Shown here: piece by piece, positions 1-64,000 of the stretch
Layout of the letters: every line of letters starts with the position of its first letter
How positions within the stretch are numbered: the first letter of the stretch is position 1
Source: a virus
IMG/VR virus record: IMGVR_UViG_3300014613_000001
Coordinates: 1-64,000 of that record
Direction: 5' to 3' (one strand)
DNA: 64,000 nt
Notes under the pieces: generated by a model
What the model was told of the DNA's origin: nothing
Seen by the model: only the letters and a program-made list of their open reading frames with translations
Databases searched by the model: none
Translations under genes and position numbers: made by a program

Positions 1-302
1 AACTGGATTCTGGGGCTGTCTCTCTGGGCAAGCGGTGGCCTGTGGCAGTCCGTATGGTTCCTGACGTCCGGTTTGCGCTACGGATGGACGCTCGAGGGTG
101 TCTACCGTCAGAGTGAGCACGAGATTAGAATGGATGCGAATATGTGGGCACTTGTAGCGGAGCTCGAAGCGCTGAAAGCTCGTGTGGCCGGAATGACGGC
201 CTATAACGAAGCTCATCCGTCAGGCGCGAAATGGACTGATAAGTCCTTCGAGCAGGTTATGCAAGCGATGCGAGATATTGCACAGAAATTGAGATCGGTG
301 AA

Positions 303-533
303 ATGAGTCACAACTCTGAATACTGCCAGAAGCAGATGGAAAAACTGATAGACGGCACGATCACATGTGTGATCAAGGACCCGTATGGGTACTTCGGGCT
401 CCGAGTAGAGAAGGGCGGAGTACGATACAATCTGTGGATACAAAGCGATTCCGAGGGTAACGATGTTGGGTGGGTCAGCGTAGACAAGGTACACGAGCCG
501 GAAGAAGAGGAAGAAGAGGGTCCAAGTGATTGA
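303..533 (+). CDS. hypothetical phage protein
   Basis: 76-aa ORF, ATGA-coupled to neighbours, acidic tail. Confidence 0.5.
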   Translation: MSHNSEYCQKQMEKLIDGTITCVIKDPYGYFGLRVEKGGVRYNLWIQSDSEGNDVGWVSVDKVHEPEEEEEEGPSD

Positions 534-825
534 AGAGATCGAAGAGATCGAGCTACGCCCAAAGGTGCGTAGGTTTGCAGAAGAGATGGAGCGCGCTCTG
601 CGAAAGCATGAAGACAAACCGGGCTGGGCGTATAACACCCCCTCCGAGCTACTGGAGCGTCTTTTGGAGGAGGTTGACGAGCTCGAGGATGCGATAGACG
701 TTCAGCAGATGCACCTGCACGCTGAATCACGTGGCGTACTGATCAGAGAGGTAGCGGACGCATGTGCTGACGTAGCGAATTTCTGCCTCTTTATCGCTGA
801 CGTCGTGGGAGGACTCGATGATTGA
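526..825 (+). CDS. MazG-like (all-alpha) nucleotide pyrophosphohydrolase-family protein
   Basis: FAEEM..ALRKH..K.GW, LLEEVDELEDAI and ACADVANF match the EExxE...ADVAN pattern of phage MazG-like proteins. Confidence 0.55.
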   Translation: MIEEIEEIELRPKVRRFAEEMERALRKHEDKPGWAYNTPSELLERLLEEVDELEDAIDVQQMHLHAESRGVLIREVADACADVANFCLFIADVVGGLDD

Positions 826-1573
826 GTTCAAGGAGCCCGGAGAACACCTGGCCGCGCTGTACGCATTGCGACTGACGGATCCGTTCGTAGCAGCCATATT
901 CGATATGTTTGATCGAGGTAGCTACGCCTCGTTCGAGGAGGCGCTTACTCAGTGCATCATTGCGCTCTCTACTGCACGGATCAAGACCGAAAAAGCGTGG
1001 GACGAAGAGATCCAGAACCGTCGCTACGTCTTCCTCAAGACAGGCTCAGTCGAGGGGCAAGAAGAGGCTGAAAAAGAGGGCCTTGGCGCTCCGAAGGAAC
1101 CTAAGAAAGCGTCGGATATCTCGTGTCACTCACACGTCTGGCCTGGTCCAGTTGAATGCCCATGGTGCAGGATTGATCGTCTCAAGGCAGAGTGTGACAG
1201 CATGCGGAAGGAGATCGAAGCTGTCGTGGATGCTGCGGCTGTCTGCATGCGTGACCGAGACGCTAAAATCACTCTTCTCAAGATAGAGCTCAAGAAGGCA
1301 ACTTCCAAGTTGGCGGCGGGTCCTACCCTTCATCCAAAGGAAGCTAGGAGGTTCAAGGACAGCAGGACGCTACTCGAGTGGAACGGGCGCAGCAAGGTTT
1401 TGGACTTCAACGGGATCATTCGTTTCAACGCTGATTGGATCCCTGAAGAGCAAATTGACTGGCTCGTTGGGGTACTGGACCGTGAGATTGAGGACTTTCG
1501 GCGGGCTACCATCAATGCTACGAAGAGCATGATCAGAGATCACTGGAAGACCTTCGTGAAGGTGATTGAGTAA
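818..1573 (+). CDS. hypothetical protein with coiled coil
   Basis: 251-aa ORF, GGAG RBS, overlaps upstream stop. Confidence 0.55.
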   Translation: MIEFKEPGEHLAALYALRLTDPFVAAIFDMFDRGSYASFEEALTQCIIALSTARIKTEKAWDEEIQNRRYVFLKTGSVEGQEEAEKEGLGAPKEPKKASDISCHSHVWPGPVECPWCRIDRLKAECDSMRKEIEAVVDAAAVCMRDRDAKITLLKIELKKATSKLAAGPTLHPKEARRFKDSRTLLEWNGRSKVLDFNGIIRFNADWIPEEQIDWLVGVLDREIEDFRRATINATKSMIRDHWKTFVKVIE

Positions 1574-1582
1574 GGAGCGATC

Positions 1583-1843
1583 ATGGAGAAGTGGTGTAAC
1601 GCGAGCCAGAGCGTCCAGCCTAACGGTGAGCTCACGCCGTTAGCTCTAGCTCTCCGGGATATCTCTTGGAACGGCTGTGAGTGTGATGAGGATCTCGATG
1701 AGGATGGTGTCTGCCTGCCGTGTCGTTGCGAGGCCGCTCTGCATGATCAATTCGACATGATCGTCCGTCGTGATGAGCGCATTGCAGAGTTGGAATCTGA
1801 GGTAGCAAAATTGCAAGACTTGGTGGATCAACATGAGGTCTGA
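1583..1843 (+). CDS. hypothetical protein (RIAELE coiled-coil type)
   Basis: AAGGAG RBS; CxC..CxxC; RIAELE motif. Confidence 0.5.
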   Translation: MEKWCNASQSVQPNGELTPLALALRDISWNGCECDEDLDEDGVCLPCRCEAALHDQFDMIVRRDERIAELESEVAKLQDLVDQHEV

Positions 1844-1868
1844 GATCGATAAGCCCCTCAGATGGCAT
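1838..1868 (-). CRISPR. solitary CRISPR-type repeat, antisense to flanking genes
   Basis: Minus strand reads ATGCCATCTGAGGGGCTTATCGATCTCAGAC, a variant of the consensus ATACCAGCTGGGAGGTTTAGTGATCCCAGAC with the stem retained. Confidence 0.75.
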
Positions 1869-1885
1869 TAGCAAATCCTGATCAG

Positions 1886-1913
1886 AGCTTACACGCGTCA
1901 GGTGCGTTGTCAA
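1886..1913 (-). promoter_or_regulatory. sigma70-type promoter pointing into the solitary repeat
   Basis: TTGACA (1913-1908), 16 nt, TAAGCT (1891-1886); same boxes and spacing at 16830-16857. Confidence 0.65.
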
Positions 1914-1932
1914 TAAAAAAGGAGGAGCAAAC

Positions 1933-2361
1933 ATGGCAAGTACCTTGAATCTGAAGACATTCGCGGCTGAGATGATGGGCCGGCAGGTCTACTACTCTCG
2001 GGTGGCCGAGCGAGTATGGAATCTGGAAAAGCGGCTAGAGGAGCACGTGTTCGTCGATCGACATCGGTACAGGACCGGCTACGGTTGGATCACTGGTGTT
2101 CGATGGTTGCGCAGCGGGTACACGGAACGAGATTCAGAGTACGGAAATACGTTCCACCCAGTCGGCTCTCCAATGATGGTCTTCCTCGTCGTCGAGCACC
2201 CAAACGGAAAACCGGTGCGGGTCGACCCAACATCGGTAGAGCTGTGCGAGTTCGATTATCGAGATCACACGATGTCAGAGAGATCTCGAAAGTGGCTGTC
2301 GGAGGACTCGAAGAACTGGCCACGCGATGAGCGTGGCCGATTCCTCAAGGAGAGCTGCTGA
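1933..2361 (+). CDS. hypothetical protein
   Basis: 142-aa ORF with strong GGAGGAG RBS. Confidence 0.6.
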   Translation: MASTLNLKTFAAEMMGRQVYYSRVAERVWNLEKRLEEHVFVDRHRYRTGYGWITGVRWLRSGYTERDSEYGNTFHPVGSPMMVFLVVEHPNGKPVRVDPTSVELCEFDYRDHTMSERSRKWLSEDSKNWPRDERGRFLKESC

Positions 2362-2368
2362 CGGTCAA

Positions 2369-2399
2369 ATACCTGCTGGGGGGTTTAGTGATCCCAGAC
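2369..2399 (+). CRISPR. solitary CRISPR-type repeat
   Basis: ATACCTGCTGGGGGGTTTAGTGATCCCAGAC, 7 nt after a stop codon and 43 nt before the next ATG. Confidence 0.85.
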
Positions 2400-2442
2400 T
2401 ACTCCTGGCTGAGCATCGTCGAGGCACTGTGAGGAGCAAAGC

Positions 2443-3153
2443 ATGAAACGCAACGAAGCGAGAACGCAGCTCTGTAAGATGGCATTCGTCGTCGGAGAGC
2501 GTATCGGTGTCGATAGTACCTGCACGTGTGAAGAAGGAGATGAAGGACTAGAGGAAGATTTCCCGGACAGGATCATCGAGGAGATGTGGAAGCACATATC
2601 ACACGATGATCGCCTGTTGGCCATCGAGGAGGCGTGGGAGCGCGAGAGCGCGTCTGCTACTGCTGTCGAGCAGCTCACAGTTCAGCTGGCTGGGTGCTCA
2701 GTTGCCGCTCTCGGTGGGACGTCTGACCCGCAGGTGGCCCGACCTGGAGATTATGGATGGAGCCCGGCCTATCAAGATGTGCTCGATCTACACCGACGCC
2801 ACTCGGATCTACGGACACACCTACTCCAGCTCATGGGTACTATCATCCACTGGATGGACGTCGGTCTCATCGACCCGGGAGCGGAACTAGGAGAATGGAC
2901 GAAAACGTCCTCACAGAAGGGAGCAGACATGGCAAGTGAATGGGACGCACCTCATTCGATGGGCGACGCGACGTGCATCAAGCTCTCGGACGGAGGCGCG
3001 GTGCTCTTTGACGTGGGGGGCGAGGAGATCTGGATACCTGGTAAGTGCATCCATCCAGATTCTGAAGTGGTCACCTCACACGATCCCGACAAGAACGTAG
3101 AGGGCGAGCTCATCGTCCGTGTCTGGTGGGCAGTCCGACACGGCTACGATTGA
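2443..3153 (+). CDS. hypothetical protein (possible internal start near 2929)
   Basis: 236-aa ORF with GAGGAG RBS; in-frame AAGGGAG-N-ATG before MASEWD suggests a separable C-terminal domain. Confidence 0.55.
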
Positions 3154-3163
3154 TCCAAGCTAC

Positions 3164-3433
3164 ATACCAGCTGGGAGGTTTAGTGATCCCAGACTCCATG
3201 AGAGCTGTGAGAGCGAGGCGCACTCAGATCCCAGACGAGAGTATCCGCATGCTCACACCTGCTGGGAGGTTTAGTGATCCCAGACGAGACGACCACGTCA
3301 CCATCACGCATACCTGCTGGGAGGTCTAGTGATCCCAGACGAAACGACCACGTCACTGTTCGCCGGGAAACTTAGTGATCCCGGACGAAACAGTCATCGT
3401 CACTGTTCGCCGGGAAACTTAGTGATCCCGGAC
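3164..3433 (+). CRISPR. degenerate mini-array upstream of cas12m-like gene (5 repeats plus 1 partial)
   Basis: Repeats at 3164-3194, 3255-3285, 3310-3340, 3356-3386, 3403-3433; partial GATCCCAGAC at 3227-3236; spacers 15-24 nt between the last four copies. Confidence 0.85.
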
Positions 3434-3457
3434 GGCAAGCGCAAAGGAGAAAAGAGA

Positions 3458-5305
3458 ATGATACTCATATATGAGTACGGAATCCCGTTTGACCCGATGG
3501 AGGGACATGACTTCGTCGAGGATCAGATCCTCATGGCCCATCGGTACTATAACAAACTGATCGAGATCGAGAGAGCGAAACGAGCTCGTATCCGGGCCAT
3601 TCAACAGGCTCATCCAATTCTCGGCCCATTGGTCACAGAATCTGACGAGACTCATGAGCTCTTCAACGACATCATCGACCGGCAGAAGAAAGCGAAGTCA
3701 AAAGACAATCGGTACCCCGAGGTCGACCCGGAAGAGTGGGAGGCCGCCAAAGAGATTTCCGCTGAGGTGCGGCTCAGACTCACGGCGGCGAAGGCGGCCG
3801 TGAAAGCGGAGCTTACGCCAGCCTATGAAGCCGCATCCCAAGAGGCGAAAGATCGGAAAAGACTGGCCCGAGCAAACTCGAAAGTGTACTGGGGCACATA
3901 CCTGATCACGGAAGCTGCAGCCGAGGCCGCGGTCAACGCCAAGCCCAAATCGAGACCGGGTAAGGTCCCGCCACCCTGGCACATGTGCCCGGCATTTCGT
4001 CGGTGGAACGGCGAGGGATCACTCGCCGTCCAGATCCAGAAGCCGAAAGCGCTGACGGAGGTGACTGTTTTCGGGCACGACAATCAGTTCAGAATCACGC
4101 CCGTTGACCCCTATGCGTGGGACAAGAGCACGCCTCGTGGCCTACGATGTCGCCTCGGCCGAACCACCTTTACGATGAGGGTAGGGATGAAGCGCGGAGA
4201 GACAGCCAGCTTCCGTATGGTCATGCACCGCCCACTTCCCCCAGGATCCAGGATCACGTGGGCAAAGATCATCCGTCGTCGAGTTGACGATCGTCTGTAC
4301 AGGTTCCGGTACTTCCTTCAGCTCACCGTTGAGACCACACTGTGCGTGCGGCACCCGGGCCTCGATAACGCAGATCCGGTCAGCATCCCGGTCGTGGCCA
4401 TCAACTGCGGTTGGAGGGCACTCGCAGATGGATCTCTTCGAGTGGCGACGTGGCTCGGCTCGGACAACCGAACGGGCACCCTCGAGCTCGGACGAGAGGA
4501 GTTTCGTGATCGGATAGAGAGAGCTGAGTCGATCAGATCACGCAGGGATATAGACCTCGACGAGCTCAAGAAGGCCATCGAGGGTTTCGGAGAGATCTTC
4601 AAGTCGATGGAGGTGGAGTGTGTCGAGAAGTGGAAGTCGTTCAGTCGGTTCCACGGGCTGTACTGCGATGTGCTGACGGAGTACGCGGAAAATCCAACAG
4701 AAGAGAAGAAGGAACTGCTCGAGCTGCTGACCTCCTGGCATCACAGGGATCGGTACCTCATGCAGTATGAGAACGGGTGCCGAGGAGGCGCACTGCGGTT
4801 CCGGCGTGAGAAGTACCGTCTGTTCGCCCTGGAGCTGGCGAAGGCCTATCCCGTGGTATGTATCGAGTCGTGGGATCTTCGACGCATTGTCGAGGATGAA
4901 CACCGACTGAAGGAGCCGTCGGCCGCTCGTGTAGAGGGAGCATCCTCTATCGCCCGGCAGATCACGCGTAACACATCGCTCAGAGAGGGCTGTGTCGTAC
5001 TGAAGCAGGGAGACAAAGAGGTCGAGCTCGCGACGCAGAGGTGCCATCTCTGTGGGTACGGTGCGAAAAAGCGTGAGCGCTGGGATGCGGCCAAGGAGCT
5101 CGTCCATGTCTGCGGCGGATGCGGCGCCGAGTGGAACCAGGACGTCAATTTCTGCGAAAACATCCTGACTACAAGCCGAGGCGACCTCGTCGGCGCACCA
5201 CAGCTGCTCGAGCCTAAGATCGTGATCCAACTCGGTCGGTTTCAGAAACGAGCTGCTGCGAAGCGCGAGCGTGAAGCAGCGCAAGCGGATGAACAAGAGG
5301 AGTAG
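3458..5305 (+). CDS. cas12m: Cas12m-like type V-M (formerly V-U1) CRISPR effector, 615 aa, non-canonical RuvC
   Basis: Start reassigned to ATG 3458 (AAGGAG RBS; the longer ORF runs through repeats). Motifs YNKLIEIER, VYWGTY, RRWNGEGSLAVQIQ, MHRPLPPGSRITWAKI, VVAINCGWR (RuvC-I), VVCIESWDL (RuvC-II), CxxC...CxxC Zn finger and NQDVNF (RuvC-III) parallel characterised Cas12m; flanked by repeats on both sides. Confidence 0.85.
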   Translation: MILIYEYGIPFDPMEGHDFVEDQILMAHRYYNKLIEIERAKRARIRAIQQAHPILGPLVTESDETHELFNDIIDRQKKAKSKDNRYPEVDPEEWEAAKEISAEVRLRLTAAKAAVKAELTPAYEAASQEAKDRKRLARANSKVYWGTYLITEAAAEAAVNAKPKSRPGKVPPPWHMCPAFRRWNGEGSLAVQIQKPKALTEVTVFGHDNQFRITPVDPYAWDKSTPRGLRCRLGRTTFTMRVGMKRGETASFRMVMHRPLPPGSRITWAKIIRRRVDDRLYRFRYFLQLTVETTLCVRHPGLDNADPVSIPVVAINCGWRALADGSLRVATWLGSDNRTGTLELGREEFRDRIERAESIRSRRDIDLDELKKAIEGFGEIFKSMEVECVEKWKSFSRFHGLYCDVLTEYAENPTEEKKELLELLTSWHHRDRYLMQYENGCRGGALRFRREKYRLFALELAKAYPVVCIESWDLRRIVEDEHRLKEPSAARVEGASSIARQITRNTSLREGCVVLKQGDKEVELATQRCHLCGYGAKKRERWDAAKELVHVCGGCGAEWNQDVNFCENILTTSRGDLVGAPQLLEPKIVIQLGRFQKRAAAKREREAAQADEQEE

Positions 5306-5313
5306 CCGTGAAA

Positions 5314-5542
5314 TAGCCAGCTGAGAGGTTTAGTGATCTCAGACGACGCGAGCATCTACCATCCGAACGCCAGCTGGGAGGCTTAGTGATCCTGGAGTGC
5401 GATCACATATAACCCGCACACCCGCTGGGAGGTTTAGTGATCCCAGACCACAGGGATACAAAATCATGTAGGATACCCGCTGGGAGGTTTAATGATCCCA
5501 GACGGACTAGAATGCCAGCTGAGAGGTTTAGTGCTCTCAGAC
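5314..5542 (+). CRISPR. mini-array downstream of cas12m-like gene (5 repeats)
   Basis: Repeats at 5314-5344, 5367-5397, 5418-5448, 5473-5503, 5512-5542; spacers 22, 20, 24 and 8 nt. Confidence 0.88.
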
Positions 5543-5571
5543 AGCAAAGAGAGGAGGGCGAGGGTACAGCG

Positions 5572-5859
5572 ATGGAAGACTACAAGGGTCCAGAGCGCAC
5601 AGTGCGCATCCCAACAACGTCGGATGATTGGCAGCTATATGATCTGCGCGGGAGCAACTTGGCTGCTGCTCGGCTGACGCGGGCGCTGAAAAAGGCCTTT
5701 ATGGCGTCGACGAGTAAGGAGTCGATCGCGATCATGTCAAAGGCACTCCGTGCAGATGTGAAGTACGGAGCGATGGATACGGAACCGCGCGCCGCGGCAG
5801 AGCGATGCCTAAACGAGGTGCTGGCGCGTGAGTTCAATTACGAAGGTACACTGGGGTGA
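5572..5859 (+). CDS. hypothetical protein lying between two repeats
   Basis: 95-aa ORF from ATG 5572 (GAGGAGG upstream); the longer ORF call runs through repeats. Confidence 0.55.
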   Translation: MEDYKGPERTVRIPTTSDDWQLYDLRGSNLAAARLTRALKKAFMASTSKESIAIMSKALRADVKYGAMDTEPRAAAERCLNEVLAREFNYEGTLG

Positions 5860-5869
5860 GTGACCCCGA

Positions 5870-5958
5870 ATGCCTGCTGGGAGTCTTAGTGATCCCAGAC
5901 AACTACGAGGGAACGCTATCATGTAGGATACCCGCTGGGAGGTTTAATGATCCCAGAC
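5870..5958 (+). CRISPR. repeat-spacer-repeat unit
   Basis: Repeats at 5870-5900 and 5928-5958, 27-nt spacer. Confidence 0.85.
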
Positions 5959-6109
5959 GCCTCGCTGCAAGAGATGTATGGAGAGTGGTGTCAAGAGAGC
6001 GAGCTCTCGAGCCGCAGGATGCCCGATTTCGAGGAGGCGATGCGGAGGGCCATGGCGCAGGGCGTAGCTCCGCTCAAGCCAGAGATCGAAATAACGGAGG
6101 AGTGATCAG

Positions 6110-6730
6110 GTGAGCTCCGAGAATATGATCATCGGGATAGATGGCTGCGGCAACGGAGCATGGTGTGGACCTCTCGTCGTTGCCGCGGTCGCTCTACCCG
6201 AAGACGCAGTGATAAAGGGGGTGCGCGACTCGAAGAAGGTGAGCGCCTACCGACGTGCCGACCTCGACCCCATCATCCGAGAGCGCGCCCTCCATTGGGT
6301 CATCGTGCAGTCCAGCGCGTCTCAGATCGACCAGTACGGCCTAGCAGCCTGTGAGAACGCTGCCATGCTGGTCTGTGCCCAGAGATGTCTCGAGCGCGCA
6401 CCGGGTGCTCAGGTCATCGTAGACGGCACCAGGCACATACGTGGACTGAAGGCAAACCAGAAGGCCATAGCCAAAGCTGATGACCTGTTCATGGCTGTCT
6501 CCGCAGCCAGTATCATCGCCAAGCTGCATCGTGATCGTTGGATGATGACGCTGGCTGCGGAGTACCCACTCTATGATCTACACTCGTGCAAGGGTTATGG
6601 CACGAAGGTGCATGGGATCTGTCTGCGCAAGCACGGGCCCTGCCCCGAGCATCGGATGTCATATGCACCGGTGGCAACGGCCGCGAAGGAGATGCACCGC
6701 CCACTCGTGGCGATCAAAGCTGGGGAGTAG
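6110..6730 (+). CDS. rnhB: ribonuclease HII (first acidic motif altered)
   Basis: GIDGCGNG..GPLVVAAV, DSKK, VIVDG, KADD...AASIIAK..RD, KGYGT..H and GPCPEHRMSY follow the RNase HII pattern. Confidence 0.85.
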   Translation: MSSENMIIGIDGCGNGAWCGPLVVAAVALPEDAVIKGVRDSKKVSAYRRADLDPIIRERALHWVIVQSSASQIDQYGLAACENAAMLVCAQRCLERAPGAQVIVDGTRHIRGLKANQKAIAKADDLFMAVSAASIIAKLHRDRWMMTLAAEYPLYDLHSCKGYGTKVHGICLRKHGPCPEHRMSYAPVATAAKEMHRPLVAIKAGE

Positions 6731-6738
6731 CGAGTAGG

Positions 6739-6769
6739 ACATCAGCTGGGAGGTTTAGTGATCCCAGAC
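6739..6769 (+). CRISPR. solitary CRISPR-type repeat
   Basis: ACATCAGCTGGGAGGTTTAGTGATCCCAGAC preceded by GTAGG; 13 nt before ATG 6783. Confidence 0.85.
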
Positions 6770-6782
6770 AGAGGGGTTTGGC

Positions 6783-7007
6783 ATGGAAGAGATCATCAGA
6801 GAGTATCAGGAGTCCGAAGGTTGGAACGATCGTGTGATCATTATGATTCTGTCCGACTTCGTGGAGATGAAAGTCTGGGAGCATGAGTTCGAAGAGTACA
6901 TCGAGCGTCGTGCAGAGGCTGATCGCCATGAGGAGACGCTGATCGCTGCGTTCGCCGAGGAAGAGGATAGCCCAGACTGTGATGGCTGGGACTGGGAGAC
7001 CGACTGA
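6783..7007 (+). CDS. small acidic hypothetical protein
   Basis: 74-aa ORF, GAGGGG RBS. Confidence 0.5.
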   Translation: MEEIIREYQESEGWNDRVIIMILSDFVEMKVWEHEFEEYIERRAEADRHEETLIAAFAEEEDSPDCDGWDWETD

Positions 7008-7679
7008 GTGGCGATCATAACCACACGAGGGCGGATCTTCAATGGGAGGCGCTTTGCACTGAAGGTCCGAGTAAACAGAGATGGTTTGTTTCGTATAGCG
7101 TGGCCCCACGAAATCGTTGACCTTTTCGGGCCTCCTGTCGAGGCGATTGCAACAACACAGGATGAAGCACTTGTGCTGTGGGAGAATCGAGTACGTGAAT
7201 TCACCGAAGCGCGTACTACAAAACGAAAAGTGATCCGATACAGGGTGAAGATTCAAGGTAAGTTTTGGGTCGAAGAAGGCGGCCACTGGTTTGTGCGGAG
7301 TGATGTTCCTTTTGGTTGTGGACTAGGGCTTCTCATCTGGGCTGGTGTATATGAAGAAACTTGTGTTACTCGGGATAACGCCGAAGACGTGTACAGCTAT
7401 GACGCAATCCCTAATGATCTTCCGCTAAGCATTCGTAATCCCGGGAATTTTGGAATTGATAGACACGGGCAAAGGCGTGATACTCACTCCATTCCATGGT
7501 CCGAAAAGGGTGAAGCGTTTTTCAGTCGGGCAGCGTCTTTGCTGGAAAAGCTGTCGGTTTCATTGGCGGATATGACCTCGAATTCAAAAGAATTTGCGGA
7601 GCTGGTAGAGACAGCCGGCCCAATGTTGCTTTCACCAGCGAGCGGAGATGCTCGAGCAGATGATGAGCCTATCAAATGA
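7008..7679 (+). CDS. hypothetical protein
   Basis: 223-aa ORF abutting the upstream stop. Confidence 0.55.
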   Translation: MAIITTRGRIFNGRRFALKVRVNRDGLFRIAWPHEIVDLFGPPVEAIATTQDEALVLWENRVREFTEARTTKRKVIRYRVKIQGKFWVEEGGHWFVRSDVPFGCGLGLLIWAGVYEETCVTRDNAEDVYSYDAIPNDLPLSIRNPGNFGIDRHGQRRDTHSIPWSEKGEAFFSRAASLLEKLSVSLADMTSNSKEFAELVETAGPMLLSPASGDARADDEPIK

Positions 7680-7949
7680 AACGTACTTGGCTGCACAAAA
7701 GTGATTTAGTAAAGGGGGGATTTGAGCTCTGGGATGTCCCCCAGCGCGCATACGTGTAAGGATGAGAGGTAGATATGCTTAAATTTCACCGTAAGGAACA
7801 ATGGGACCTCGAATGCTGGCCGTGGCTCGTCATCGCGTGGACGACGCCCGACAGGTACCGGCGCATCGCCTGCCTCTGGAGAGGGGGTGTGGAGCTCGGC
7901 AGCCTGCTCGTGACCTGGGAGCGACGGAAGCTGACGGCGGTGTGGTGAG

Positions 7950-8342
7950 ATGCTGAAACAACACCAACAACGAAACGACGACTGTGTCCGGGCGTGTGTT
8001 GCGACCATCCTTGAGCTGCCGATCGAATCCGTTCCGAATTTCGTAGCCGAACGGGGATGTGTATGGCTCGACAGGCTCAGGGAGTGGCTCCTGCCTCGTG
8101 GTTTAACGGCCATCAATGTCTCCTTCTCTGACAGTGACGAACCTGGGCTCGGAATCCTCTGCGGCGCGGGCGGAGCTGGTCCGAGGGGATGTGACCACGA
8201 GGTGGTGTGGCGCGATGGAGAGGTGGTGTGGGACCCGTATCCTGGCGGAGGCGGACTCGTCGGGAAGCCAAAAGATTTTCTGATCTTTATCCCACTCGAC
8301 CCGGCCCATGTCCAGCTCGGTTTTCTGGGATGCGATGAATAA
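7950..8342 (+). CDS. papain/C39-like fold hypothetical protein
   Basis: Q..DDCVRACVATIL N-terminus and H-x-V-V...WDP C-terminal motif. Confidence 0.45.
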   Translation: MLKQHQQRNDDCVRACVATILELPIESVPNFVAERGCVWLDRLREWLLPRGLTAINVSFSDSDEPGLGILCGAGGAGPRGCDHEVVWRDGEVVWDPYPGGGGLVGKPKDFLIFIPLDPAHVQLGFLGCDE

Positions 8343-8351
8343 GGAGTCCAA

Positions 8352-8576
8352 ATGGCAAAATTGTTTTACAAGATATATTGGGATATGGCGCTTGGAGTAG
8401 GACGAAACAAGTTTCGCCATGGATTCACAGTTGTAGACATAAACGGGGAAAAGGTGTCACACTGTTTGAACTACCTATGTCTGCAACCTACTCCTTTTAG
8501 GAAAGCCAACAACCTACAGAATAAGCATATTAGGATGGCTAAGAAAGCAGGAATAGAAAGATTTGAATGGGTTTAG
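8352..8576 (+). CDS. hypothetical protein
   Basis: AAGGAG RBS, AT-rich 74-aa ORF. Confidence 0.45.
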   Translation: MAKLFYKIYWDMALGVGRNKFRHGFTVVDINGEKVSHCLNYLCLQPTPFRKANNLQNKHIRMAKKAGIERFEWV

Positions 8577-8681
8577 ACTATGAAGATAAATGTAGACATT
8601 GACATCGCCAGGAACCCTGACCCCATCCGACGTCGAGGGCTCGGCAGCCCCGGTGCAGTTCGGTCTGCTGGGAGATGAGGG

Positions 8682-8888
8682 ATGACCCCGACGCACCGAT
8701 GGATCCTCGGCGCCCTGATCATCCTGGTCGCCGCCGAGGTGGGCTGGTGGGCGCTCGGAGGCGAACTCCTCGAGTCGCTCCGCGGGATGGCGGCGATCAC
8801 CTGCGTCGTCGGACTGGCGCTGGACGACCTCGGCTGGTGGCAGGACACCGTCGCCGTCGGGATCAGGGAGTGGTGGAGACCGTGGTGA
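8682..8888 (+). CDS. small membrane protein
   Basis: Two hydrophobic segments; GAGG RBS. Confidence 0.45.
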   Translation: MTPTHRWILGALIILVAAEVGWWALGGELLESLRGMAAITCVVGLALDDLGWWQDTVAVGIREWWRPW

Positions 8889-9012
8889 CCGGTCACCGAG
8901 GACGAGGAGGAGGAGGAGGAGGAGGACGAGGGCTGAGATGGCCGACGAGTGGCGATCGTGCTGACCCCCAGGACGGAAGAAGAGGAGGCCCCCAGCGGGC
9001 CGAGGAGCCATT

Positions 9013-9411
9013 TTGACAGAGAAAACCAACCTACAGAAGATCATCGACGCAATCGGGAGGCACCGGCTCCTCTTCGAGGAGCCGGAGCGGAACCGGGTTG
9101 AGGCGATTGCCGCCGTCCAGCAGCTCCATGCCAGGGTTGCCGAGCTGGAAGCCAAGCTCATCGTATCCAAAGGCGAGGTTATCCACTACAGGGGCGACCG
9201 CGATCGCCTCCGAGCCTTGGCCACCCCGAGATCGAAGAGCGGGCCTCCTGACGAGCCCTGCGAGGTCTTGCTCGTGAGCCGTGGACAGTGGAGCGGTACG
9301 GGGTTCATCGGAGGACCGCTGACAGGATGGCTCCCGATGCCAGCGCCTCCTGCCACCGAGGACGAGGGCTGTGTCCTGGTCTCTCCAGCATTGAAAGAGG
9401 GCACGGAGTAA
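9013..9411 (+). CDS. hypothetical protein (RVAELE coiled coil; GWLPMPAPP C-terminus)
   Basis: GAGGAG RBS; the C-terminal W.P.P.PP motif is common in phage accessory proteins. Confidence 0.5.
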   Translation: MTEKTNLQKIIDAIGRHRLLFEEPERNRVEAIAAVQQLHARVAELEAKLIVSKGEVIHYRGDRDRLRALATPRSKSGPPDEPCEVLLVSRGQWSGTGFIGGPLTGWLPMPAPPATEDEGCVLVSPALKEGTE

Positions 9412-9412
9412 G

Positions 9413-10048
9413 ATGACCCGAGAAATAAACCAGGATGGCTCGCTCGCAAAGAATGATGTAGTGTCATACCCAAAAAAGTGCTTTGGGTGCGGGTCCGCAA
9501 TATATGGTTTAGATACACCGTTCGGAGGGAGCTCTGCTCTAGACATAGAAGTGACCCGTTTTGGTCATATTACGGTGTGCCACACTAAGACAAGAGGAGG
9601 CGGATTATGGGCCTATCACCCAAAGAAATCATGCCTTTCTAGCGCCCTTCAGCATTTACACGAGCTCCGCTTGTGCGTGGGGTGCGGTAAAGTCGCAAAG
9701 GGTCCCATATGCCCATGCTGCTCTAGGGTGCTGGAGAACTCTGAATCGGTCGCTAGAAAACTCGACGAATTACGGCGAAATCAGCGTGCTTTAGAGGAGG
9801 AACGCGAACTCAAGGCAGCATGCCTTATAGCCGATCGTATCATCGGCAAATACTGGGTATCGGAGCACCGTGACGCCACCAGTGCTCATGAGCTTGCGCG
9901 GCGAGCTCGTGATTACGTCGTCCAAAAGATTGAAGCCGCTCGGGAAGATGGGTTCAGGCAGGGGAGAAGTCTGCTCCTGGGCATCCGGGACGGAACGCTT
10001 AAATTGTATGACACGTTTGATCTCGGTCCACAACGTGGGGGCGAGTGA
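9413..10048 (+). CDS. hypothetical Cys-rich protein
   Basis: 211-aa ORF with CxxC pairs. Confidence 0.5.
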   Translation: MTREINQDGSLAKNDVVSYPKKCFGCGSAIYGLDTPFGGSSALDIEVTRFGHITVCHTKTRGGGLWAYHPKKSCLSSALQHLHELRLCVGCGKVAKGPICPCCSRVLENSESVARKLDELRRNQRALEEERELKAACLIADRIIGKYWVSEHRDATSAHELARRARDYVVQKIEAAREDGFRQGRSLLLGIRDGTLKLYDTFDLGPQRGGE

Positions 10049-10104
10049 GATGACAACCGATATGTACGACCTGTTTGGATTGGGCTCCGATAAGGAGAAG
10101 TACA

Positions 10105-10305
10105 ATGTCTGACGTGAAAACTGATCTTGAAAACATCGAGGATGTCAAGGATCGACGTCTCGATGAGAAGCTACAAATCACACCGGTCACGCCGGCTGAG
10201 TACGGCGTCAATGAGGAGATCGTTGAGGCGCTGAAAGCTACGCACAGGCAAGCACTCTTGGAGGCATCGTGGCGTGCAGCATTCCCACTTCTACCGTGGG
10301 ATTAG
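10105..10305 (+). CDS. small hypothetical protein
   Basis: TAAGGAG RBS before ATG 10105. Confidence 0.45.
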   Translation: MSDVKTDLENIEDVKDRRLDEKLQITPVTPAEYGVNEEIVEALKATHRQALLEASWRAAFPLLPWD

Positions 10306-10357
10306 GGTCAGTCTACGGCCCACTCGTGGCGATCAAAGCCAGGGAGTAGCGAGTAGG

Positions 10358-10388
10358 ATACCAGTTGGAAGGTTTAGTGACCCCAGAA
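10358..10388 (+). CRISPR. solitary degenerate repeat
   Basis: ATACCAGTTGGAAGGTTTAGTGACCCCAGAA preceded by GTAGG; 17 nt before ATG 10406. Confidence 0.75.
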
Positions 10389-10405
10389 GTATGAGGAGAG
10401 TTGAC

Positions 10406-10696
10406 ATGGATTTTGAAAAGAAGCACCGGGAGAAGTGTTATGCCTACGATTGGAGCGGAGCGTGTGCTCCACTTTCGGCGAAGTTGTACAACAGCCAAGA
10501 GACATTCTCGGTTGGCATCTTCCAGTGGGTGAAGACGAGTCGGGGTAATCACCTCAAGAAGACGCCAATCATCTACCGGATCAGGGGCAGCGTACAGCAC
10601 CCCGAGAAGGTCTATGCTCGAGCTGAAGAGCTGTGCGATCTGCTGGACTCGGGGATCGAGTGGAAGATGAAGGGGAAGTCGGAGACTGTGAGATGA
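10406..10696 (+). CDS. hypothetical protein
   Basis: 96-aa ORF from ATG 10406 with GAGGAG RBS. Confidence 0.55.
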   Translation: MDFEKKHREKCYAYDWSGACAPLSAKLYNSQETFSVGIFQWVKTSRGNHLKKTPIIYRIRGSVQHPEKVYARAEELCDLLDSGIEWKMKGKSETVR

Positions 10697-10998
10697 GTTT
10701 AGTGCTACACGGGCTCAAAGGCAACGCATGGTCTGATGAGGCCGAAGAGCTGCTCAGCGGGTTAGAATATGAATTCCGGCGGATACCACCCGATGTGCAC
10801 CCCAAGACCAATCCCAGGGTGCCTTACATCCCCACACTCAGCCGTGAGTACACGGTCGACGGGGATCATAGCTGGCAGCGGCTCGCGGCTGGGCTCGACG
10901 AGATACGGGAGTGGGTTGACCAGCGACGTAGGCTGGAGATCCTCATCAACAACATAGAGGAAGAGCAACAACGTACAGGAGGAGTAGGAGATGAGTAG
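10693..10998 (+). CDS. hypothetical protein
   Basis: ATGA overlap with upstream gene. Confidence 0.45.
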   Translation: MSLVLHGLKGNAWSDEAEELLSGLEYEFRRIPPDVHPKTNPRVPYIPTLSREYTVDGDHSWQRLAAGLDEIREWVDQRRRLEILINNIEEEQQRTGGVGDE

Positions 10999-11323
10999 AG
11001 GGACGCCGACTGTCATCCAGCTTGAGCTGGAAAAAGATCTGATACAGCGCCAAGAGAAGAGGCAGACTGCTAACCGTATCAAAGAATTGGAGGATCTGGC
11101 CGAGAAAGAGAACGAAGAGCTCCAATTGCTTCGAGCCCGGGTTGCCGAGCTAGAAGACGAGGTGAAGCACGCTGCCGAAATTTGCGAGCAGTGGGCACGG
11201 CAGGTCGAGCTGCCGGACTGCGACCTCGAGTCAGTAGCTTCGGTGCTGCGCTGCTTGGTTCAGCAACTGAGGTCCCTGTCTATCGCCGAAGAGCTGCTCA
11301 TCCTAGAGGCCTCGAACGCGTAA
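10991..11323 (+). CDS. coiled-coil hypothetical protein
   Basis: GGAG RBS; RVAELE motif. Confidence 0.5.
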   Translation: MSRGTPTVIQLELEKDLIQRQEKRQTANRIKELEDLAEKENEELQLLRARVAELEDEVKHAAEICEQWARQVELPDCDLESVASVLRCLVQQLRSLSIAEELLILEASNA

Positions 11324-11357
11324 GATGGGCATAAAATACTGATGGTAGGAGCAGGGG

Positions 11358-11906
11358 ATGACGACTGACGATCCCTACAACACAACGTTTGTGCCCGTCC
11401 CGCTGAAGGAACTCGAGCGGCTGAAAAGTGACTCGCACGACCTCGACTTGATTATGGGCCGTCTTGCTGAGGTCGTCCTGAAGAATGAAAAGCTCAAGGA
11501 CGAGCTCGTTGATTTCGCCAACATACTGGAGTGGGTCGGGGGGAGTGGTGATGAGTGTCACGAGTGCTGTGGGTCGGGCCTGGGTTGTGAACTGTGCAGG
11601 GCGTGGAACCGAGAAGAAGAATACTGCAAGCTCCAGGCGCTACCTGGTAAAGATGGTTGCCAAGGAGACGCCCTAGATGCGGGTCCCTGCCCTCGATGCT
11701 CCGTCCCTGCCTATGTCCCTGCCGGCGAGTGGGTGGAGTGTGAGGAGTGCCGAGGATCTGGCTGGGTACCATGCCCGGATGGCATCGACTGGGCGTCCGG
11801 TGAGCAGACGGTCGGTGACAGGGAATGGTGCCCTGGATGCCGAGGCCGGGGCGAGGCTCGTGCCCCGGTTGCACTCGGAGTGGTCTACGACGATTGGGAG
11901 AAATGA
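11358..11906 (+). CDS. protein with DnaJ-type CxxCxGxG zinc-finger repeats
   Basis: CHECCGSG, CEECRGSG, CPGCRGRG. Confidence 0.55.
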   Translation: MTTDDPYNTTFVPVPLKELERLKSDSHDLDLIMGRLAEVVLKNEKLKDELVDFANILEWVGGSGDECHECCGSGLGCELCRAWNREEEYCKLQALPGKDGCQGDALDAGPCPRCSVPAYVPAGEWVECEECRGSGWVPCPDGIDWASGEQTVGDREWCPGCRGRGEARAPVALGVVYDDWEK

Positions 11907-12183
11907 ATGCTGGATTGAACGTATGCTCCAACTATACTGTTCCTGTTGGCGGCCGTCCTTGTTTTTGTGTTTGGGATGTGCGAATCCGCAGAGCGCGAAC
12001 CAGAAGAGTGCGACTGCGATCATGAGGAGCCGAGCTGCAGAGTCGCGGACACCTGGTACACCTGTTGCCTCAACGCAAGCAACGATCTTGATCTCTGCCA
12101 AGAGGAGCTCGAGCACGCAGAGAACATGAACAACTACTACTGGAGCTGTTGTCTCGGGGCGACGCGTACACCCTACGACGACG

Positions 12184-12654
12184 ATGATGAGGAGTGAGAT
12201 GGATCAGGAGAACAATGTGCATGGTTCGCTCGATAAGAGTGGGGTGGACATCGTTGAACGGGCGAGGGAGGTCGCGGCCACTCCTCACCCTGCACCGCTT
12301 GAGGCTCGGCAGTTTGCGGCGGAAGTGGTAGAGGGGATTGTCCGGCTCCGGGCTCGCGTTGCCCGACTAGAGGCCACGGTCTCGGACCGGGAGGATGAGA
12401 TCGGCCTGCAGGCGATCGTGATTTGCGGACTCAGAGATCGCGTTGCCGAGCTGGAGGGGGCCGACGAGTGGGTGGAGTGTGATGGGTGCGAGGGAAGCGG
12501 AAGAACCCTGCGAAACGAATACATCGGATTCCAGGAAGACATCCCCTGCCCCGAATGCCAGGGCCGGGGTAGGGTTCGCGCTATGGTCGCTGAATCGGAG
12601 GTCGAGCCCTCGGCGTCGCGGATGCTGCACGGCCTGCTGGGAGGTGAGGAGTGA
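12184..12654 (+). CDS. coiled-coil protein with DnaJ-type zinc finger
   Basis: RVAELE; CDGCEGSG...CPECQGRG. Confidence 0.5.
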   Translation: MMRSEMDQENNVHGSLDKSGVDIVERAREVAATPHPAPLEARQFAAEVVEGIVRLRARVARLEATVSDREDEIGLQAIVICGLRDRVAELEGADEWVECDGCEGSGRTLRNEYIGFQEDIPCPECQGRGRVRAMVAESEVEPSASRMLHGLLGGEE

Positions 12655-13016
12655 CCGAGATAGTGAAACCGACAAGGGAGATGACGATCCGGGAGCTGGC
12701 CGCGGCGTTGAATGCCAACGGGCGGCGAATCCGAAACAACGCCGAGTTCATCTTGGAACTCGCCGAGGAACTGATGAGGCGGGGTTCACTGGAGTACACA
12801 TCGGAGGTTGAGCGAGAGCGTGATGAGATGGTCGCCGCGCTCGAGGCAGCGTGGCAGCGCGAGGTGTCGAGTTCCGGCTCGATCGCGGTGATGCGGCGAG
12901 TCCACCAGCGACGGACTGCTGAGTTGGAGGCAGAGCGCGACCAGTGGCGAGCGAAGGCCGAGGAGGCGAGGACTGCCTTCGACGAGAAGTCAGAGAGGTC
13001 AGAGGAGCCGTGTTGA
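12651..13016 (+). CDS. coiled-coil hypothetical protein
   Basis: GTGA-coupled, GAGGAG RBS. Confidence 0.5.
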   Translation: MTEIVKPTREMTIRELAAALNANGRRIRNNAEFILELAEELMRRGSLEYTSEVERERDEMVAALEAAWQREVSSSGSIAVMRRVHQRRTAELEAERDQWRAKAEEARTAFDEKSERSEEPC

Positions 13017-13043
13017 CCGAGAAAGCTGATTAGGAGGAGTGAG

Positions 13044-13622
13044 ATGGGAACAAGAGGAGCGATAATCTTCACGATCGACGGTCATAGTGTCATCCAGTAC
13101 AACCACTATGACAGCTATCCGACGGGCCTGGGTAAGAGCATCTCGAAGGAGTGGCCGGTGCTGTTGAAGCGCTGGCCGATGGATGTGCTGAGGGAGCGGG
13201 TGCGCGAGCTCAGACAGGTATCCGAGGATGGTGATCCGCCGTCCGAAGAGGCGAAGCACTTCCTGGAGAAGTATAGCAACCTCGGAGTGTCTGAGAAGTC
13301 GCTGGATGATTGGTACTGTTTGCTCCATCGGTGCCAGGGCAAGTTGATCCGGACCCTCGAGTCCGGGCATATCATGGGTGACATGGACTCCATGGTGAAC
13401 GACGGAACGGCGTTCTCATTCATTTATGTCCTGGACTTCGACGCCGAGTGTCTCGAGGTCTACGAGGGGTTCCAGAGGAGAGAGCACGTTCTTGGATGGC
13501 GTGGGGCCGCTATGCCTGACGCAAGAGGGTTCTGGCCGCCGGCTCTGATCAGCTCAACCCCGTTCGGCAGCATCGAGTCTATCGACTGGGAGGCGATGGA
13601 AGAGCTCACCCGAGAGGACTGA
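13044..13622 (+). CDS. conserved phage hypothetical protein
   Basis: AGGAGG RBS; MGTRG...YNHYDSYPTGLG N-terminus typical of a widespread phage family. Confidence 0.65.
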   Translation: MGTRGAIIFTIDGHSVIQYNHYDSYPTGLGKSISKEWPVLLKRWPMDVLRERVRELRQVSEDGDPPSEEAKHFLEKYSNLGVSEKSLDDWYCLLHRCQGKLIRTLESGHIMGDMDSMVNDGTAFSFIYVLDFDAECLEVYEGFQRREHVLGWRGAAMPDARGFWPPALISSTPFGSIESIDWEAMEELTRED

Positions 13623-13639
13623 GGAGCATCGCTGATTGA

Positions 13640-13777
13640 AGACCTGCTGGGAGGTTTAGCGATCCCAGACTTGACGTCTGACGGTTGACATCTGATCGTA
13701 TACCAGCTGGGATGTTTAGTGATCTCAGATAGCCAGCCGGGGTCACATATTAGCTGGGATATTTAGTGATCTCAGAC
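13640..13777 (+). CRISPR. mini-array (3 repeats)
   Basis: Repeats at 13640-13670, 13700-13730, 13747-13777; spacers 29 and 16 nt. Confidence 0.82.
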
Positions 13778-13806
13778 GTGAACAAACGGATTACGATGCA
13801 GAGGCC

Positions 13807-14004
13807 ATCGGAAAGTGTAATAGAACGTTACGCATTTAGCTAAGTGGGTAATGTTCTATTACACTTTCCGATTCAATGTGTAGGGGGCGCACCACCCCAT
13901 ATCGTGCGGTAAATGTAGTCTGGAGCGAGGATACGGCTGGTATCGTAAAGTGTAATAGAACATTACGCATTTAGCTAAGTGGGTAATGTTCTATTACACT
14001 TTCG
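13807..14004. repeat. two copies of a ~60-66 bp near-perfect palindrome
   Basis: 13807-13872 and 13942-14004 share AAAGTGTAATAGAAC(G/A)TTACGCATTTAGCTAAGTGGGTAATGTTCTATTACACTTT, centred on TTAG|CTAA. Confidence 0.9.
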
Positions 14005-14021
14005 CTGGGAGCTTGATCGGT

Positions 14022-14246
14022 ATGACGACACGTATTCCGACATCAATGCTGGTAGAGTACCTTCTCCGTTGCACAAAATGTGGGAAGGATCACAAGGCTA
14101 CCATGGTCGCGAACTTGAACCTGGGTGACGTTATCGTCCCGCCTACGACGGGATCGAAATACGGGCGGTGTGTGCTCTGTCACAACCCCGGGCTCCGGGT
14201 CATGCGAAGATCTGACGACGGCTCGGGTGTTGATTACAACGCCTGA
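14022..14246 (+). CDS. small zinc-ribbon protein
   Basis: CTKC...CVLC; ATG 14022. Confidence 0.45.
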   Translation: MTTRIPTSMLVEYLLRCTKCGKDHKATMVANLNLGDVIVPPTTGSKYGRCVLCHNPGLRVMRRSDDGSGVDYNA

Positions 14247-14406
14247 ATTCGCTGGTCCAACCCAAGTGTGTGCTGCCTGCACCGGATTTTTCTTAGCTGG
14301 TCACGGTACCAGTCCGACCTCCGTGCTGTGAGACCGCATCCCTCTCTCTGAGTAGGGCATCCGCTACTGGTCCTGCCCGAGTATCGGATGCCTGAGTCTG
14401 GTTTTT

Positions 14407-14680
14407 CTTAGTTGATCATGTTAGTGATCTGATCCGTGTACTGCAAGATCAGAGCTCTCTTCGGGCGCGCTCTGCATCACTCATCGGAAAGCGGTATAGT
14501 ACATTACGCATTTATACATAATATATTATAATACATAGTATATAGAATTAGTTATATATATAAGTGCGTAATGTACTATACTGCCTTTCGACGGGTAATG
14601 TCACACGCACAACCAGAGAGCCCTGATCTTCGTGCATATGAGCAAGATCACTAACATGATCACTAACATGATTAGCTAAG
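14407..14680. repeat. nested inverted repeats around an AT-rich core (candidate origin or terminus)
   Basis: Three concentric inverted-repeat pairs share an axis near 14537; core 14511-14563 has 5 G/C in 53 nt. Confidence 0.8.
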
Positions 14681-14700
14681 AGGATGTACACCCAGTAGTG

Positions 14701-14732
14701 TCCCGACACCGGCCTCTCGGCCGGCATCGGGA
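14701..14732 (-). terminator. GC-rich hairpin at the end of the minus-strand block
   Basis: 14-nt arms with a GAGA tetraloop on the minus strand, about 20 nt past stop 14753; no clear U-tract. Confidence 0.35.
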
Positions 14733-14752
14733 TCAGGGCGGGCTCTATCTAT

Positions 14753-15334
14753 CTATCGGCGGGGGTCGTCGTCAGGGTCGGGCTCGGTCCCCCTGCAGGC
14801 CGACTTCGTGAGCAGCTCCAGAAGCTCTTCAATCCTCATCCCCGAAGCGGGCGCTGTCTTAGCCTTGAGCGCCGAGAGGCGCTCTCGGATCTCGACCCTG
14901 GCGATCGAGTTGGCCGTTTCTGCCTCGATCCGCTTCGTCTCCGCCCGGTACTGTTCTGTCGCCCGGGTGGAGATGACTGCAGGGACAAAGCTGGTGGCGA
15001 GTGCCACCAACTGGTCCAGCATGCCCTGGGCTGATTCCAGGGCGTTGGTTTGCAGAGCTACCTGGCCCTCCAGGTAGCTCTGCACGTTCGCCTCGTGCGC
15101 CATGTGGCACACGCGACATCGCACGACGCCGGCCCGGCACTCCAAGCACTCGACGCCTTCGTCGGCGCCGAGAGTCTGTCCGCACTCATCACAACGGTTT
15201 TTGCCCGCTGCGGTTTTTTCTCCGCGACATTGGTCGCAGAGCGTTCCGTCGAGCATGAGCTCGACGCAGTGACCCTCGAGATCTTCGATCTCGAGTTCGC
15301 GTCCACACTCTTCACAGCGACAGCGGGTCTTCAT
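14753..15334 (-). CDS. multi-CxxC zinc-finger protein with coiled coil
   Basis: GGAGG RBS; at least five CxxC pairs. Confidence 0.6.
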   Translation of the reverse strand: MKTRCRCEECGRELEIEDLEGHCVELMLDGTLCDQCRGEKTAAGKNRCDECGQTLGADEGVECLECRAGVVRCRVCHMAHEANVQSYLEGQVALQTNALESAQGMLDQLVALATSFVPAVISTRATEQYRAETKRIEAETANSIARVEIRERLSALKAKTAPASGMRIEELLELLTKSACRGTEPDPDDDPRR

Positions 15335-15608
15335 TTTGTCCTCCAGCTGCGAAAAAGATTGCGCGCCGCACCCACCCTACATGCACGGCGCGCGGTCCTT
15401 ACTTTTGCTTACTCGGTTGATCAGCCGAGCAAGGTGTTTCAGGCCCTCCGAGGGTAGATGGAGTCTCACCATCTACCTACTCCCCGAGGAGTCGCGGTCT
15501 ACTCGGCGTCCGCTGGATAGTCAGGTGCCAACGTCTGGAGCTGTCTCTCCCGTGATCACGGGCCTAGCTCCGCCCCGAGGTATCCATACCCTCGGGAATC
15601 TCCCTGAC

Positions 15609-15639
15609 TTCTGGGATTACTGAGCCTCCCAGCCGGCTT
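15609..15639 (-). CRISPR. solitary repeat
   Basis: Minus strand AAGCCGGCTGGGAGGCTCAGTAATCCCAGAA, 4 nt after the lipoprotein stop. Confidence 0.7.
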
Positions 15640-15643
15640 CGCC

Positions 15644-16108
15644 TTATTGCGCCGCTTGTTCGACCTGGACGGACCAGGTCCGGCCGGGGTCGGCATTCAC
15701 ATTGATCACAAATGTCCCTCCGGTCCTCAGCGTTATTGATCGGTGCACGTCCACCGGTGTCGTCCTGGGCGCGCTGTGCAGACTCACTTCGTTGACCAGC
15801 GCCCCGTTGTAGAATGGTTGTTCATCCGCAGAGCTGAGCTCTGCGGAAAAGAACTCAGACGCTCCAGGCGTCCAGTTGTGCTGCACCGACACCGTGACCG
15901 TGCCGGGATACAGCGCGAAGGTAGTTGTTCTGTGCAGCCCGGACCCGACGAACTCCCTGCTTACAGCAGGGTGGCTCGCTGGAGCTGGACTGACCGCAAT
16001 GATCGCTGCGGGCACTACCCGCTCCGTTTGCGCTACTTCTGTTCCTTCGATTTCGTCATAACAGCCAGACATCAGTACAGCTGCCAGAAACATGGTCATG
16101 CGTCCCAT
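15644..16108 (-). CDS. predicted lipoprotein
   Basis: Hydrophobic signal with lipobox LMSG-C; AAGGAG RBS. Confidence 0.65.
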   Translation of the reverse strand: MGRMTMFLAAVLMSGCYDEIEGTEVAQTERVVPAAIIAVSPAPASHPAVSREFVGSGLHRTTTFALYPGTVTVSVQHNWTPGASEFFSAELSSADEQPFYNGALVNEVSLHSAPRTTPVDVHRSITLRTGGTFVINVNADPGRTWSVQVEQAAQ

Positions 16109-16130
16109 CTTATCTCCTTCTTCCTTACCT

Positions 16131-16161
16131 ATCTGGGATCAATAAGCCTCCCAGCCGGCCG
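16131..16161 (-). CRISPR. solitary repeat
   Basis: Minus strand CGGCCGGCTGGGAGGCTTATTGATCCCAGAT, 22 nt before lipoprotein ATG. Confidence 0.75.
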
Positions 16162-16320
16162 AGCGAAAGATCATGTGCTGTACCCGCTCCCGGAAGGAGC
16201 GTCCTCCGTCTCGCAGCACGTCGACCACTGCCCGTGGTAGACATGCCTGTACTCGATATGGCAGCTCGTCGAGGCGGGGCACGCCAGGACATGCTTGTTT
16301 GCCACGAGATCTCACACCAC

Positions 16321-16351
16321 CTATGAGATCACTAAACTTCTCAGCTAGTAT
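16321..16351 (-). CRISPR. solitary repeat
   Basis: Minus strand ATACTAGCTGAGAAGTTTAGTGATCTCATAG. Confidence 0.75.
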
Positions 16352-16523
16352 CTGGCGGTAGAGACGAGTCCGAGAGCGGGTACAGCACATGATCTTGAGA
16401 GTTAGCACTCCCAATTCACTAATACTCTTATGTCTGTTTTTATTGGTTTTTGCCGATGATCAGCTAAGAAGAGAGCCCAAGGAGCCTGACGAATGTCAGC
16501 GCTTGATCCTCGGACTATCAGGT

Positions 16524-16811
16524 TTACACGGTGGGGGAGATGGCGTGGAGTACTCTGAGGAGTATTGTCACGTCATCGTCGTCAGCCCGTCCTTCTGCCA
16601 TATCTATGGCGGTTTGTTCGAGCTGGCTAATGCAGTTCGCACTTTCGTAGCCGAACACAATGTGCCCGATCAAGCTGTTGATCAGGAGCTGAATCTCGTA
16701 GGTCCCCAACGTGGGGGTTAGGGTACCCCCACCTGGTCCGAATTGTGCGACGTTGAAAACGACGTCGCCGTTCTCGTCTGGTGCTTCGCGCACCAGAATC
16801 ACATCCTTCAT
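16524..16811 (-). CDS. hypothetical protein
   Basis: AAGGAG RBS, 95 aa. Confidence 0.55.
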   Translation of the reverse strand: MKDVILVREAPDENGDVVFNVAQFGPGGGTLTPTLGTYEIQLLINSLIGHIVFGYESANCISQLEQTAIDMAEGRADDDDVTILLRVLHAISPTV

Positions 16812-16829
16812 TCACCTATCTCCTTTTTA

Positions 16830-16857
16830 TTGACAATGCACCTGACGAGCATAAGCT
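16830..16857 (+). promoter_or_regulatory. sigma70-type promoter pointing into the solitary repeat
   Basis: TTGACA (16830-16835), 16 nt, TAAGCT (16852-16857). Confidence 0.65.
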
Positions 16858-16874
16858 CTGATCAGGATTTGCTA

Positions 16875-16905
16875 ATGCCAGCTGAGAGGCTTATTGATCT
16901 CAGAC
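16875..16905 (+). CRISPR. solitary repeat, antisense to flanking genes
   Basis: ATGCCAGCTGAGAGGCTTATTGATCTCAGAC. Confidence 0.8.
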
Positions 16906-16986
16906 CTCATAGTGCCAGTCCAGCCCAAGTCCTGTGCTTCGGATCGGGATGCAGCTCCTCGGGGAACTGCTCTCCACCTATACGGA

Positions 16987-17364
16987 TCACGTGTTCGCAA
17001 AGATGGCCGCGACCGCGGCCCCCATGAGAACTCCGTGATTCTCTTCTCCGGTTTGCTGCAGTTCCATAGCCGCCTCCAGCCCGAATCGCATCCATGGCCC
17101 GGGCTTGAATCCAGCCTGTATCAGATCATCACCGGTGACCAATGGTTTTGGTCCGGTCTCCGCATGTCGGTCGATGATCGTGGGCGCGACTTCCCACACC
17201 TTCCTCTGTCCCCAGTCCAGGATCATGATTCTAGACTGGCACTCTGTGCATTCGCAGAGCAGCCTATTGCCCTGCATCTTTTTTGTCAGCAGTCCCATAT
17301 GCCCACAGCTCGGGCACCCATGCTCCTTCCACTGGCTCCATGTCATCGGAAACAGTCTGCTCAT
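16987..17364 (-). CDS. zinc-finger protein fused to a CCA-adding-enzyme-like C-terminal segment
   Basis: CPSC...CTEC followed by PLVTGDDLIQAGFKPGP...LEAAMELQ..G; AAGGAG RBS. Confidence 0.6.
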   Translation of the reverse strand: MSRLFPMTWSQWKEHGCPSCGHMGLLTKKMQGNRLLCECTECQSRIMILDWGQRKVWEVAPTIIDRHAETGPKPLVTGDDLIQAGFKPGPWMRFGLEAAMELQQTGEENHGVLMGAAVAAIFANT

Positions 17365-17457
17365 CTCCGTGCTCCTTTCATTCGCAGGGAAAATCCCCCC
17401 ACGAGATCAATACTCTTATCTCACATTCGACGTCCTCTTTGCGCCATATTGGCGAAA

Positions 17458-17523
17458 GTGTGTGCACAACGTGTGTACATGTGTGTACAACGTGTGCACA
17501 ATGTGCACACAACGTGTGTACAC
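17458..17523. repeat. six tandem 10-13 bp GTGTG(T/C)ACA(A)C units in a divergent intergenic region
   Basis: Direct reading; each unit has a palindromic GTGCAC or TGTACA/GTAC core. Confidence 0.8.
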
Positions 17524-17530
17524 TTTTTCC

Positions 17531-17560
17531 TTGACACAGCTATGGTCTGCGGACCATGAT
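17531..17560 (+). promoter_or_regulatory. possible sigma70 promoter for the plus-strand block
   Basis: TTGACA-N18-CATGAT just upstream of ATG 17573. Confidence 0.4.
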
Positions 17561-17572
17561 CACCATAGTAGG

Positions 17573-17830
17573 ATGAGAGATCAGTTGATCACGGAAGAAG
17601 AGCTCGAAGAGATTTGGGAGAATCACGGGCTCAAACAACACGTCGAGCGACTTCATAAGTACTTGTTATCACACGGCTTACAGCCAATGGCCGTACCCGC
17701 TTTCGTTTTCGTCGGTAATCTAAAACAAAAGATCCTCGTAAACTTTCTAGTAAAGGGGGTCTCGGAGGACAGTTATGGGAGACAGACCTTCCCCAAGCAT
17801 AAAGACCGCGACGGAAGCGGCGAAGAGTAG
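17573..17830 (+). CDS. hypothetical protein
   Basis: ATG 17573 after TAGG; start reassigned from the ORF track. Confidence 0.4.
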   Translation: MRDQLITEEELEEIWENHGLKQHVERLHKYLLSHGLQPMAVPAFVFVGNLKQKILVNFLVKGVSEDSYGRQTFPKHKDRDGSGEE

Positions 17831-18629
17831 AGGGGCCTCGGCGTCCCCTATGCCTGCTCCGAAGGCTCATCAATTGAGGCCGTCGCCGCAACAGGCCGGA
17901 GTCATTCTTCCGGGCAATGTTAGCGATCTGGGGCCGCAGGTGATCGGTATGCCGACGTCCGGTCAGGCGATGTCGTCGAGTCAGTTCATGGCTGGCCCTC
18001 AATCCCTCGAGCATAAGCGCGGTCCCGAGGACGTGCGTGATGATCTGGAGACCCTGGCCGCTGCTATGAAGCAGAAGGCGGAGCTGGAGAAGAGGAAGGA
18101 TCAGGATCAAGAGGAGGAAGAGGGGGATGGTGATGATGCGTTGTTGAAGAGTGAGAGCGATGAGATGCAGATGTATCTCGACATGTTCAACAACCCGAAG
18201 CGTCGTCGGAAGATCGAGGCGGATCTCGAGCCGATGAACGTGCAGGACATCGTCTTGTATCGTGAGCTCAGGCAGAAGGTGAAGGTGAGCTGTGGTCTGG
18301 AGGTCACCTTCCGTACAGTCAACGGTCACGAGTCACAAGCGATCCTGGACGAGGTGGGGCACGTCAGCCACGACAAGGCTGTGAGTGATCTCTACCTTCA
18401 GGAGATGTTGGCCTACATGAACTTGGCCGCCGGGGTACGTGCTGTCGGATCAGAGGTGCTGCCCAATCACATGGATGGGCGAGTGCTGAACAAGGAGCGC
18501 TTCAAAGAGAAGCTCGATCACATCTTGGACTTCCCGATTCAATTGCTTGCTGATCTGAGGGTCAACTACTTCTGGTTCGACAACCGGGTGAAGAAGACCA
18601 TGATCGAGGAGGAGTTGGGAAATGGCTGA
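17775..18629 (+). CDS. tail assembly chaperone (gpG-like)
   Basis: 284 aa; ends on slippery heptamer G GGA AAT immediately before the stop; the -1 frame is open into the next ORF. Confidence 0.6.
   Translation: MGDRPSPSIKTATEAAKSRGASASPMPAPKAHQLRPSPQQAGVILPGNVSDLGPQVIGMPTSGQAMSSSQFMAGPQSLEHKRGPEDVRDDLETLAAAMKQKAELEKRKDQDQEEEEGDGDDALLKSESDEMQMYLDMFNNPKRRRKIEADLEPMNVQDIVLYRELRQKVKVSCGLEVTFRTVNGHESQAILDEVGHVSHDKAVSDLYLQEMLAYMNLAAGVRAVGSEVLPNHMDGRVLNKERFKEKLDHILDFPIQLLADLRVNYFWFDNRVKKTMIEEELGNG
18617..18623 (+). other. programmed -1 frameshift site GGGAAAT
   Basis: X XXY YYZ in the correct frame (TTG GGA AAT GGC TGA); -1 frame reads GGG AAA TGG CTG ... ATG(18659) with no stop. Confidence 0.7.
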
Positions 18630-18658
18630 CGACCCCGCTCGGCTGGGCAAGAGCGAAC

Positions 18659-19051
18659 ATGCTCTACGATCTGCTCAGCGAACCGCCGGAGCCGGGGTCG
18701 GTATTGGAAGCGTTGTGTCTCATGATCCAGATGCGGCGCGAGGCGACAGAGCTGTACAAAAACTTCGCGATGTTGAGGGCGATCCAGGTTTCACAGTCGA
18801 AGGATCCAAGCTCGGCAGAGTCTGTTGCAGAGGCCTTCAAGACCTATCGTGCGTCGCTGATGCCGTTCCTCGAGAGGGAGGTGACGCAAGAGAAGACAGA
18901 GCTGATCGAGGCGTTGAAGCGAGAGATCGCTATGAATTCCAGTCTGGCTGTACAGTCTGTGATGCCGCGCAAAGCGGAAGAGGTTGTACGGAAGCGTCTC
19001 GAGGCACGTCCTATCCAGAAGTCGAAGTGGGCTCGGAAGAAGAGATGGTGA
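18659..19051 (+). CDS. C-terminal (gpT-like) part of frameshifted tail assembly chaperone
   Basis: In the -1 frame of the upstream gene; weak own RBS. Confidence 0.6.
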   Translation: MLYDLLSEPPEPGSVLEALCLMIQMRREATELYKNFAMLRAIQVSQSKDPSSAESVAEAFKTYRASLMPFLEREVTQEKTELIEALKREIAMNSSLAVQSVMPRKAEEVVRKRLEARPIQKSKWARKKRW

Positions 19052-19383
19052 TCATGGAAATCAACGAAATCAACGAAATCAACGAAGAGGCAGTGGAACG
19101 GGCGATCAAGGTTCTCAACCGTGCGCTCAACGAAGACTGCATGGTGCTATCAGAGATGTTGCTCACTCGTTATCGTTGCAACTCTGCCCTCGCTGTCGAT
19201 GACACGGTGCAGACAGAGAGCAAGAAGGGCGCTCGTGTGTCGCACAGCGTCAGCGCGATGGGGCTCATCAATGGACTCTTCGGAGTCGACGAGCACGGCT
19301 ACGGTCCGATCACCATGATCGTCAATGATGAAGAGACCGGAATCATCGAGTTCTGTCGCACGAGACACAGGAAAGAAAGCTGA
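19048..19383 (+). CDS. conserved phage hypothetical protein
   Basis: GTGA-coupled start; GLINGLFG motif; the longer ORF call is a shadow of the upstream gene. Confidence 0.5.
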   Translation: MIMEINEINEINEEAVERAIKVLNRALNEDCMVLSEMLLTRYRCNSALAVDDTVQTESKKGARVSHSVSAMGLINGLFGVDEHGYGPITMIVNDEETGIIEFCRTRHRKES

Positions 19384-19476
19384 TCATGCGCTACGCGCAG
19401 GTCACGAAGTGGCGACAGCGTGTTCTGATCTCGAAGCCCCTCCTGGTCTTTTGATCAAGAAAGAGGTGCAAAGTCC

Positions 19477-19830
19477 ATGAATATCGAAGAAGTAAAAGAC
19501 CATCTCGTGCGGGCGCTAGTCGATCTGTCCAAGGTGTCCAGAGTTCTTGATACGTTCGATGATCAGAACATGACGACACCTTGGTGGGAGGCTGCGGGCA
19601 TGGCCCCCGAGGTCGCTGAGGCGCACATCGACCATGTGTTGGCGATCTGCAAGCAGGAGCTGATGAAGCCAGGTGCCTCTTTTACCTTCAACCAGAACCG
19701 CCCCATCATGAGGAGCTACGAGTCTGGTAGTGATTGTTGTTGGGTCAACTTGTTGGGGGTGCAGTACATGACCCTCAGCATCTCAGCTCCATGCCCCAGG
19801 GGGCCGATCACGACAGAGGAGAAGGTCTGA
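19477..19830 (+). CDS. hypothetical protein
   Basis: GAGGT RBS, 117 aa. Confidence 0.5.
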   Translation: MNIEEVKDHLVRALVDLSKVSRVLDTFDDQNMTTPWWEAAGMAPEVAEAHIDHVLAICKQELMKPGASFTFNQNRPIMRSYESGSDCCWVNLLGVQYMTLSISAPCPRGPITTEEKV

Positions 19831-20213
19831 TGCTTGTTTGTCCAAACTGCGCATTTCCGGTTGAAAACGATCTGCGGGTCATGTCAGTGAGCAACGTGGT
19901 CTGTGTTCTGTGTGGTCATCGTTGTGAGAGTTCTGATCTCGTAAGGTATCGCGATGACGCAAAGATCGTGAACCCGAAGGTCTTCGTCGAGCTGATGCAG
20001 TTCTTCACACAGGCGATCACGCCTCAAATAGGAGGGAAGCTGGTAGAGCTCGGCATCGTGTCCGCCGACCCGAGCTTGGAGAACATAGCCGCTTTCACCA
20101 AGCTGCTGATCAAGATCAGCCGTGCGTCGTTTCAGGCTGTGTTGGAAGGAGTGTTGATTCAGGATGATGAAGAACATGTGCTGGGCGGCGGGGGCTCAAA
20201 CACCTTGCAGTGA
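19830..20213 (+). CDS. zinc-ribbon protein
   Basis: TGATG coupling; CPNC...CVLC. Confidence 0.5.
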   Translation: MLVCPNCAFPVENDLRVMSVSNVVCVLCGHRCESSDLVRYRDDAKIVNPKVFVELMQFFTQAITPQIGGKLVELGIVSADPSLENIAAFTKLLIKISRASFQAVLEGVLIQDDEEHVLGGGGSNTLQ

Positions 20214-20402
20214 GTGTTGCGTGGCCTACGCGCCGAGTGACGAGGAAGAGGGCAGCGGGTACTGTCTGGTGATGACTGCTCTCTACTCGATCGTGAGCGC
20301 GTTGCCGCCGGCTGGTGATATCATGGTGAAGCTCAACAGCATCGAGGAACATCTCGCTCCCCCGGTCACAGGCAGTACGCTGCTACCTCCGCAGGTGCGC
20401 TG

Positions 20403-20864
20403 ATGTTGGTGATCAAGAGCGTAGGCGCCCATGCTGATCTGATCGCGGGCATACCTCGGTACACGATGGTAGTTGGCCCGGACAACGCCGACATGGGTGT
20501 CGAGGTCGAGCTCGATGTAGCGACCTACACTCAGCTTGTCGAGATCGCTAACCTGGAGATGTCCAATCGTGCCCAACAGTCTCCTACGGAGGAGCCTGTT
20601 GCGGTCACTTCACTTTCCAGACAACCTGATCATGGTGCGTTACGTCGACAGCTGATGGCTGATCGAGAAGAAAACGCGTTCGCAGAGCTGCGCGGGCTCG
20701 AGCACGTGTCTCAGCGCAGTCTCACACCCGAAGAGGTTTTGCGCAGCGTGGGGTTCATCGAAGATGGCGAGGAGGGCCCGAACGAATCTGATCTTCTGTT
20801 TGGCGATCAGGAACCTGACCCAGGTGAAATGTCCGACGACGACGACGGAGTGAGGCAGTATTGA
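20403..20864 (+). CDS. acidic hypothetical protein
   Basis: 153-aa ORF in operon. Confidence 0.5.
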   Translation: MLVIKSVGAHADLIAGIPRYTMVVGPDNADMGVEVELDVATYTQLVEIANLEMSNRAQQSPTEEPVAVTSLSRQPDHGALRRQLMADREENAFAELRGLEHVSQRSLTPEEVLRSVGFIEDGEEGPNESDLLFGDQEPDPGEMSDDDDGVRQY

Positions 20865-21304
20865 TGAACTTCGGATACGAGTGCGCAGGCTGTCACACCT
20901 ACTTCGGGGTCAGTAATCCTGATGGTGATTTAGGGGCAGTTCAGCGTCTGCTCAACCAGGACGCACCATGCCCGAAGTGCGACAACGGTACGATCATGAC
21001 CCCTGTTGTAGTCGAGGTTGCGGGACGCCCCGGTGACATGTGCATGACGGCCGATGATCTGCTTCGATACGTCAACGGGCTCGGAGCCCCGGGGGAGACG
21101 ATCTTCAGCTGTGAGGACGTTCGGCAGTGGCTCGAGACATACAAGGTGATTGAGGCTGACGTCGAGGGCAGTGACAGGCCTCGCCCCGTCATACGATCAC
21201 TCCTCTTGAAGGGTGGAATCAGATTGTACCTGGCGGCGTCTGGAAACGGAGCCGTCGTTTACCGAGTAACGAAGGAGACCGAAGATGCCAGTTCAGGGAT
21301 TTGA
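20861..21304 (+). CDS. zinc-ribbon protein
   Basis: CAGC...CPKC. Confidence 0.5.
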   Translation: MMNFGYECAGCHTYFGVSNPDGDLGAVQRLLNQDAPCPKCDNGTIMTPVVVEVAGRPGDMCMTADDLLRYVNGLGAPGETIFSCEDVRQWLETYKVIEADVEGSDRPRPVIRSLLLKGGIRLYLAASGNGAVVYRVTKETEDASSGI

Positions 21305-21605
21305 ACATCAACAGAAGCGCCGCGGGCCGAAGAACATTCTGATCGGTGTGAGGCCGCTCCCGCTGCTGATGTGGCAGAGGACGGACAAGGACGGGATTGT
21401 CCAGACAGAGCTGGGTGTGGAGATCACACCCGGCGACATCCGCAAGCTCCCTACGGACCTGTGGAACAAGTCGGGGCCCGTCAACGCCAAGCTCCAGAAG
21501 CTGTTGGCCAAGGAGCTTCATGGCTCAGAGGCCGTGTCCGCCGAACCGATCATGTCGAAGGAGAAGGCCGCGGCACAACTTCCGGCAGAAGTCGATGTAG
21601 GGTGA
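21285..21605 (+). CDS. hypothetical protein
   Basis: AAGGAG RBS. Confidence 0.5.
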   Translation: MPVQGFEHQQKRRGPKNILIGVRPLPLLMWQRTDKDGIVQTELGVEITPGDIRKLPTDLWNKSGPVNAKLQKLLAKELHGSEAVSAEPIMSKEKAAAQLPAEVDVG

Positions 21606-21609
21606 CCCG

Positions 21610-21945
21610 ATGTCATTACGTCTTCTAGGTGATCGCATCTTGATCGAATTCGATCCCACCGAAGATCAGGAGCGTACACTGGAGAGTGGCATCATCATTC
21701 CAACAGATGTCTACGATGACATCCACCAGTGGGGCACGGTCCTGGATGTTGGGCCAGGGCGTTGGAACAAGAAGCAGACGCTCAGGATTCCGGTGCAGGT
21801 GAGACCCGGTGATCGGGTTCTTTACATCCGGTTCCTGAAGAACACGCACACGGGAGAGGCGATGCGCTTGAGCGGCCAGCTTACGGATCGCCAGTTTCTG
21901 ATCAGGGAATCAGATGTCATCGCAATCGCAATCCAAGAAGACTGA
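21610..21945 (+). CDS. groES: co-chaperonin GroES (Cpn10)
   Basis: LRLLGDRILIE, SGIIIP, GTVLDVGPG, VRPGDRVL, IRESDVIAI. Confidence 0.88.
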   Translation: MSLRLLGDRILIEFDPTEDQERTLESGIIIPTDVYDDIHQWGTVLDVGPGRWNKKQTLRIPVQVRPGDRVLYIRFLKNTHTGEAMRLSGQLTDRQFLIRESDVIAIAIQED

Positions 21946-22165
21946 CAGATTCAGCTTTCGGATCGATACCTCCTTGCTGGTCTGGGTCCGATGGTATGCC
22001 AGTCAACATGGTGTCACGGTGACACACTTGATCACGGAGTACTTTCGTGAGCTGCGGTATGCCAGTCAACATGGTGTCACGGTGACACACTTGATCACGG
22101 AGTACTTTCGTGAGCTGCGGGAGGAATCTCCGGCAAAGCCAATAGGAGACGTGGATCAGCTATGA
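21914..22165 (+). CDS. ribbon-helix-helix DNA-binding protein with duplicated helix segment
   Basis: RFSFRID strand followed by two helices; 21-aa exact duplication. Confidence 0.6.
   Translation: MSSQSQSKKTDRFSFRIDTSLLVWVRWYASQHGVTVTHLITEYFRELRYASQHGVTVTHLITEYFRELREESPAKPIGDVDQL
21993..22118 (+). repeat. exact 63-bp tandem duplication
   Basis: 21993-22055 is identical to 22056-22118. Confidence 0.95.
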
Positions 22166-22731
22166 AATTCGATGATGTTGAGAGGGTCTACTCGCTCGAG
22201 GGTGCCCAAACAGCAGACACGATAGCAGAGTTGGTCCGAGCCATTTTGAGCCAGAAGTATGTTGTCGTGCGCGAGCTTCATCTGCTCTCCGACCCAGGTC
22301 GCGTCGTAGCGCAGCTCTCGATCCCGAGATCTGGTCCACCCGATGGTGTCATCCCGGAGACGGATCCTGAGAGCGTGTGGGAGCTGCTGACGCAGGTTGA
22401 CATCGTTGAGTACGAGTCGGCAAACGTGAAGCTGAATCCGGCTGCCGTGTCTTCGCTGACGCATATCATGCTCGAGGCAGGTCATCGAAGGTTGGCAGGC
22501 GTAGCTTGGGCTACCGGCAGCATACAAAATCTGATGAAGTGGGTGGGGGTACACCCCCGTGAGGGGGTTCCAGCCACGTTTTGGAACATGCCATTGATCC
22601 AGACCCAGCTCATCCCGGAGGACTGTGTGGTGATGCTCTGTGCCAAGAGCGTGCGTCAACGTGTCCTGAAGGCGGAGTTGGGGATCATGGCTCAGTTTGA
22701 GGAGGTAGACGATGTTGGACAAAGTGAGTGA
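22162..22731 (+). CDS. hypothetical protein
   Basis: 189-aa ORF, ATGA-coupled. Confidence 0.55.
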   Translation: MKFDDVERVYSLEGAQTADTIAELVRAILSQKYVVVRELHLLSDPGRVVAQLSIPRSGPPDGVIPETDPESVWELLTQVDIVEYESANVKLNPAAVSSLTHIMLEAGHRRLAGVAWATGSIQNLMKWVGVHPREGVPATFWNMPLIQTQLIPEDCVVMLCAKSVRQRVLKAELGIMAQFEEVDDVGQSE

Positions 22732-22987
22732 GGCGTACAACTCTCGTATTCTCGATCTGCACGCTCAGAAGAAGTTCGCCGCCGTGGTGATCACCGAAGA
22801 GGGCGTCGAGATCGCCGCTGCTTCGGATGGCTTCCGATTCGAGTACTCAGGTCGTTGGCGCGACATCCAACGGAGCTGGGCCGAGATCGACAAGAAGGCC
22901 AAGGCGCGTCAGGCCGGGTCGCGTATCGATGTGCAGGAGGTACGGGAGGACGGAGGAGATTCTGCCGTCTCGGATCAGGTGAACTGA
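22712..22987 (+). CDS. hypothetical protein
   Basis: GAGGAGG RBS. Confidence 0.5.
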   Translation: MLDKVSEAYNSRILDLHAQKKFAAVVITEEGVEIAAASDGFRFEYSGRWRDIQRSWAEIDKKAKARQAGSRIDVQEVREDGGDSAVSDQVN

Positions 22988-22988
22988 G

Positions 22989-23576
22989 ATGGACGACGTG
23001 ATCCAAGAAGACGCAGCGCAGGAGAACGGCTCTGAGCAGCTCTTGATCGAGTCGCTGATCGGCCTGATGAACTCTTCGGGGCCGTACGTAGAGGTACTTC
23101 AGAGTTCGAGTGATTCGAACAGGGTGAAGCTGCGTCTCCGCATTTTCGACGGACACTCGTGGAATCACGTCGCAGCCCTTCTCTTGAAAGAAGAGATCAG
23201 ATCACGGATGGTCAAAGGCGTGGCATGGGATCTTCATCTCTGTCGTCAACTGATGCTACGTAAGGAGACAAACTCTCTGTGTTACTTCTGGAACTTCATC
23301 GTCTCTTCAGAGGATGTGGGCAGCGCCGTGCTCACCATCTGTCGTGTGCTGGACTTTGCGAGCCAGCAACAGGTACCAGTGGCTCCGCAACGGGTCGCGC
23401 TCGGTCCACGGAAGGAGGAAGAGATCTTCACACCGAAGATAGGAGGTACGGTCGTAGACGGTCAGGTGGTCTCGATGCCCTTGATCGGTGGGGCAGGCCG
23501 AAATATGCCTGAAGGTGGTTTCATGGAGAAGGGGAAGAAGCAGAAGGGCGCGCACCCGGTAGGGGGGAAGAGATGA
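22989..23576 (+). CDS. hypothetical protein
   Basis: 195-aa ORF in operon. Confidence 0.55.
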   Translation: MDDVIQEDAAQENGSEQLLIESLIGLMNSSGPYVEVLQSSSDSNRVKLRLRIFDGHSWNHVAALLLKEEIRSRMVKGVAWDLHLCRQLMLRKETNSLCYFWNFIVSSEDVGSAVLTICRVLDFASQQQVPVAPQRVALGPRKEEEIFTPKIGGTVVDGQVVSMPLIGGAGRNMPEGGFMEKGKKQKGAHPVGGKR

Positions 23577-24232
23577 GCTTCTACGGCCCCGAAGAGAGTG
23601 CCGCCCTGGAGCAGAAGGCCGGCCACCTGGCAAGCGAGCTCTCGGCTGAAGAGCTCAACTCGATCGAGAGGAAGCGGCAGGCGTTGGCCAAGCTGTTCTC
23701 GAAGGATAGGGTCACAGCGACCTATAAGCTCGAGCTCACCTTCGGCAAAGAGAGGTCGACATACAAGCACTTCCCAGGATCACTTGTCGTGTTCAGAAGC
23801 GGATCGGCGTTCAACGGTGGGGGTGACGAGCCGATGTACCCGTGTCCGAATGACATGTGCAGCGGTTTTCTCCCACCGAAGTTGATCTCAGCCATGCTGG
23901 GTATCGGCGTCTGCCCAGTTTGCCGGGAGAAGTGGCCACAAGATCAGCTCATGGAGATGCGGCTGTTTCGGCTTGCCCCTCGAGCTTGGGCACGAGTGGT
24001 GGCACGCTACTTCATCCGGTTGAACCACGACGCCGACATCTATCTGAAGGGGCACCCTATCGACATCCGTATTCAGACGGCAAAGGAGATCGAACACTAT
24101 CGTGGCGGTGATCAAACAAACCTGGCGCGACGAAAGCGGGTCCGGGTGCTGTATCCTCTCGAAAGGATCTATACTGATCTACAGCACGGAGCTGATCTCG
24201 AGAATCGGTTCTTGAAGTTTTTGGTGGCGTGA
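23573..24232 (+). CDS. hypothetical protein with zinc-binding motifs
   Basis: CPNDMC, CPVC; ATGA-coupled. Confidence 0.6.
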   Translation: MSFYGPEESAALEQKAGHLASELSAEELNSIERKRQALAKLFSKDRVTATYKLELTFGKERSTYKHFPGSLVVFRSGSAFNGGGDEPMYPCPNDMCSGFLPPKLISAMLGIGVCPVCREKWPQDQLMEMRLFRLAPRAWARVVARYFIRLNHDADIYLKGHPIDIRIQTAKEIEHYRGGDQTNLARRKRVRVLYPLERIYTDLQHGADLENRFLKFLVA

Positions 24233-24495
24233 TGGCAAAGACGATCAAAGAGCTTATGGATCGGCACGCACAGCTGACTGGTGAAGTTGACGCGGCCGAG
24301 GAGATCCTCAACTGGTTGTTGGCCGGCGATAACCGATTCAAGGAGCGCTTCGGTCAAGATGTGGTTGACAGGCTAGCGACTCAGATAGATGATCTGATAC
24401 TCGCTCCCAGGTTGGAAGAGATCGGTAAGATCATTTCGACGGAGATTGGAGATGCGGATGAAAAGAGTCAAGCAAAGAAGCGTAAAAGATCATGA
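24229..24495 (+). CDS. hypothetical protein
   Basis: GTGA-coupled. Confidence 0.5.
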   Translation: MMAKTIKELMDRHAQLTGEVDAAEEILNWLLAGDNRFKERFGQDVVDRLATQIDDLILAPRLEEIGKIISTEIGDADEKSQAKKRKRS

Positions 24496-25285
24496 TTCCA
24501 AGGCGCACAAGAAGCATGTTGATCTCGAGCAGCGGGTCAAGACAACCTTCGAAGGGTTCCAGGAGCTCGTAGGTTCAGAGTTCGCCAAGTTCCAGAACAA
24601 GGTCAACGAGGTGCTCGGCATCCTGTTCAAGAACGAACGCGAGATCGCCAGCATGGTCTACACCAACAGTGTGCGGATCGCGGTGTTGATGAAGTTCCTG
24701 AACGCGAAACATGGTCTGACCGATGAGCTCTTCGAAGAGATGGTGAGCGCGGAGATCGCAGAGAGAAATCGGATCACCGCCGAACAGCAGGCCCTGGAGA
24801 AGGCCGCCGCCGAGCAGAAGATGGTCGAGGATACGGCCAAGCGGCTGCTCGAGGAGAAGGCCGCGAAGAACGAGCTCGGGGTCAAGAAGACCGAGAAAGC
24901 TGGGATCGTGGACGAGTTCCTCGGGGTCGAAGAGCGGATCTTCGGCGGGGATTATACCGGTGACAACTGTGACGGCGAATCTGGTGGTGAGGGCGTGCCA
25001 GACGATATGGTCGACGGCTCTGACACGGTAAATCACGGGTATGTCTGCTGTGATGACTGCGACGACAACGACGGCGACGGCGACCTCGGCCGTCCGGTCT
25101 CGTCCCCAGACTACGGCTGCCTCGAATGCGCAGGGGAGTCCTATGACAAGGATCACGACCAAGTGGCGTCTTCGGATACTTCTGTGGAAGGCGAAGCTGA
25201 CGTGGCATCTCCTGAAACTCGCGATCCAGCTGAGGCTGGAGAAGTCGGAGCTGATGAGGAAGCTCCGGGGGTATCCGATCTATGA
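24458..25285 (+). CDS. coiled-coil protein with acidic disordered C-terminus
   Basis: GGAG RBS before ATG 24458. Confidence 0.55.
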   Translation: MKRVKQRSVKDHDSKAHKKHVDLEQRVKTTFEGFQELVGSEFAKFQNKVNEVLGILFKNEREIASMVYTNSVRIAVLMKFLNAKHGLTDELFEEMVSAEIAERNRITAEQQALEKAAAEQKMVEDTAKRLLEEKAAKNELGVKKTEKAGIVDEFLGVEERIFGGDYTGDNCDGESGGEGVPDDMVDGSDTVNHGYVCCDDCDDNDGDGDLGRPVSSPDYGCLECAGESYDKDHDQVASSDTSVEGEADVASPETRDPAEAGEVGADEEAPGVSDL

Positions 25286-25611
25286 CCCGCAAGATCTGTA
25301 TACCGGAATTGATCCTGGAGCTGCCGGAGCCGGCGACGAGCAGACAGCATCTGTCGAAGATGCTCGATACGATCCTCGAGGCGTACTCTTTGGGGATGGC
25401 GGAGAGGTTCAACACACGCCCTCTGATCCCGTTCGAGTATGCGGCGATCAAGACCTTCCTGATGAATCTGGCGCTGGGGATGGAGCGCTGTGAGCACGTC
25501 TGCGATCACGGTGTGAGGTGTGAGCTGATCGACGGTCATTCGAGAGATCATGACTACGAGCTCCACGACTGCGGCTCGCTTGATCTTCCACCCCCTGACA
25601 TGACCAGCTAA
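25282..25611 (+). CDS. hypothetical protein
   Basis: ATGA-coupled; last gene of the plus-strand run. Confidence 0.45.
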   Translation: MTRKICIPELILELPEPATSRQHLSKMLDTILEAYSLGMAERFNTRPLIPFEYAAIKTFLMNLALGMERCEHVCDHGVRCELIDGHSRDHDYELHDCGSLDLPPPDMTS

Positions 25612-25647
25612 AAAGGTGACCCGGGTCGGCTAGCCTGGAAGCCCGCT

Positions 25648-26007
25648 TTACGCGTTGCATCGACACTTCAGCTTACCGGGTCCCTTATACCCAAATTTTG
25701 TAGACAACGCCCCCCCTCGGACCACGGCCAGCCATACCATGCACCCGATCTCTCCCGGGTCCATTGGTTCGACACGTGTCGAACCGATAGAGTGGCCTTG
25801 GTCGTCTCCGTCCCCGTATTCCGGGGCAGAGATGAATTGAACGGCCTGGAGGGGCAGAGCCCCTTCCCAGTACCCGTTCGATCGCCGGATCAGGATGGCT
25901 TCCCATCCTTCCCCGATTATTCGCACGTTGGACCGGATATCCTCCGGTCCAACGACACGCACGACCCAACTGCCATTGGGCAGCTGGTCAACCTCGGCGT
26001 CGAACAT
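25648..26007 (-). CDS. hypothetical protein
   Basis: AAGGAG RBS before ATG 26007 (MFDAEV). Confidence 0.45.
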   Translation of the reverse strand: MFDAEVDQLPNGSWVVRVVGPEDIRSNVRIIGEGWEAILIRRSNGYWEGALPLQAVQFISAPEYGDGDDQGHSIGSTRVEPMDPGEIGCMVWLAVVRGGALSTKFGYKGPGKLKCRCNA

Positions 26008-26026
26008 CTCCTTCTCCCTTCTCAGA

Positions 26027-26326
26027 TCAAGCTCCAGTGAGGAGCTGGACCAGGGTCTTGATCTGATTCTGGGTCTGAGCCTCTCGCTCAGCCCACGCTG
26101 CCGACCATGTGGCGTCGGTCGCGGCAGCAGCCGCATCCTGCGCCGCCTCTATCTGCACCACAGCCTCAGCCTCGACCCGACTGCGGGTTTTGGCCTCGAT
26201 GTTCTTGCCGTAGTTTTCTACGGCTTTTGTTCCGTTGTCGATTGCGGTGTCGAGTCCTACAAGGGCTCCAGCCGCGAGCAGGGTCGGTGTTCCGATCACG
26301 AGCAAGATGAGTGCAAACATAATCAC
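26027..26326 (-). CDS. small membrane-anchored protein
   Basis: N-terminal hydrophobic helix; AAGGAG RBS. Confidence 0.5.
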   Translation of the reverse strand: MIMFALILLVIGTPTLLAAGALVGLDTAIDNGTKAVENYGKNIEAKTRSRVEAEAVVQIEAAQDAAAAATDATWSAAWAEREAQTQNQIKTLVQLLTGA

Positions 26327-26404
26327 ACTCCTTTCTATTGTTCTTATCCCACATAGAGACGCGCTTTTTCGCTTGTGCTATCCTGCTCGTAGAGGTTCTG
26401 CCCC

Positions 26405-29400
26405 ATGCCAATGAGCTCTCATCAGATAACCGCGTTGGCCATGCAACAGCAGGCGTTCTTTGGTAACGCCGCGGCTTATGCGCAGCAGATCACACCCCCG
26501 CGATCAGGCGGCGGGTACGTGACAGGTGGAGCTCCACAGCCGCCGCAGCCGATGATGGCGCCGCAACCCGGGTACAGCATGCCGATGCAAGGAGGGATGC
26601 TGGGGATGGCGGACGCAGCGATGAGCGGACACGCTCAGTACGCTCCTCAAGTCTTCGGAGAGCAGCTCGCCGGCGGCGGTATCAGCGCCATGCAGTCGAT
26701 GATGGGCGGGATTCATGGTCTGGCCAACATGGGGACCATGGCCGCCGGAGTCAGTATGATGGGCGCCGGAGCTCTTGGGGCGATGGGTATCGGCGGAGGC
26801 ATCGCGGGGTTGACAGCGCTTCCTATGATCGGAGCTCCTATTGCAGCACTGGGTAGCATGGCAGCTCTCCCGATTGTGGCTGGTCTGGGTGGGGCCGCGT
26901 GGTCAGCAGATCAGGTAGGGGCGGGCTTTCAAGAACGACAAGCTGTCGGACAAGTCATGCGCAACCGCTTTGGCGGGATGGGCATAGGACAGGGGCGGGG
27001 AGGATCAGGATTCAACGCCAAAGAGATGGGGAGCATGTCGACCATGGTCCGGGAGATGTCCGGCAACGACATGTACACCGGATTCGACGAGCTCACCCGC
27101 ACTCTTGATCGCACGGGGCAGATGGGGTTGTACCGCGGGGTTCAGACCGCTGGCGAGTTCCGGGAGAAGTTCAAGAAGACGGTTGAATCCCTCAAAGAGA
27201 TCGCCAAGACCATGCACACCTCACTCGAGGAAGCGACGACCTTCATGGAGGCCCAGAGGAGCATGGGGTTTTTCAGTGGCAAGGACATCTCCGATTCCCT
27301 CACCCGTACTCGATTATCTGCTGGCGCCAGTGGGATGTCCGTTGGTCAGATGCAGCAGATCGGAATGCAGGGATCGCAGACCGGACGCATGATGGGGATG
27401 CGTGGCCGCTCCGGAGCTCAGGCGATGCAGGAGATGGCGACGAACGCCGGCATCGCTATGCAGACCGGTGTTCTTTCTGACGAGATGGTGGCCGAAGCCA
27501 CGGGTGGGGCTCAGGGGGCCGAGGGCGCTCAGATTCTTGCCGGTCGACGGATGCAGGCGGGCAACCGCTTCTTCAGCAGAGGAGCCGGAAGAGCTCTGTT
27601 GGCGGGCCTCTGGGATCCGGAGACAGGGGGGATCAACCAGGATGCACTTCAGCAGTCGCTCGCCGGTGGTATGTCGTTCCGAGGAGCTCTCGGTCGTGGA
27701 CGCGCCAACATCCGAGCTACAGGTGGGCACAACAGTGAGTTCTTCGCCCAACAGGAGCGCATCTCTGGCGAGCTGATGAGTACTGGCCAGGGCATGAACG
27801 TCATGCTCGGCATGATGGAGGGGCACTATGGGAAGCGTGGATGGAATCTGGAAGATCCAGCCATGCAGCGATCACTTCGCAAGCGTTTCGGCCGAAGCCA
27901 GGCCGAGATAGAGGCGGACATCGCCGAGTACCGAGCTCTCCCGAGGACCATGGCGCAGCGCCGTATGCGCTTCAATCAGCAAGCGGACAACGAACAGCGT
28001 ACCCAGGCACGAGAGGGGTCTGGAGTTGGCGGTTTCACTCGTCGTCTCCAGAACACGTTCGAGAAAGAGGTGGAGAATCCCCTTCGTCAGGCCGGTGATG
28101 ATCTGACGACTGCGATCGCATCTGAGATCGAGCAGATGCGCAACGATCTCGAGGGCCGTATACAGGTTCGAGTGACTGAGGCCGGTCAGGCCACAGCCCG
28201 GGACATTGCGTCTGGGCGTAGGGGAGCACGCTTCTCTGGACTCAGCGTGTCGGAGATGAGAACGGTCCGAGCCCAAAATCCCGAAGGGACCATGGCGAAC
28301 CTCGGACGACGTTTCGGTATTCGCGGTCAAGACTCGGCTACACGGTTGAAGTCCATGGGGATAAGCACGGAGGGTATGAGCGCCGCGGCAATTGATGACC
28401 GCCTTGATCGAGTGTCTCGTGAGCGTGATATTTCTCTTTCTGATCTTGGGTTAGACAGCGGCGGAGCTAAGGAGATGGGCGATCGGTTATCTCAGATCGT
28501 CACCATGAATCAAGAGGCTGGCCGGGTCGAGGCTCCGGGTCTGTGGGGGCAACTCTGGGGCGAGACGACAGACGTCAACGCAGTCGCACGAACACGTGTT
28601 GAGTACCTTCGAGGTCAGGATGCCGATTTTGCAAGACGTACCTCTGGCATGACTGAACAGCAACGTATTGGAGCTATGCAGACGGTCATTGGTGATCGGC
28701 TAAAGGGGAAGTTTGCGCTGCCAGGTCTCGAGGGGGGCGGCTCTACCGGATTCGCTGATCTTGCATCTCTTGCCGCAGCTCAGAAGACAACTCGGGGTCA
28801 GCTCGGCAGGATGGTGACTCGTAAGCGGACAGCGGCTGAGTCCGTGGGCAAGGTGGCTGTGACGGGAGTGGGCCGTTGGGGCGGATTTTTAGCTGGATCT
28901 GTGCTTCCAGGTGCGTTCGCTTCTCAGGGTCTAAGCATGATCGGCGGTGAGGCTGGTCGTCGAGTTGCAAAGGCGATGGGCCTTGCGCGTGGTGCACTGA
29001 GCGGGGATATGTCCGGTCTTATCGAACGTGCCCACAGCAATCCGCCGCTGCTCGGTCAGATCGAGAAGGCTATGGGTGGAGATGTTGCAGCTCGGACAGC
29101 ATTGGCTAACATGGCTGAGGACCCGGATGCCGATCTCTCAGAGTCACACAGAGAAGCTCTGAGCGCCCTCATGGAAAATGCCACAAACCCGGAGGTCAAG
29201 AAGGTCTTCGAGCAAGAGCTTCGCCAGACGGCTTCTATGGACGACACGCTCATCCGCGTCCGAGACAAGAAGATCGGGGCGCGTCTCGAGGACTTTGTCG
29301 GGACCAGGCAAGTTCGGATCAAAGGGGCTGTGGGAGCAGAAGGTCTTGCTGCTCTCAATAGTCTCGCGGCATTTCAGCGCGCGGGCACTGGAGACACCAA

Positions 29401-30076
29401 TCAGTTGAACGAGCGGCGCCGAGCCTTTGTTGCAGGTGTCGCCGGAAAGAAGGGGGCTGGCGAGCTCCAGGGTATCCTCGCTGCTGATACGACAGGTGGC
29501 GGCACAGCGTTGGCTGAACAGCTCCGGGTCACGGACACACTGCTGCAAAAATTTGATCAAGGGTCCGGCCGACGTGCTGGCGGTAGAGGCGGTGCGTTTC
29601 TCAGAGAGTCTTTGGTGGAGTTGGGTATTGATCCATCCGGTCTCAGACAAAAAGACATGCAGGCCTTCCAAAAGGGCGCGCTCTCTGCTGACGACATCAT
29701 GGAGACGCTACGCAAAACCAAGGGCTTAGAGAAGACGACCGTCTCCGATGAAACTCTGAAGAACTGGCTCGGTGATGTAGTGAGTGCGCAGAAGTCCGGC
29801 GGCACTATGGAGCGCAAAGAGGCTCTTTCGCTCGGACTGAATCTCGGCGGGGGCCGTGCAGAAGCCCTTCGCCAGTCAGGTGATCGGTCTGAGGCTGATG
29901 ATCTTCCTGATCTGGCCCGGAAACAAGTGGCCCATTTGTCCGATATGGTCACACTGACGAAGCAATTGGTGACCGGGAACAAGCTAAACGCCGATGCCAT
30001 TTCTAAACTGAATCTGAACGTTGATATTACGACGCCACCTGCTGGTGATGTACCCGAGGTGCCGCCAACACCCTAA
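26405..30076 (+). CDS. tape-measure-like protein
   Basis: 1223 aa, Gly/Ala/Met-rich and helical, hydrophobic stretch near the N-terminus, first gene of the virion block. Confidence 0.6.
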   Translation: MPMSSHQITALAMQQQAFFGNAAAYAQQITPPRSGGGYVTGGAPQPPQPMMAPQPGYSMPMQGGMLGMADAAMSGHAQYAPQVFGEQLAGGGISAMQSMMGGIHGLANMGTMAAGVSMMGAGALGAMGIGGGIAGLTALPMIGAPIAALGSMAALPIVAGLGGAAWSADQVGAGFQERQAVGQVMRNRFGGMGIGQGRGGSGFNAKEMGSMSTMVREMSGNDMYTGFDELTRTLDRTGQMGLYRGVQTAGEFREKFKKTVESLKEIAKTMHTSLEEATTFMEAQRSMGFFSGKDISDSLTRTRLSAGASGMSVGQMQQIGMQGSQTGRMMGMRGRSGAQAMQEMATNAGIAMQTGVLSDEMVAEATGGAQGAEGAQILAGRRMQAGNRFFSRGAGRALLAGLWDPETGGINQDALQQSLAGGMSFRGALGRGRANIRATGGHNSEFFAQQERISGELMSTGQGMNVMLGMMEGHYGKRGWNLEDPAMQRSLRKRFGRSQAEIEADIAEYRALPRTMAQRRMRFNQQADNEQRTQAREGSGVGGFTRRLQNTFEKEVENPLRQAGDDLTTAIASEIEQMRNDLEGRIQVRVTEAGQATARDIASGRRGARFSGLSVSEMRTVRAQNPEGTMANLGRRFGIRGQDSATRLKSMGISTEGMSAAAIDDRLDRVSRERDISLSDLGLDSGGAKEMGDRLSQIVTMNQEAGRVEAPGLWGQLWGETTDVNAVARTRVEYLRGQDADFARRTSGMTEQQRIGAMQTVIGDRLKGKFALPGLEGGGSTGFADLASLAAAQKTTRGQLGRMVTRKRTAAESVGKVAVTGVGRWGGFLAGSVLPGAFASQGLSMIGGEAGRRVAKAMGLARGALSGDMSGLIERAHSNPPLLGQIEKAMGGDVAARTALANMAEDPDADLSESHREALSALMENATNPEVKKVFEQELRQTASMDDTLIRVRDKKIGARLEDFVGTRQVRIKGAVGAEGLAALNSLAAFQRAGTGDTNQLNERRRAFVAGVAGKKGAGELQGILAADTTGGGTALAEQLRVTDTLLQKFDQGSGRRAGGRGGAFLRESLVELGIDPSGLRQKDMQAFQKGALSADDIMETLRKTKGLEKTTVSDETLKNWLGDVVSAQKSGGTMERKEALSLGLNLGGGRAEALRQSGDRSEADDLPDLARKQVAHLSDMVTLTKQLVTGNKLNADAISKLNLNVDITTPPAGDVPEVPPTP

Positions 30077-30085
30077 GGAGTTCGA

Positions 30086-30370
30086 ATGACAACCTACGGA
30101 GACGGAATCGGGCAGGTCTACACGAAGTCGGTTGCGGCCGAAGACATCGGTGTAGGCAGACGCGAGAAGCGCGTGATCACCATCGTAGGTGGTCAGCAGG
30201 TGACGTTGATCGTGCGGGACACCATCGTCCCGGAGGATCCGTACCTCAACCTGGTCCGAGCTGCCGCCTACCCGTTCCAGATAGGGGCGAGTGCCGCAGC
30301 CAAGTTCCCCGTACCTCCAGTGCCCACCGCGCTGAAGGATGTTTTGATCAAGTCCTCCATCACGATCTGA
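30086..30370 (+). CDS. small virion-associated protein
   Basis: TAAGGAG RBS. Confidence 0.5.
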   Translation: MTTYGDGIGQVYTKSVAAEDIGVGRREKRVITIVGGQQVTLIVRDTIVPEDPYLNLVRAAAYPFQIGASAAAKFPVPPVPTALKDVLIKSSITI

Positions 30371-30377
30371 GGATCAC

Positions 30378-31673
30378 ATGACAGTATTCATCGAAGCCAG
30401 GACCGAGCCCTTCCAGCGATCTCGGGAAGAGTACGCAGAGCGAGGTCGACAGAGTGAGACGACCCAAGCTGTACGTCGTCCGCATCGTGGGTACCAGCTG
30501 AAGGAGGACACGTACGCTGTCATTCGTGTCATGGGTCCGAACGGCGACTTCATGGAGGTCATCGACGCTGCCGGTGCATGGGCCCCCACCTCTCCAGGCA
30601 CCGAGAACTACACGACGCACTACACGAACTTCTTCGTGCAGCAGATTTCAGAAGAGCGTCACGAGAAGCAACAGGTCGTGGACACCTTCGGGGACAGCTT
30701 CATCTTCTTCTTCGGAGAAGCCCCTCGGATGCTCAGGGTCAGCGGGTTGTTGCTCAACACCGCGGACTTCAACTGGCGCAACGAGTGGTGGGCCAACTAC
30801 GAGCGGTACTTCCGAGGTACGAAGCTGGTCGAGCTCGGCGCACGACTGTATCTGATCTACGATGACAGGATCATCGAGGGGTACATGACTGGAGCTCAGG
30901 CAAATGACAACTCGCAGCAGAAGGAGGTCATCCAATTCAGCTTCTCGATGTTCGTGACCGGCTCTACCGACATCTCTGCGCTCGGTGATCCCAGATTCCC
31001 ATCTCCCACGGATCTCGACTACACGCAGTTGAGCTCCTACGAGGAGGCGTTGAAGTTGTGGGAGAGCAACCGGAATCTGCAAAGGGAGAACACCACCCGG
31101 GCTGTCGCTGCCGCGAATCGTCTGGCCTATCTCGGGTCCGGAGGGTTGATGAGCAGCGTGATCAGGAGTGGTATCATCAACGGTGGTGATCCGTCTGTAG
31201 CGGGGTTCGTTGCTCGGGCATCTGCAGCTCTCCAGACGGCATCTGCAGTCGTTGATGGTGTACGTCAGGTTTCCGGCAGGATGGGCTCTTCGGGGATCAG
31301 CAGGAAAAAGCCGCTGCGCTCGACGTTCGCTCAAAACGTCGATGAGTTCATCGGCTGGGACACAAGTGGTACTGCGAAGGAGCTCGCTGCTCCGTTGTCC
31401 ATGCAGGACAGGTGGTTGATGGCGGACCGTTCTTTCGATTCCGGCATGTCTGGTATGGTTCCTGGTTTCGACGCTTGTACCCCGGCGTACTGGGATACAA
31501 TGGGACGTGTCGGTCGGGCTTCGTCAGAGATCCGAGAGCGCGGAGGCAACAGAGCTCGCACCCCGCCGACCAGCAGGGGTGTCGCCATCGGTGACGCAAG
31601 TGCCCCGAGGCCGCCCATCTATGCACGTGATGTGCCCTTCGGCATGTCACTGCTCGAGGGAGATCTGCTCTAA
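30378..31673 (+). CDS. putative tail/baseplate-associated protein
   Basis: 431 aa directly after the tape-measure-like gene; beta-rich N-terminal domain. Confidence 0.45.
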   Translation: MTVFIEARTEPFQRSREEYAERGRQSETTQAVRRPHRGYQLKEDTYAVIRVMGPNGDFMEVIDAAGAWAPTSPGTENYTTHYTNFFVQQISEERHEKQQVVDTFGDSFIFFFGEAPRMLRVSGLLLNTADFNWRNEWWANYERYFRGTKLVELGARLYLIYDDRIIEGYMTGAQANDNSQQKEVIQFSFSMFVTGSTDISALGDPRFPSPTDLDYTQLSSYEEALKLWESNRNLQRENTTRAVAAANRLAYLGSGGLMSSVIRSGIINGGDPSVAGFVARASAALQTASAVVDGVRQVSGRMGSSGISRKKPLRSTFAQNVDEFIGWDTSGTAKELAAPLSMQDRWLMADRSFDSGMSGMVPGFDACTPAYWDTMGRVGRASSEIRERGGNRARTPPTSRGVAIGDASAPRPPIYARDVPFGMSLLEGDLL

Positions 31674-34600
31674 TGCCATCCGCCCAACATCTTCGTCTGC
31701 GCTGTTTCATCGAGGGTATCGAGGTCCCGATCATTTCGGCGTCCGTCTCGATCCAGCCGGACTCGCCGGCGCAGTGTCAGGTTCAGATCGTAGCGACGGA
31801 CAAGGGGCATGATCTTCTTCCTCGATCACTGATCCACGTCTTCTTTGCCGACTTCTACGACGGGCCGGAACATCGTCAAGAAGGGGTCGAGGAGGCTGCG
31901 CAGGTCTCGACATCGGATGTAGCCGCCGATGAGGAGAACAGGACTCCGGAGACGACAGATCCGGACATGGACACGTTCTTCGATAGTCGCTCTGGTTCTG
32001 CCCTGTTCGAAGGATCCGATGAGGCTGTGACCTCTGATGAGACAGACGTGACTCTCGACCGCGGTCCTCAGAGCGCCGGCCCGACGACAACCCCCGAGCT
32101 CACCGGACAAGAAGAGGACACGGACGAAGAGCCCTCTATTGCTGACTCGAGGTGGAAGCTCTTCTTCTGCGGCGAGATCATGGGCTACCAGTTCGTGAAG
32201 AGTGTCGGCCAACGCGCCATCATCCTGACCTGCATGGACCTCAGCGTCATGTGGGACACCTGTTACCAGTACCAGGTCGATGTTGCGAGCTTGCATGGAA
32301 ACGGGACGGCCAACTTTGTCGGCGCCGGCACGAACCTCTTCGATACGTTTTTTCAGAGCTCGACCTCGACGCTCGTCGACATCGTGATGCAGCGCTCTCG
32401 CGCACGACCCGAGCTCACCGGGCTGTTGAGCGGTATCGTCCACCTGCTCGAGAGGGTCGGAGGGGTCTACAACAACCGGGGCTTCCGTGGGGTCAACGAC
32501 TTTTTCACGATGGCCGAGCTGCGTTACCACCTGATCGACATGATCGGTGCGTCAGAGGACGACAACTCGAGCCAGCGGCTCTTCCCACGACAGGCCTTCA
32601 ATCGGTGGACACGCGGATCAGGGGGCAGGCTGGGCAAGATCGCCTCCTTCCGTGACATCCTCGGGCTGCTCTGCAAGTTCATCTTCCACAACACGTTCCC
32701 GTGCCCGATCGCGTACTACCAGCGGCCTGACACCATAGATCGAACGAGGACGGTGGCGTACTCGTCTACTCAGCAGTTCAGCTCAACCGCTGAGTGGAGG
32801 GAGTTGAACGGTCGGATCGACACCCATTGGAGGTCGTTCAACTCGTACGTCGGATCCAATACGCCGATCAGCTCGGGTCGGGTGTCACGTCAGCTCGATT
32901 CGTTGGCCACGCAGATCGTGGCAACGAAGGACGCGGTACAACAGCACAGTGCTAGGTACAGCTTGGCATCTGCGACAAATGCTCTCCATCATGCGGGGCA
33001 AGAAGTACGAGCGTTGGCATCCCATCTTAGCCGGGTTGAGGGTGATCCGGAGGGTGGGGACGTGACGTACAGTTCATGGGCTGCCGGCTCCACTCCTGCT
33101 CCCAGGATACAGAGGGCACGTGATGGCTTTCGCACCGCCATCCAGGCACTGCAGGGGGGAAGTCATAGCTCAAGTGGAAATCGGGAGCGCACCGATACGG
33201 TCGTTCGTCATGGCCGGCTCTATTCGCAGATCATCAGGCCGGACATCTTCATGTGCGCCCCTCCATGCTGCAACGTGCTCTTCCCCGAGCTCTACTCCAG
33301 CTTCCAGTTCTCTCGCCAGTACATGCGGGAGGTCACGAGGATGCGTCTGACGGTGTCAGACGAGATTTTCGGGCCTGACGTCTTGCTCAACAGTGTCTAC
33401 TTCGCTCCGGACGTCGAGGTATTGGGCGCGCGCGTCCAGCAGGGGCGCCATGCGCAGGACAATGCAGAGAACGCTACCTTGAGCAGGGCGGCGTACGGCC
33501 GGCGGCTGATGGAGCACGAGCTCTACACCGGACCGATCCCGGTGTTCGAGCGGATGAACGAAGTGAACATCATGGCTGCTCGTGGGGCTCAGACGAACTT
33601 TCGTGGAGCTCGTGTCCCCTACGCCATGCGCGCGGCCCACTTCCAGTTCTACAAAAATCGTTGGTCCTCCCGCTCGATGGCAGTGACGGGGAAGTTCAAC
33701 CCATGGGCGGTCTGTGGTTTCCCGGCAGTGGTCGTCGACCGATACATGAACGAAGAGCAGCTCATCCTCTCCGGTCTCCGAGGCCAGCGATTTCTTGAAG
33801 AGGCGTTCGAGCGGGACTACCCAGGGATCGTGCAGAACGCCGACGACGAGTTCACCTACGACTCCGAGTGGGGTGCTCTCGATGCTTGGGATATCCTGAA
33901 GAACACAGTGCCTACACAGTTCGTAGGTCTGATCATGGGGTTGACCCACCAGATCTCACAGAATTCGGCCAGCACCTCGTACCAGTTCACCGCCTCTCGG
34001 GTCCATCGGGACAACGACGTGCTGCTCGGCGCCAACAGGATCAGGGCCAGTGCCCCTCCGGTACGCAGGGAGCACGTCGGCACGGTTTCCTACACGGCTA
34101 CCGGAACGGGCTCCCGGGCTCAGTCTGATATCCAAGGTCATCTCAACGCGCTCAACCAGTATGCCGGTGCGGAACCGGGGTCGATCGCTGATCTATCGAC
34201 ACGGCTGTCCGTGCTTGCGAGCGGTATTGAGCGAACGAAACGTGCGTTGGAGGGATCGGGAGATCGGGAGCGAAACAATTTGCAGAGTGCGTTCCAGGAT
34301 TTGCACCAGGCCGGCAGATCTGTTCTGACCATGGCGCGTCTTTCTCGAATGAACGATTCTGGCGGCGGTACTTCCTTTGCCTATGAGGTGGATCAGTTTG
34401 ACCGCGCTACGAGCACGGCTCGTAATCGTCTTCAGTCAGCTCTCGATATAGTCCAGGGTGCTTCGAGCAGGAGGAGGAGCGTTGCTGCTGAAGTAGAGGA
34501 GCCGGACGAGATAGACGTCCCTCTCGAAGATTTCATCCGTCCACCGTGGATGGCCGACATCTGGGCTAATGATCGTATCGGCGGGGTGTACCAGCAGTTC

Positions 34601-35311
34601 TTCGGGACTGGGGCGATCACTGATCCATCAGTCATTAGCACCGGATATGAGACCGCGGTCGATACAATGGACGCTGCGGCTCAGGATGCCGATGAGGATC
34701 GCCCACTTGAGCCGATTCCATCTGAACTCGGTCTCGGAACTGAGGGTGAGGATCCGGCGCTTCGCCCTTTACCCTCGGATCTCGAGGACCCAGGGTCTCT
34801 GGATCCGATTCGTCAAGATGGTCGTGCAGTCCAGAACGCAGAGATGGGGATCTCTGTTCAGCGCGCCATCGATTTGCTCATCCGCTCTTACAGTGCGATC
34901 AAGGCTCAGGAGGGCATGGACATCAACGAGTTCGTCCGCGCCTACACCTGGAGACCGGTGGCGAACATGACTGACATCCTCGGGGGTCGTGATCTCACGA
35001 TAGATTCGGACACCGGGGTGGCTACTGGGCAAGAGGGCTTCCACAGTCGAGCTTTCGGCAGCGGCCCCAATGGTAGGAACCTACGGAATCTGCTTCCACC
35101 TGATTCAGAGGGACGTCCTGTGAGACGTATCCTTGGGATCAGTACCGAGAGCAGCTCACGTCTCGAGGACGGCCGAGAGGCAGCTCTATCCGAAGAGGAG
35201 AAGCAGCAGGTCAGTGACGCTCTGGTGCGGCTGGACACGCGCGCGGACAAAGCCGACCGTGTTCTGGACTACGTGTCCGATCTCTGGGCCTCGAGGGGTC
35301 TGCTCGGGTAG
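31673..35311 (+). CDS. putative baseplate hub-like protein
   Basis: 1212 aa; N-terminal LRCFIEGIEVPIISASVSI...LFFCGEIMG...ILTCMD resembles hub/gp44-like starts; position in the tail operon. Confidence 0.45.
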   Translation: MPSAQHLRLRCFIEGIEVPIISASVSIQPDSPAQCQVQIVATDKGHDLLPRSLIHVFFADFYDGPEHRQEGVEEAAQVSTSDVAADEENRTPETTDPDMDTFFDSRSGSALFEGSDEAVTSDETDVTLDRGPQSAGPTTTPELTGQEEDTDEEPSIADSRWKLFFCGEIMGYQFVKSVGQRAIILTCMDLSVMWDTCYQYQVDVASLHGNGTANFVGAGTNLFDTFFQSSTSTLVDIVMQRSRARPELTGLLSGIVHLLERVGGVYNNRGFRGVNDFFTMAELRYHLIDMIGASEDDNSSQRLFPRQAFNRWTRGSGGRLGKIASFRDILGLLCKFIFHNTFPCPIAYYQRPDTIDRTRTVAYSSTQQFSSTAEWRELNGRIDTHWRSFNSYVGSNTPISSGRVSRQLDSLATQIVATKDAVQQHSARYSLASATNALHHAGQEVRALASHLSRVEGDPEGGDVTYSSWAAGSTPAPRIQRARDGFRTAIQALQGGSHSSSGNRERTDTVVRHGRLYSQIIRPDIFMCAPPCCNVLFPELYSSFQFSRQYMREVTRMRLTVSDEIFGPDVLLNSVYFAPDVEVLGARVQQGRHAQDNAENATLSRAAYGRRLMEHELYTGPIPVFERMNEVNIMAARGAQTNFRGARVPYAMRAAHFQFYKNRWSSRSMAVTGKFNPWAVCGFPAVVVDRYMNEEQLILSGLRGQRFLEEAFERDYPGIVQNADDEFTYDSEWGALDAWDILKNTVPTQFVGLIMGLTHQISQNSASTSYQFTASRVHRDNDVLLGANRIRASAPPVRREHVGTVSYTATGTGSRAQSDIQGHLNALNQYAGAEPGSIADLSTRLSVLASGIERTKRALEGSGDRERNNLQSAFQDLHQAGRSVLTMARLSRMNDSGGGTSFAYEVDQFDRATSTARNRLQSALDIVQGASSRRRSVAAEVEEPDEIDVPLEDFIRPPWMADIWANDRIGGVYQQFFGTGAITDPSVISTGYETAVDTMDAAAQDADEDRPLEPIPSELGLGTEGEDPALRPLPSDLEDPGSLDPIRQDGRAVQNAEMGISVQRAIDLLIRSYSAIKAQEGMDINEFVRAYTWRPVANMTDILGGRDLTIDSDTGVATGQEGFHSRAFGSGPNGRNLRNLLPPDSEGRPVRRILGISTESSSRLEDGREAALSEEEKQQVSDALVRLDTRADKADRVLDYVSDLWASRGLLG

Positions 35312-35321
35312 GATGTAGGGG

Positions 35322-38300
35322 ATGGACAAGCCGGCGGCAGGAAAGCAGACGAGCGGTTTCATGAAGTCCCGATCAGGGACCAGGCCCTACCGCGTCGAGA
35401 CGCTGCTCAAGAGAGAGCCCTCCAAGAAGCCGAGTGAGGTGCTCAATCCTCTCAGCAGCGCTGAGAAGAAGTACGCCAAGGCCATGGTGCAAGACGAGGG
35501 TGGCGGGGAGTTCGTCAAGAAGGGGGAAGCCGACCTCAAGAATCAGTGCTTCTTTCGCTCTGCGACGATGGCTGCGCTGAATCCGGAGCTTCGTCTTTTC
35601 AAGGGTCAGCACTCCGGCCAGTCGGCAGGGGACACCGGTCATTTCTATCTGCAGGATCCGGCGGGGAAGGTCATCGACCCGACGGCATCACAGTTCAAGA
35701 CGGGCAGGCTCGTGGATCGCGGGTATGAGGTGTCCGTCGCAAAGAACTTGGATTATGTGATCTCAGATCCACTGTTCAGGACCATGTCGAAGACAGATCA
35801 GACGGCCATTCGATCTCTGCAGAAGAAGGGGGAAGCTGCGGAAGGTAGGGATGCAGTACGTCACGTTCTCATCACCGGACTGCCAGCGGCCGGTAAGACG
35901 ACAGAGGGGAAGAGGCTATCCAAAGAGACGGGAATGCCACTCATCTCGTTGGACGGCTTGCCGAAGTCCTACCAGGGCCCAGGTAAATGGGTACGGACGG
36001 ATGGCGCACGACGTTTGATGTCGGAGCTCGATGAGCCACATATCATCGAGGGAACGCAGCTCTTGGGTCTAAGACCTGATGAGATCAAAGGTCATGACTT
36101 CCATGTGCTCGAACAACCGAAGAACGTCATTATTGATCGCTTGGTCGATCGTGGATGGAAGGATGATCAGGGCAAGCTCCATAAGGGTGAGTCACAGAGG
36201 GGGGCGGCAGGAAAGTTCTACTATGAGCATGAGCGCTGGCTGAAAAACCCAATGAAGAAAACGGCTGCCGTAGACCTCGTTCACCTCCAAGGCGAGGAGG
36301 CACAGAAGTTCGGGCAGCAGTATCCCGATGCCAAGGTGCGGCAACGTGATGTCATCGCCGCGGTCAAGGGCGGCAAGTATATCGGGGGCATAGCTGTGAA
36401 ACCCGGTCCTGATGACTTCACGAAGAAGATCTTTGGCGAGGTCGCGCCTAACCGTCCGTCTTCCGGGCACGTCTCGTACCTCCATGTCGATGACGATCAG
36501 CGGAAGCAGGGGATCGGGCGAGCTCTGCTCAACGAGGCGCTCAAGGGTCGGCCAAACCTGACGCTCGGAACGGATAATCGGGGGGTAAACACCGATGAAT
36601 CTGCGGTTAGGCTATACGAGAAAGCGGGATTTGAGCCACTGAAGAAGGAGACGAGAAGCACCTATTGGATGAAGAAGGAGGGCGAGAATCTTCTTCCCCG
36701 TCCCAACGAGTTCGCTCCCGGCATCCGCAAGGAGCGCCGTATTGAGCCTATTCCCGGGGTCAAAGAGTCAGGGCCAAACACGGCGTGGACCGCCAGCCTC
36801 TCCAAGCATCCGGCCGCTCGGCGGGGTGATCATCTCGATCTGAGGCTCGTCGACGAAAAGGGTCGTGCACACTCATGGGCGCTCAAGGCAATACCCGAGC
36901 CCGGGAAGAGCACCTACGCGGCTCAGATGCCCACGCACTCCGGGAAGTACGCCAAGAAGACGAAGCCCTTTACCATCCCTCTCGGCGTGTATGGAGGCAC
37001 AAGGCCGGGTGCTCAGGTCGAATCGGTGTACGTTCAGCCGGCAGAGGTCATCTCGGCCAATTCGAACAGGGTTCACATTCTTCGTCATCATGGTCAAGAG
37101 ACCGAAGAGCTGGTCATGCGCCGGCTGTCTGCTCCTCAGTTGCCTGGATCTCGGCCCCAAGCTCCGCTGTGGGCCCTCCATAACGCGACGAGGACGCGGG
37201 AGACGAAGGACGGAGGTCTTCTTCCGGATAGCAAGCCCAAGTACCGGGAGCAGACCGTAGACGTGGTCGACTTGGGTGACACCTCCACGATCATGACCCC
37301 GAAGCTCGATGGGGCACACGTCTTGGTGCAGTTTCCAAAGAGCGGGAAGATGCAGCGCGTCTTCTCCTACCGTCCGACCGAGAGAAATGGTGGCCTGATC
37401 GAGCACACCTTCAAGTTCCCCGGCTTCCAAAACAGGAAGACGCCCGAGGGCCTTCAGGGTACAGTGATCAGAGCCGAGGCTTGGGGGACCGGTCCGGACG
37501 GCAAGGCTATCCCGGCTTCCGAGCTCGGAGGTTTGCTCAACTCATCGGTGCCGAGGTCCCGTCGTGATCAAGAGTCTAGAGGTGTGACGTTGCGCCTGAC
37601 AGGACATGATGTAATCCGTCACGGTGGCATGGATTACAGCGCCAAGGGGTTCGAAGATAAGCTCCGCGTCCTCGAGAAGGTTCGCAAGCAGACCAAGGGG
37701 ACGGTGGAAGCTCCCATCACTGCCCGCACCCCAGAAGAAAAGATGAAACTGTTCGAGAGCATAAAAAGTGGAGTGTTTCCGGACACTAAGGAGGGCGTGG
37801 TGCTTCACTCCATGCTCCCTGCCGTTCCCCCCACGAAGGTCAAAATCAAGCAGGACGACGATGTGTACGTCCGAGGTGTCTACAACAAATCGTCGAAGGA
37901 CAGTGCCGCGGGCTTTACCTACTCCCTCGATCCTACGGGGCCGATCGTGGGGCGCGTCGGTACTGGCCTCTCCTCTCAGATGCGACGCGAGATGTCCGAG
38001 GCTCCGGAGAAGTTCGTAGGCAGAGTGGCGAAGGTACAGTCAGCCGGTCGGCACCAACCCCGTGGAGGTGAGCCCGGAGCTCTCGTCGGGTCCCCCGCGT
38101 TCAAGGAGTGGCACATCGACAAGACACCTCCTAAGTTGTTGAAGGAGAGTGCGGTCCGTATCAGCGTGCCGTTGGGGCTCGGGTTCATTTCTGCAGGGAC
38201 GGCTGCCACTCTTCAGTACAAGAAAAAACAGAAGGAGCTCCAGGAGCTGAAGGATCGAAGTCCGATACAGCGTACGGGGGCTGTTTTGGCGAATCGTCTT

Positions 38301-38657
38301 CGACAGGATGTCAGGGGGACGACGGGGGGATTCTCAGAACAGCGTGTGGGGGCTGCTATGGCGGCGCGTCTTCGTGATGAGATCAGAAATACGGTTCGCG
38401 GAGATTTCGCACGTCGTAATCCTGGTCTCTCGAAGAAGGGATCGGAGTTTGAGAAGAATCTCGATCCTATGAACTACCTTCCGTTCGACAGCAAGTACAT
38501 GCAGGTCGCGCTCGACATCGCCGAGACCCGGCCAACTGTGAAATTGCTTGGCAGGACGGTTCGTGGGGTCAGGAGCCAAGCCGGGAATATCAAGGAGTTC
38601 ACGAAGGATAGAGCTGGTGATCTCCAGAGATTCGTCAAGGAGAGGAAAACGAACTGA
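35322..38657 (+). CDS. multi-enzyme polyprotein: Cys-His-Asp domain, P-loop kinase, GNAT, LigD 3'-phosphoesterase, ATP-dependent DNA ligase, TM segment
   Basis: GLPAAGKT (Walker A); QRKQGIGRALL...AVRLYEKAGF (GNAT); KHPAARRGDHLDLRL...HSWAL...HSGKY...IPLGVYGG (LigD PE); TPKLDG, EGVVL, KIKQ, GRVGTG (ligase adenylation and OB fold). Confidence 0.8.
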   Translation: MDKPAAGKQTSGFMKSRSGTRPYRVETLLKREPSKKPSEVLNPLSSAEKKYAKAMVQDEGGGEFVKKGEADLKNQCFFRSATMAALNPELRLFKGQHSGQSAGDTGHFYLQDPAGKVIDPTASQFKTGRLVDRGYEVSVAKNLDYVISDPLFRTMSKTDQTAIRSLQKKGEAAEGRDAVRHVLITGLPAAGKTTEGKRLSKETGMPLISLDGLPKSYQGPGKWVRTDGARRLMSELDEPHIIEGTQLLGLRPDEIKGHDFHVLEQPKNVIIDRLVDRGWKDDQGKLHKGESQRGAAGKFYYEHERWLKNPMKKTAAVDLVHLQGEEAQKFGQQYPDAKVRQRDVIAAVKGGKYIGGIAVKPGPDDFTKKIFGEVAPNRPSSGHVSYLHVDDDQRKQGIGRALLNEALKGRPNLTLGTDNRGVNTDESAVRLYEKAGFEPLKKETRSTYWMKKEGENLLPRPNEFAPGIRKERRIEPIPGVKESGPNTAWTASLSKHPAARRGDHLDLRLVDEKGRAHSWALKAIPEPGKSTYAAQMPTHSGKYAKKTKPFTIPLGVYGGTRPGAQVESVYVQPAEVISANSNRVHILRHHGQETEELVMRRLSAPQLPGSRPQAPLWALHNATRTRETKDGGLLPDSKPKYREQTVDVVDLGDTSTIMTPKLDGAHVLVQFPKSGKMQRVFSYRPTERNGGLIEHTFKFPGFQNRKTPEGLQGTVIRAEAWGTGPDGKAIPASELGGLLNSSVPRSRRDQESRGVTLRLTGHDVIRHGGMDYSAKGFEDKLRVLEKVRKQTKGTVEAPITARTPEEKMKLFESIKSGVFPDTKEGVVLHSMLPAVPPTKVKIKQDDDVYVRGVYNKSSKDSAAGFTYSLDPTGPIVGRVGTGLSSQMRREMSEAPEKFVGRVAKVQSAGRHQPRGGEPGALVGSPAFKEWHIDKTPPKLLKESAVRISVPLGLGFISAGTAATLQYKKKQKELQELKDRSPIQRTGAVLANRLRQDVRGTTGGFSEQRVGAAMAARLRDEIRNTVRGDFARRNPGLSKKGSEFEKNLDPMNYLPFDSKYMQVALDIAETRPTVKLLGRTVRGVRSQAGNIKEFTKDRAGDLQRFVKERKTN

Positions 38658-39412
38658 TGAACGCTGTCCTCGACTTTCTGCAGGACGAAAAAGACCGAAT
38701 CGAGAAAGAGGCCACTTCTCGTTCGGAGAAGGATCTTGAGCTCTGGCAGCGATGGGATCAGAATGGCCGGCAGGCGGAAGATCTTGATCCGTTGATGAAA
38801 CAGCTCACGCCACTCATACGGAAGCAGACGAACATCTACTCCGGGCACGTGAACATTCCGAAGCCTGCTGTCGAGGCTGAATTCCAGATCCAGGCGATCA
38901 ATGCGTTGCACAAGTACGATCCTAAGAAGGCGGCGCTGAATACCTTCCTCACCCATCAGCTCAAGAAGGGGAAGCGCTTTATCTCGACCTACCAAAACAT
39001 CGGAAGGATCTCTGAGACTCGTATCTACAAGATCAACGAGTTCCAGAACACTCGTGATCTTCTCGCGGACAAGCTCCGTCGTGATCCATCCGCACACGAG
39101 ATCGCCGACGAGATGAAGTGGCCCGTTCGTCAAGTCACGGCCATGGAGCAGGAGATCCGGCGAGATGTCCCGACGTCGACCTTGATCACAGGTGGGATGG
39201 AGGAGATCCGTCCTTCGAAAGAGGGCGAAGTGCTTCGCTTGCTCCAGTATGATTTGGATCCGGAAGAGAAGCTCGTGTACGAGTATCTTCTCGGAGAGAA
39301 CGGCAAGCCGCAGTTGAAGCCCGGGGCGATCGCCACGAAGATGAACATCAACCCCTCGAAGGTTTCTCGTATCAAGGCCAGTATCGCGGCAAAGGCTAGG
39401 AGGTACTCGTGA
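38657..39412 (+). CDS. sigma70-family RNA polymerase sigma factor (FliA/SigB-like)
   Basis: ALHKYDPKKAALNTFLTHQL (region 2), LRRDPSAHEIADEM (region 3), LDPEEKLV...IATKMNINPSKVSRIK (region 4). Confidence 0.85.
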   Translation: MNAVLDFLQDEKDRIEKEATSRSEKDLELWQRWDQNGRQAEDLDPLMKQLTPLIRKQTNIYSGHVNIPKPAVEAEFQIQAINALHKYDPKKAALNTFLTHQLKKGKRFISTYQNIGRISETRIYKINEFQNTRDLLADKLRRDPSAHEIADEMKWPVRQVTAMEQEIRRDVPTSTLITGGMEEIRPSKEGEVLRLLQYDLDPEEKLVYEYLLGENGKPQLKPGAIATKMNINPSKVSRIKASIAAKARRYS

Positions 39413-39615
39413 CAACCCGGGATGAGAGACTCACTGCGCTTCGCGAGGCCGTGACCGAGTGGTCTGATCGGCGTATCGGAGAGCTCGAGGATCAGGCTGC
39501 GTTTCTTCGTTCCGTTCTTGAAGGTCGAACGAACGGCGGGCAATTGGCCGACTTTGTGACCGGACAGGCTTCGGCGCTGCTCGAAGACGAGATCAACGCC
39601 TTTTTGGTGGAGTGA
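39409..39615 (+). CDS. hypothetical protein
   Basis: GTGA-coupled, GGAGG RBS. Confidence 0.5.
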   Translation: MTTRDERLTALREAVTEWSDRRIGELEDQAAFLRSVLEGRTNGGQLADFVTGQASALLEDEINAFLVE

Positions 39616-39618
39616 GCC

Positions 39619-40077
39619 ATGTTTTATGTAGACGTCCTGATGGACAAGCTGGCGGCGGCAAAGCAAGAGGGGAACAGGTTTGAGCGGGGCGCTGCGAGTT
39701 CTGCTCGGGTGGTGGGCAAAGTGAAGCGCTTCTTTACCGGTCTTGGGTCCGGGCATGTAAGCCGCAAAGAGATGGGGGTGCTCCAAAAGCAGATCAAGTC
39801 CACCGAGCCGAAGAGCAAAAAGCAGCAGTTGCTTGAGCGTCTGTCCGGACGGGCATGGACCTCTAAGCAGTATATTCGTAACGCGGGCATCGGAGCTGGT
39901 GCGCAGATAATTGGAAGCGCTATAGGAAATGTCATAGAAAAAAAACCGGTGTTTGCGCCTAAGAACGCCATCAGAACGCTGGCTCGTCAAGCGGTCCTTG
40001 GATCCATTTATGCGTCGGCGATTCCAGCCGGAAGAAGGTTGGCCGACATCGAAGCGGCCAAGCGCGGCAAGTACTGA
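39619..40077 (+). CDS. basic hypothetical protein (possible internal virion protein)
   Basis: 152 aa; LMDKLAAA N-terminus. Confidence 0.5.
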   Translation: MFYVDVLMDKLAAAKQEGNRFERGAASSARVVGKVKRFFTGLGSGHVSRKEMGVLQKQIKSTEPKSKKQQLLERLSGRAWTSKQYIRNAGIGAGAQIIGSAIGNVIEKKPVFAPKNAIRTLARQAVLGSIYASAIPAGRRLADIEAAKRGKY

Positions 40078-40090
40078 CAGGAGGTCTCCT

Positions 40091-40810
40091 ATGGCTGGAA
40101 GTGAGACACACAGCATACAGGGTATCGGAGAGGCTCTGGCCGTCATTCACAGCGACCTGAGTTCGATGAAGCCCGATGTCCGCTCCGTCAGCATGGGAGT
40201 CGTGGCGCTCACGACCCAGATGGCGGATGTCAAAGAGAGCATCGTCGAGGTAAAGGATCGGATCTCGAAGGTCGAAACACGTGCGCACCAGTGCGACCAG
40301 GTGGAGACCATCGCACAGCACAAAACTGATATGGGGGCGCTCGCTGAAAAAATCGACAGCGATGTGGTCTACGGGGTCGAGACGCGTGGACAACTCGTGG
40401 CCACTACGGACCGAGTAAAGGACATGGAGCAGGAGGAGATCTCAAACAAGTCGTTCCGCCGATCCACAGCTATCTGGATCATCGGTCTTGTACTCGGGGT
40501 TTCTGGATCAGTGTTCGGGGGAGTGTGGTGGTTCGCCCAGTATAAGGCCGAGTCTTCTTATCGTGCGACAACGAACAGTGTCAGTACGGATCGAAATACT
40601 CAGCGGATCATGGATGTCGAACGAGAGATCAAGCTGGGGAACAGGACGGTGATCCAGGAAATCGGGGCTCTTCGGGAAGAGGTGCTGGAGCGTAATGAGG
40701 CGGACAAGCTCCGGGCGGTCTCCTTCGACGAGTGGTACCGAGGTCTTTCCAAGATTGAGCAGGCACGGTTACGGCGCACCATCAAAGGTGTTCCACCAGT
40801 TCCCATGTGA
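40091..40810 (+). CDS. coiled-coil protein with central TM helix
   Basis: GGAGG RBS before ATG 40091; hydrophobic IWIIGLVLGVSGSVFGGVWWF. Confidence 0.6.
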   Translation: MAGSETHSIQGIGEALAVIHSDLSSMKPDVRSVSMGVVALTTQMADVKESIVEVKDRISKVETRAHQCDQVETIAQHKTDMGALAEKIDSDVVYGVETRGQLVATTDRVKDMEQEEISNKSFRRSTAIWIIGLVLGVSGSVFGGVWWFAQYKAESSYRATTNSVSTDRNTQRIMDVEREIKLGNRTVIQEIGALREEVLERNEADKLRAVSFDEWYRGLSKIEQARLRRTIKGVPPVPM

Positions 40811-40842
40811 GCACACCTGAGATAGCGTAGAATCGAGGTGAC

Positions 40843-41781
40843 ATGTCGTACATTCTCACCATAGAGGTCGCGGACATCACGGACGTGGCGGCACAGTTCG
40901 ATGAGATCCAGGTGTGGCGCTCGGATGATGGCGAGGACGGAACATACCAGGAGATCACTGGAGCTCTTCTTGCGGGTGCCTCGATCACTAGCGCGGAAGA
41001 GGGCCCATTCACGGTTGACGGCCTGACATTCGAGGTGGACATCAATGACCTCGGTACCCAGAGTCTCACCTTCGACACGACTGATCCAATAACGGCTGCG
41101 GATCTGGCGACTCTGTTGTCCACGCTTCTGGTAGGGGCGACTGTCGTAGACGACAGGAACACGCTGGTCATCACGAACGACGAGACGGGCACGGACTCCT
41201 CGCTCGAGATCATTGGCGGGACTGCGCTGGATGAGCTTGGTTTCACTGAAGGGGACAAAGACATCGGTTCGGCTGTGCGCATCCCACTGGTTCTCGGGAC
41301 GAGTGAGTATAGCTTCACCGATGAGAGTGGGCTCTCGGCGTCGTACTACCGAGTGCGATACTTCGATAGCGGAACCGACGCTGTCTCGGCGTTCCAACCG
41401 CCATTCCAGGCTACAGCGGAGACTTTGGTACCTTCGGCATCCCTCATCCTCGGGTATGTTGATCTGGCTGATCTCGATGGATCACCACTCGTGGCAAGAG
41501 AGATCACCGTGTACTTCAAGTACGTTCCCCCGCTGGTCATAGGCGCCATCGGGATCATGGGACGGACGGTCCTGTTGGAGACGAACAGCTCCGGTCATGC
41601 GGAGTCACTGCTGGTCAAAGGTTCGGTCGTGGACGTAGCGATAGTTGGAACGAACATGGTTCGTGAGATCACTGTTCCGTCATCCGGGACGTCGTTCGAC
41701 ATCATGGCAGCGGTAGCGTCTGCGGATGACGTGTTCCAGATTCAGACACCCGATATCCCGACGGCGGTGAGGAGATCCTAA
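40843..41781 (+). CDS. virion structural protein (beta-rich)
   Basis: 312 aa Thr/Val/Asp-rich; C-terminal half resembles part of the 42078 protein. Confidence 0.55.
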   Translation: MSYILTIEVADITDVAAQFDEIQVWRSDDGEDGTYQEITGALLAGASITSAEEGPFTVDGLTFEVDINDLGTQSLTFDTTDPITAADLATLLSTLLVGATVVDDRNTLVITNDETGTDSSLEIIGGTALDELGFTEGDKDIGSAVRIPLVLGTSEYSFTDESGLSASYYRVRYFDSGTDAVSAFQPPFQATAETLVPSASLILGYVDLADLDGSPLVAREITVYFKYVPPLVIGAIGIMGRTVLLETNSSGHAESLLVKGSVVDVAIVGTNMVREITVPSSGTSFDIMAAVASADDVFQIQTPDIPTAVRRS

Positions 41782-42062
41782 TGATCCCAGTAGCAGCGTT
41801 CTTTCTCATGGCGAGGCAAGTTGTCCGAGGGGCGCAGATGGAAAAGATCCGTAATGCGACACTGGCCCGGGCTGCGGCGACAGCTGTACCTGATGAACAG
41901 GGTGCTCGGATCTCAGGTCTTCAGAGGATGCGTGCCAACAGCCGTGCTCAGATGAATGTGGAGCTCGCGAGTCGAGGATTGGCGATGCCGGGTATGGACG
42001 GATCACCAAGTGCGGCGCACATTCAGGCTGCCGCCGCGAAGTCGAATTCTGTCGGCATGTGA
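41781..42062 (+). CDS. hypothetical protein
   Basis: TAATG coupling. Confidence 0.4.
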   Translation: MIPVAAFFLMARQVVRGAQMEKIRNATLARAAATAVPDEQGARISGLQRMRANSRAQMNVELASRGLAMPGMDGSPSAAHIQAAAAKSNSVGM

Positions 42063-42077
42063 TCTCACCAGGAGTGG

Positions 42078-43040
42078 ATGATGGCTCTCGAGACAGTTCG
42101 TGTGTACGCCGTTGATGAGGTCGGTGATGCTTTGTCTGGTGTTCTGGTTCGAGCCTACGACGATCTCGGTGCGCTCGTAACCCAAAACACGACGGCCCTC
42201 GTGGGCGTTGAGGCCTATTGCGAGCTCGCGCTCGACGGTAACAACCCACCGGAGGAGTACACAATTCGGTTGAGCAAGACCGGTGTGGCGTTTGATGGGA
42301 CGTTGGGAGACGACAGCAAGACCCCGCAGTCCATCAGCGTCTACAGTCCTGAGGCTCTCGCGCCTGTGACAGGGACGAACAATTTCCAGGTACAGGGGCA
42401 GACGTTCACGCTTTCGGCCGCCACAGATCCGCGGCTGTGTCGTTGTTCGGGCTTCTTCGTGGATGCGTCGGGTAGACCCCTGGAGAACCTCGACATCCAC
42501 TTCATCCCGGTTTGTTACAACGAAGATCAGTCTGATTTTTTTCCGTTGATCGTGGATGGCTATGCCGTGATGGGGGACAAGATCCTGACACGGACGGACG
42601 AAGATGGCTATCTCGAAGTCGATCTCTTCAGAACTGCTGAGGTTTCGGCGCTCGTACAGGGTCTCGAGCATTCGAGGAGGATCATCAAAGTCCCGGACTC
42701 GGCCTCTGTGAGCTTGATCAATCTTCTCTTCCCGGTTGTGACGGAGGTGACGTTCGGTACGAACCCGGTGACGATCGCGGTCGACGCCTACGTGGATATC
42801 GTTCTTACGATTCTGTCTTCGGACGGGCAGACGCTCGATGCTACCGATCTTGACGTCACATTCACCAGCAGTGATACGGGTGTTGCGACTGTTCAGCTCC
42901 AGACTGACACTGGGTTGCTGCGTGTCATGGGCGTAGCATCCGGTGCCACGACGATCACAGCTGCACGAGCCGATGACACCATCGTCACACTCCCGGAAGA
43001 ACCGGTTACATACACACCATTGGTGGTAACGGTGACTTGA
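42078..43040 (+). CDS. structural protein with C-terminal Ig-like (Big_2) domain
   Basis: VTFTSSDTGVATV...GVASGATTITA. Confidence 0.65.
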   Translation: MMALETVRVYAVDEVGDALSGVLVRAYDDLGALVTQNTTALVGVEAYCELALDGNNPPEEYTIRLSKTGVAFDGTLGDDSKTPQSISVYSPEALAPVTGTNNFQVQGQTFTLSAATDPRLCRCSGFFVDASGRPLENLDIHFIPVCYNEDQSDFFPLIVDGYAVMGDKILTRTDEDGYLEVDLFRTAEVSALVQGLEHSRRIIKVPDSASVSLINLLFPVVTEVTFGTNPVTIAVDAYVDIVLTILSSDGQTLDATDLDVTFTSSDTGVATVQLQTDTGLLRVMGVASGATTITAARADDTIVTLPEEPVTYTPLVVTVT

Positions 43041-43378
43041 TGGTGGTGCTGCAGCAGCCGGATGAGAACTACTGGGAGACGAGGAAAGAACTCGAGGCAT
43101 CTCAGGCGATCTGGCGCAGCATCTTTGAACGGGCTGTGCGGGACATCGTCACGTATCGTGATCAGCGGACACCTTACCGGAAAAAGGTGCACGAGACGGC
43201 ACTCAACTGGGCCCTGTGTTGGGACGATTCTGATCGGGATCAGCTCTTCACCTTTCCGTGGATCTGCGACACCTTGGGCTGGGACCCCGACAAGGCAGCT
43301 CGTCTCATCTGGGAAGCGCGGAGGACGAATTTTGAGTCTCTGGCAGACGCTCTGAAGGAGCACGACAATGGCGTATGA
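43037..43378 (+). CDS. conserved phage hypothetical protein
   Basis: IW..IFERAVRD...FPWICDTLGWDP pattern. Confidence 0.5.
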   Translation: MMVVLQQPDENYWETRKELEASQAIWRSIFERAVRDIVTYRDQRTPYRKKVHETALNWALCWDDSDRDQLFTFPWICDTLGWDPDKAARLIWEARRTNFESLADALKEHDNGV

Positions 43379-46300
43379 GGATGATGAGCGATCCGCGGCC
43401 GTGCAAGAGCTCGTTCAAGGGACTCTCACATTTCCGATGACTGGACTCGGGACTCGGGATCTCGGCGAATCCTACGCCGAGGTCATTGAGCTCGTTCATT
43501 CAGCCTTGATCTATGATCCGGACACCGTTTTCTACCTGCTCTACCTTGCTTCTCGGCGTCTTCGAGCTGCTGTTGCTGCGGAAATCGCGTTGTGCACGAG
43601 CTTGATGGCGGCCGTTGACGACCTCTCGATGCCAAACAGGCCTGTTGAGGATGTGAGCGCGCTGGTGAGCGCTCGGCAGAGCGTCTTGGCGCTTGGTGGG
43701 GCCTTGAGTAGGCGCGGGCGTGTGGGCGGCCCTGAGTACGAACGATACCGGGGAGCTCTTTCTCGTGTGCGGAAGCAGTTGCAGCGAGTGGTCCGCGCTG
43801 ATTACGTGCCTCGAGGGGCGACGAGCAGCGTTCGAGATGTCGTTCGTCCGTGGGCAGAGGCCCGTCTCGCTTCTTCCAACGGTTTTGCAGCTCTTGTCGA
43901 GCAGCACTCCACCGTTCTTCAGCAGATCGATTGGTTTCTCGTGGCCTTCCAGGAGTTTCAGGACGCCGGCGTTGCATCTTCGGCTACAAGTCGTCAGCTT
44001 GTGCGGGCCTCTGCTCAGCTCAACGACGTGTACGAGACGCTCGAGCCCCTGAGTCCTTTCGAAAGGACGGCTGTGGCACGCGATGCGTTGCTTCGTGTCT
44101 TGAGCAACGAGACCGTGGTCAAGATGCTCGCTACTGGAATGCGCCCGGGGGACTACAGGATCAGCCAGAGTCCGAGCGCAGCTCCCATGTATCGGATGTC
44201 GGCGTATGGGACTGGAACGCCGGCTTCTGTGATCGGATCAACGTGCGCTCCCTACCCGCTTTACGACAGCGGGGCGGTTGCTCCGACCAACATCCTGTCG
44301 TTCTCCTCTTTGAACGGGTCTGTCGTCGTGGTTGATCTTACTCCAGCCGGTCTTTCGACTGTGCCAGGCATCCAGGCTGCGGAGCTGATCGGATGTGCGG
44401 AGGGACCTTTCCACATTGGTATTGATCTTGATACGCCGCCGCCGATGTTGTCCGCGAAAGGACCCTACGACACCCGCCCGCCGTTACTCGGCGGTAACGG
44501 CGGCATGTTTCATGTCATGGTCGACGGGGAAGTCTACGAGTTTCCGCTTCCATCGAATATCGCTCTGACAGCAGCCGCAACCGCAGCCGCACTCGATGCG
44601 GCAGGAGCTCCGTGGTTCAAGTTCTCGGACGGGACCGCCACGAAGCCTCCGCTGACCTTCACGGCTCCGGGTGGTACGAACGTGTTGGTGGAGTACACTA
44701 ACGCGACGCCTCCGCAGCGCTATCGAGATCGGTGTATTGAGATCACTCCGGGATTTCAATACTGCATGGGGCTCTTTCCATGGACCGGTGGCACGGTTCC
44801 GCCAAGATCTTCGGGCTGGGACGACAACACCAAACTCTGGATCAAGCCCAACGATATGCCGACCTACGTCGAGGTTCCGCTCACTGTTGGAGATGCGCGG
44901 ACAGCAGCGAACATCGTGGCGGACATCGATGCGGCGGCGGCTATCGCTGTCGAGGACTTTGAGGGCGACACGGACGGTAACCGGGTCGTGGTCCGTTCGA
45001 CCATCGAAGGAGAGGGTTCCATCGTCACGATCTTGTCCGGGGGCCTTTATGTTGCGGGCGTGAAGATCGGTTTGTGCACTCCGTCGCATCTCGGGGCGCT
45101 CACTCTTGGTCTCATACCAAGCATGGAGGACCGCGAAGTCGACGTGGACATCCGGGCCCTCATGAATGTCCTGAACATGGATGCTGCGTTCAACGTCGAG
45201 GCGATAGCGACGAACGAAAGGAATGAGTACCTCGAGTCACGAAGGGCGACCAGGACCGGTGCGTCGTCTCTTGCCATAGACATCGCCACAGATCCGACGG
45301 CGTTGTGGCCGGCGTATACGGAGATCAAGCTGGAGATCCGCAACGGAGACAACCGCGGCGTCTACGGTCTGACGGCTGCTCCAGTCCATGCAGTGGGGGT
45401 TCTGACGTTCGCGCTCGATCGTCGATTGCGGGATACGACGGCAGGTCTCCAGCACATCATCATGGTCTACAGGGAGCGCCTCCGGGTCACGTCGCTTGAT
45501 ACGTCGTTGGCGAGTGAGATTCAGTGCGATGATCCGGCCAATACTGCACGTCTGATCTTCGGATTCGATCTCCTGGTTCATGTCGGAGACGCGGGATACG
45601 TGCTCGTGGAGCGTGACGACCCGGTGTACGGGTGGATCGCGCAGAATCTGCAGGCACGTTTCATTCGTGTCGGGGACACGATCTACAATGGTACCGGCAC
45701 GTATCAGACTACGGTGTCGGGGATCGGGGAGCTCAGTGACGGCGTGATTGAGGTGAGCCCGAATGTCGTTCCCTCCTTCTCTCTTACGGTAGCTGGGTTT
45801 TCGGTCAGGTCGTTACCGCAGGATCAGTACGAGACCATCTTGGCCGGTGTCGAGACGTGGTTGGATGTCACGCTCAGTCCGTACGAAGAGGGTCTGCCGA
45901 GCATAGACCGAGCTCTGGCTCCTTTGCTGTTGAGCACACCATCTCGATCGCGCGTGGACTCGGCGTACAATCTCGTGTCGGGTCTGAGCACTCGGCTTAC
46001 CGCTCTTCAGACAACTTTGGATGCGGTGTCGATGGCCGCGGTCAAAGCCGCTACCGTAGCGTTGTCGACACTGCTCGAGCAGGGTTTTGATCGTGCTCGG
46101 AGGCTCTTGCTTGACGGCAGGTACAGTGAGTTCTTCGCGCTTACAGCCAGTGACGCGTCGTTCAGTCGGCGCTTTCAGACAGCTGTGAACGAGGTCATCG
46201 TATCGGACGCCAATGTTTCGAGTTACGCGACAAGCCGTGGGAGCTCGGACGCCACCCGTCTCGTGAGCTCCTGGTCATCTGAGATAGATCCTCAATACGA

Positions 46301-46382
46301 CTTCTCTGACATGGAAGCTGAACTTCCGGCCAGCCCCGTGGTAGATTATTACCCAGGGTCCCGGGGCGGAGAAGAGATATGA
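43368..46382 (+). CDS. large virion (tail/baseplate) protein
   Basis: 1004 aa in the baseplate operon; helical ends with a beta-rich middle. Confidence 0.5.
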   Translation: MAYEDDERSAAVQELVQGTLTFPMTGLGTRDLGESYAEVIELVHSALIYDPDTVFYLLYLASRRLRAAVAAEIALCTSLMAAVDDLSMPNRPVEDVSALVSARQSVLALGGALSRRGRVGGPEYERYRGALSRVRKQLQRVVRADYVPRGATSSVRDVVRPWAEARLASSNGFAALVEQHSTVLQQIDWFLVAFQEFQDAGVASSATSRQLVRASAQLNDVYETLEPLSPFERTAVARDALLRVLSNETVVKMLATGMRPGDYRISQSPSAAPMYRMSAYGTGTPASVIGSTCAPYPLYDSGAVAPTNILSFSSLNGSVVVVDLTPAGLSTVPGIQAAELIGCAEGPFHIGIDLDTPPPMLSAKGPYDTRPPLLGGNGGMFHVMVDGEVYEFPLPSNIALTAAATAAALDAAGAPWFKFSDGTATKPPLTFTAPGGTNVLVEYTNATPPQRYRDRCIEITPGFQYCMGLFPWTGGTVPPRSSGWDDNTKLWIKPNDMPTYVEVPLTVGDARTAANIVADIDAAAAIAVEDFEGDTDGNRVVVRSTIEGEGSIVTILSGGLYVAGVKIGLCTPSHLGALTLGLIPSMEDREVDVDIRALMNVLNMDAAFNVEAIATNERNEYLESRRATRTGASSLAIDIATDPTALWPAYTEIKLEIRNGDNRGVYGLTAAPVHAVGVLTFALDRRLRDTTAGLQHIIMVYRERLRVTSLDTSLASEIQCDDPANTARLIFGFDLLVHVGDAGYVLVERDDPVYGWIAQNLQARFIRVGDTIYNGTGTYQTTVSGIGELSDGVIEVSPNVVPSFSLTVAGFSVRSLPQDQYETILAGVETWLDVTLSPYEEGLPSIDRALAPLLLSTPSRSRVDSAYNLVSGLSTRLTALQTTLDAVSMAAVKAATVALSTLLEQGFDRARRLLLDGRYSEFFALTASDASFSRRFQTAVNEVIVSDANVSSYATSRGSSDATRLVSSWSSEIDPQYDFSDMEAELPASPVVDYYPGSRGGEEI

Positions 46383-46708
46383 CGGAGGCGGAGAACAGCA
46401 CCGCGCAGAGCACTGATGAGATCCGCAGGGTTCTTGCTGAGGGCTTTGCGTTCGTTCGGGGCAACGAGGCCACCGAGTCCGTGTCCGCGGCCTCCTTCGA
46501 GGAGTGTCTGGCCCAGGCCATTCAGGAGATAGAGGGTGATGAGAGCTCGATACGTCCCGGGAGATTGACAGCCGTCAGGAGCATGAAGCAGCGCGTCATC
46601 GACACCATAGATCGCGCGCTCGAGATGTCTCCGGACCTATTTGTCATGGTTGACTCCTCGGCCAACACCCGTGCCGATGGCAGTGGTCAAGCCGGAGATG
46701 AGTCGTGA
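46379..46708 (+). CDS. hypothetical protein
   Basis: ATGA-coupled. Confidence 0.5.
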   Translation: MTEAENSTAQSTDEIRRVLAEGFAFVRGNEATESVSAASFEECLAQAIQEIEGDESSIRPGRLTAVRSMKQRVIDTIDRALEMSPDLFVMVDSSANTRADGSGQAGDES

Positions 46709-47358
46709 CGGACCTACAAGTCATCGAGATCAGAGATCTGTTGAAGGTGACGAGCTACGCCTACGTGGCGAATTCGAATCCTCCGTCGATGCTCATCCGT
46801 GGCGTGGACTTCTCCAGCGCTCAAGAGGTTTTCATCAACGAGGCGAAGTCACCGGACGTCGTCGTCACCTCTATGAATGTTCTCCTGGCTCAAATACCTG
46901 AGACGCAGATCAATTCCCCCATTCGTTCTCTGATCATTAGCAGCAGCAGGCTGACACGAACTGATCGGAGTCACATCGTCTTCAGGATTGGAGACACGCC
47001 GAGCACAGTAGACGGCCTCACCCGACTGATCCAGATGTTCCTGAAGCTGATGTTGCAGAGTCCAGGTACCGATATCTTCTCGAAGCTGAGTGGGGGCGGG
47101 ATGCTCGGGGCACTCGGGAAGCTGATGACCAACCCCTCTTCGTCATCTTTGGTGGCGGACTTCAATCTTTCAGTGAGTAGGGCGCGGCAGCAGATTCTCG
47201 CGTTGCAAGCTCGCAACCCTAAGCTGAGTATGTCTGAACGCCTTCTATACGCGAGAGTGATCAGCGCGAAATACAACCCTTCGGAGCTCGCGCTTTACGG
47301 CCAGATCGCCATCGGCAATCAGGTCGGAAAAGGCTCTGTGGTTGGTCTGGGGCTGTAA
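46705..47358 (+). CDS. baseplate wedge gp25-like protein with N-terminal Ig-like segment
   Basis: VDGLTRLIQMFLKLMLQSPGTDIF..GGG resembles gp25-family; lies directly before baseplate J. Confidence 0.5.
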   Translation: MTDLQVIEIRDLLKVTSYAYVANSNPPSMLIRGVDFSSAQEVFINEAKSPDVVVTSMNVLLAQIPETQINSPIRSLIISSSRLTRTDRSHIVFRIGDTPSTVDGLTRLIQMFLKLMLQSPGTDIFSKLSGGGMLGALGKLMTNPSSSSLVADFNLSVSRARQQILALQARNPKLSMSERLLYARVISAKYNPSELALYGQIAIGNQVGKGSVVGLGL

Positions 47359-50300
47359 ATGAGCATCGTGAACTGGAGACTTTTCATTCAAGAGCGCCTA
47401 CGGGCCATGGACCCTTCCATCAATCTGGATGTAGGTTCATCTGCCTCGATTCAGGTCGTGGAGCCCATTGTCGCGCGGCTTACCCCAGATCCGATCGACG
47501 CCAACATCGAGCTGTTCATCCTCACTCGTCTTCGGCAGGAGTTCCCTGAGATGTTCGCCGAAGAGGGCGGGGCGATGTCAGACATGCTCGTCAAGCCGGC
47601 TCGGGTTCTGCTTGAGCCCTTTCGACGTGAGATCAGATCAGTACGGATGCAGCTCTCGCTGAGTGATCCGAATCAGTTGGCGAATGATGAAGCCGACAAG
47701 CTCATGTCGAACTTCTTCTTCGAAAGGAACGCTGGAGGATACGCCAAGGTTCGGGTCAGGATTTTTTACCAGAACGCGGTGAGTCAGACGGTGGGGAGTT
47801 CGAACATCGCCTTCACCGGAACTGGACTTCGGTTTTTCCCGACGCACGCACAGGCGATCACATCTGAGGGGATGCTGTTCAACGTCGATACTTCGGGGCT
47901 CTACTACTTTGACGTTTCATATCAGGCTGAGCGACCTGGGGCGGCGTATAACGTCGCCAAGAATGCCATCATCGGCGTCACAGGGATCTCGGCCGCGACG
48001 AGGGTCACGAACCTGGCCAAGGCCGTCCCAGGAAACAGCACGGAGAGCACGTCGGACTTTATCGCACGCTGCGAGACGTCCATGGGTGAGAAGTCGAACA
48101 ACACGCTCAACGGATTGATCGCGGTCCTAAGGGAGAACTTCTCCAGTCTTCGGGTTCTGCAGGCCATAGGTTTCAACGACGCTGAGATGCACCGTGATGT
48201 GATCGTGGGTGGGAGTTATGGTCCGATTCTCTTCTCGGACACGAAGGGGAATACAGTAGCGGATGGAGCAGCTCCTGTCGGGTACACGCCATATCTCGAC
48301 TTCGGGGGTACGATCAGCTTTACGACGGCGTTCGGGCCAGTCGGAACAGACATCTCGGGCTATGCGATAACGGTCTGGTATGACGATGGGACGGGGATGG
48401 CGCCGCACACGTGGCAGCTTGGCGAAGTCATCAGCGCCATACGGATCACGGTCCATTCGAGTTACACTCGGCTGGAACTTCCTTCGGACGCGATCGTCCA
48501 GGAGCTTTGGTCCATTCGAAAGCGGGATGTCATCACCCTGTCGGACATGCCCGGGGGTCTCCTCTTCCCAGACAACTTGACGTACGAGACTGTCGACGTT
48601 CCCTCTAACGAGATTCATGTAGGGGGTTGTGTAGACGTCTATGTCCGTGGCGGAGAGATCACGGACGCCGTTCTTCCGCTCACCCTGATTTCCGACGACG
48701 ATGTCATAGCGCGACGTGAAGATGCGCAGACGACCGCAGCTGACGATGAGGTTATCCTGAACGACCTCACGGCAGCCGAGTGGGCTCTGGTCGTGGAGGG
48801 TTCGACGACTCTCTATCTCGAGGAGGGCGGTGATGCCGGGCCGTACAGGGTTATCGAGAAGGTTGCTGGAGGCCCACCGTATGCTGTCCGTCTCGCATCC
48901 GCCATGACCGCCCCGGGGGTTGTGACGGACATCTCCTATCTCCTGGTGGACGACATCGACATCGATCTCGTGTCACCTCGGGAGATGCGCTACTCGGGCA
49001 GCGATCTTCAGACAGTGGCCGGACTCGCTACGATACAGACCGTCAGCGGCCTACCCAGCTTCACAGGAGTAGGAGTCGTCGACACCGACCTCGTTCGCAT
49101 CCTGAGCGGGGATGACGAAGGAGAGTACGGCATCTCTGCCGGAGGGGTTGCTGCCGGATCTATCATCCTCGCATCTGGTATGACGACGACTGCTTCTCCT
49201 CTTGCGTACGAGATCTACCGAAAGGAGGATGGCATCAAGCGCCCCCTTCTTCGGGTGAAGACGGTGGAGCTCCTGGACAGCAATCTCGATCCGACCGGCG
49301 CCTTTGTGCCGTACCGCCATCCTATCGACGTACGCAGCAACAGTTTTCAGAACCCCGGGAACGCACCGAAAGCCGGGACCGAAGTGTCGGTCACATCGGA
49401 TTCCTACCTGTCCAGCATAGCTGGCTCAGCTACGTTGACCGCCGTGGATTCCGCGGGTGGTGCCGTGGTTGAAATCGGAGGTCAGCTCTCGTGGTATGCG
49501 CTGGGTGTGCGCACCGGGGATATCATCAATCTGGATAGCTCGGACAATCAGGGGTACTACACGATCGTCGAGGTCGGCGGGAACCCTCTAGCGCTCATTG
49601 CTACTGATCTTCAGTTGATCGTAGACGCAACCATGGAGACTACAGAGACGGCCATCGCGTACACCCTCGGCCCGCCCTCCTATGGTTCTTTCAGGCTGTA
49701 CTTCTTGGATCCGCTGACCTTCGAGGCGACCTATGCTTCCACGCAGATCTCTGTTGAGGTCGGTCTGACTACGCGCGTCTTCCGCCCGGATTCTGGTGTG
49801 TGGTGTGAGTATCTGCCATCGGATACGCGTACCGCTGTGGCGTCAATGACGAGCGGAGGTGCAAGCGCATTCATCGTTCCTTATGATCTTGGGGGCGCGC
49901 CAAACCTCGATATGATGACCTATGGGATTGCGGTCGACGACCGTGTCGAGATCACGTATGCGCCTCTTGTAGGATCTATCGACATCGCCGTGGCCGGTCC
50001 TCTCAACCTGGATGGGCTGTCTGTGTTGATTGATGTTGGTAGCGGTAATGAGACGGTCACGTTCTCGGGGACGGCCTTGGATGCCGGGACCATTGTCTCA
50101 CAGCTGAACTCGGGCCTCAGTAAAGCGGTTGCCTTTGACTACAGCCCATCCGGTTTCCCTGCGGAGCACTATATTGGTTTGCGCGGGGACCATCAGATCA
50201 TTATCAGGAACAACGCGGTTGCTGGTGACGCTACGGCGACAATTTTCGGGCAGAAGGACACGCACAACCCGTGGCTTCCGGCCGCGGGGTTTGCTGGTGC

Positions 50301-51207
50301 TGATGTAGATAATGACTCTCCTGAGAAAGGGTTTTATCTCGTAAACTCGTGCGCGGCATTTCCAACGGGGGGCATCGAGCTGCTCATGATGAACGGAGGA
50401 CTGTGGGCTGCCGATAACCCCCCGACCTGGACAGGGAACGTTGTGGCCGAGCTCGGGCATTACTTCCACATCTCGAGGCCGGGGTTACAACGAATGAGCT
50501 CAACGGAGATGCTCGACCAGGGAGTTGACGAGCACGGGTTCTACTACTTCGATGTCGAGTGCATCTCTCAAGGTCACGGCAACGCTTGGAATATCGTTGG
50601 CGAAGTTCAGGGTGTGATCACTGGCTATGATTCTGAGGGGTGGGACATCACGACAGATGATGACGACACCTCTTACTCGACCGTTGAAGAGTGCACGCTA
50701 CACATCACTCCCCGGGTGCTCATAGCAGGTGTCGAAGACGACCCAGAAGAGAAGGAGGAGCTGACCGGCCGTAGCATTCAGATTGCATATGAGCATGATC
50801 CGATCACGGAGCAGATCCAGACTTTCTTGCTTGAGCCACAGTACAGGATCCTGGTCTCGAGTCCGCTTGTCCGGTCTCTGCTGCCAGTGTTCGTCCGGAC
50901 GCACATCGAGTACAGAGGTGGCGGCACCGAGTCTTCGGTGCGTAGTGAGCTGGCAGCCGAGATCGAGTCAATCCTCCCGAGCGCGATGCTCGAGGTCGAC
51001 ACCTTGGTGGGCCTGATCCGGGCTACCGGTTCAACGAAGATCACTCACCCAGTGACACTCGTCGGGATCTCACACCAGCGGGACAGGACGATCACAACAG
51101 AGAGGTCGGTCGATCAGATTTCGAATGCGCGCCTGTCGGCGCTTATCCCAGATGATGCGGACACACCCGAAGGCGCCAGCCATATTCAGCTCACCCGGAC
51201 TTCGTAG
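47359..51207 (+). CDS. expanded baseplate J-like wedge protein
   Basis: YQAERPGAAYNV..N.I.G...VTN...PGNSTESTSDFIAR matches the Baseplate_J core; 1282 aa. Confidence 0.7.
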   Translation: MSIVNWRLFIQERLRAMDPSINLDVGSSASIQVVEPIVARLTPDPIDANIELFILTRLRQEFPEMFAEEGGAMSDMLVKPARVLLEPFRREIRSVRMQLSLSDPNQLANDEADKLMSNFFFERNAGGYAKVRVRIFYQNAVSQTVGSSNIAFTGTGLRFFPTHAQAITSEGMLFNVDTSGLYYFDVSYQAERPGAAYNVAKNAIIGVTGISAATRVTNLAKAVPGNSTESTSDFIARCETSMGEKSNNTLNGLIAVLRENFSSLRVLQAIGFNDAEMHRDVIVGGSYGPILFSDTKGNTVADGAAPVGYTPYLDFGGTISFTTAFGPVGTDISGYAITVWYDDGTGMAPHTWQLGEVISAIRITVHSSYTRLELPSDAIVQELWSIRKRDVITLSDMPGGLLFPDNLTYETVDVPSNEIHVGGCVDVYVRGGEITDAVLPLTLISDDDVIARREDAQTTAADDEVILNDLTAAEWALVVEGSTTLYLEEGGDAGPYRVIEKVAGGPPYAVRLASAMTAPGVVTDISYLLVDDIDIDLVSPREMRYSGSDLQTVAGLATIQTVSGLPSFTGVGVVDTDLVRILSGDDEGEYGISAGGVAAGSIILASGMTTTASPLAYEIYRKEDGIKRPLLRVKTVELLDSNLDPTGAFVPYRHPIDVRSNSFQNPGNAPKAGTEVSVTSDSYLSSIAGSATLTAVDSAGGAVVEIGGQLSWYALGVRTGDIINLDSSDNQGYYTIVEVGGNPLALIATDLQLIVDATMETTETAIAYTLGPPSYGSFRLYFLDPLTFEATYASTQISVEVGLTTRVFRPDSGVWCEYLPSDTRTAVASMTSGGASAFIVPYDLGGAPNLDMMTYGIAVDDRVEITYAPLVGSIDIAVAGPLNLDGLSVLIDVGSGNETVTFSGTALDAGTIVSQLNSGLSKAVAFDYSPSGFPAEHYIGLRGDHQIIIRNNAVAGDATATIFGQKDTHNPWLPAAGFAGADVDNDSPEKGFYLVNSCAAFPTGGIELLMMNGGLWAADNPPTWTGNVVAELGHYFHISRPGLQRMSSTEMLDQGVDEHGFYYFDVECISQGHGNAWNIVGEVQGVITGYDSEGWDITTDDDDTSYSTVEECTLHITPRVLIAGVEDDPEEKEELTGRSIQIAYEHDPITEQIQTFLLEPQYRILVSSPLVRSLLPVFVRTHIEYRGGGTESSVRSELAAEIESILPSAMLEVDTLVGLIRATGSTKITHPVTLVGISHQRDRTITTERSVDQISNARLSALIPDDADTPEGASHIQLTRTS

Positions 51208-51511
51208 CATCAATATGGAACGGAATCTCAGGGACGAGGCGACCACGATTTCCCATTTCGATGATCATATCGTTGCAGAACGGATCATAGAGGCATTCGC
51301 ACTCGTTGCACCGGAGAAGGTATCGGGGAATCGGTCGATTGGTGGTGAGGATGCGCTGGATGTCGGCCTCTTTTCGAGGTATCCCCTCGCACCGTGGGCA
51401 GACAGAGGAGTCGTAGATCTCAGCGTCTGCCGCCACCAAGCCAGTCAGCACGTCCTTTTGACCCTCGATGAGCTTTGCGCGATCACTGGCCTTCATCTCC
51501 TTGAAGTACAT
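51191..51511 (-). CDS. small zinc-finger protein, antisense in the structural operon
   Basis: CPRC...CNEC; fills the gap between two plus-strand genes. Confidence 0.55.
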   Translation of the reverse strand: MYFKEMKASDRAKLIEGQKDVLTGLVAADAEIYDSSVCPRCEGIPRKEADIQRILTTNRPIPRYLLRCNECECLYDPFCNDMIIEMGNRGRLVPEIPFHIDATKSG

Positions 51512-51545
51512 GAGGAGAGTATACTAGGATTCTGAGGAGGTTGCC

Positions 51546-53609
51546 GTGCCCTTTCCGACCACAGACTGGCCTGCCGCGCTAGACGGCGTTCAGATAAGGA
51601 CTGATTTCGTCGACCTCGTCGACGACGATGATTTCAACTATCCTGACGCACAGGTACGTCGCGTTCAGACGTGGCTTGGGATCACAGGGGAGCTCCTGGG
51701 CGATGGTATCGCGGGTGAGGGGCCTGGGGGGATGGTGAGCCCTGTTGCCGACGGTGGAGCGGCCATCGGATTCCAATTTGCCGTTCGTGCTCCATACGCG
51801 CTTGGAGATCTTCTGAGTGTCGGCGACGCCTACGATACCGCTTACACCGAAAAGATGCGGTTAGACAACGCCGGCGGGCTATGGGTTCTCGGAGGTCTGC
51901 AGCTCGGCGTCACGGTAGCCGTGACAGACATCCTTGACGAAGACCTCATGACGTCTGACTCAGCTGTCGCGCTCGCTACCCAGCAGTCCATCAAAGCGTA
52001 TGTGGATAATTCGGGATGGGTTGAGCAGGATGTCTACTACGTGGGGAAGCACGGTTCAGCCCTGAACACCGGGCTGTCAATTGACGAGGCGTTCCTGCTC
52101 ATCAACGACGCCATCGCGGCGGCCGCGGTGTCCGGTAACCCATCGACGGTTTTGGTCTATCCAGGGGTGTACGCGGAACAGGTGCTCATGGCGTCTCCTG
52201 ATATTTCGCTTGTCGGGATTGGATCACCAGGGGATGTGGTGGTCAGCCAGATAGCGAACCCCTCGTTGAGTTTAGGCGCGTCTGATATATCCATCAGAAA
52301 TATCACCTTTGAGAATACATCTGCCGGTGTCGCCAATGCGTGCGATATAACTGTATCACCGCTGGTTGGTGTTCGCATTGCGAACTGCCGATTCGTTTGC
52401 ACCAACGCCGTAGCTATTGCTTGTATGGACTTGTCAGCGGGGACTATCGAGGCTTGGATCGACTCGTGTGAGTTCCTGCAGACTACCACAACACAGAAAG
52501 CGTTCTCGGGTGCTGGTGCTGGATCTGACATTCGGTTTACCAATCCGATATTCCGTGGTCAGGTAGAGTTTGCAGCTGTCGACTTCGATATGGTCGGCGG
52601 AGATGTTATATCGGCGAATATGACGTCGGCGGTGTACATAGGTGCTCCGGGCGGTGCAACTCGTAACGAGTTCCGAGATTGTCGTATGCAATGTACCGGG
52701 GGTACTGGGACCGCGATTTATTACACTTCAGCAACGGCTCCTATCACAGTTCTTGGTGGTCACCTCCAGGGGGCGGCGGCGAGCTATGATATTGATGGCG
52801 GTGCTGTAAACAGTGTTATCAAAGTTTCCGGTGTCAAGATGGACGTTGGCATGTCAGCCAATGTCGATCTCGTGGGCCAAGATCGTCGTGTCGGAGCTTC
52901 CGGCGATATCGACATATACAAAAGTCTTCTCATCGCGATGACGTCGGTCCCTAGCGGATCAGAAGGCGTAGTTCGCCTCATACGGTCACAGACCGTGACG
53001 ACTCTCATGGCCCAGACAACCGGATCTACGGTGCGTGTAATTGGGGATGGGTATACCGTTACCCGGGTCGGTAGCCCGCCATTTTGCACGAACACCAACA
53101 GTTTTCTTGAGGTGCTCAATACAAAGATCGTGGGCGGGGTATTGATCGCGCACAACGGAGCTACGGGCCGTTTCATTGATTGTGATCTAACAGATGGATA
53201 TGTTCGCATAAGCGCGGGGTCGGCAACAACAAAATTGATCCTAATACGCGGAACGTACCAGGGCGGTGTCGGTCTCGCGGCGCTATCTATACAGGACGGT
53301 GACCCGACAATCATAATCAAAGACGCGTGGTTGCGTGGCTCGGCGGGAAATCCAGCGATAATATACACAGTCATCAATGATAATCTGAAGATGGAACGGT
53401 GTACGTTGGTACACGGAAACGGTGTTGGCAGTAACCCGATAACGGATAGCGGTGCTGCCACAGCGTACAGTAGCTACCTATGCGTGAGTCATGACGTGTT
53501 CGACTTGAATTCGGGAGCGTGGCCCTGTGCGTTGACGAACAATGCGGCAGTGAGTGGCAACATCATCACAGGCAATACTCTGTCGGTTGACTTCGGCACT
53601 CAGATGTAG
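51546..53609 (+). CDS. tail fibre/spike with pectin-lyase-like beta-helix
   Basis: YYVGKHG...LSIDEAF..I..AI, VLVYPGVYAEQV, then short beta-strand repeats. Confidence 0.65.
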   Translation: MPFPTTDWPAALDGVQIRTDFVDLVDDDDFNYPDAQVRRVQTWLGITGELLGDGIAGEGPGGMVSPVADGGAAIGFQFAVRAPYALGDLLSVGDAYDTAYTEKMRLDNAGGLWVLGGLQLGVTVAVTDILDEDLMTSDSAVALATQQSIKAYVDNSGWVEQDVYYVGKHGSALNTGLSIDEAFLLINDAIAAAAVSGNPSTVLVYPGVYAEQVLMASPDISLVGIGSPGDVVVSQIANPSLSLGASDISIRNITFENTSAGVANACDITVSPLVGVRIANCRFVCTNAVAIACMDLSAGTIEAWIDSCEFLQTTTTQKAFSGAGAGSDIRFTNPIFRGQVEFAAVDFDMVGGDVISANMTSAVYIGAPGGATRNEFRDCRMQCTGGTGTAIYYTSATAPITVLGGHLQGAAASYDIDGGAVNSVIKVSGVKMDVGMSANVDLVGQDRRVGASGDIDIYKSLLIAMTSVPSGSEGVVRLIRSQTVTTLMAQTTGSTVRVIGDGYTVTRVGSPPFCTNTNSFLEVLNTKIVGGVLIAHNGATGRFIDCDLTDGYVRISAGSATTKLILIRGTYQGGVGLAALSIQDGDPTIIIKDAWLRGSAGNPAIIYTVINDNLKMERCTLVHGNGVGSNPITDSGAATAYSSYLCVSHDVFDLNSGAWPCALTNNAAVSGNIITGNTLSVDFGTQM

Positions 53610-53626
53610 GCTCGGAGGATCCTCTA

Positions 53627-56600
53627 ATGGGTACATACGGACTGTTTCTTTACGGAGGGGGGCACTACGGTACTTCTACGCTTCCTGTGTCCGTTCCCTG
53701 GGATATCTTCGATTTTTGCGAACCAACCGACGCGACCATGTTGCTGCTTCTCAGCTTTCCGGAGGTCACGGCAGCTCGATTCGGAGGTGTGTTCTCCTGG
53801 TTCAACGTCTCGAACGACTACTGTATGTACAGCGACGACGGTGTGGATTCGGGGATCAGGATTGACTTGTCTATCCCGAGCAACACCTACAGCCTTCAGT
53901 TCTCGATCCTCCCGACCTCTCTTCCTGATGATTTCTCGGCGCTCGCAACGAATCGTGTGTTCTTCGGGCTCTTCAACCCGTTCGGCGGAACAATCGGTCT
54001 CTATCTTTCGGAGAATGGCGGTATCGCACTTGGCGATGGAAGCGGCACCTGTACGGCGTTTGTGGACTCTGCGGACATCTTCAATGAGGGGTTGGACTAC
54101 TACACCTTCCGTGTGACGGTAAGCGAGGCTGACGGGCGCGCGAACCTGTACGTGACACGGCAGGATGTGTTGGCTTCTACGGGTGTCCACGAGCTCCGAT
54201 ACACCTTCAACCCGCTCGCTACACCAGGGGGTGAATCCGACAACATCCGTATCGAGATCGTCGGTACAGTTGCTGATCCGGCTGAGATCTGCCTCGATTG
54301 CTTCCGCTTTTCCTCTGCTGAGGTCATTTCCGGCACACGCCGGCCGGTTGCAGTCATTGATGACGATCAGGCTCGAACTCTCAATCAGTACGGTTACTTT
54401 GATGGTCGGGGCAGCTATGATCCGGACACGCCGCCGCAGCCTCTCACCTACAACTGGACGCTCGAGGACGCCCCAGAGAGTTCGAGCCTGTGGCTCACTG
54501 GCGCCGGGACGACTCCAGTCGACGTAAGCGGTTACACGAACATCATCAACGGCGCCGCCGGTGTCTTCGATTCGGTGGTCGAGGGCGATCTTGCGGTGGG
54601 TGATGTCGGATCCTCACCTGTGATGCGCGTGGCCTCTGACGGGAGCTGGATAGCGCTGGTCAATGACGTCATGGCGGCTAACACCACCGTGACGTGGAGG
54701 ATCTTGCAGCAATCGTGCTGGGGCGGGGCTCGGATCACCGGTCTCGTGATGGAGGACGTGCTCGATAGGCTGAATGTTCCGCCCGGGATGCCGACGGCAG
54801 CGGATGCCTACCTTGTGATAGCGGTGGCGGCAGGTCTGTGGGCCGGACACGAGGGGGAGATCGCTACCTGGAGCGGGGCTGCGTGGGTGTTCACGACTCC
54901 TGCGGTCGGGCAGATGGTCTTCGTCATCTCCGAGCTCGAGTCCTACAGAACAGACGGTGGAGCTCCGGCTCTGTGGTACGTGTCGGACCCCTATCCGTGG
55001 GAGCTCGACTACTGGGAGGGCCGCAGTCTCTCCGTAGGCGTCATCCTCGGAGATATCATCGGTCTGTACACCGTGTCGTTGGTTGTCAGCGATTCTGTGC
55101 GGATCAGTATCCCAGCCGAAGCGCTGCTGAACCTCTACCAGAACAACATTCCGCTCGGTCTGACACCCGATCTGAGCTTCATTTGGGGCTATCTCTCGGA
55201 TTTTTGGCCGTTGGTGGAGAATCGAGAGCGGGTGACGACGGTGTGGTCGGCGATAGCTCAGCTGGGAGCGGATGAGCTCATGAAGCTGTGGCAGAACGAC
55301 TACAGCAAGAGCATCATGGACATCCAGCGCCTGTTCCAGCGCCGGTGGTTGAACTTCGATCCCTGGTACGAAGAGCCGGCGTACGATACTGACCCGGCTA
55401 CGATCGAGAATGCTGTCGTAGATGGTGGGTACGCGTCGATCCCGACACCTGTGCCTGTTGTTGGTGATCTCGCCGTAGATGCTGAACATACCTACGTGCT
55501 GGATGCCGGGGATATGCCGTCCGGAGTGACGAGTGTGCACTATCTCGTCCTTGACGGGATCGCGTACCGCATTGCACGAACGAGAGGCGACAGTGTCATC
55601 ACGTCGGATGTGTTGTCGACCACGGACCGCTCAAATCACTGGATGGTCAAGCCGTCTGTGACGTCGAAGACGCTGAATTTCAGCAGCCTTGGCGTGGCCG
55701 CTGGCGATTCCGCTGTTTTTGAGATCAGGTACGACGGAGACACGGTTGAGGAGATCCCGACGTATATCTGGGGCGTCCGTGGTTCGACGCTCATCTTTGA
55801 GGATCGACTCGTCTCGGCATACATCTCTGATGACGACTATGAGATTTATTTCAAGGGGGTACTGCGCCGAAGTGTGCTGGCTGTGGACGACCTCGTCGTG
55901 GGTGTCCCGCGACTCCAAGAGGTCATCAACATCAATGGCGTCGACGGCGCGCCGGCCGCTCTTATCGAAGGGAACGATTTTCGTGTTGAGGTGGTGACGA
56001 CGATCGAGGAGGTTGAGGTCAACACCATTCAGATGCTGGACACGTGGTTTCCAGTCGTGATGCGCGGATACGCGGGCGCCACGATCAACCCGAATCACGA
56101 GTACTTCGATGACGCGACGGTGGACTTCGAAGTCGAGTTCGGTGTCGGAGCTGATCTGCGCGGGTATGTCCTCGAGCTCTCCGGCGTGAGCTATCGGTTG
56201 TACCAGGTCGTCAGCGCTACTCGGATAGAGCTCGAGGATTCAGCGTTGCAGACGGTTCCGGCGCTGGCTGGTGAGCGGTGGAAGATCAGGAGTATCAGCG
56301 ATCCACCGGATGTTCTGTGGGCCGAGGTCACGTACCTGGATAACCGCCCAGCGATCGAGACTTTCGGGAAGCTGGTCGGCTTCACTCTCGATGATCTTGA
56401 GGCACGGACCGGCGATCTCGACTATCTCTCAGCAGTGCAGGGGCTCTGGTACTACGTGTGGGGTGCGAGGACCCTCTACAGGACCCGTGTGGGGAGCCAG
56501 ATCATCCTTGGTCTGCCGTTCGCAGAGTCGGCCGGCACCATCACAGAGATTCGTGATCCTTTTGACGCCACACGGTCTCGTATTGTGATCCAGGATACAG

Positions 56601-57919
56601 ACAATCTGGCCATCTATCGGACCTACCTGTACCCAACTGACCTGGGCATCGCGACGAACCCAGACACGAGCGCCGACTACACGACCGGAGATGTGGTTGA
56701 GCGCTTTGCCCCCCTTTCGGGTGGTGTGACGGTCACGGATTATGTGGACGATCCTGACTGGTTCTCGGTATTTGTAGGCTCTGGCGACTTCTATGAGCCC
56801 GAGAAGCTGCACAGGTGGGGTGTCATCGTCGACGCCGACGCTTTTGATCTCGTCAATTTGCTGTTCCTGATCAGCTATCTTCGCTTCTACAAGCCAAAGC
56901 ACACGGATCCGTTCTTCGCGGTGGTCAAAGAAGTCGCGGAGATCATAGATGTCGCTGATCCAGTTCTCATGGGCCCGATGCCCCCGGTGGGCTACACATA
57001 CCCCGATTCGTGGAACCCCTACACGTACCCTCCGTCGTGGGCAGATTCTCCTCATGAGGTCACACGCGCAGCCATCACGAGTCACTACCCGACGACGCCT
57101 CCTGTCCCAACCTACTCTGCCGAGTTCGGGGGTCTGCGGCTGAGTGATGCCCCCGCTCTATGCCCGGACGGGTGGGCACACCCCTGGGTCGGGCCCCCTG
57201 GACCTGCAGAGGCCTCGTGGCTCGACGGTCATCTTCATGCTGCTACGAGAAGCGAGGGCTCGTTCAGGTACGATGAGACCGATGAGAGCGGACATCCTAT
57301 CCATCGGTTTGACGATCATCTGGCATCAGTGAACTTGTGTCTGGATGATGACATGGAGGATGGTCTGGCGCCCGGGGCTCCTGGCAGCCCGTGGGCACTG
57401 AACGATGTCGGTGGGTTGGGGCTCGCCATCACCGCGATCAAGTCGAACGCCCAGAATCACACGGTGCTGGGGGCAGATTCCCTGTACATCACATCTCTCG
57501 GAACTCATACGGGTGTGGAGCAGGTGCTTGCAGGAGCTATCGACACAGGTTTTCAGGTCACGGCAAGGTTCTGGGTGTACCGCACCTGGGGTCAGGCGTA
57601 TTTCCGTCTACTTGATCAAGACAACCCGCAGACGGTGTTGGCGGAGTGGCGGCACGGAACACACTATGCTCAGTGGCATCAGATTACGCTGCATGCTTGG
57701 TCGGTCAGTGCCCAAGCCGTCAACAACATCACGATCCAGATGCTCACTGGTCCCGCGGGAGGGACTTTCTACGTGGACGACATCGAGATATGTGAGAAGC
57801 TGATGCCATGGAATCAGTGGGGTTACGATAAGCAGGTTTGCGGGCGTACAGGGAACTACACGTTCGGTGGATCACCTGACGAAGACCTCACTTTACAACT
57901 TGCGATACCGGTGCCCTGA
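53627..57919 (+). CDS. large baseplate/tail protein with PKD-like and DUF2793-like segments
   Basis: FDGRGSYDPD...LTYNWTL (PKD-like); PPGMPTAADAYLV...GLWAGHEGEIATWSGAAWVFTTP (DUF2793-like). Confidence 0.6.
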   Translation: MGTYGLFLYGGGHYGTSTLPVSVPWDIFDFCEPTDATMLLLLSFPEVTAARFGGVFSWFNVSNDYCMYSDDGVDSGIRIDLSIPSNTYSLQFSILPTSLPDDFSALATNRVFFGLFNPFGGTIGLYLSENGGIALGDGSGTCTAFVDSADIFNEGLDYYTFRVTVSEADGRANLYVTRQDVLASTGVHELRYTFNPLATPGGESDNIRIEIVGTVADPAEICLDCFRFSSAEVISGTRRPVAVIDDDQARTLNQYGYFDGRGSYDPDTPPQPLTYNWTLEDAPESSSLWLTGAGTTPVDVSGYTNIINGAAGVFDSVVEGDLAVGDVGSSPVMRVASDGSWIALVNDVMAANTTVTWRILQQSCWGGARITGLVMEDVLDRLNVPPGMPTAADAYLVIAVAAGLWAGHEGEIATWSGAAWVFTTPAVGQMVFVISELESYRTDGGAPALWYVSDPYPWELDYWEGRSLSVGVILGDIIGLYTVSLVVSDSVRISIPAEALLNLYQNNIPLGLTPDLSFIWGYLSDFWPLVENRERVTTVWSAIAQLGADELMKLWQNDYSKSIMDIQRLFQRRWLNFDPWYEEPAYDTDPATIENAVVDGGYASIPTPVPVVGDLAVDAEHTYVLDAGDMPSGVTSVHYLVLDGIAYRIARTRGDSVITSDVLSTTDRSNHWMVKPSVTSKTLNFSSLGVAAGDSAVFEIRYDGDTVEEIPTYIWGVRGSTLIFEDRLVSAYISDDDYEIYFKGVLRRSVLAVDDLVVGVPRLQEVININGVDGAPAALIEGNDFRVEVVTTIEEVEVNTIQMLDTWFPVVMRGYAGATINPNHEYFDDATVDFEVEFGVGADLRGYVLELSGVSYRLYQVVSATRIELEDSALQTVPALAGERWKIRSISDPPDVLWAEVTYLDNRPAIETFGKLVGFTLDDLEARTGDLDYLSAVQGLWYYVWGARTLYRTRVGSQIILGLPFAESAGTITEIRDPFDATRSRIVIQDTDNLAIYRTYLYPTDLGIATNPDTSADYTTGDVVERFAPLSGGVTVTDYVDDPDWFSVFVGSGDFYEPEKLHRWGVIVDADAFDLVNLLFLISYLRFYKPKHTDPFFAVVKEVAEIIDVADPVLMGPMPPVGYTYPDSWNPYTYPPSWADSPHEVTRAAITSHYPTTPPVPTYSAEFGGLRLSDAPALCPDGWAHPWVGPPGPAEASWLDGHLHAATRSEGSFRYDETDESGHPIHRFDDHLASVNLCLDDDMEDGLAPGAPGSPWALNDVGGLGLAITAIKSNAQNHTVLGADSLYITSLGTHTGVEQVLAGAIDTGFQVTARFWVYRTWGQAYFRLLDQDNPQTVLAEWRHGTHYAQWHQITLHAWSVSAQAVNNITIQMLTGPAGGTFYVDDIEICEKLMPWNQWGYDKQVCGRTGNYTFGGSPDEDLTLQLAIPVP

Positions 57920-58227
57920 TGGCTGCGATACCGAAATACGACTCTGGTTGGTGCTTCGACGCAGCGAATGCGCCGGACCCACAACGGCTCGCCGGCCCAG
58001 CTCCGGGGCCGCTTCCACCTGCTGATTGGACGGCCCCGGGTGTGTCTATCACCCCGTGGTACGGCCCCTACGGCCCTACTGTGGACACGTGGAAGGCAGC
58101 TACGGGGCACGGAGCGGGCTACGGAGCGGTGGCGACACCTACGTTGAGCTGGAGATTTGACCAAGCTCTACCAACCGGGTGGTATACTAGGATCACACGG
58201 AGTAAGAAGTACTCGGGGTTGCAATGA
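57919..58227 (+). CDS. small structural protein
   Basis: TGATG coupling; Pro/Gly/Trp-rich. Confidence 0.5.
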   Translation: MAAIPKYDSGWCFDAANAPDPQRLAGPAPGPLPPADWTAPGVSITPWYGPYGPTVDTWKAATGHGAGYGAVATPTLSWRFDQALPTGWYTRITRSKKYSGLQ

Positions 58228-58967
58228 ACTTTTCGGAAAAGATCAAAGTCGTAGAGCGAGCGCAGCTCAACAGAGGACCCCGTGGAGGTCGCCGGTCCCC
58301 AATCATGGGGCTGGATCCGACTGGCGAGTCCAATGTTCGCATCCGGCTGATCGACCCTAAGACGGGTCGTGTGGCTGAGGAGCGGACGAGTCACAACATC
58401 TTCGTCGACTACGGTCGGGATTGGCTGGCGCACCTTTGCTCCTATGACACGGGGTACACTCACTTTCGAGAAGATCGACCTCGGTACATGGCGTTCGGTA
58501 TCGGCGGAACCAGTCAGCTCATCGCACCCGCGGTCATCCGAGCAGCTCATGCTGCCTGGGCTGGGTTTACGGATGACTGGGCGATCCCAGCTCCCGGCGC
58601 TGGTACCACGGGCCCGCTGCAGACCGATGTCGATCCGACCATCACGGCCATGGAGTGGCCAGTTGAGGTGACGCTCGGCAACTACTACGACCCCATCTCG
58701 GCGCCTGCTACGTTTCCCGCAACAGGGATTGTGCGTTTTACTTCGGTCCTCGGTATCAACGAGGTGAGCTTCGGCGCCTATGCCAGCGTCCCGTTGTCAG
58801 AGATCGCGCTCATTACGTCGGGGATCGTGGGTTCGACCGCCAATCCTCCGGTGATCCATGGTGCGCTACCGGCAGAGAAGTTCATGGTGGCCTATAACAC
58901 CTTCGATACGATCTCGAAGACTTCAGCTTTCGTGCTCCAGGCGGACTGGGAGCTCAGATTCTCGTAG
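58224..58967 (+). CDS. tail-collar/fibre attachment protein
   Basis: HNIFVDYGRDWLA, YMAFGIGG, VRFTSVL, LSEIAL, ADWELRF pattern. Confidence 0.55.
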   Translation: MNFSEKIKVVERAQLNRGPRGGRRSPIMGLDPTGESNVRIRLIDPKTGRVAEERTSHNIFVDYGRDWLAHLCSYDTGYTHFREDRPRYMAFGIGGTSQLIAPAVIRAAHAAWAGFTDDWAIPAPGAGTTGPLQTDVDPTITAMEWPVEVTLGNYYDPISAPATFPATGIVRFTSVLGINEVSFGAYASVPLSEIALITSGIVGSTANPPVIHGALPAEKFMVAYNTFDTISKTSAFVLQADWELRFS

Positions 58968-58976
58968 GAGTGATCA

Positions 58977-61382
58977 ATGACGTTCAGAACTTCGGCCATT
59001 CTGCTTGACACGTGTGATGCGGATACCGGTGACACTCCGACCAAGAATGTGGGATGTCGATTCATTGGTCAGTTCGAGGAAGCCACGACCGCGATCGCAA
59101 ACAGAGGTCCGCTCGCGCTGTCACAGAACACGGATCACCTCTATGGGACGAGAGGGTGGGACGCCGTTTGCGGTCCGGCAGGGGATTTGAACTGCGACTA
59201 CGCCGGCGATGATTCGCTCATGACCGCATTAGCAGCACTCGGGGACGGATGTCGCATCTATGTAAAGCCGGGGACATACACTCCTACAGCATCAATAGTG
59301 ATCAATGGGAACGGTGTGACGATAGTCGGAGGCTCTCGATCTGACGGAGCTGTCGGTTCTGTCTTGTTCGATATGTCCGGAGGGGCGTTCGATTTTCAGT
59401 TCACAGGTGTGTGCATAGCAGTTCAGGGATTGGATATCGCCTTTGGGGGAGCTGGCGGGGATCTGCTTATCACTAGCGATCTAAATCGTCTGGTTCTGGT
59501 GTCGGTCACAGGAGAGACACTGAACACTATTGCTGGCAGTGAGAATCTCATTGAAAACTGTAGCTTGGGTATTTCGGCTGACATTACGTTGGCGGGAGAC
59601 GAGAATATCGTTCGTCGGAATCGTATCCACAATAGCATCGTTATGTCTGGGAACGACAACCACGTTCACGACAACGACATCAACGGGGCCGTGACGGTGA
59701 CCGGTGATCGGTCGATCGTTGAGATGTGTGATATCGACGGTGTTCTGGATTGTGACGGAGCGAATCGTTGTTCTTTCCGTAACTTGACCGTGGGAGTTGG
59801 TGCTCGGGGGATTCATATCCACAACGCATGTGAGTTCCTCAACTTCCAGAACATCCGTGTACTGCTCGAATCCGTGGATGATTCCAACCCCTCCATCGAG
59901 ATCTATTCAGGGACGGACTGTTCTTTCAGCAATATAGAGGTCGAGGCGGGTGCCGCTGGGCCGACTCAGGTGAGCCTGTACATCCGAGCTTCGGAGCGGA
60001 TCTCGTTCAAGGACAGTGTCATCGCGGCCTACGATACTTATGCGCTACATCTTGAGCGTGACAGCTCCCTCGTGGAATTCGACAACGTCAAGTTTTCAGG
60101 ACGTGGGCAGGTCATCGAAACTTATGATGGCGGCGCGGGTGTGGCCAATAACACCAATGCAGCATTTCGTAATTGTCATGTTTACAATACCGGTGTAGCG
60201 CATAATTCACATTTGGCGAGCTTTATCGCCAGGGATGACTACACTGGTCAAAATCCGATAGGGATTGTGCTTGATAACTGTCTCTTTGAAGATCAGAATT
60301 GCTCTTTCTCTAACGGCATCGCTGGTCCCATGGCTCTTCTGTATCTTATTGGGGTAAGTGCCAGAGATATTCAGATTGATTGTTCAACTTCGGTTATGAA
60401 CCAAGACGGTCCTGTTTTGTACATGAAGCAGTCTTGTGCCAGGAGCGTCCATATAGAGACGGGTGTCGGTGCTGGTTTGGCACTGGGTGTGGCTTGCAGT
60501 GAAGGTATCGTAGAGGTTATTGAATCGGAATTGTACGATCTTGTTCTTCAAACACATGGTAGCTGGAAAAAGCCTGCGCTCTATGTGCGCGGTGGAGTTC
60601 CAGTGGTTGATCGTCCGATAAAAACGGCTATCGTCGATGGGGCTACCTTTCCGAGGCAAAACGATTGGTGGAATATCAGCACTGGAGCTGGTGTAGACGG
60701 TAGCAAGGCGCTTCTCGCACAAGTGTTGGACAATGCAGTCGTTCGGCATGTCAAATGGACAGACGACAATGATACACACACGCCTGAGGTTACTGATTGC
60801 CTGTTCACTCTCGAGGGTGACAGTGCAGCGATGGAGGAGTGCTTTATTTATCATGTTGATGGGCAACTAGACTATGTTATCCGAGTCGGTAACACTGGAG
60901 TTCCGGCAGACAATATCCGGATTGCCAATAATTACATTAGGCTTACCGACCCGCGCGCGGGTGGTGTTGCTCTGAAGAATTGTATTCTCTGCGCAGATCC
61001 TACCGGTGCTGACATATCTGAGCATGGGACGATCGAAGGCAATTTCATCCGGTGGGAAGGGGACGGAAACGGCCCCGGGCCGCTTTTGACTGAAGCACCG
61101 ATTTATGTAGGTCTGAACAACTATTTTTGGAAGGTTATCAATAATCACATAGAAGTGAAGGACATCACAGCAGCCGCGGCGGGGCTGACAATGATCTACT
61201 TCGAGTCTCCCCTGTTTCCAGCTGGCGGTGCTGCTGCCGGAGGACAAGCTGGAGGTAGCGCGATCTGTATGGGGAATACCATCCGTAATCTCAATACACT
61301 CGGCGGGAACCTTCTGCCAGCCATCACTGCAACTGGCGGCGTGGTAATTGGAGCCGCACTCAATGTCCTCTGTAACGATTAG
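58977..61382 (+). CDS. tail spike/fibre with right-handed beta-helix (depolymerase-like)
   Basis: GCRIYVKPGTY, NGVTIVG and repeated N/D/I-rich beta-helix rungs. Confidence 0.7.
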   Translation: MTFRTSAILLDTCDADTGDTPTKNVGCRFIGQFEEATTAIANRGPLALSQNTDHLYGTRGWDAVCGPAGDLNCDYAGDDSLMTALAALGDGCRIYVKPGTYTPTASIVINGNGVTIVGGSRSDGAVGSVLFDMSGGAFDFQFTGVCIAVQGLDIAFGGAGGDLLITSDLNRLVLVSVTGETLNTIAGSENLIENCSLGISADITLAGDENIVRRNRIHNSIVMSGNDNHVHDNDINGAVTVTGDRSIVEMCDIDGVLDCDGANRCSFRNLTVGVGARGIHIHNACEFLNFQNIRVLLESVDDSNPSIEIYSGTDCSFSNIEVEAGAAGPTQVSLYIRASERISFKDSVIAAYDTYALHLERDSSLVEFDNVKFSGRGQVIETYDGGAGVANNTNAAFRNCHVYNTGVAHNSHLASFIARDDYTGQNPIGIVLDNCLFEDQNCSFSNGIAGPMALLYLIGVSARDIQIDCSTSVMNQDGPVLYMKQSCARSVHIETGVGAGLALGVACSEGIVEVIESELYDLVLQTHGSWKKPALYVRGGVPVVDRPIKTAIVDGATFPRQNDWWNISTGAGVDGSKALLAQVLDNAVVRHVKWTDDNDTHTPEVTDCLFTLEGDSAAMEECFIYHVDGQLDYVIRVGNTGVPADNIRIANNYIRLTDPRAGGVALKNCILCADPTGADISEHGTIEGNFIRWEGDGNGPGPLLTEAPIYVGLNNYFWKVINNHIEVKDITAAAAGLTMIYFESPLFPAGGAAAGGQAGGSAICMGNTIRNLNTLGGNLLPAITATGGVVIGAALNVLCND

Positions 61383-61391
61383 GAGAGTGAG

Positions 61392-61790
61392 ATGGACGAA
61401 ATAGGAACGATCTTCCGTGCGTGGCCTGTGCTGCTTATCGGAGTGCTGGTCTACTTGATCATGTATGCCTTCACGAAGGCCGGGGAGCTGCTGTGGAAGG
61501 TGAAGAAGCTCCGCAAGACCCTGAAGGTGCTGGGCGCCGTCGCCCCGTGGCTTCCCTGGGCATTCGGTGGTGGTCTGGGAGCCATCCCGATCTGGCCGAG
61601 GCCCGGGTTGGTTCTGGAGCTTCCTGACAATCTTCAGGTCTGGGCGATGGTGCTGCTTGGTATCGTGGCCGGAGCTCTGTATGAGCGCATCTGGAAGTCG
61701 GTGAAGCAGGTCTTGGAGGCGCAGGGCATCGATGTCGATCTGGATATGCCACCGAAGGAGCAGACAAGGCTCAAGGAAGCGCTGAAATGA
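61392..61790 (+). CDS. membrane protein (holin-like)
   Basis: Three hydrophobic helices and a charged C-terminus. Confidence 0.5.
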   Translation: MDEIGTIFRAWPVLLIGVLVYLIMYAFTKAGELLWKVKKLRKTLKVLGAVAPWLPWAFGGGLGAIPIWPRPGLVLELPDNLQVWAMVLLGIVAGALYERIWKSVKQVLEAQGIDVDLDMPPKEQTRLKEALK

Positions 61791-62254
61791 TCTGGTGGCT
61801 CCCACTAGCGCTGGTGCTCCCGTTCTTTTTTCTGTGGTGCGCCGCCCACGAGGGGGCGCACGCTTTGGGAGCCAAACGCGAGGGGTTGGCTATCAGGGCC
61901 TTCAAGCCCTATCCGCATATGATCGGGACCAGGTTCAACTTCGCCGCGGTCTATTACAGCGGCCCGAGCTCCTCGACCTTCACGAAGATCGCACCCTTTG
62001 TTTTCGATCTGATTGCCTTTGCCCCCTTGGCTGTTCTACTCTTTTTCGTGGAGAACGCGTGGATCTGGACAGTGTTGGCGACGTTGGCTGCCTGTCCGGT
62101 GGTCAATTCAATCATCGCTGTCCAGGGTGCAGTCAGGAGGAACGAGCACGCTGATCTGAGCAAAGCTCCTGCAGGCTGGGCCGTGGTGGTAATGTACTTG
62201 ATCCTCTGCTACGCCGCGACGTTCTCCGTTATTGTGTTCTCGAGGTTCTCATGA
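61787..62254 (+). CDS. membrane protein with HExxH motif (M50-like metalloprotease)
   Basis: AAHEGAHALG inside a TM segment; AP...D and NS...D motifs. Confidence 0.55.
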   Translation: MIWWLPLALVLPFFFLWCAAHEGAHALGAKREGLAIRAFKPYPHMIGTRFNFAAVYYSGPSSSTFTKIAPFVFDLIAFAPLAVLLFFVENAWIWTVLATLAACPVVNSIIAVQGAVRRNEHADLSKAPAGWAVVVMYLILCYAATFSVIVFSRFS

Positions 62255-62745
62255 TCAACTTCTTCTCCTTCTCTGACGAGCTGGTAAAGATCGCTAACTC
62301 GCGTCTGATAGCAGAGGGTGAGAAGAAGCTGTTGCTGCACGCCGGGATACCACTCGTTGGGAGACTTCCAAAGGACCCAGAGAAAGCCAGGGAACGTCTG
62401 GGGATGCTCGTGGAGAGTGAGAAGGCTCACCCGGTTTTGGGGTACAAGAACGTGGCGGTCCGCGAGTCAGCCATGCCAGATCTGGCCGCGATGGGGTTCA
62501 AGCCCACCAGGATTGCTACCCCGCTGCCCGGGGAGAAGGCGTTCACGACATCATGGCGTTCCGGGACGCTGCATACGCACAAGCTCGGTCCGCTCTACAT
62601 GGTGCACAAGGATAAAGCTGCTCCGAACGCGGGTCGATTTGGATACTTCAGTGTCGCTGGGGTCAAACACGGGATCACTGAGGGCATACCGTCTCTCGTC
62701 AAACGTCTTCGCGAGAAGGAGCTGCTTGTGAAGGAGTTTCTATGA
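62251..62745 (+). CDS. hypothetical protein with FSDELxKIA N-terminus
   Basis: ATGA-coupled. Confidence 0.55.
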   Translation: MINFFSFSDELVKIANSRLIAEGEKKLLLHAGIPLVGRLPKDPEKARERLGMLVESEKAHPVLGYKNVAVRESAMPDLAAMGFKPTRIATPLPGEKAFTTSWRSGTLHTHKLGPLYMVHKDKAAPNAGRFGYFSVAGVKHGITEGIPSLVKRLREKELLVKEFL

Positions 62746-63074
62746 AGGCGTTGAAGAGAGCGTGGGAGTGGTTCAAGAGGAACTGGAAGTGGGTGGTCTT
62801 TCCCGTGGGTCTGCTGTCCACTATCATTACCATATTGGCGGCGGCCTGGGGTGCAGAACGTCATGTAACGCCAACACCTGATCTCGATGAGGAAGCTCGA
62901 AAGGCTCTTACACGGTTGAGGCAAGCTGAGCTGGATCGGGATGTGAAGGTCGCTGAGCTTGAGATCGCGCACAAGGAGCGGCTGGAGACGTTGTCCGAGG
63001 ATCAGAAAGAAGAGCTCAAGGAGCTCAAGGACAAACCGCTCGAGGAGGTCGTAGCGTGGTTCGATCAATTGTAA
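62742..63074 (+). CDS. membrane-anchored coiled-coil protein (possible spanin-like)
   Basis: One TM helix followed by a charged coiled coil. Confidence 0.5.
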   Translation: MKALKRAWEWFKRNWKWVVFPVGLLSTIITILAAAWGAERHVTPTPDLDEEARKALTRLRQAELDRDVKVAELEIAHKERLETLSEDQKEELKELKDKPLEEVVAWFDQL

Positions 63075-63256
63075 ACTTCGGGTCATTCAGCGATGAGCTC
63101 CAGAAGATCGCTGCGATGCGCTACAGCTCCAAGCCCGCCATTAGCTTTCGGAAGGTGGGCTTGAAGGGTATCTGGGAGGCTCTGACGAAGGGCGATCCCA
63201 TCACAAAGAAGAAGGGCGTTTCCCGTATGATGGGCGGCGCGGGGTTCGGGGGATAG
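63056..63256 (+). CDS. small protein with FSDELxKIA motif
   Basis: FGSFSDELQKIAA. Confidence 0.45.
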   Translation: MVRSIVNFGSFSDELQKIAAMRYSSKPAISFRKVGLKGIWEALTKGDPITKKKGVSRMMGGAGFGG

Positions 63257-63292
63257 CCCCCATAAGCTCGGCAAGAGCAGGGAGATTCAGAA

Positions 63293-64000
63293 ATGGCATC
63301 AGACACTTTTTTCGCTCCGTATGAGCAAGCGAAGAATGCTCACCTGATCAGGCCGACGGGCGGGCTGAAGGGTGAGATTTTCGATCTCCGAGAGGATGTC
63401 TCGGACGGGTTTGCGCGCGTGGATGCCGTCGTCGGCGCTCGATCGCAGAAGAACCCCGTGCGTATGGCGACAGCCGCCGCACTGGGTGCCTACGTCCAGG
63501 CAGGAACAGGTCCCGGGGCGACGCTGACTCAGGTGGCCGCGGCCGTCGAGGCTATCGACGGGGTAACTCCTGTCGTCGGTGATCGAGTCCTGGTCAAGGA
63601 TGGGTCCGCCGGTGAGGACAACGGTATCTACACCGTGACCGTGGTTGGTACGGGTGTGATCAAGCAGGTGCTCACTCGAGCTGTGGACTTTGACGACGCC
63701 GCTGATGTGGTGAGCGGTGCCATCATCCCCGTGACCGAGGGCACGGCGCACGACAACACGATCTGGATGCTCACCACCAACAACCCGATCACGTTGGACA
63801 CCACCCCGCTCCTCTTCCAGGAGGTGCTGACAGACCTGGTTCCGACCAAGGATCCGGTTCGGTTGGCCACGGCTGCCGCGCTGGGTGCTTGTACCGCGGC
63901 GGGGACGGGTCCCGGCAAGACCCTGACTCAGGATGTGGCCGCCATCGAGAACATCGACGGTGTCGCACCTGTGGCCGGCGATCGTGTCTTGATCAAGGAT
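63293..64000 (+). CDS. repeat-containing fibre/decoration protein (partial, runs off the window)
   Basis: Open from ATG 63293 to the window end and absent from the ORF track; tandem ~120-aa repeats with IDGV...GDRVL(V/I)KD...NGIY...LTRAVDFD. Confidence 0.75.
   Translation, partial: MASDTFFAPYEQAKNAHLIRPTGGLKGEIFDLREDVSDGFARVDAVVGARSQKNPVRMATAAALGAYVQAGTGPGATLTQVAAAVEAIDGVTPVVGDRVLVKDGSAGEDNGIYTVTVVGTGVIKQVLTRAVDFDDAADVVSGAIIPVTEGTAHDNTIWMLTTNNPITLDTTPLLFQEVLTDLVPTKDPVRLATAAALGACTAAGTGPGKTLTQDVAAIENIDGVAPVAGDRVLIKD

Follow-up and report, generated by a model that had tools for sequence, protein, structure and literature searches.

Why does a large phage keep a DNA ligase among its late genes, in one polypeptide with an acetyltransferase, a kinase-like domain and a thiol-hydrolase-like domain? 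The question is raised by a single open reading frame in a 64,000-nucleotide stretch of viral DNA (positions 1 to 64,000 of IMG/VR record IMGVR_UViG_3300014613_000001; hereafter the window). Its source is a phage with a 178 kb genome, known as an IMG/VR sequence and with no culture. An earlier note, made from the letters of the window alone, had described a five-enzyme polyprotein with an end-healing and sealing module, possibly packaged in the capsid and cleaved. Our own reading, to which we give a probability of about one half, is that the gene encodes a late-made polyvalent ('Swiss-army-knife') protein that would be packaged, cleaved and injected with the DNA.

Results

The encoded protein (Table 1) is basic throughout, with a pI above 9 for every one of its modules. 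The module order proposed earlier was borne out by domain search, structure prediction and family profile, and all of the motifs quoted for it were located (QCFF at residues 75–78, GHFY at 106–109, IDPTASQF at 118–125, the Walker A motif GLPAAGKT and the ligase motif KLDG). The C-terminal tail is indeed strongly basic. The transmembrane helix fared less well: there is a hydrophobic Gly/Ala-rich segment after the ligase, but its best 19-residue Kyte–Doolittle mean is 1.34, below the usual transmembrane level of 1.6, and we rejected a confident transmembrane helix at residues 946–975.

Table 1. Modules, junction motifs and neighbours of the open reading frame (window positions)
Feature	Position	Strand	Remarks
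Whole ORF P0001	35322..38657	+	ATG start, reading frame open; 1111 aa, pI 9.9
N-terminal basic leader	35322..35531	+	residues 1-70; kept in ~30 homologues
Cys-His-Asp domain	35532..35831	+	residues 71-170; C76, H107, D119
P-loop kinase-fold module	35832..36266	+	residues 171-315
GNAT acetyltransferase	36267..36686	+	residues 316-455; RimI/YjaB-like
LigD-type 3'-phosphoesterase (PE)	36687..37196	+	residues 456-625; H496, H504, D506, R508, H539, Y543
ATP-dependent DNA ligase (nucleotidyltransferase + OB)	37197..38156	+	residues 626-945; K661 (KLDG), E719, E824-G825, K839
Gly/Ala-rich hydrophobic segment	38157..38246	+	residues 946-975; weak transmembrane candidate
Basic helical C-terminal tail	38247..38654	+	residues 976-1111; pI ~10.7-10.9
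Junction FVKKG (linker VKKGEA)	35511..35525	+	residues 64-68; leader end
Junction LQKKG (linker QKKGEA)	35817..35831	+	residues 166-170
Junction MKKTA (linker MKKTAA)	36252..36266	+	residues 311-315; canonical head-protein form
Junction MKKEG (linker MKKEGE)	36669..36683	+	residues 450-454; directly before PE core
Junction LLKES (linker LKESA)	38136..38150	+	residues 939-943; ligase end
Motif LSKKG (linker SKKGSE)	38427..38441	+	residues 1036-1040; within tail
Three upstream late genes (1223, 431, 1212 aa)	26405..35311	+	conserved, syntenic in related phages
Sigma-70-like factor	38657..39412	+	start overlaps ORF stop codon by one base
Baseplate_J-like wedge protein	47359..51207	+	marks tail/baseplate block

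The PE and ligase modules form the best-supported part of the protein. Searched alone against Pfam, the window's own PE–ligase sequence gives no match, being too diverged for the models. A family profile of 29 core homologues, however, matches the solved LigD PE domains 3p4h, 3p43 and 3n9b at 1e-26 to 2e-15 and DNA ligases at 7e-10; the Pfam model LigD_N (PF13298) was matched in 25 of these 29 homologues, DNA_ligase_A_M in 23 and DNA_ligase_OB_2 in 12. Across 59 aligned sequences the PE catalytic residues listed in Table 1 are invariant, except for Y543, which is conserved in at least 90%. Going by the motif pattern and the literature, they probably correspond to H42, H48, D50, R52, H84 and Y88 of the Pseudomonas aeruginosa enzyme. 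In the same alignment the motif I lysine of the ligase, K661, is invariant, and D663, G664, E719, E824, G825 and K839 are conserved. The core is predicted with high confidence (pLDDT > 90), and Foldseek aligns the model with ATP-dependent DNA ligases in the PDB (archaeal, T4 and human Lig1) at 8e-13 and with viral ligases among viral models at 3.6e-17. Profile, conserved residues and fold thus agree with the LigD-type 3'-phosphoesterase and the OB-fold ATP-dependent ligase that the earlier note had named, and support the two together as a predicted core for healing and sealing ends. This is not a LigD–Ku end-joining system, which we rejected because Pfam scans found neither Ku in the 178-kb genome nor a primase-polymerase domain in the protein or the core homologues.

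The other enzymatic modules are supported to different degrees. The GNAT assignment holds, with Acetyltransf_10, Acetyltransf_7 and Acetyltransf_1 scoring 42.6, 39 and 33.4 bits against Pfam gathering cut-offs of 23.6, 27 and 20.7. The P-loop kinase stands on its Walker A motif and on its best solved match, AK6 (E 3.5e-4), but its AAA_18 score (28.9 bits) falls just below the Pfam cut-off of 29.4. AAA_33, the T4 Pnk type, reaches 17.8 bits (cut-off 27) through the P-loop portion only, and the module is found in few homologues.

The domain recognized earlier by its Cys, His and Asp does have all three residues conserved, in four sequences, and its predicted model (pLDDT 77) places the Cys at the N-terminal end of a helix and the His and Asp on the following strands. 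This papain/transglutaminase-like topology suggests a thiol-hydrolase-like domain, but a match to a known family did not emerge. Nothing meaningful was returned by Pfam for the domain and its solo paralogue, and word-indexed searches that used only this domain as query gave no matches, whether at near or at longer lengths. Foldseek and VIA-align gave no significant match to the model (best Z 3.9), with LapG, PeiP/PeiW, protein glutaminase, ComA-C39, staphopain and NAT at Z 2.7–3.4 only. The sole lead from the ESM Atlas, a YunG-like protein, was unconfirmed.

The earlier note had proposed comparing module order in homologues, and this comparison separates a constant part of the protein from a variable part. 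The 65-residue leader and the PE–ligase core are common to homologues, whereas SNF2, NUDIX, HD, UDG, SET, kinase and GNAT modules, before or after the core, are present in some and absent from others. Whichever module comes next, the leader is kept and ends in E-F-x-K-x-(A/G). In four related IMG/VR phages the flanking genes are kept at 43–63% identity while the polyvalent gene between them encodes 788 residues in one phage, 1,461 in another and 1,560 in two, with differing modules. More distant relatives fuse the PE–ligase to InPase, to 2H-SAK or to a cell-wall hydrolase (M15 + LysM). When the ORF protein and a typical stand-alone homologue were searched by tblastn against 50,697 cultured phage records, a distant ligase of Salicola phage SCTP-2 was the only match.

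The similar linkers that had been noticed ahead of the modules were all six located, and they share the pattern Φ-x-K-x-(A/G/S). The protein as a whole is not over-rich in this motif (8 sites, where 5.3 would be expected). Its placement is highly non-random: it falls on all five module boundaries, which were drawn independently from homology (simulated p = 5e-6). Of 26 close homologues, 20 have it ahead of the PE core, and 31 of 31 have it behind the ligase; in background windows its frequency is 10.6%. Moreover, the motif is enriched (z = 4–5.4) in five proteins whose genes lie between those for the portal and the major capsid protein, at 86–116 kb of the genome, and not in the neighbouring tail-side proteins. 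Further small proteins, and the sigma factor encoded next to the ORF, bear short N-terminal tags that close with the motif; in the sigma factor it reads IEKEA, at the end of a stretch of 19 residues. At the position where head proteins have Ala, five of the six sites in the ORF protein have Gly or Ser.

As sequences, the junction motifs look like the cutting sites of a capsid protease. Their position between the enzymes therefore makes it probable that the virion carries this protein as a tool kit. We rejected two other accounts of processing and of the linkers. Most homologues have the motif without the Cys-His-Asp domain, so this domain cannot be the general processing protease and self-processing fails; and the linkers are not DNA-level recombination joints, their similarity spanning only about 15 nucleotides.

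The gene sits within a conserved late operon that is syntenic in related phages. The Baseplate_J-like gene marks the block as tail and baseplate genes. The ORF belongs to this tail/baseplate part of the late genes, and some 50 kb separate it from the head genes. PHROGs and Pfam searches left most of the neighbours nameless.

Discussion

We propose the following mechanism. The conserved structural operon would express the polyvalent protein late in infection as a chain made up of a basic leader, changeable effector enzymes, a fixed PE–ligase core and a basic tail; the effectors of this phage would be the Cys-His-Asp thiol-hydrolase-like domain, the P-loop kinase and the RimI-like GNAT. The leader would bring the protein into the prohead, where the head-maturation protease would separate the modules by cutting at the Φ-x-K-x-(A/G/S) sites; the cleaved pieces would enter the host along with the DNA. 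There the PE–ligase may remove 3'-phosphate or 3'-ribonucleotide blocks and seal nicks or ends of the incoming genome, while the variable modules may target the host or its defences. The motif at the junctions of the family, the same motif in head-region proteins, the conserved leader and the late operon count indirectly for a cleaved and packaged kit.

A broader version of this proposal covers a whole group of large uncultured phages. Their capsids would be loaded with a modular 'first-aid and sabotage' polyprotein built on a constant 3'-end-cleaning DNA ligase, and their prohead protease would have Lys-x-Ala specificity, so that an incoming genome brings both nick- and end-repair enzymes and a lineage-specific anti-defence set. 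We advance this joint claim tentatively, at somewhat less than an even chance.

The same protein could instead stay uncleaved in the cytoplasm as a multi-domain repair or replication enzyme, its linkers being flexible joints inherited by shuffling and its late-gene position incidental. Indeed, Pfam searches of the 178-kb genome found no second ligase; as the only recognizable one, the ORF protein could serve replication. Leaderless stand-alone PE–ligases of about 450–500 residues are common, several homologues start exactly at the PE core, and the overall motif count is unremarkable, as noted above. The stand-alone forms may be ordinary cytoplasmic enzymes. For the full-length protein, however, this explanation has to account for a leader conserved whatever module follows it, and for a motif that ends N-terminal tags and is strongly enriched in head-region proteins. 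The gene order moreover suggests co-transcription with conserved structural-side genes and not with a replication module, and relatives carry a cell-wall hydrolase and polyvalent hallmark domains. We therefore regard a purely cytoplasmic role as unlikely.

Delivery could also proceed from the tail or baseplate and not from the capsid, in the manner of Mu gpN or tape-measure-associated proteins, and any cutting would then be the work of a different protease, not that of the prohead. The gene's place between large conserved late proteins and the Baseplate_J gene fits this route, as do the Gly-rich hydrophobic segment after the ligase, which recalls some membrane-inserting ejection proteins, and a weak GpP-like baseplate-hub hint in the 1,212-residue upstream protein. 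The hub hint was not confirmed by HMM, however (Pfam found no GpP-like hub, Phage_GPD or sheath in the genome), the hydrophobic segment is weak, and the junction motif is enriched on the head side and not among the tail-side neighbours. Delivery from the tail is accordingly very unlikely in our judgement.

Packaged or not, the core might heal and seal RNA, such as tRNA or mRNA that the host's anticodon nucleases or HEPN RNases have cleaved, as T4 Pnkp and Rnl1 do. The combination of kinase, 3'-end phosphoesterase and ligase is the one that RNA repair employs, a 2H phosphoesterase occurs as well in some relatives, and 6 of the 29 core homologues touch the Pfam RNA_ligase model. The ends left by most defence DNases, moreover, can be ligated without healing. 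Yet in both sequence and fold the closest matches are to ATP-dependent DNA ligases, T4 DNA ligase and Lig1 among them, and the DNA ligase OB model is found in homologues; the kinase is rare among them and not Pnk-like by HMM, and other modules of the family (SNF2, UDG) are DNA enzymes. We give an RNA substrate only a slight probability.

Should packaging and cutting proceed as the preferred reading predicts, DNA end repair would be injected before any phage gene expression, as an undescribed counter to nicking or end-damaging defences. It would be the first virion-delivered DNA ligase; searching the literature for a LigD, PE or ligase in phages or virions, we found no relevant report. A prohead protease with Lys-x-Ala specificity would likewise be previously undescribed, and the Φ-x-K-x-A motif would amount to a protease code that predicts head cargo in a large uncultured phage group. 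The swappable slot (SNF2, NUDIX, HD, UDG, SET, kinase, GNAT) would then list candidate anti-defence enzymes. Whether or not packaging occurs, the phage-type PE–ligases number more than 500 sequence clusters without a cultured representative or an assay.

Comparison with known repair systems places the core close to bacterial LigD, with which it shares the His-His-Asp-Arg-His-Tyr set of the PE domain and the fusion of PE to a nucleotidyltransferase and OB ATP-dependent ligase. Unlike LigD, which works with Ku, the ORF protein has no primase-polymerase, its genome has no Ku, and the enzyme sits in a phage context with extra effector modules. In work attributed to Pitcher and colleagues in 2006, mycobacteriophages Omega and Corndog are said to encode Ku and to borrow host LigD to circularize their genomes. 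Both cases would bring end-joining enzymology to bear on the phage's own incoming genome, but those phages bring Ku and use a host ligase, whereas this one would bring a PE–ligase and no Ku. The healing and sealing logic of kinase, 3'-end phosphatase and ligase is also that of T4 Pnkp with Rnl1 or DNA ligase and of bacterial Pnkp–Hen1. Here, by contrast, 3'-end healing would use the LigD PE fold and not a HAD or calcineurin-type phosphatase, the kinase is not of the Pnk type, and all parts are in one chain.

The predicted processing has its closest parallel in phage heads. T4 IPI–III and Alt, and the head ejection proteins of phiKZ and SPN3US, are cut by the prohead protease (PMC5694885, PMC10052503, PMC7411985). 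In these phages an N-terminal propeptide ends in a protease motif that is repeated in scaffold and internal head proteins, the head carries basic cargo enzymes that are ejected, and some of its large proteins undergo cleavage at more than one site. The leader of the ORF protein, too, ends in a motif shared with head-region proteins, as in the T4 CTS type. The motifs themselves differ, being L/I-x-E in T4 and A/S/G-x-E in phiKZ and SPN3US against Φ-x-K-x-A/G/S here. Moreover, cleavage is a prediction for our protein, its gene lies outside the head cluster, Pfam matched no S77 or S78 prohead protease in the genome, and the ligase and PE cargo has no counterpart among the known head proteins.

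The architecture, which the earlier note did not recognize, is not without precedent, since it fits the polyvalent proteins of phages and conjugative elements described by Iyer, Burroughs, Anand, de Souza and Aravind in 2017 (PMC5512222). That class is defined by 2 to 15 disparate catalytic domains on one chain in portal–terminase phages, with modules shuffled among relatives; the ORF protein and its relatives are likewise multi-domain chains with shuffled modules in a phage with a portal. In both, many unrelated catalytic domains share a chain in tailed phages, adjoining structural genes, with repeated gain and loss of modules. Both include GNAT, SNF2 and NUDIX-type modules, the class-defining InPase and 2H-SAK are present in the ORF's relatives, and packaging, processing and delivery with the DNA have been proposed for the class as we infer them from sequence here. 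The class itself is thus already known, and what is new is a polyvalent protein built on a PE–ligase anchor: the main text of PMC5512222 mentions neither a LigD-type PE nor an ATP-dependent DNA ligase, which form the fixed anchor of this family. The ORF protein also differs in lacking the MPTase peptidase, having head-type Φ-x-K-x-A/G/S junctions and a dedicated conserved leader instead. Finally, whereas 2H domains were described as never seen with RNA ligases (PMC5512222), relatives of the ORF carry 2H-SAK in one chain with the PE and the ligase.

The phosphoesterase-ligase core

The best reading of the protein encoded at 35322-38657 (+) is a polyvalent protein (PMC5512222) with a LigD-type 3'-phosphoesterase (PE) and ATP-dependent ligase as its anchor. 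The earlier note had not recognised the architecture; it fits this known class. The frame is open from an ATG and encodes 1111 residues, in which every motif quoted by that note is found, and the start codon is right because homologues align from residue 1-2. The source virus record is complete (177,773 bp, with direct terminal repeats), the window being its first 64 kb.

Modules of the 1111-residue protein
Module	Residues	Basis
Cys-His-Asp domain	71-170	conserved Cys, His and Asp; model pLDDT 77
P-loop kinase fold	~171-315	Walker A; AAA_18 28.9 bits
GNAT	~316-455	three Pfam GNAT models over cut-offs; YjaB/RimI-like
PE + ligase	456-945	homologue profile, catalytic residues, AlphaFold fold

Although the PE-ligase sequence itself has no Pfam match, only a PHROG ligase match on the OB part, the family profile, catalytic residues and fold confirm the proposed LigD-type PE and ATP-dependent ligase. 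A profile of 29 homologues, mostly stand-alone proteins, had hits at 1e-26 to 2e-15 among solved LigD phosphoesterase domains and at 7e-10 among ATP-dependent DNA ligases; its members carry the Pfam domains LigD_N (25/29), DNA_ligase_A_M (23/29) and DNA_ligase_OB_2 (12/29). A 59-sequence alignment shows no variation at H496, H504, D506, R508 or H539 and almost none at Y543, which is the metal-binding and catalytic pattern of PE. The same alignment has K661 of KLDG, E824 and G825 of the ligase invariant, and E719 and K839 conserved. AlphaFold modelled residues 462-944 with pLDDT >90, and Foldseek matched the ligase part to ATP-dependent DNA ligases, T4 ligase and human Lig1 among them (8e-13 against PDB structures, 3.6e-17 against viral models).

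An exhaustive search returned 1097 homologous clusters at E ≤ 0.001, of which 529 reached E ≤ 1e-30. Cultured phages lack the family: tblastn against 50,697 of their records gave just a distant ligase, in Salicola phage SCTP-2. The part common to the family is residues 460-945, which occurs alone, in proteins of ~450-500 residues, or joined on either side to SNF2 helicase, NUDIX, HD, UDG, SET, GNAT, kinase or NlpC-like modules. Distant relatives combine PE-ligase in one protein with InPase and 2H-SAK, hallmark domains of polyvalent proteins; their further partners are M15 peptidase with LysM, DUF192, UDG and an RNA polymerase Rpb1 domain. The 2017 paper on this class mentions neither LigD nor DNA ligase in its main text, and it reports that 2H domains did not occur together with RNA ligases in any case (PMC5512222). 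By contrast, relatives here have 2H-SAK on the same chain as PE and ligase. We found no earlier description of PE-ligase as a constant core of polyvalent proteins.

Several homologues have individual features. P0038 and P0042 carry 2H-SAK phosphoesterase, InPase, PE and ligase on a single chain. In P0035, ~270 residues with Hint domains (PF07591, PF01079) split the core, and are probably an intein within the ligase. P0045 (953 residues, on a 213-kb contig) has RNA polymerase Rpb1 domain 2 N-terminal to the core. In P0060 the core is followed by a glycine-zipper segment, SET methyltransferase, Cys-His-Asp domain and GNAT, with K-x-A sites between.

The other modules

The GNAT assignment held, and the basic tail was confirmed (pI 10.7); all modules have pI >9. 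The kinase proposed earlier has a Walker A motif and adenylate kinase 6 as its top solved match (E 3.5e-4), but AAA_18 falls just short of its cut-off of 29.4 bits. Because of this, and because AAA_33 (the Pnk-type model) aligns over the P-loop only, we label the predicted kinase module by its P-loop fold and name no substrate. The suggested TM helix is a hydrophobic segment, but its top hydropathy is just 1.34 and it is Gly/Ala-rich, making it a weak candidate.

The Cys-His-Asp domain, also present in two homologues and a solo 128-residue paralogue in the same genome, gave no significant match to any known family in any search. Cys, His and Asp-Pro-Thr are kept in all four sequences. In the model the Cys lies at a helix N-end, followed by strands bearing His and Asp, which is the papain/transglutaminase arrangement; known thiol hydrolases with this fold (LapG, PeiP/PeiW, protein glutaminase, ComA-C39, staphopain and NAT) recur, but just as weak matches (Z 2.7-3.4). 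The domain is excluded as a general processing enzyme, since most homologues lack it yet have the junction motif described below. The solo paralogue lies outside the window in a non-structural region (genome 157371-157757 (+), positions 371-757 of locus L008), has no Pfam family, conserves C21, H51 and D63-P-T, and matches residues 76-128 (BLASTP 8e-8).

Leader and junctions

The first 65-70 residues are common to ~30 close homologues, whatever module comes next. This leader is basic, with consensus GKQ.GGFMQ.R.GTRPYRVETLL, and terminates in E-F-x-K-x-(A/G). The similar linkers reported earlier are real: all six match Φ-x-K-x-(A/G/S). The motif count in the protein (8 against 5.3 expected) is not significant alone. 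However, the motif lies at all five boundaries where homologue alignments stop (~64-72, 168-178, 302-321, 453-462 and 944-950; simulated probability 5e-6). Among close homologues, 20 of 26 have it ≤28 residues N-terminal of the PE core and 31 of 31 have it where the ligase ends (background windows, 10.6%); in distant homologues the figures are 14/44 and 41/77 (background 9.9%). Homologue similarity stops precisely at ...ELMKEG(A). We excluded the linkers as DNA joints; just ~15 nt are alike, so their conservation is at the peptide level.

The motif is also enriched (4-5.4 SD), mostly as Φ-x-K-x-A-(S/A), in five proteins whose genes lie between those for portal and capsid, and terminates short N-terminal tags of small basic proteins. 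We found no earlier description of either the conserved leader or this Lys-x-Ala-type junction code.

Proposed packaging and its rivals

Prohead proteases cut head cargo in T4 and phiKZ/SPN3US (PMC5694885, PMC10052503). For our protein, everything past the domain identities is what we infer. The leader would bring it into the prohead, a head protease would cleave it at the junction sites, and the modules would travel into the host with the DNA. PE-ligase would remain in one piece, because no junction site lies between PE and ligase, and would remove blocked 3' termini and then join nicks or ends.

Several observations count against packaging and cleavage. Stand-alone PE-ligases are common, some homologues lack the leader, five of six sites have Gly/Ser where head proteins have Ala, and a Pfam search for prohead proteases (S77, S78) found none. 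Moreover, this is the genome's sole recognisable ligase (neither Ku nor a second was found). The rival here is a cytoplasmic enzyme of repair or replication that stays uncleaved.

Gene position also counts against packaging: the head genes are far away, at 86-116 kb of the genome. Baseplate_J lies 9 kb downstream with a tail-fibre-like piece beyond, so that among the late genes the block belongs to the tail/baseplate side. For the upstream genes the single lead, a weak GpP-like hub hint, received no confirmation from HMMs. Delivery from the tail is a second rival; a third, repair of RNA rather than DNA, has the DNA-ligase matches of the core against it.

Gene neighbourhood

Four related IMG/VR phages share the gene order: homologues of 1223, 431 and 1212 residues, the polyvalent gene, then a sigma factor, except that one of these loci yielded no 1212-residue homologue. 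The flanking genes are 43-63% identical, whereas the polyvalent gene encodes 788 (one phage), 1461 (one) or 1560 residues (two) with differing modules. The gene thus occupies a slot that varies while the operon around it is conserved. The gene for the sigma-70-like factor (window 38657-39412; 61-63% identity across the four phages) shares one base with the polyvalent stop codon. The factor starts with a 19-residue tag (..DFLQDEKDRIEKEA) that ends in IEKEA, the same K-x-A motif.

The locus without the 1212-residue homologue (L004:8400-9995, by tblastn) has a 1.6-kb gap with no ORF of at least 200 residues. Outside the window, the major head protein (genome 115044-116174) has the N-terminus ..AEGKEKVAEFGGEY with an EKVA-EF junction, which resembles the K-x-A-A-EF junction preceding the PE core and may, from its sequence, be a capsid propeptide cleavage site. 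At window 42078-43040, Pfam detects a Big_2 Ig-like domain (1.4e-5) in a 320-residue ORF; this ORF is overlapped on the opposite strand by a longer one (42003-43100), making the gene call ambiguous.
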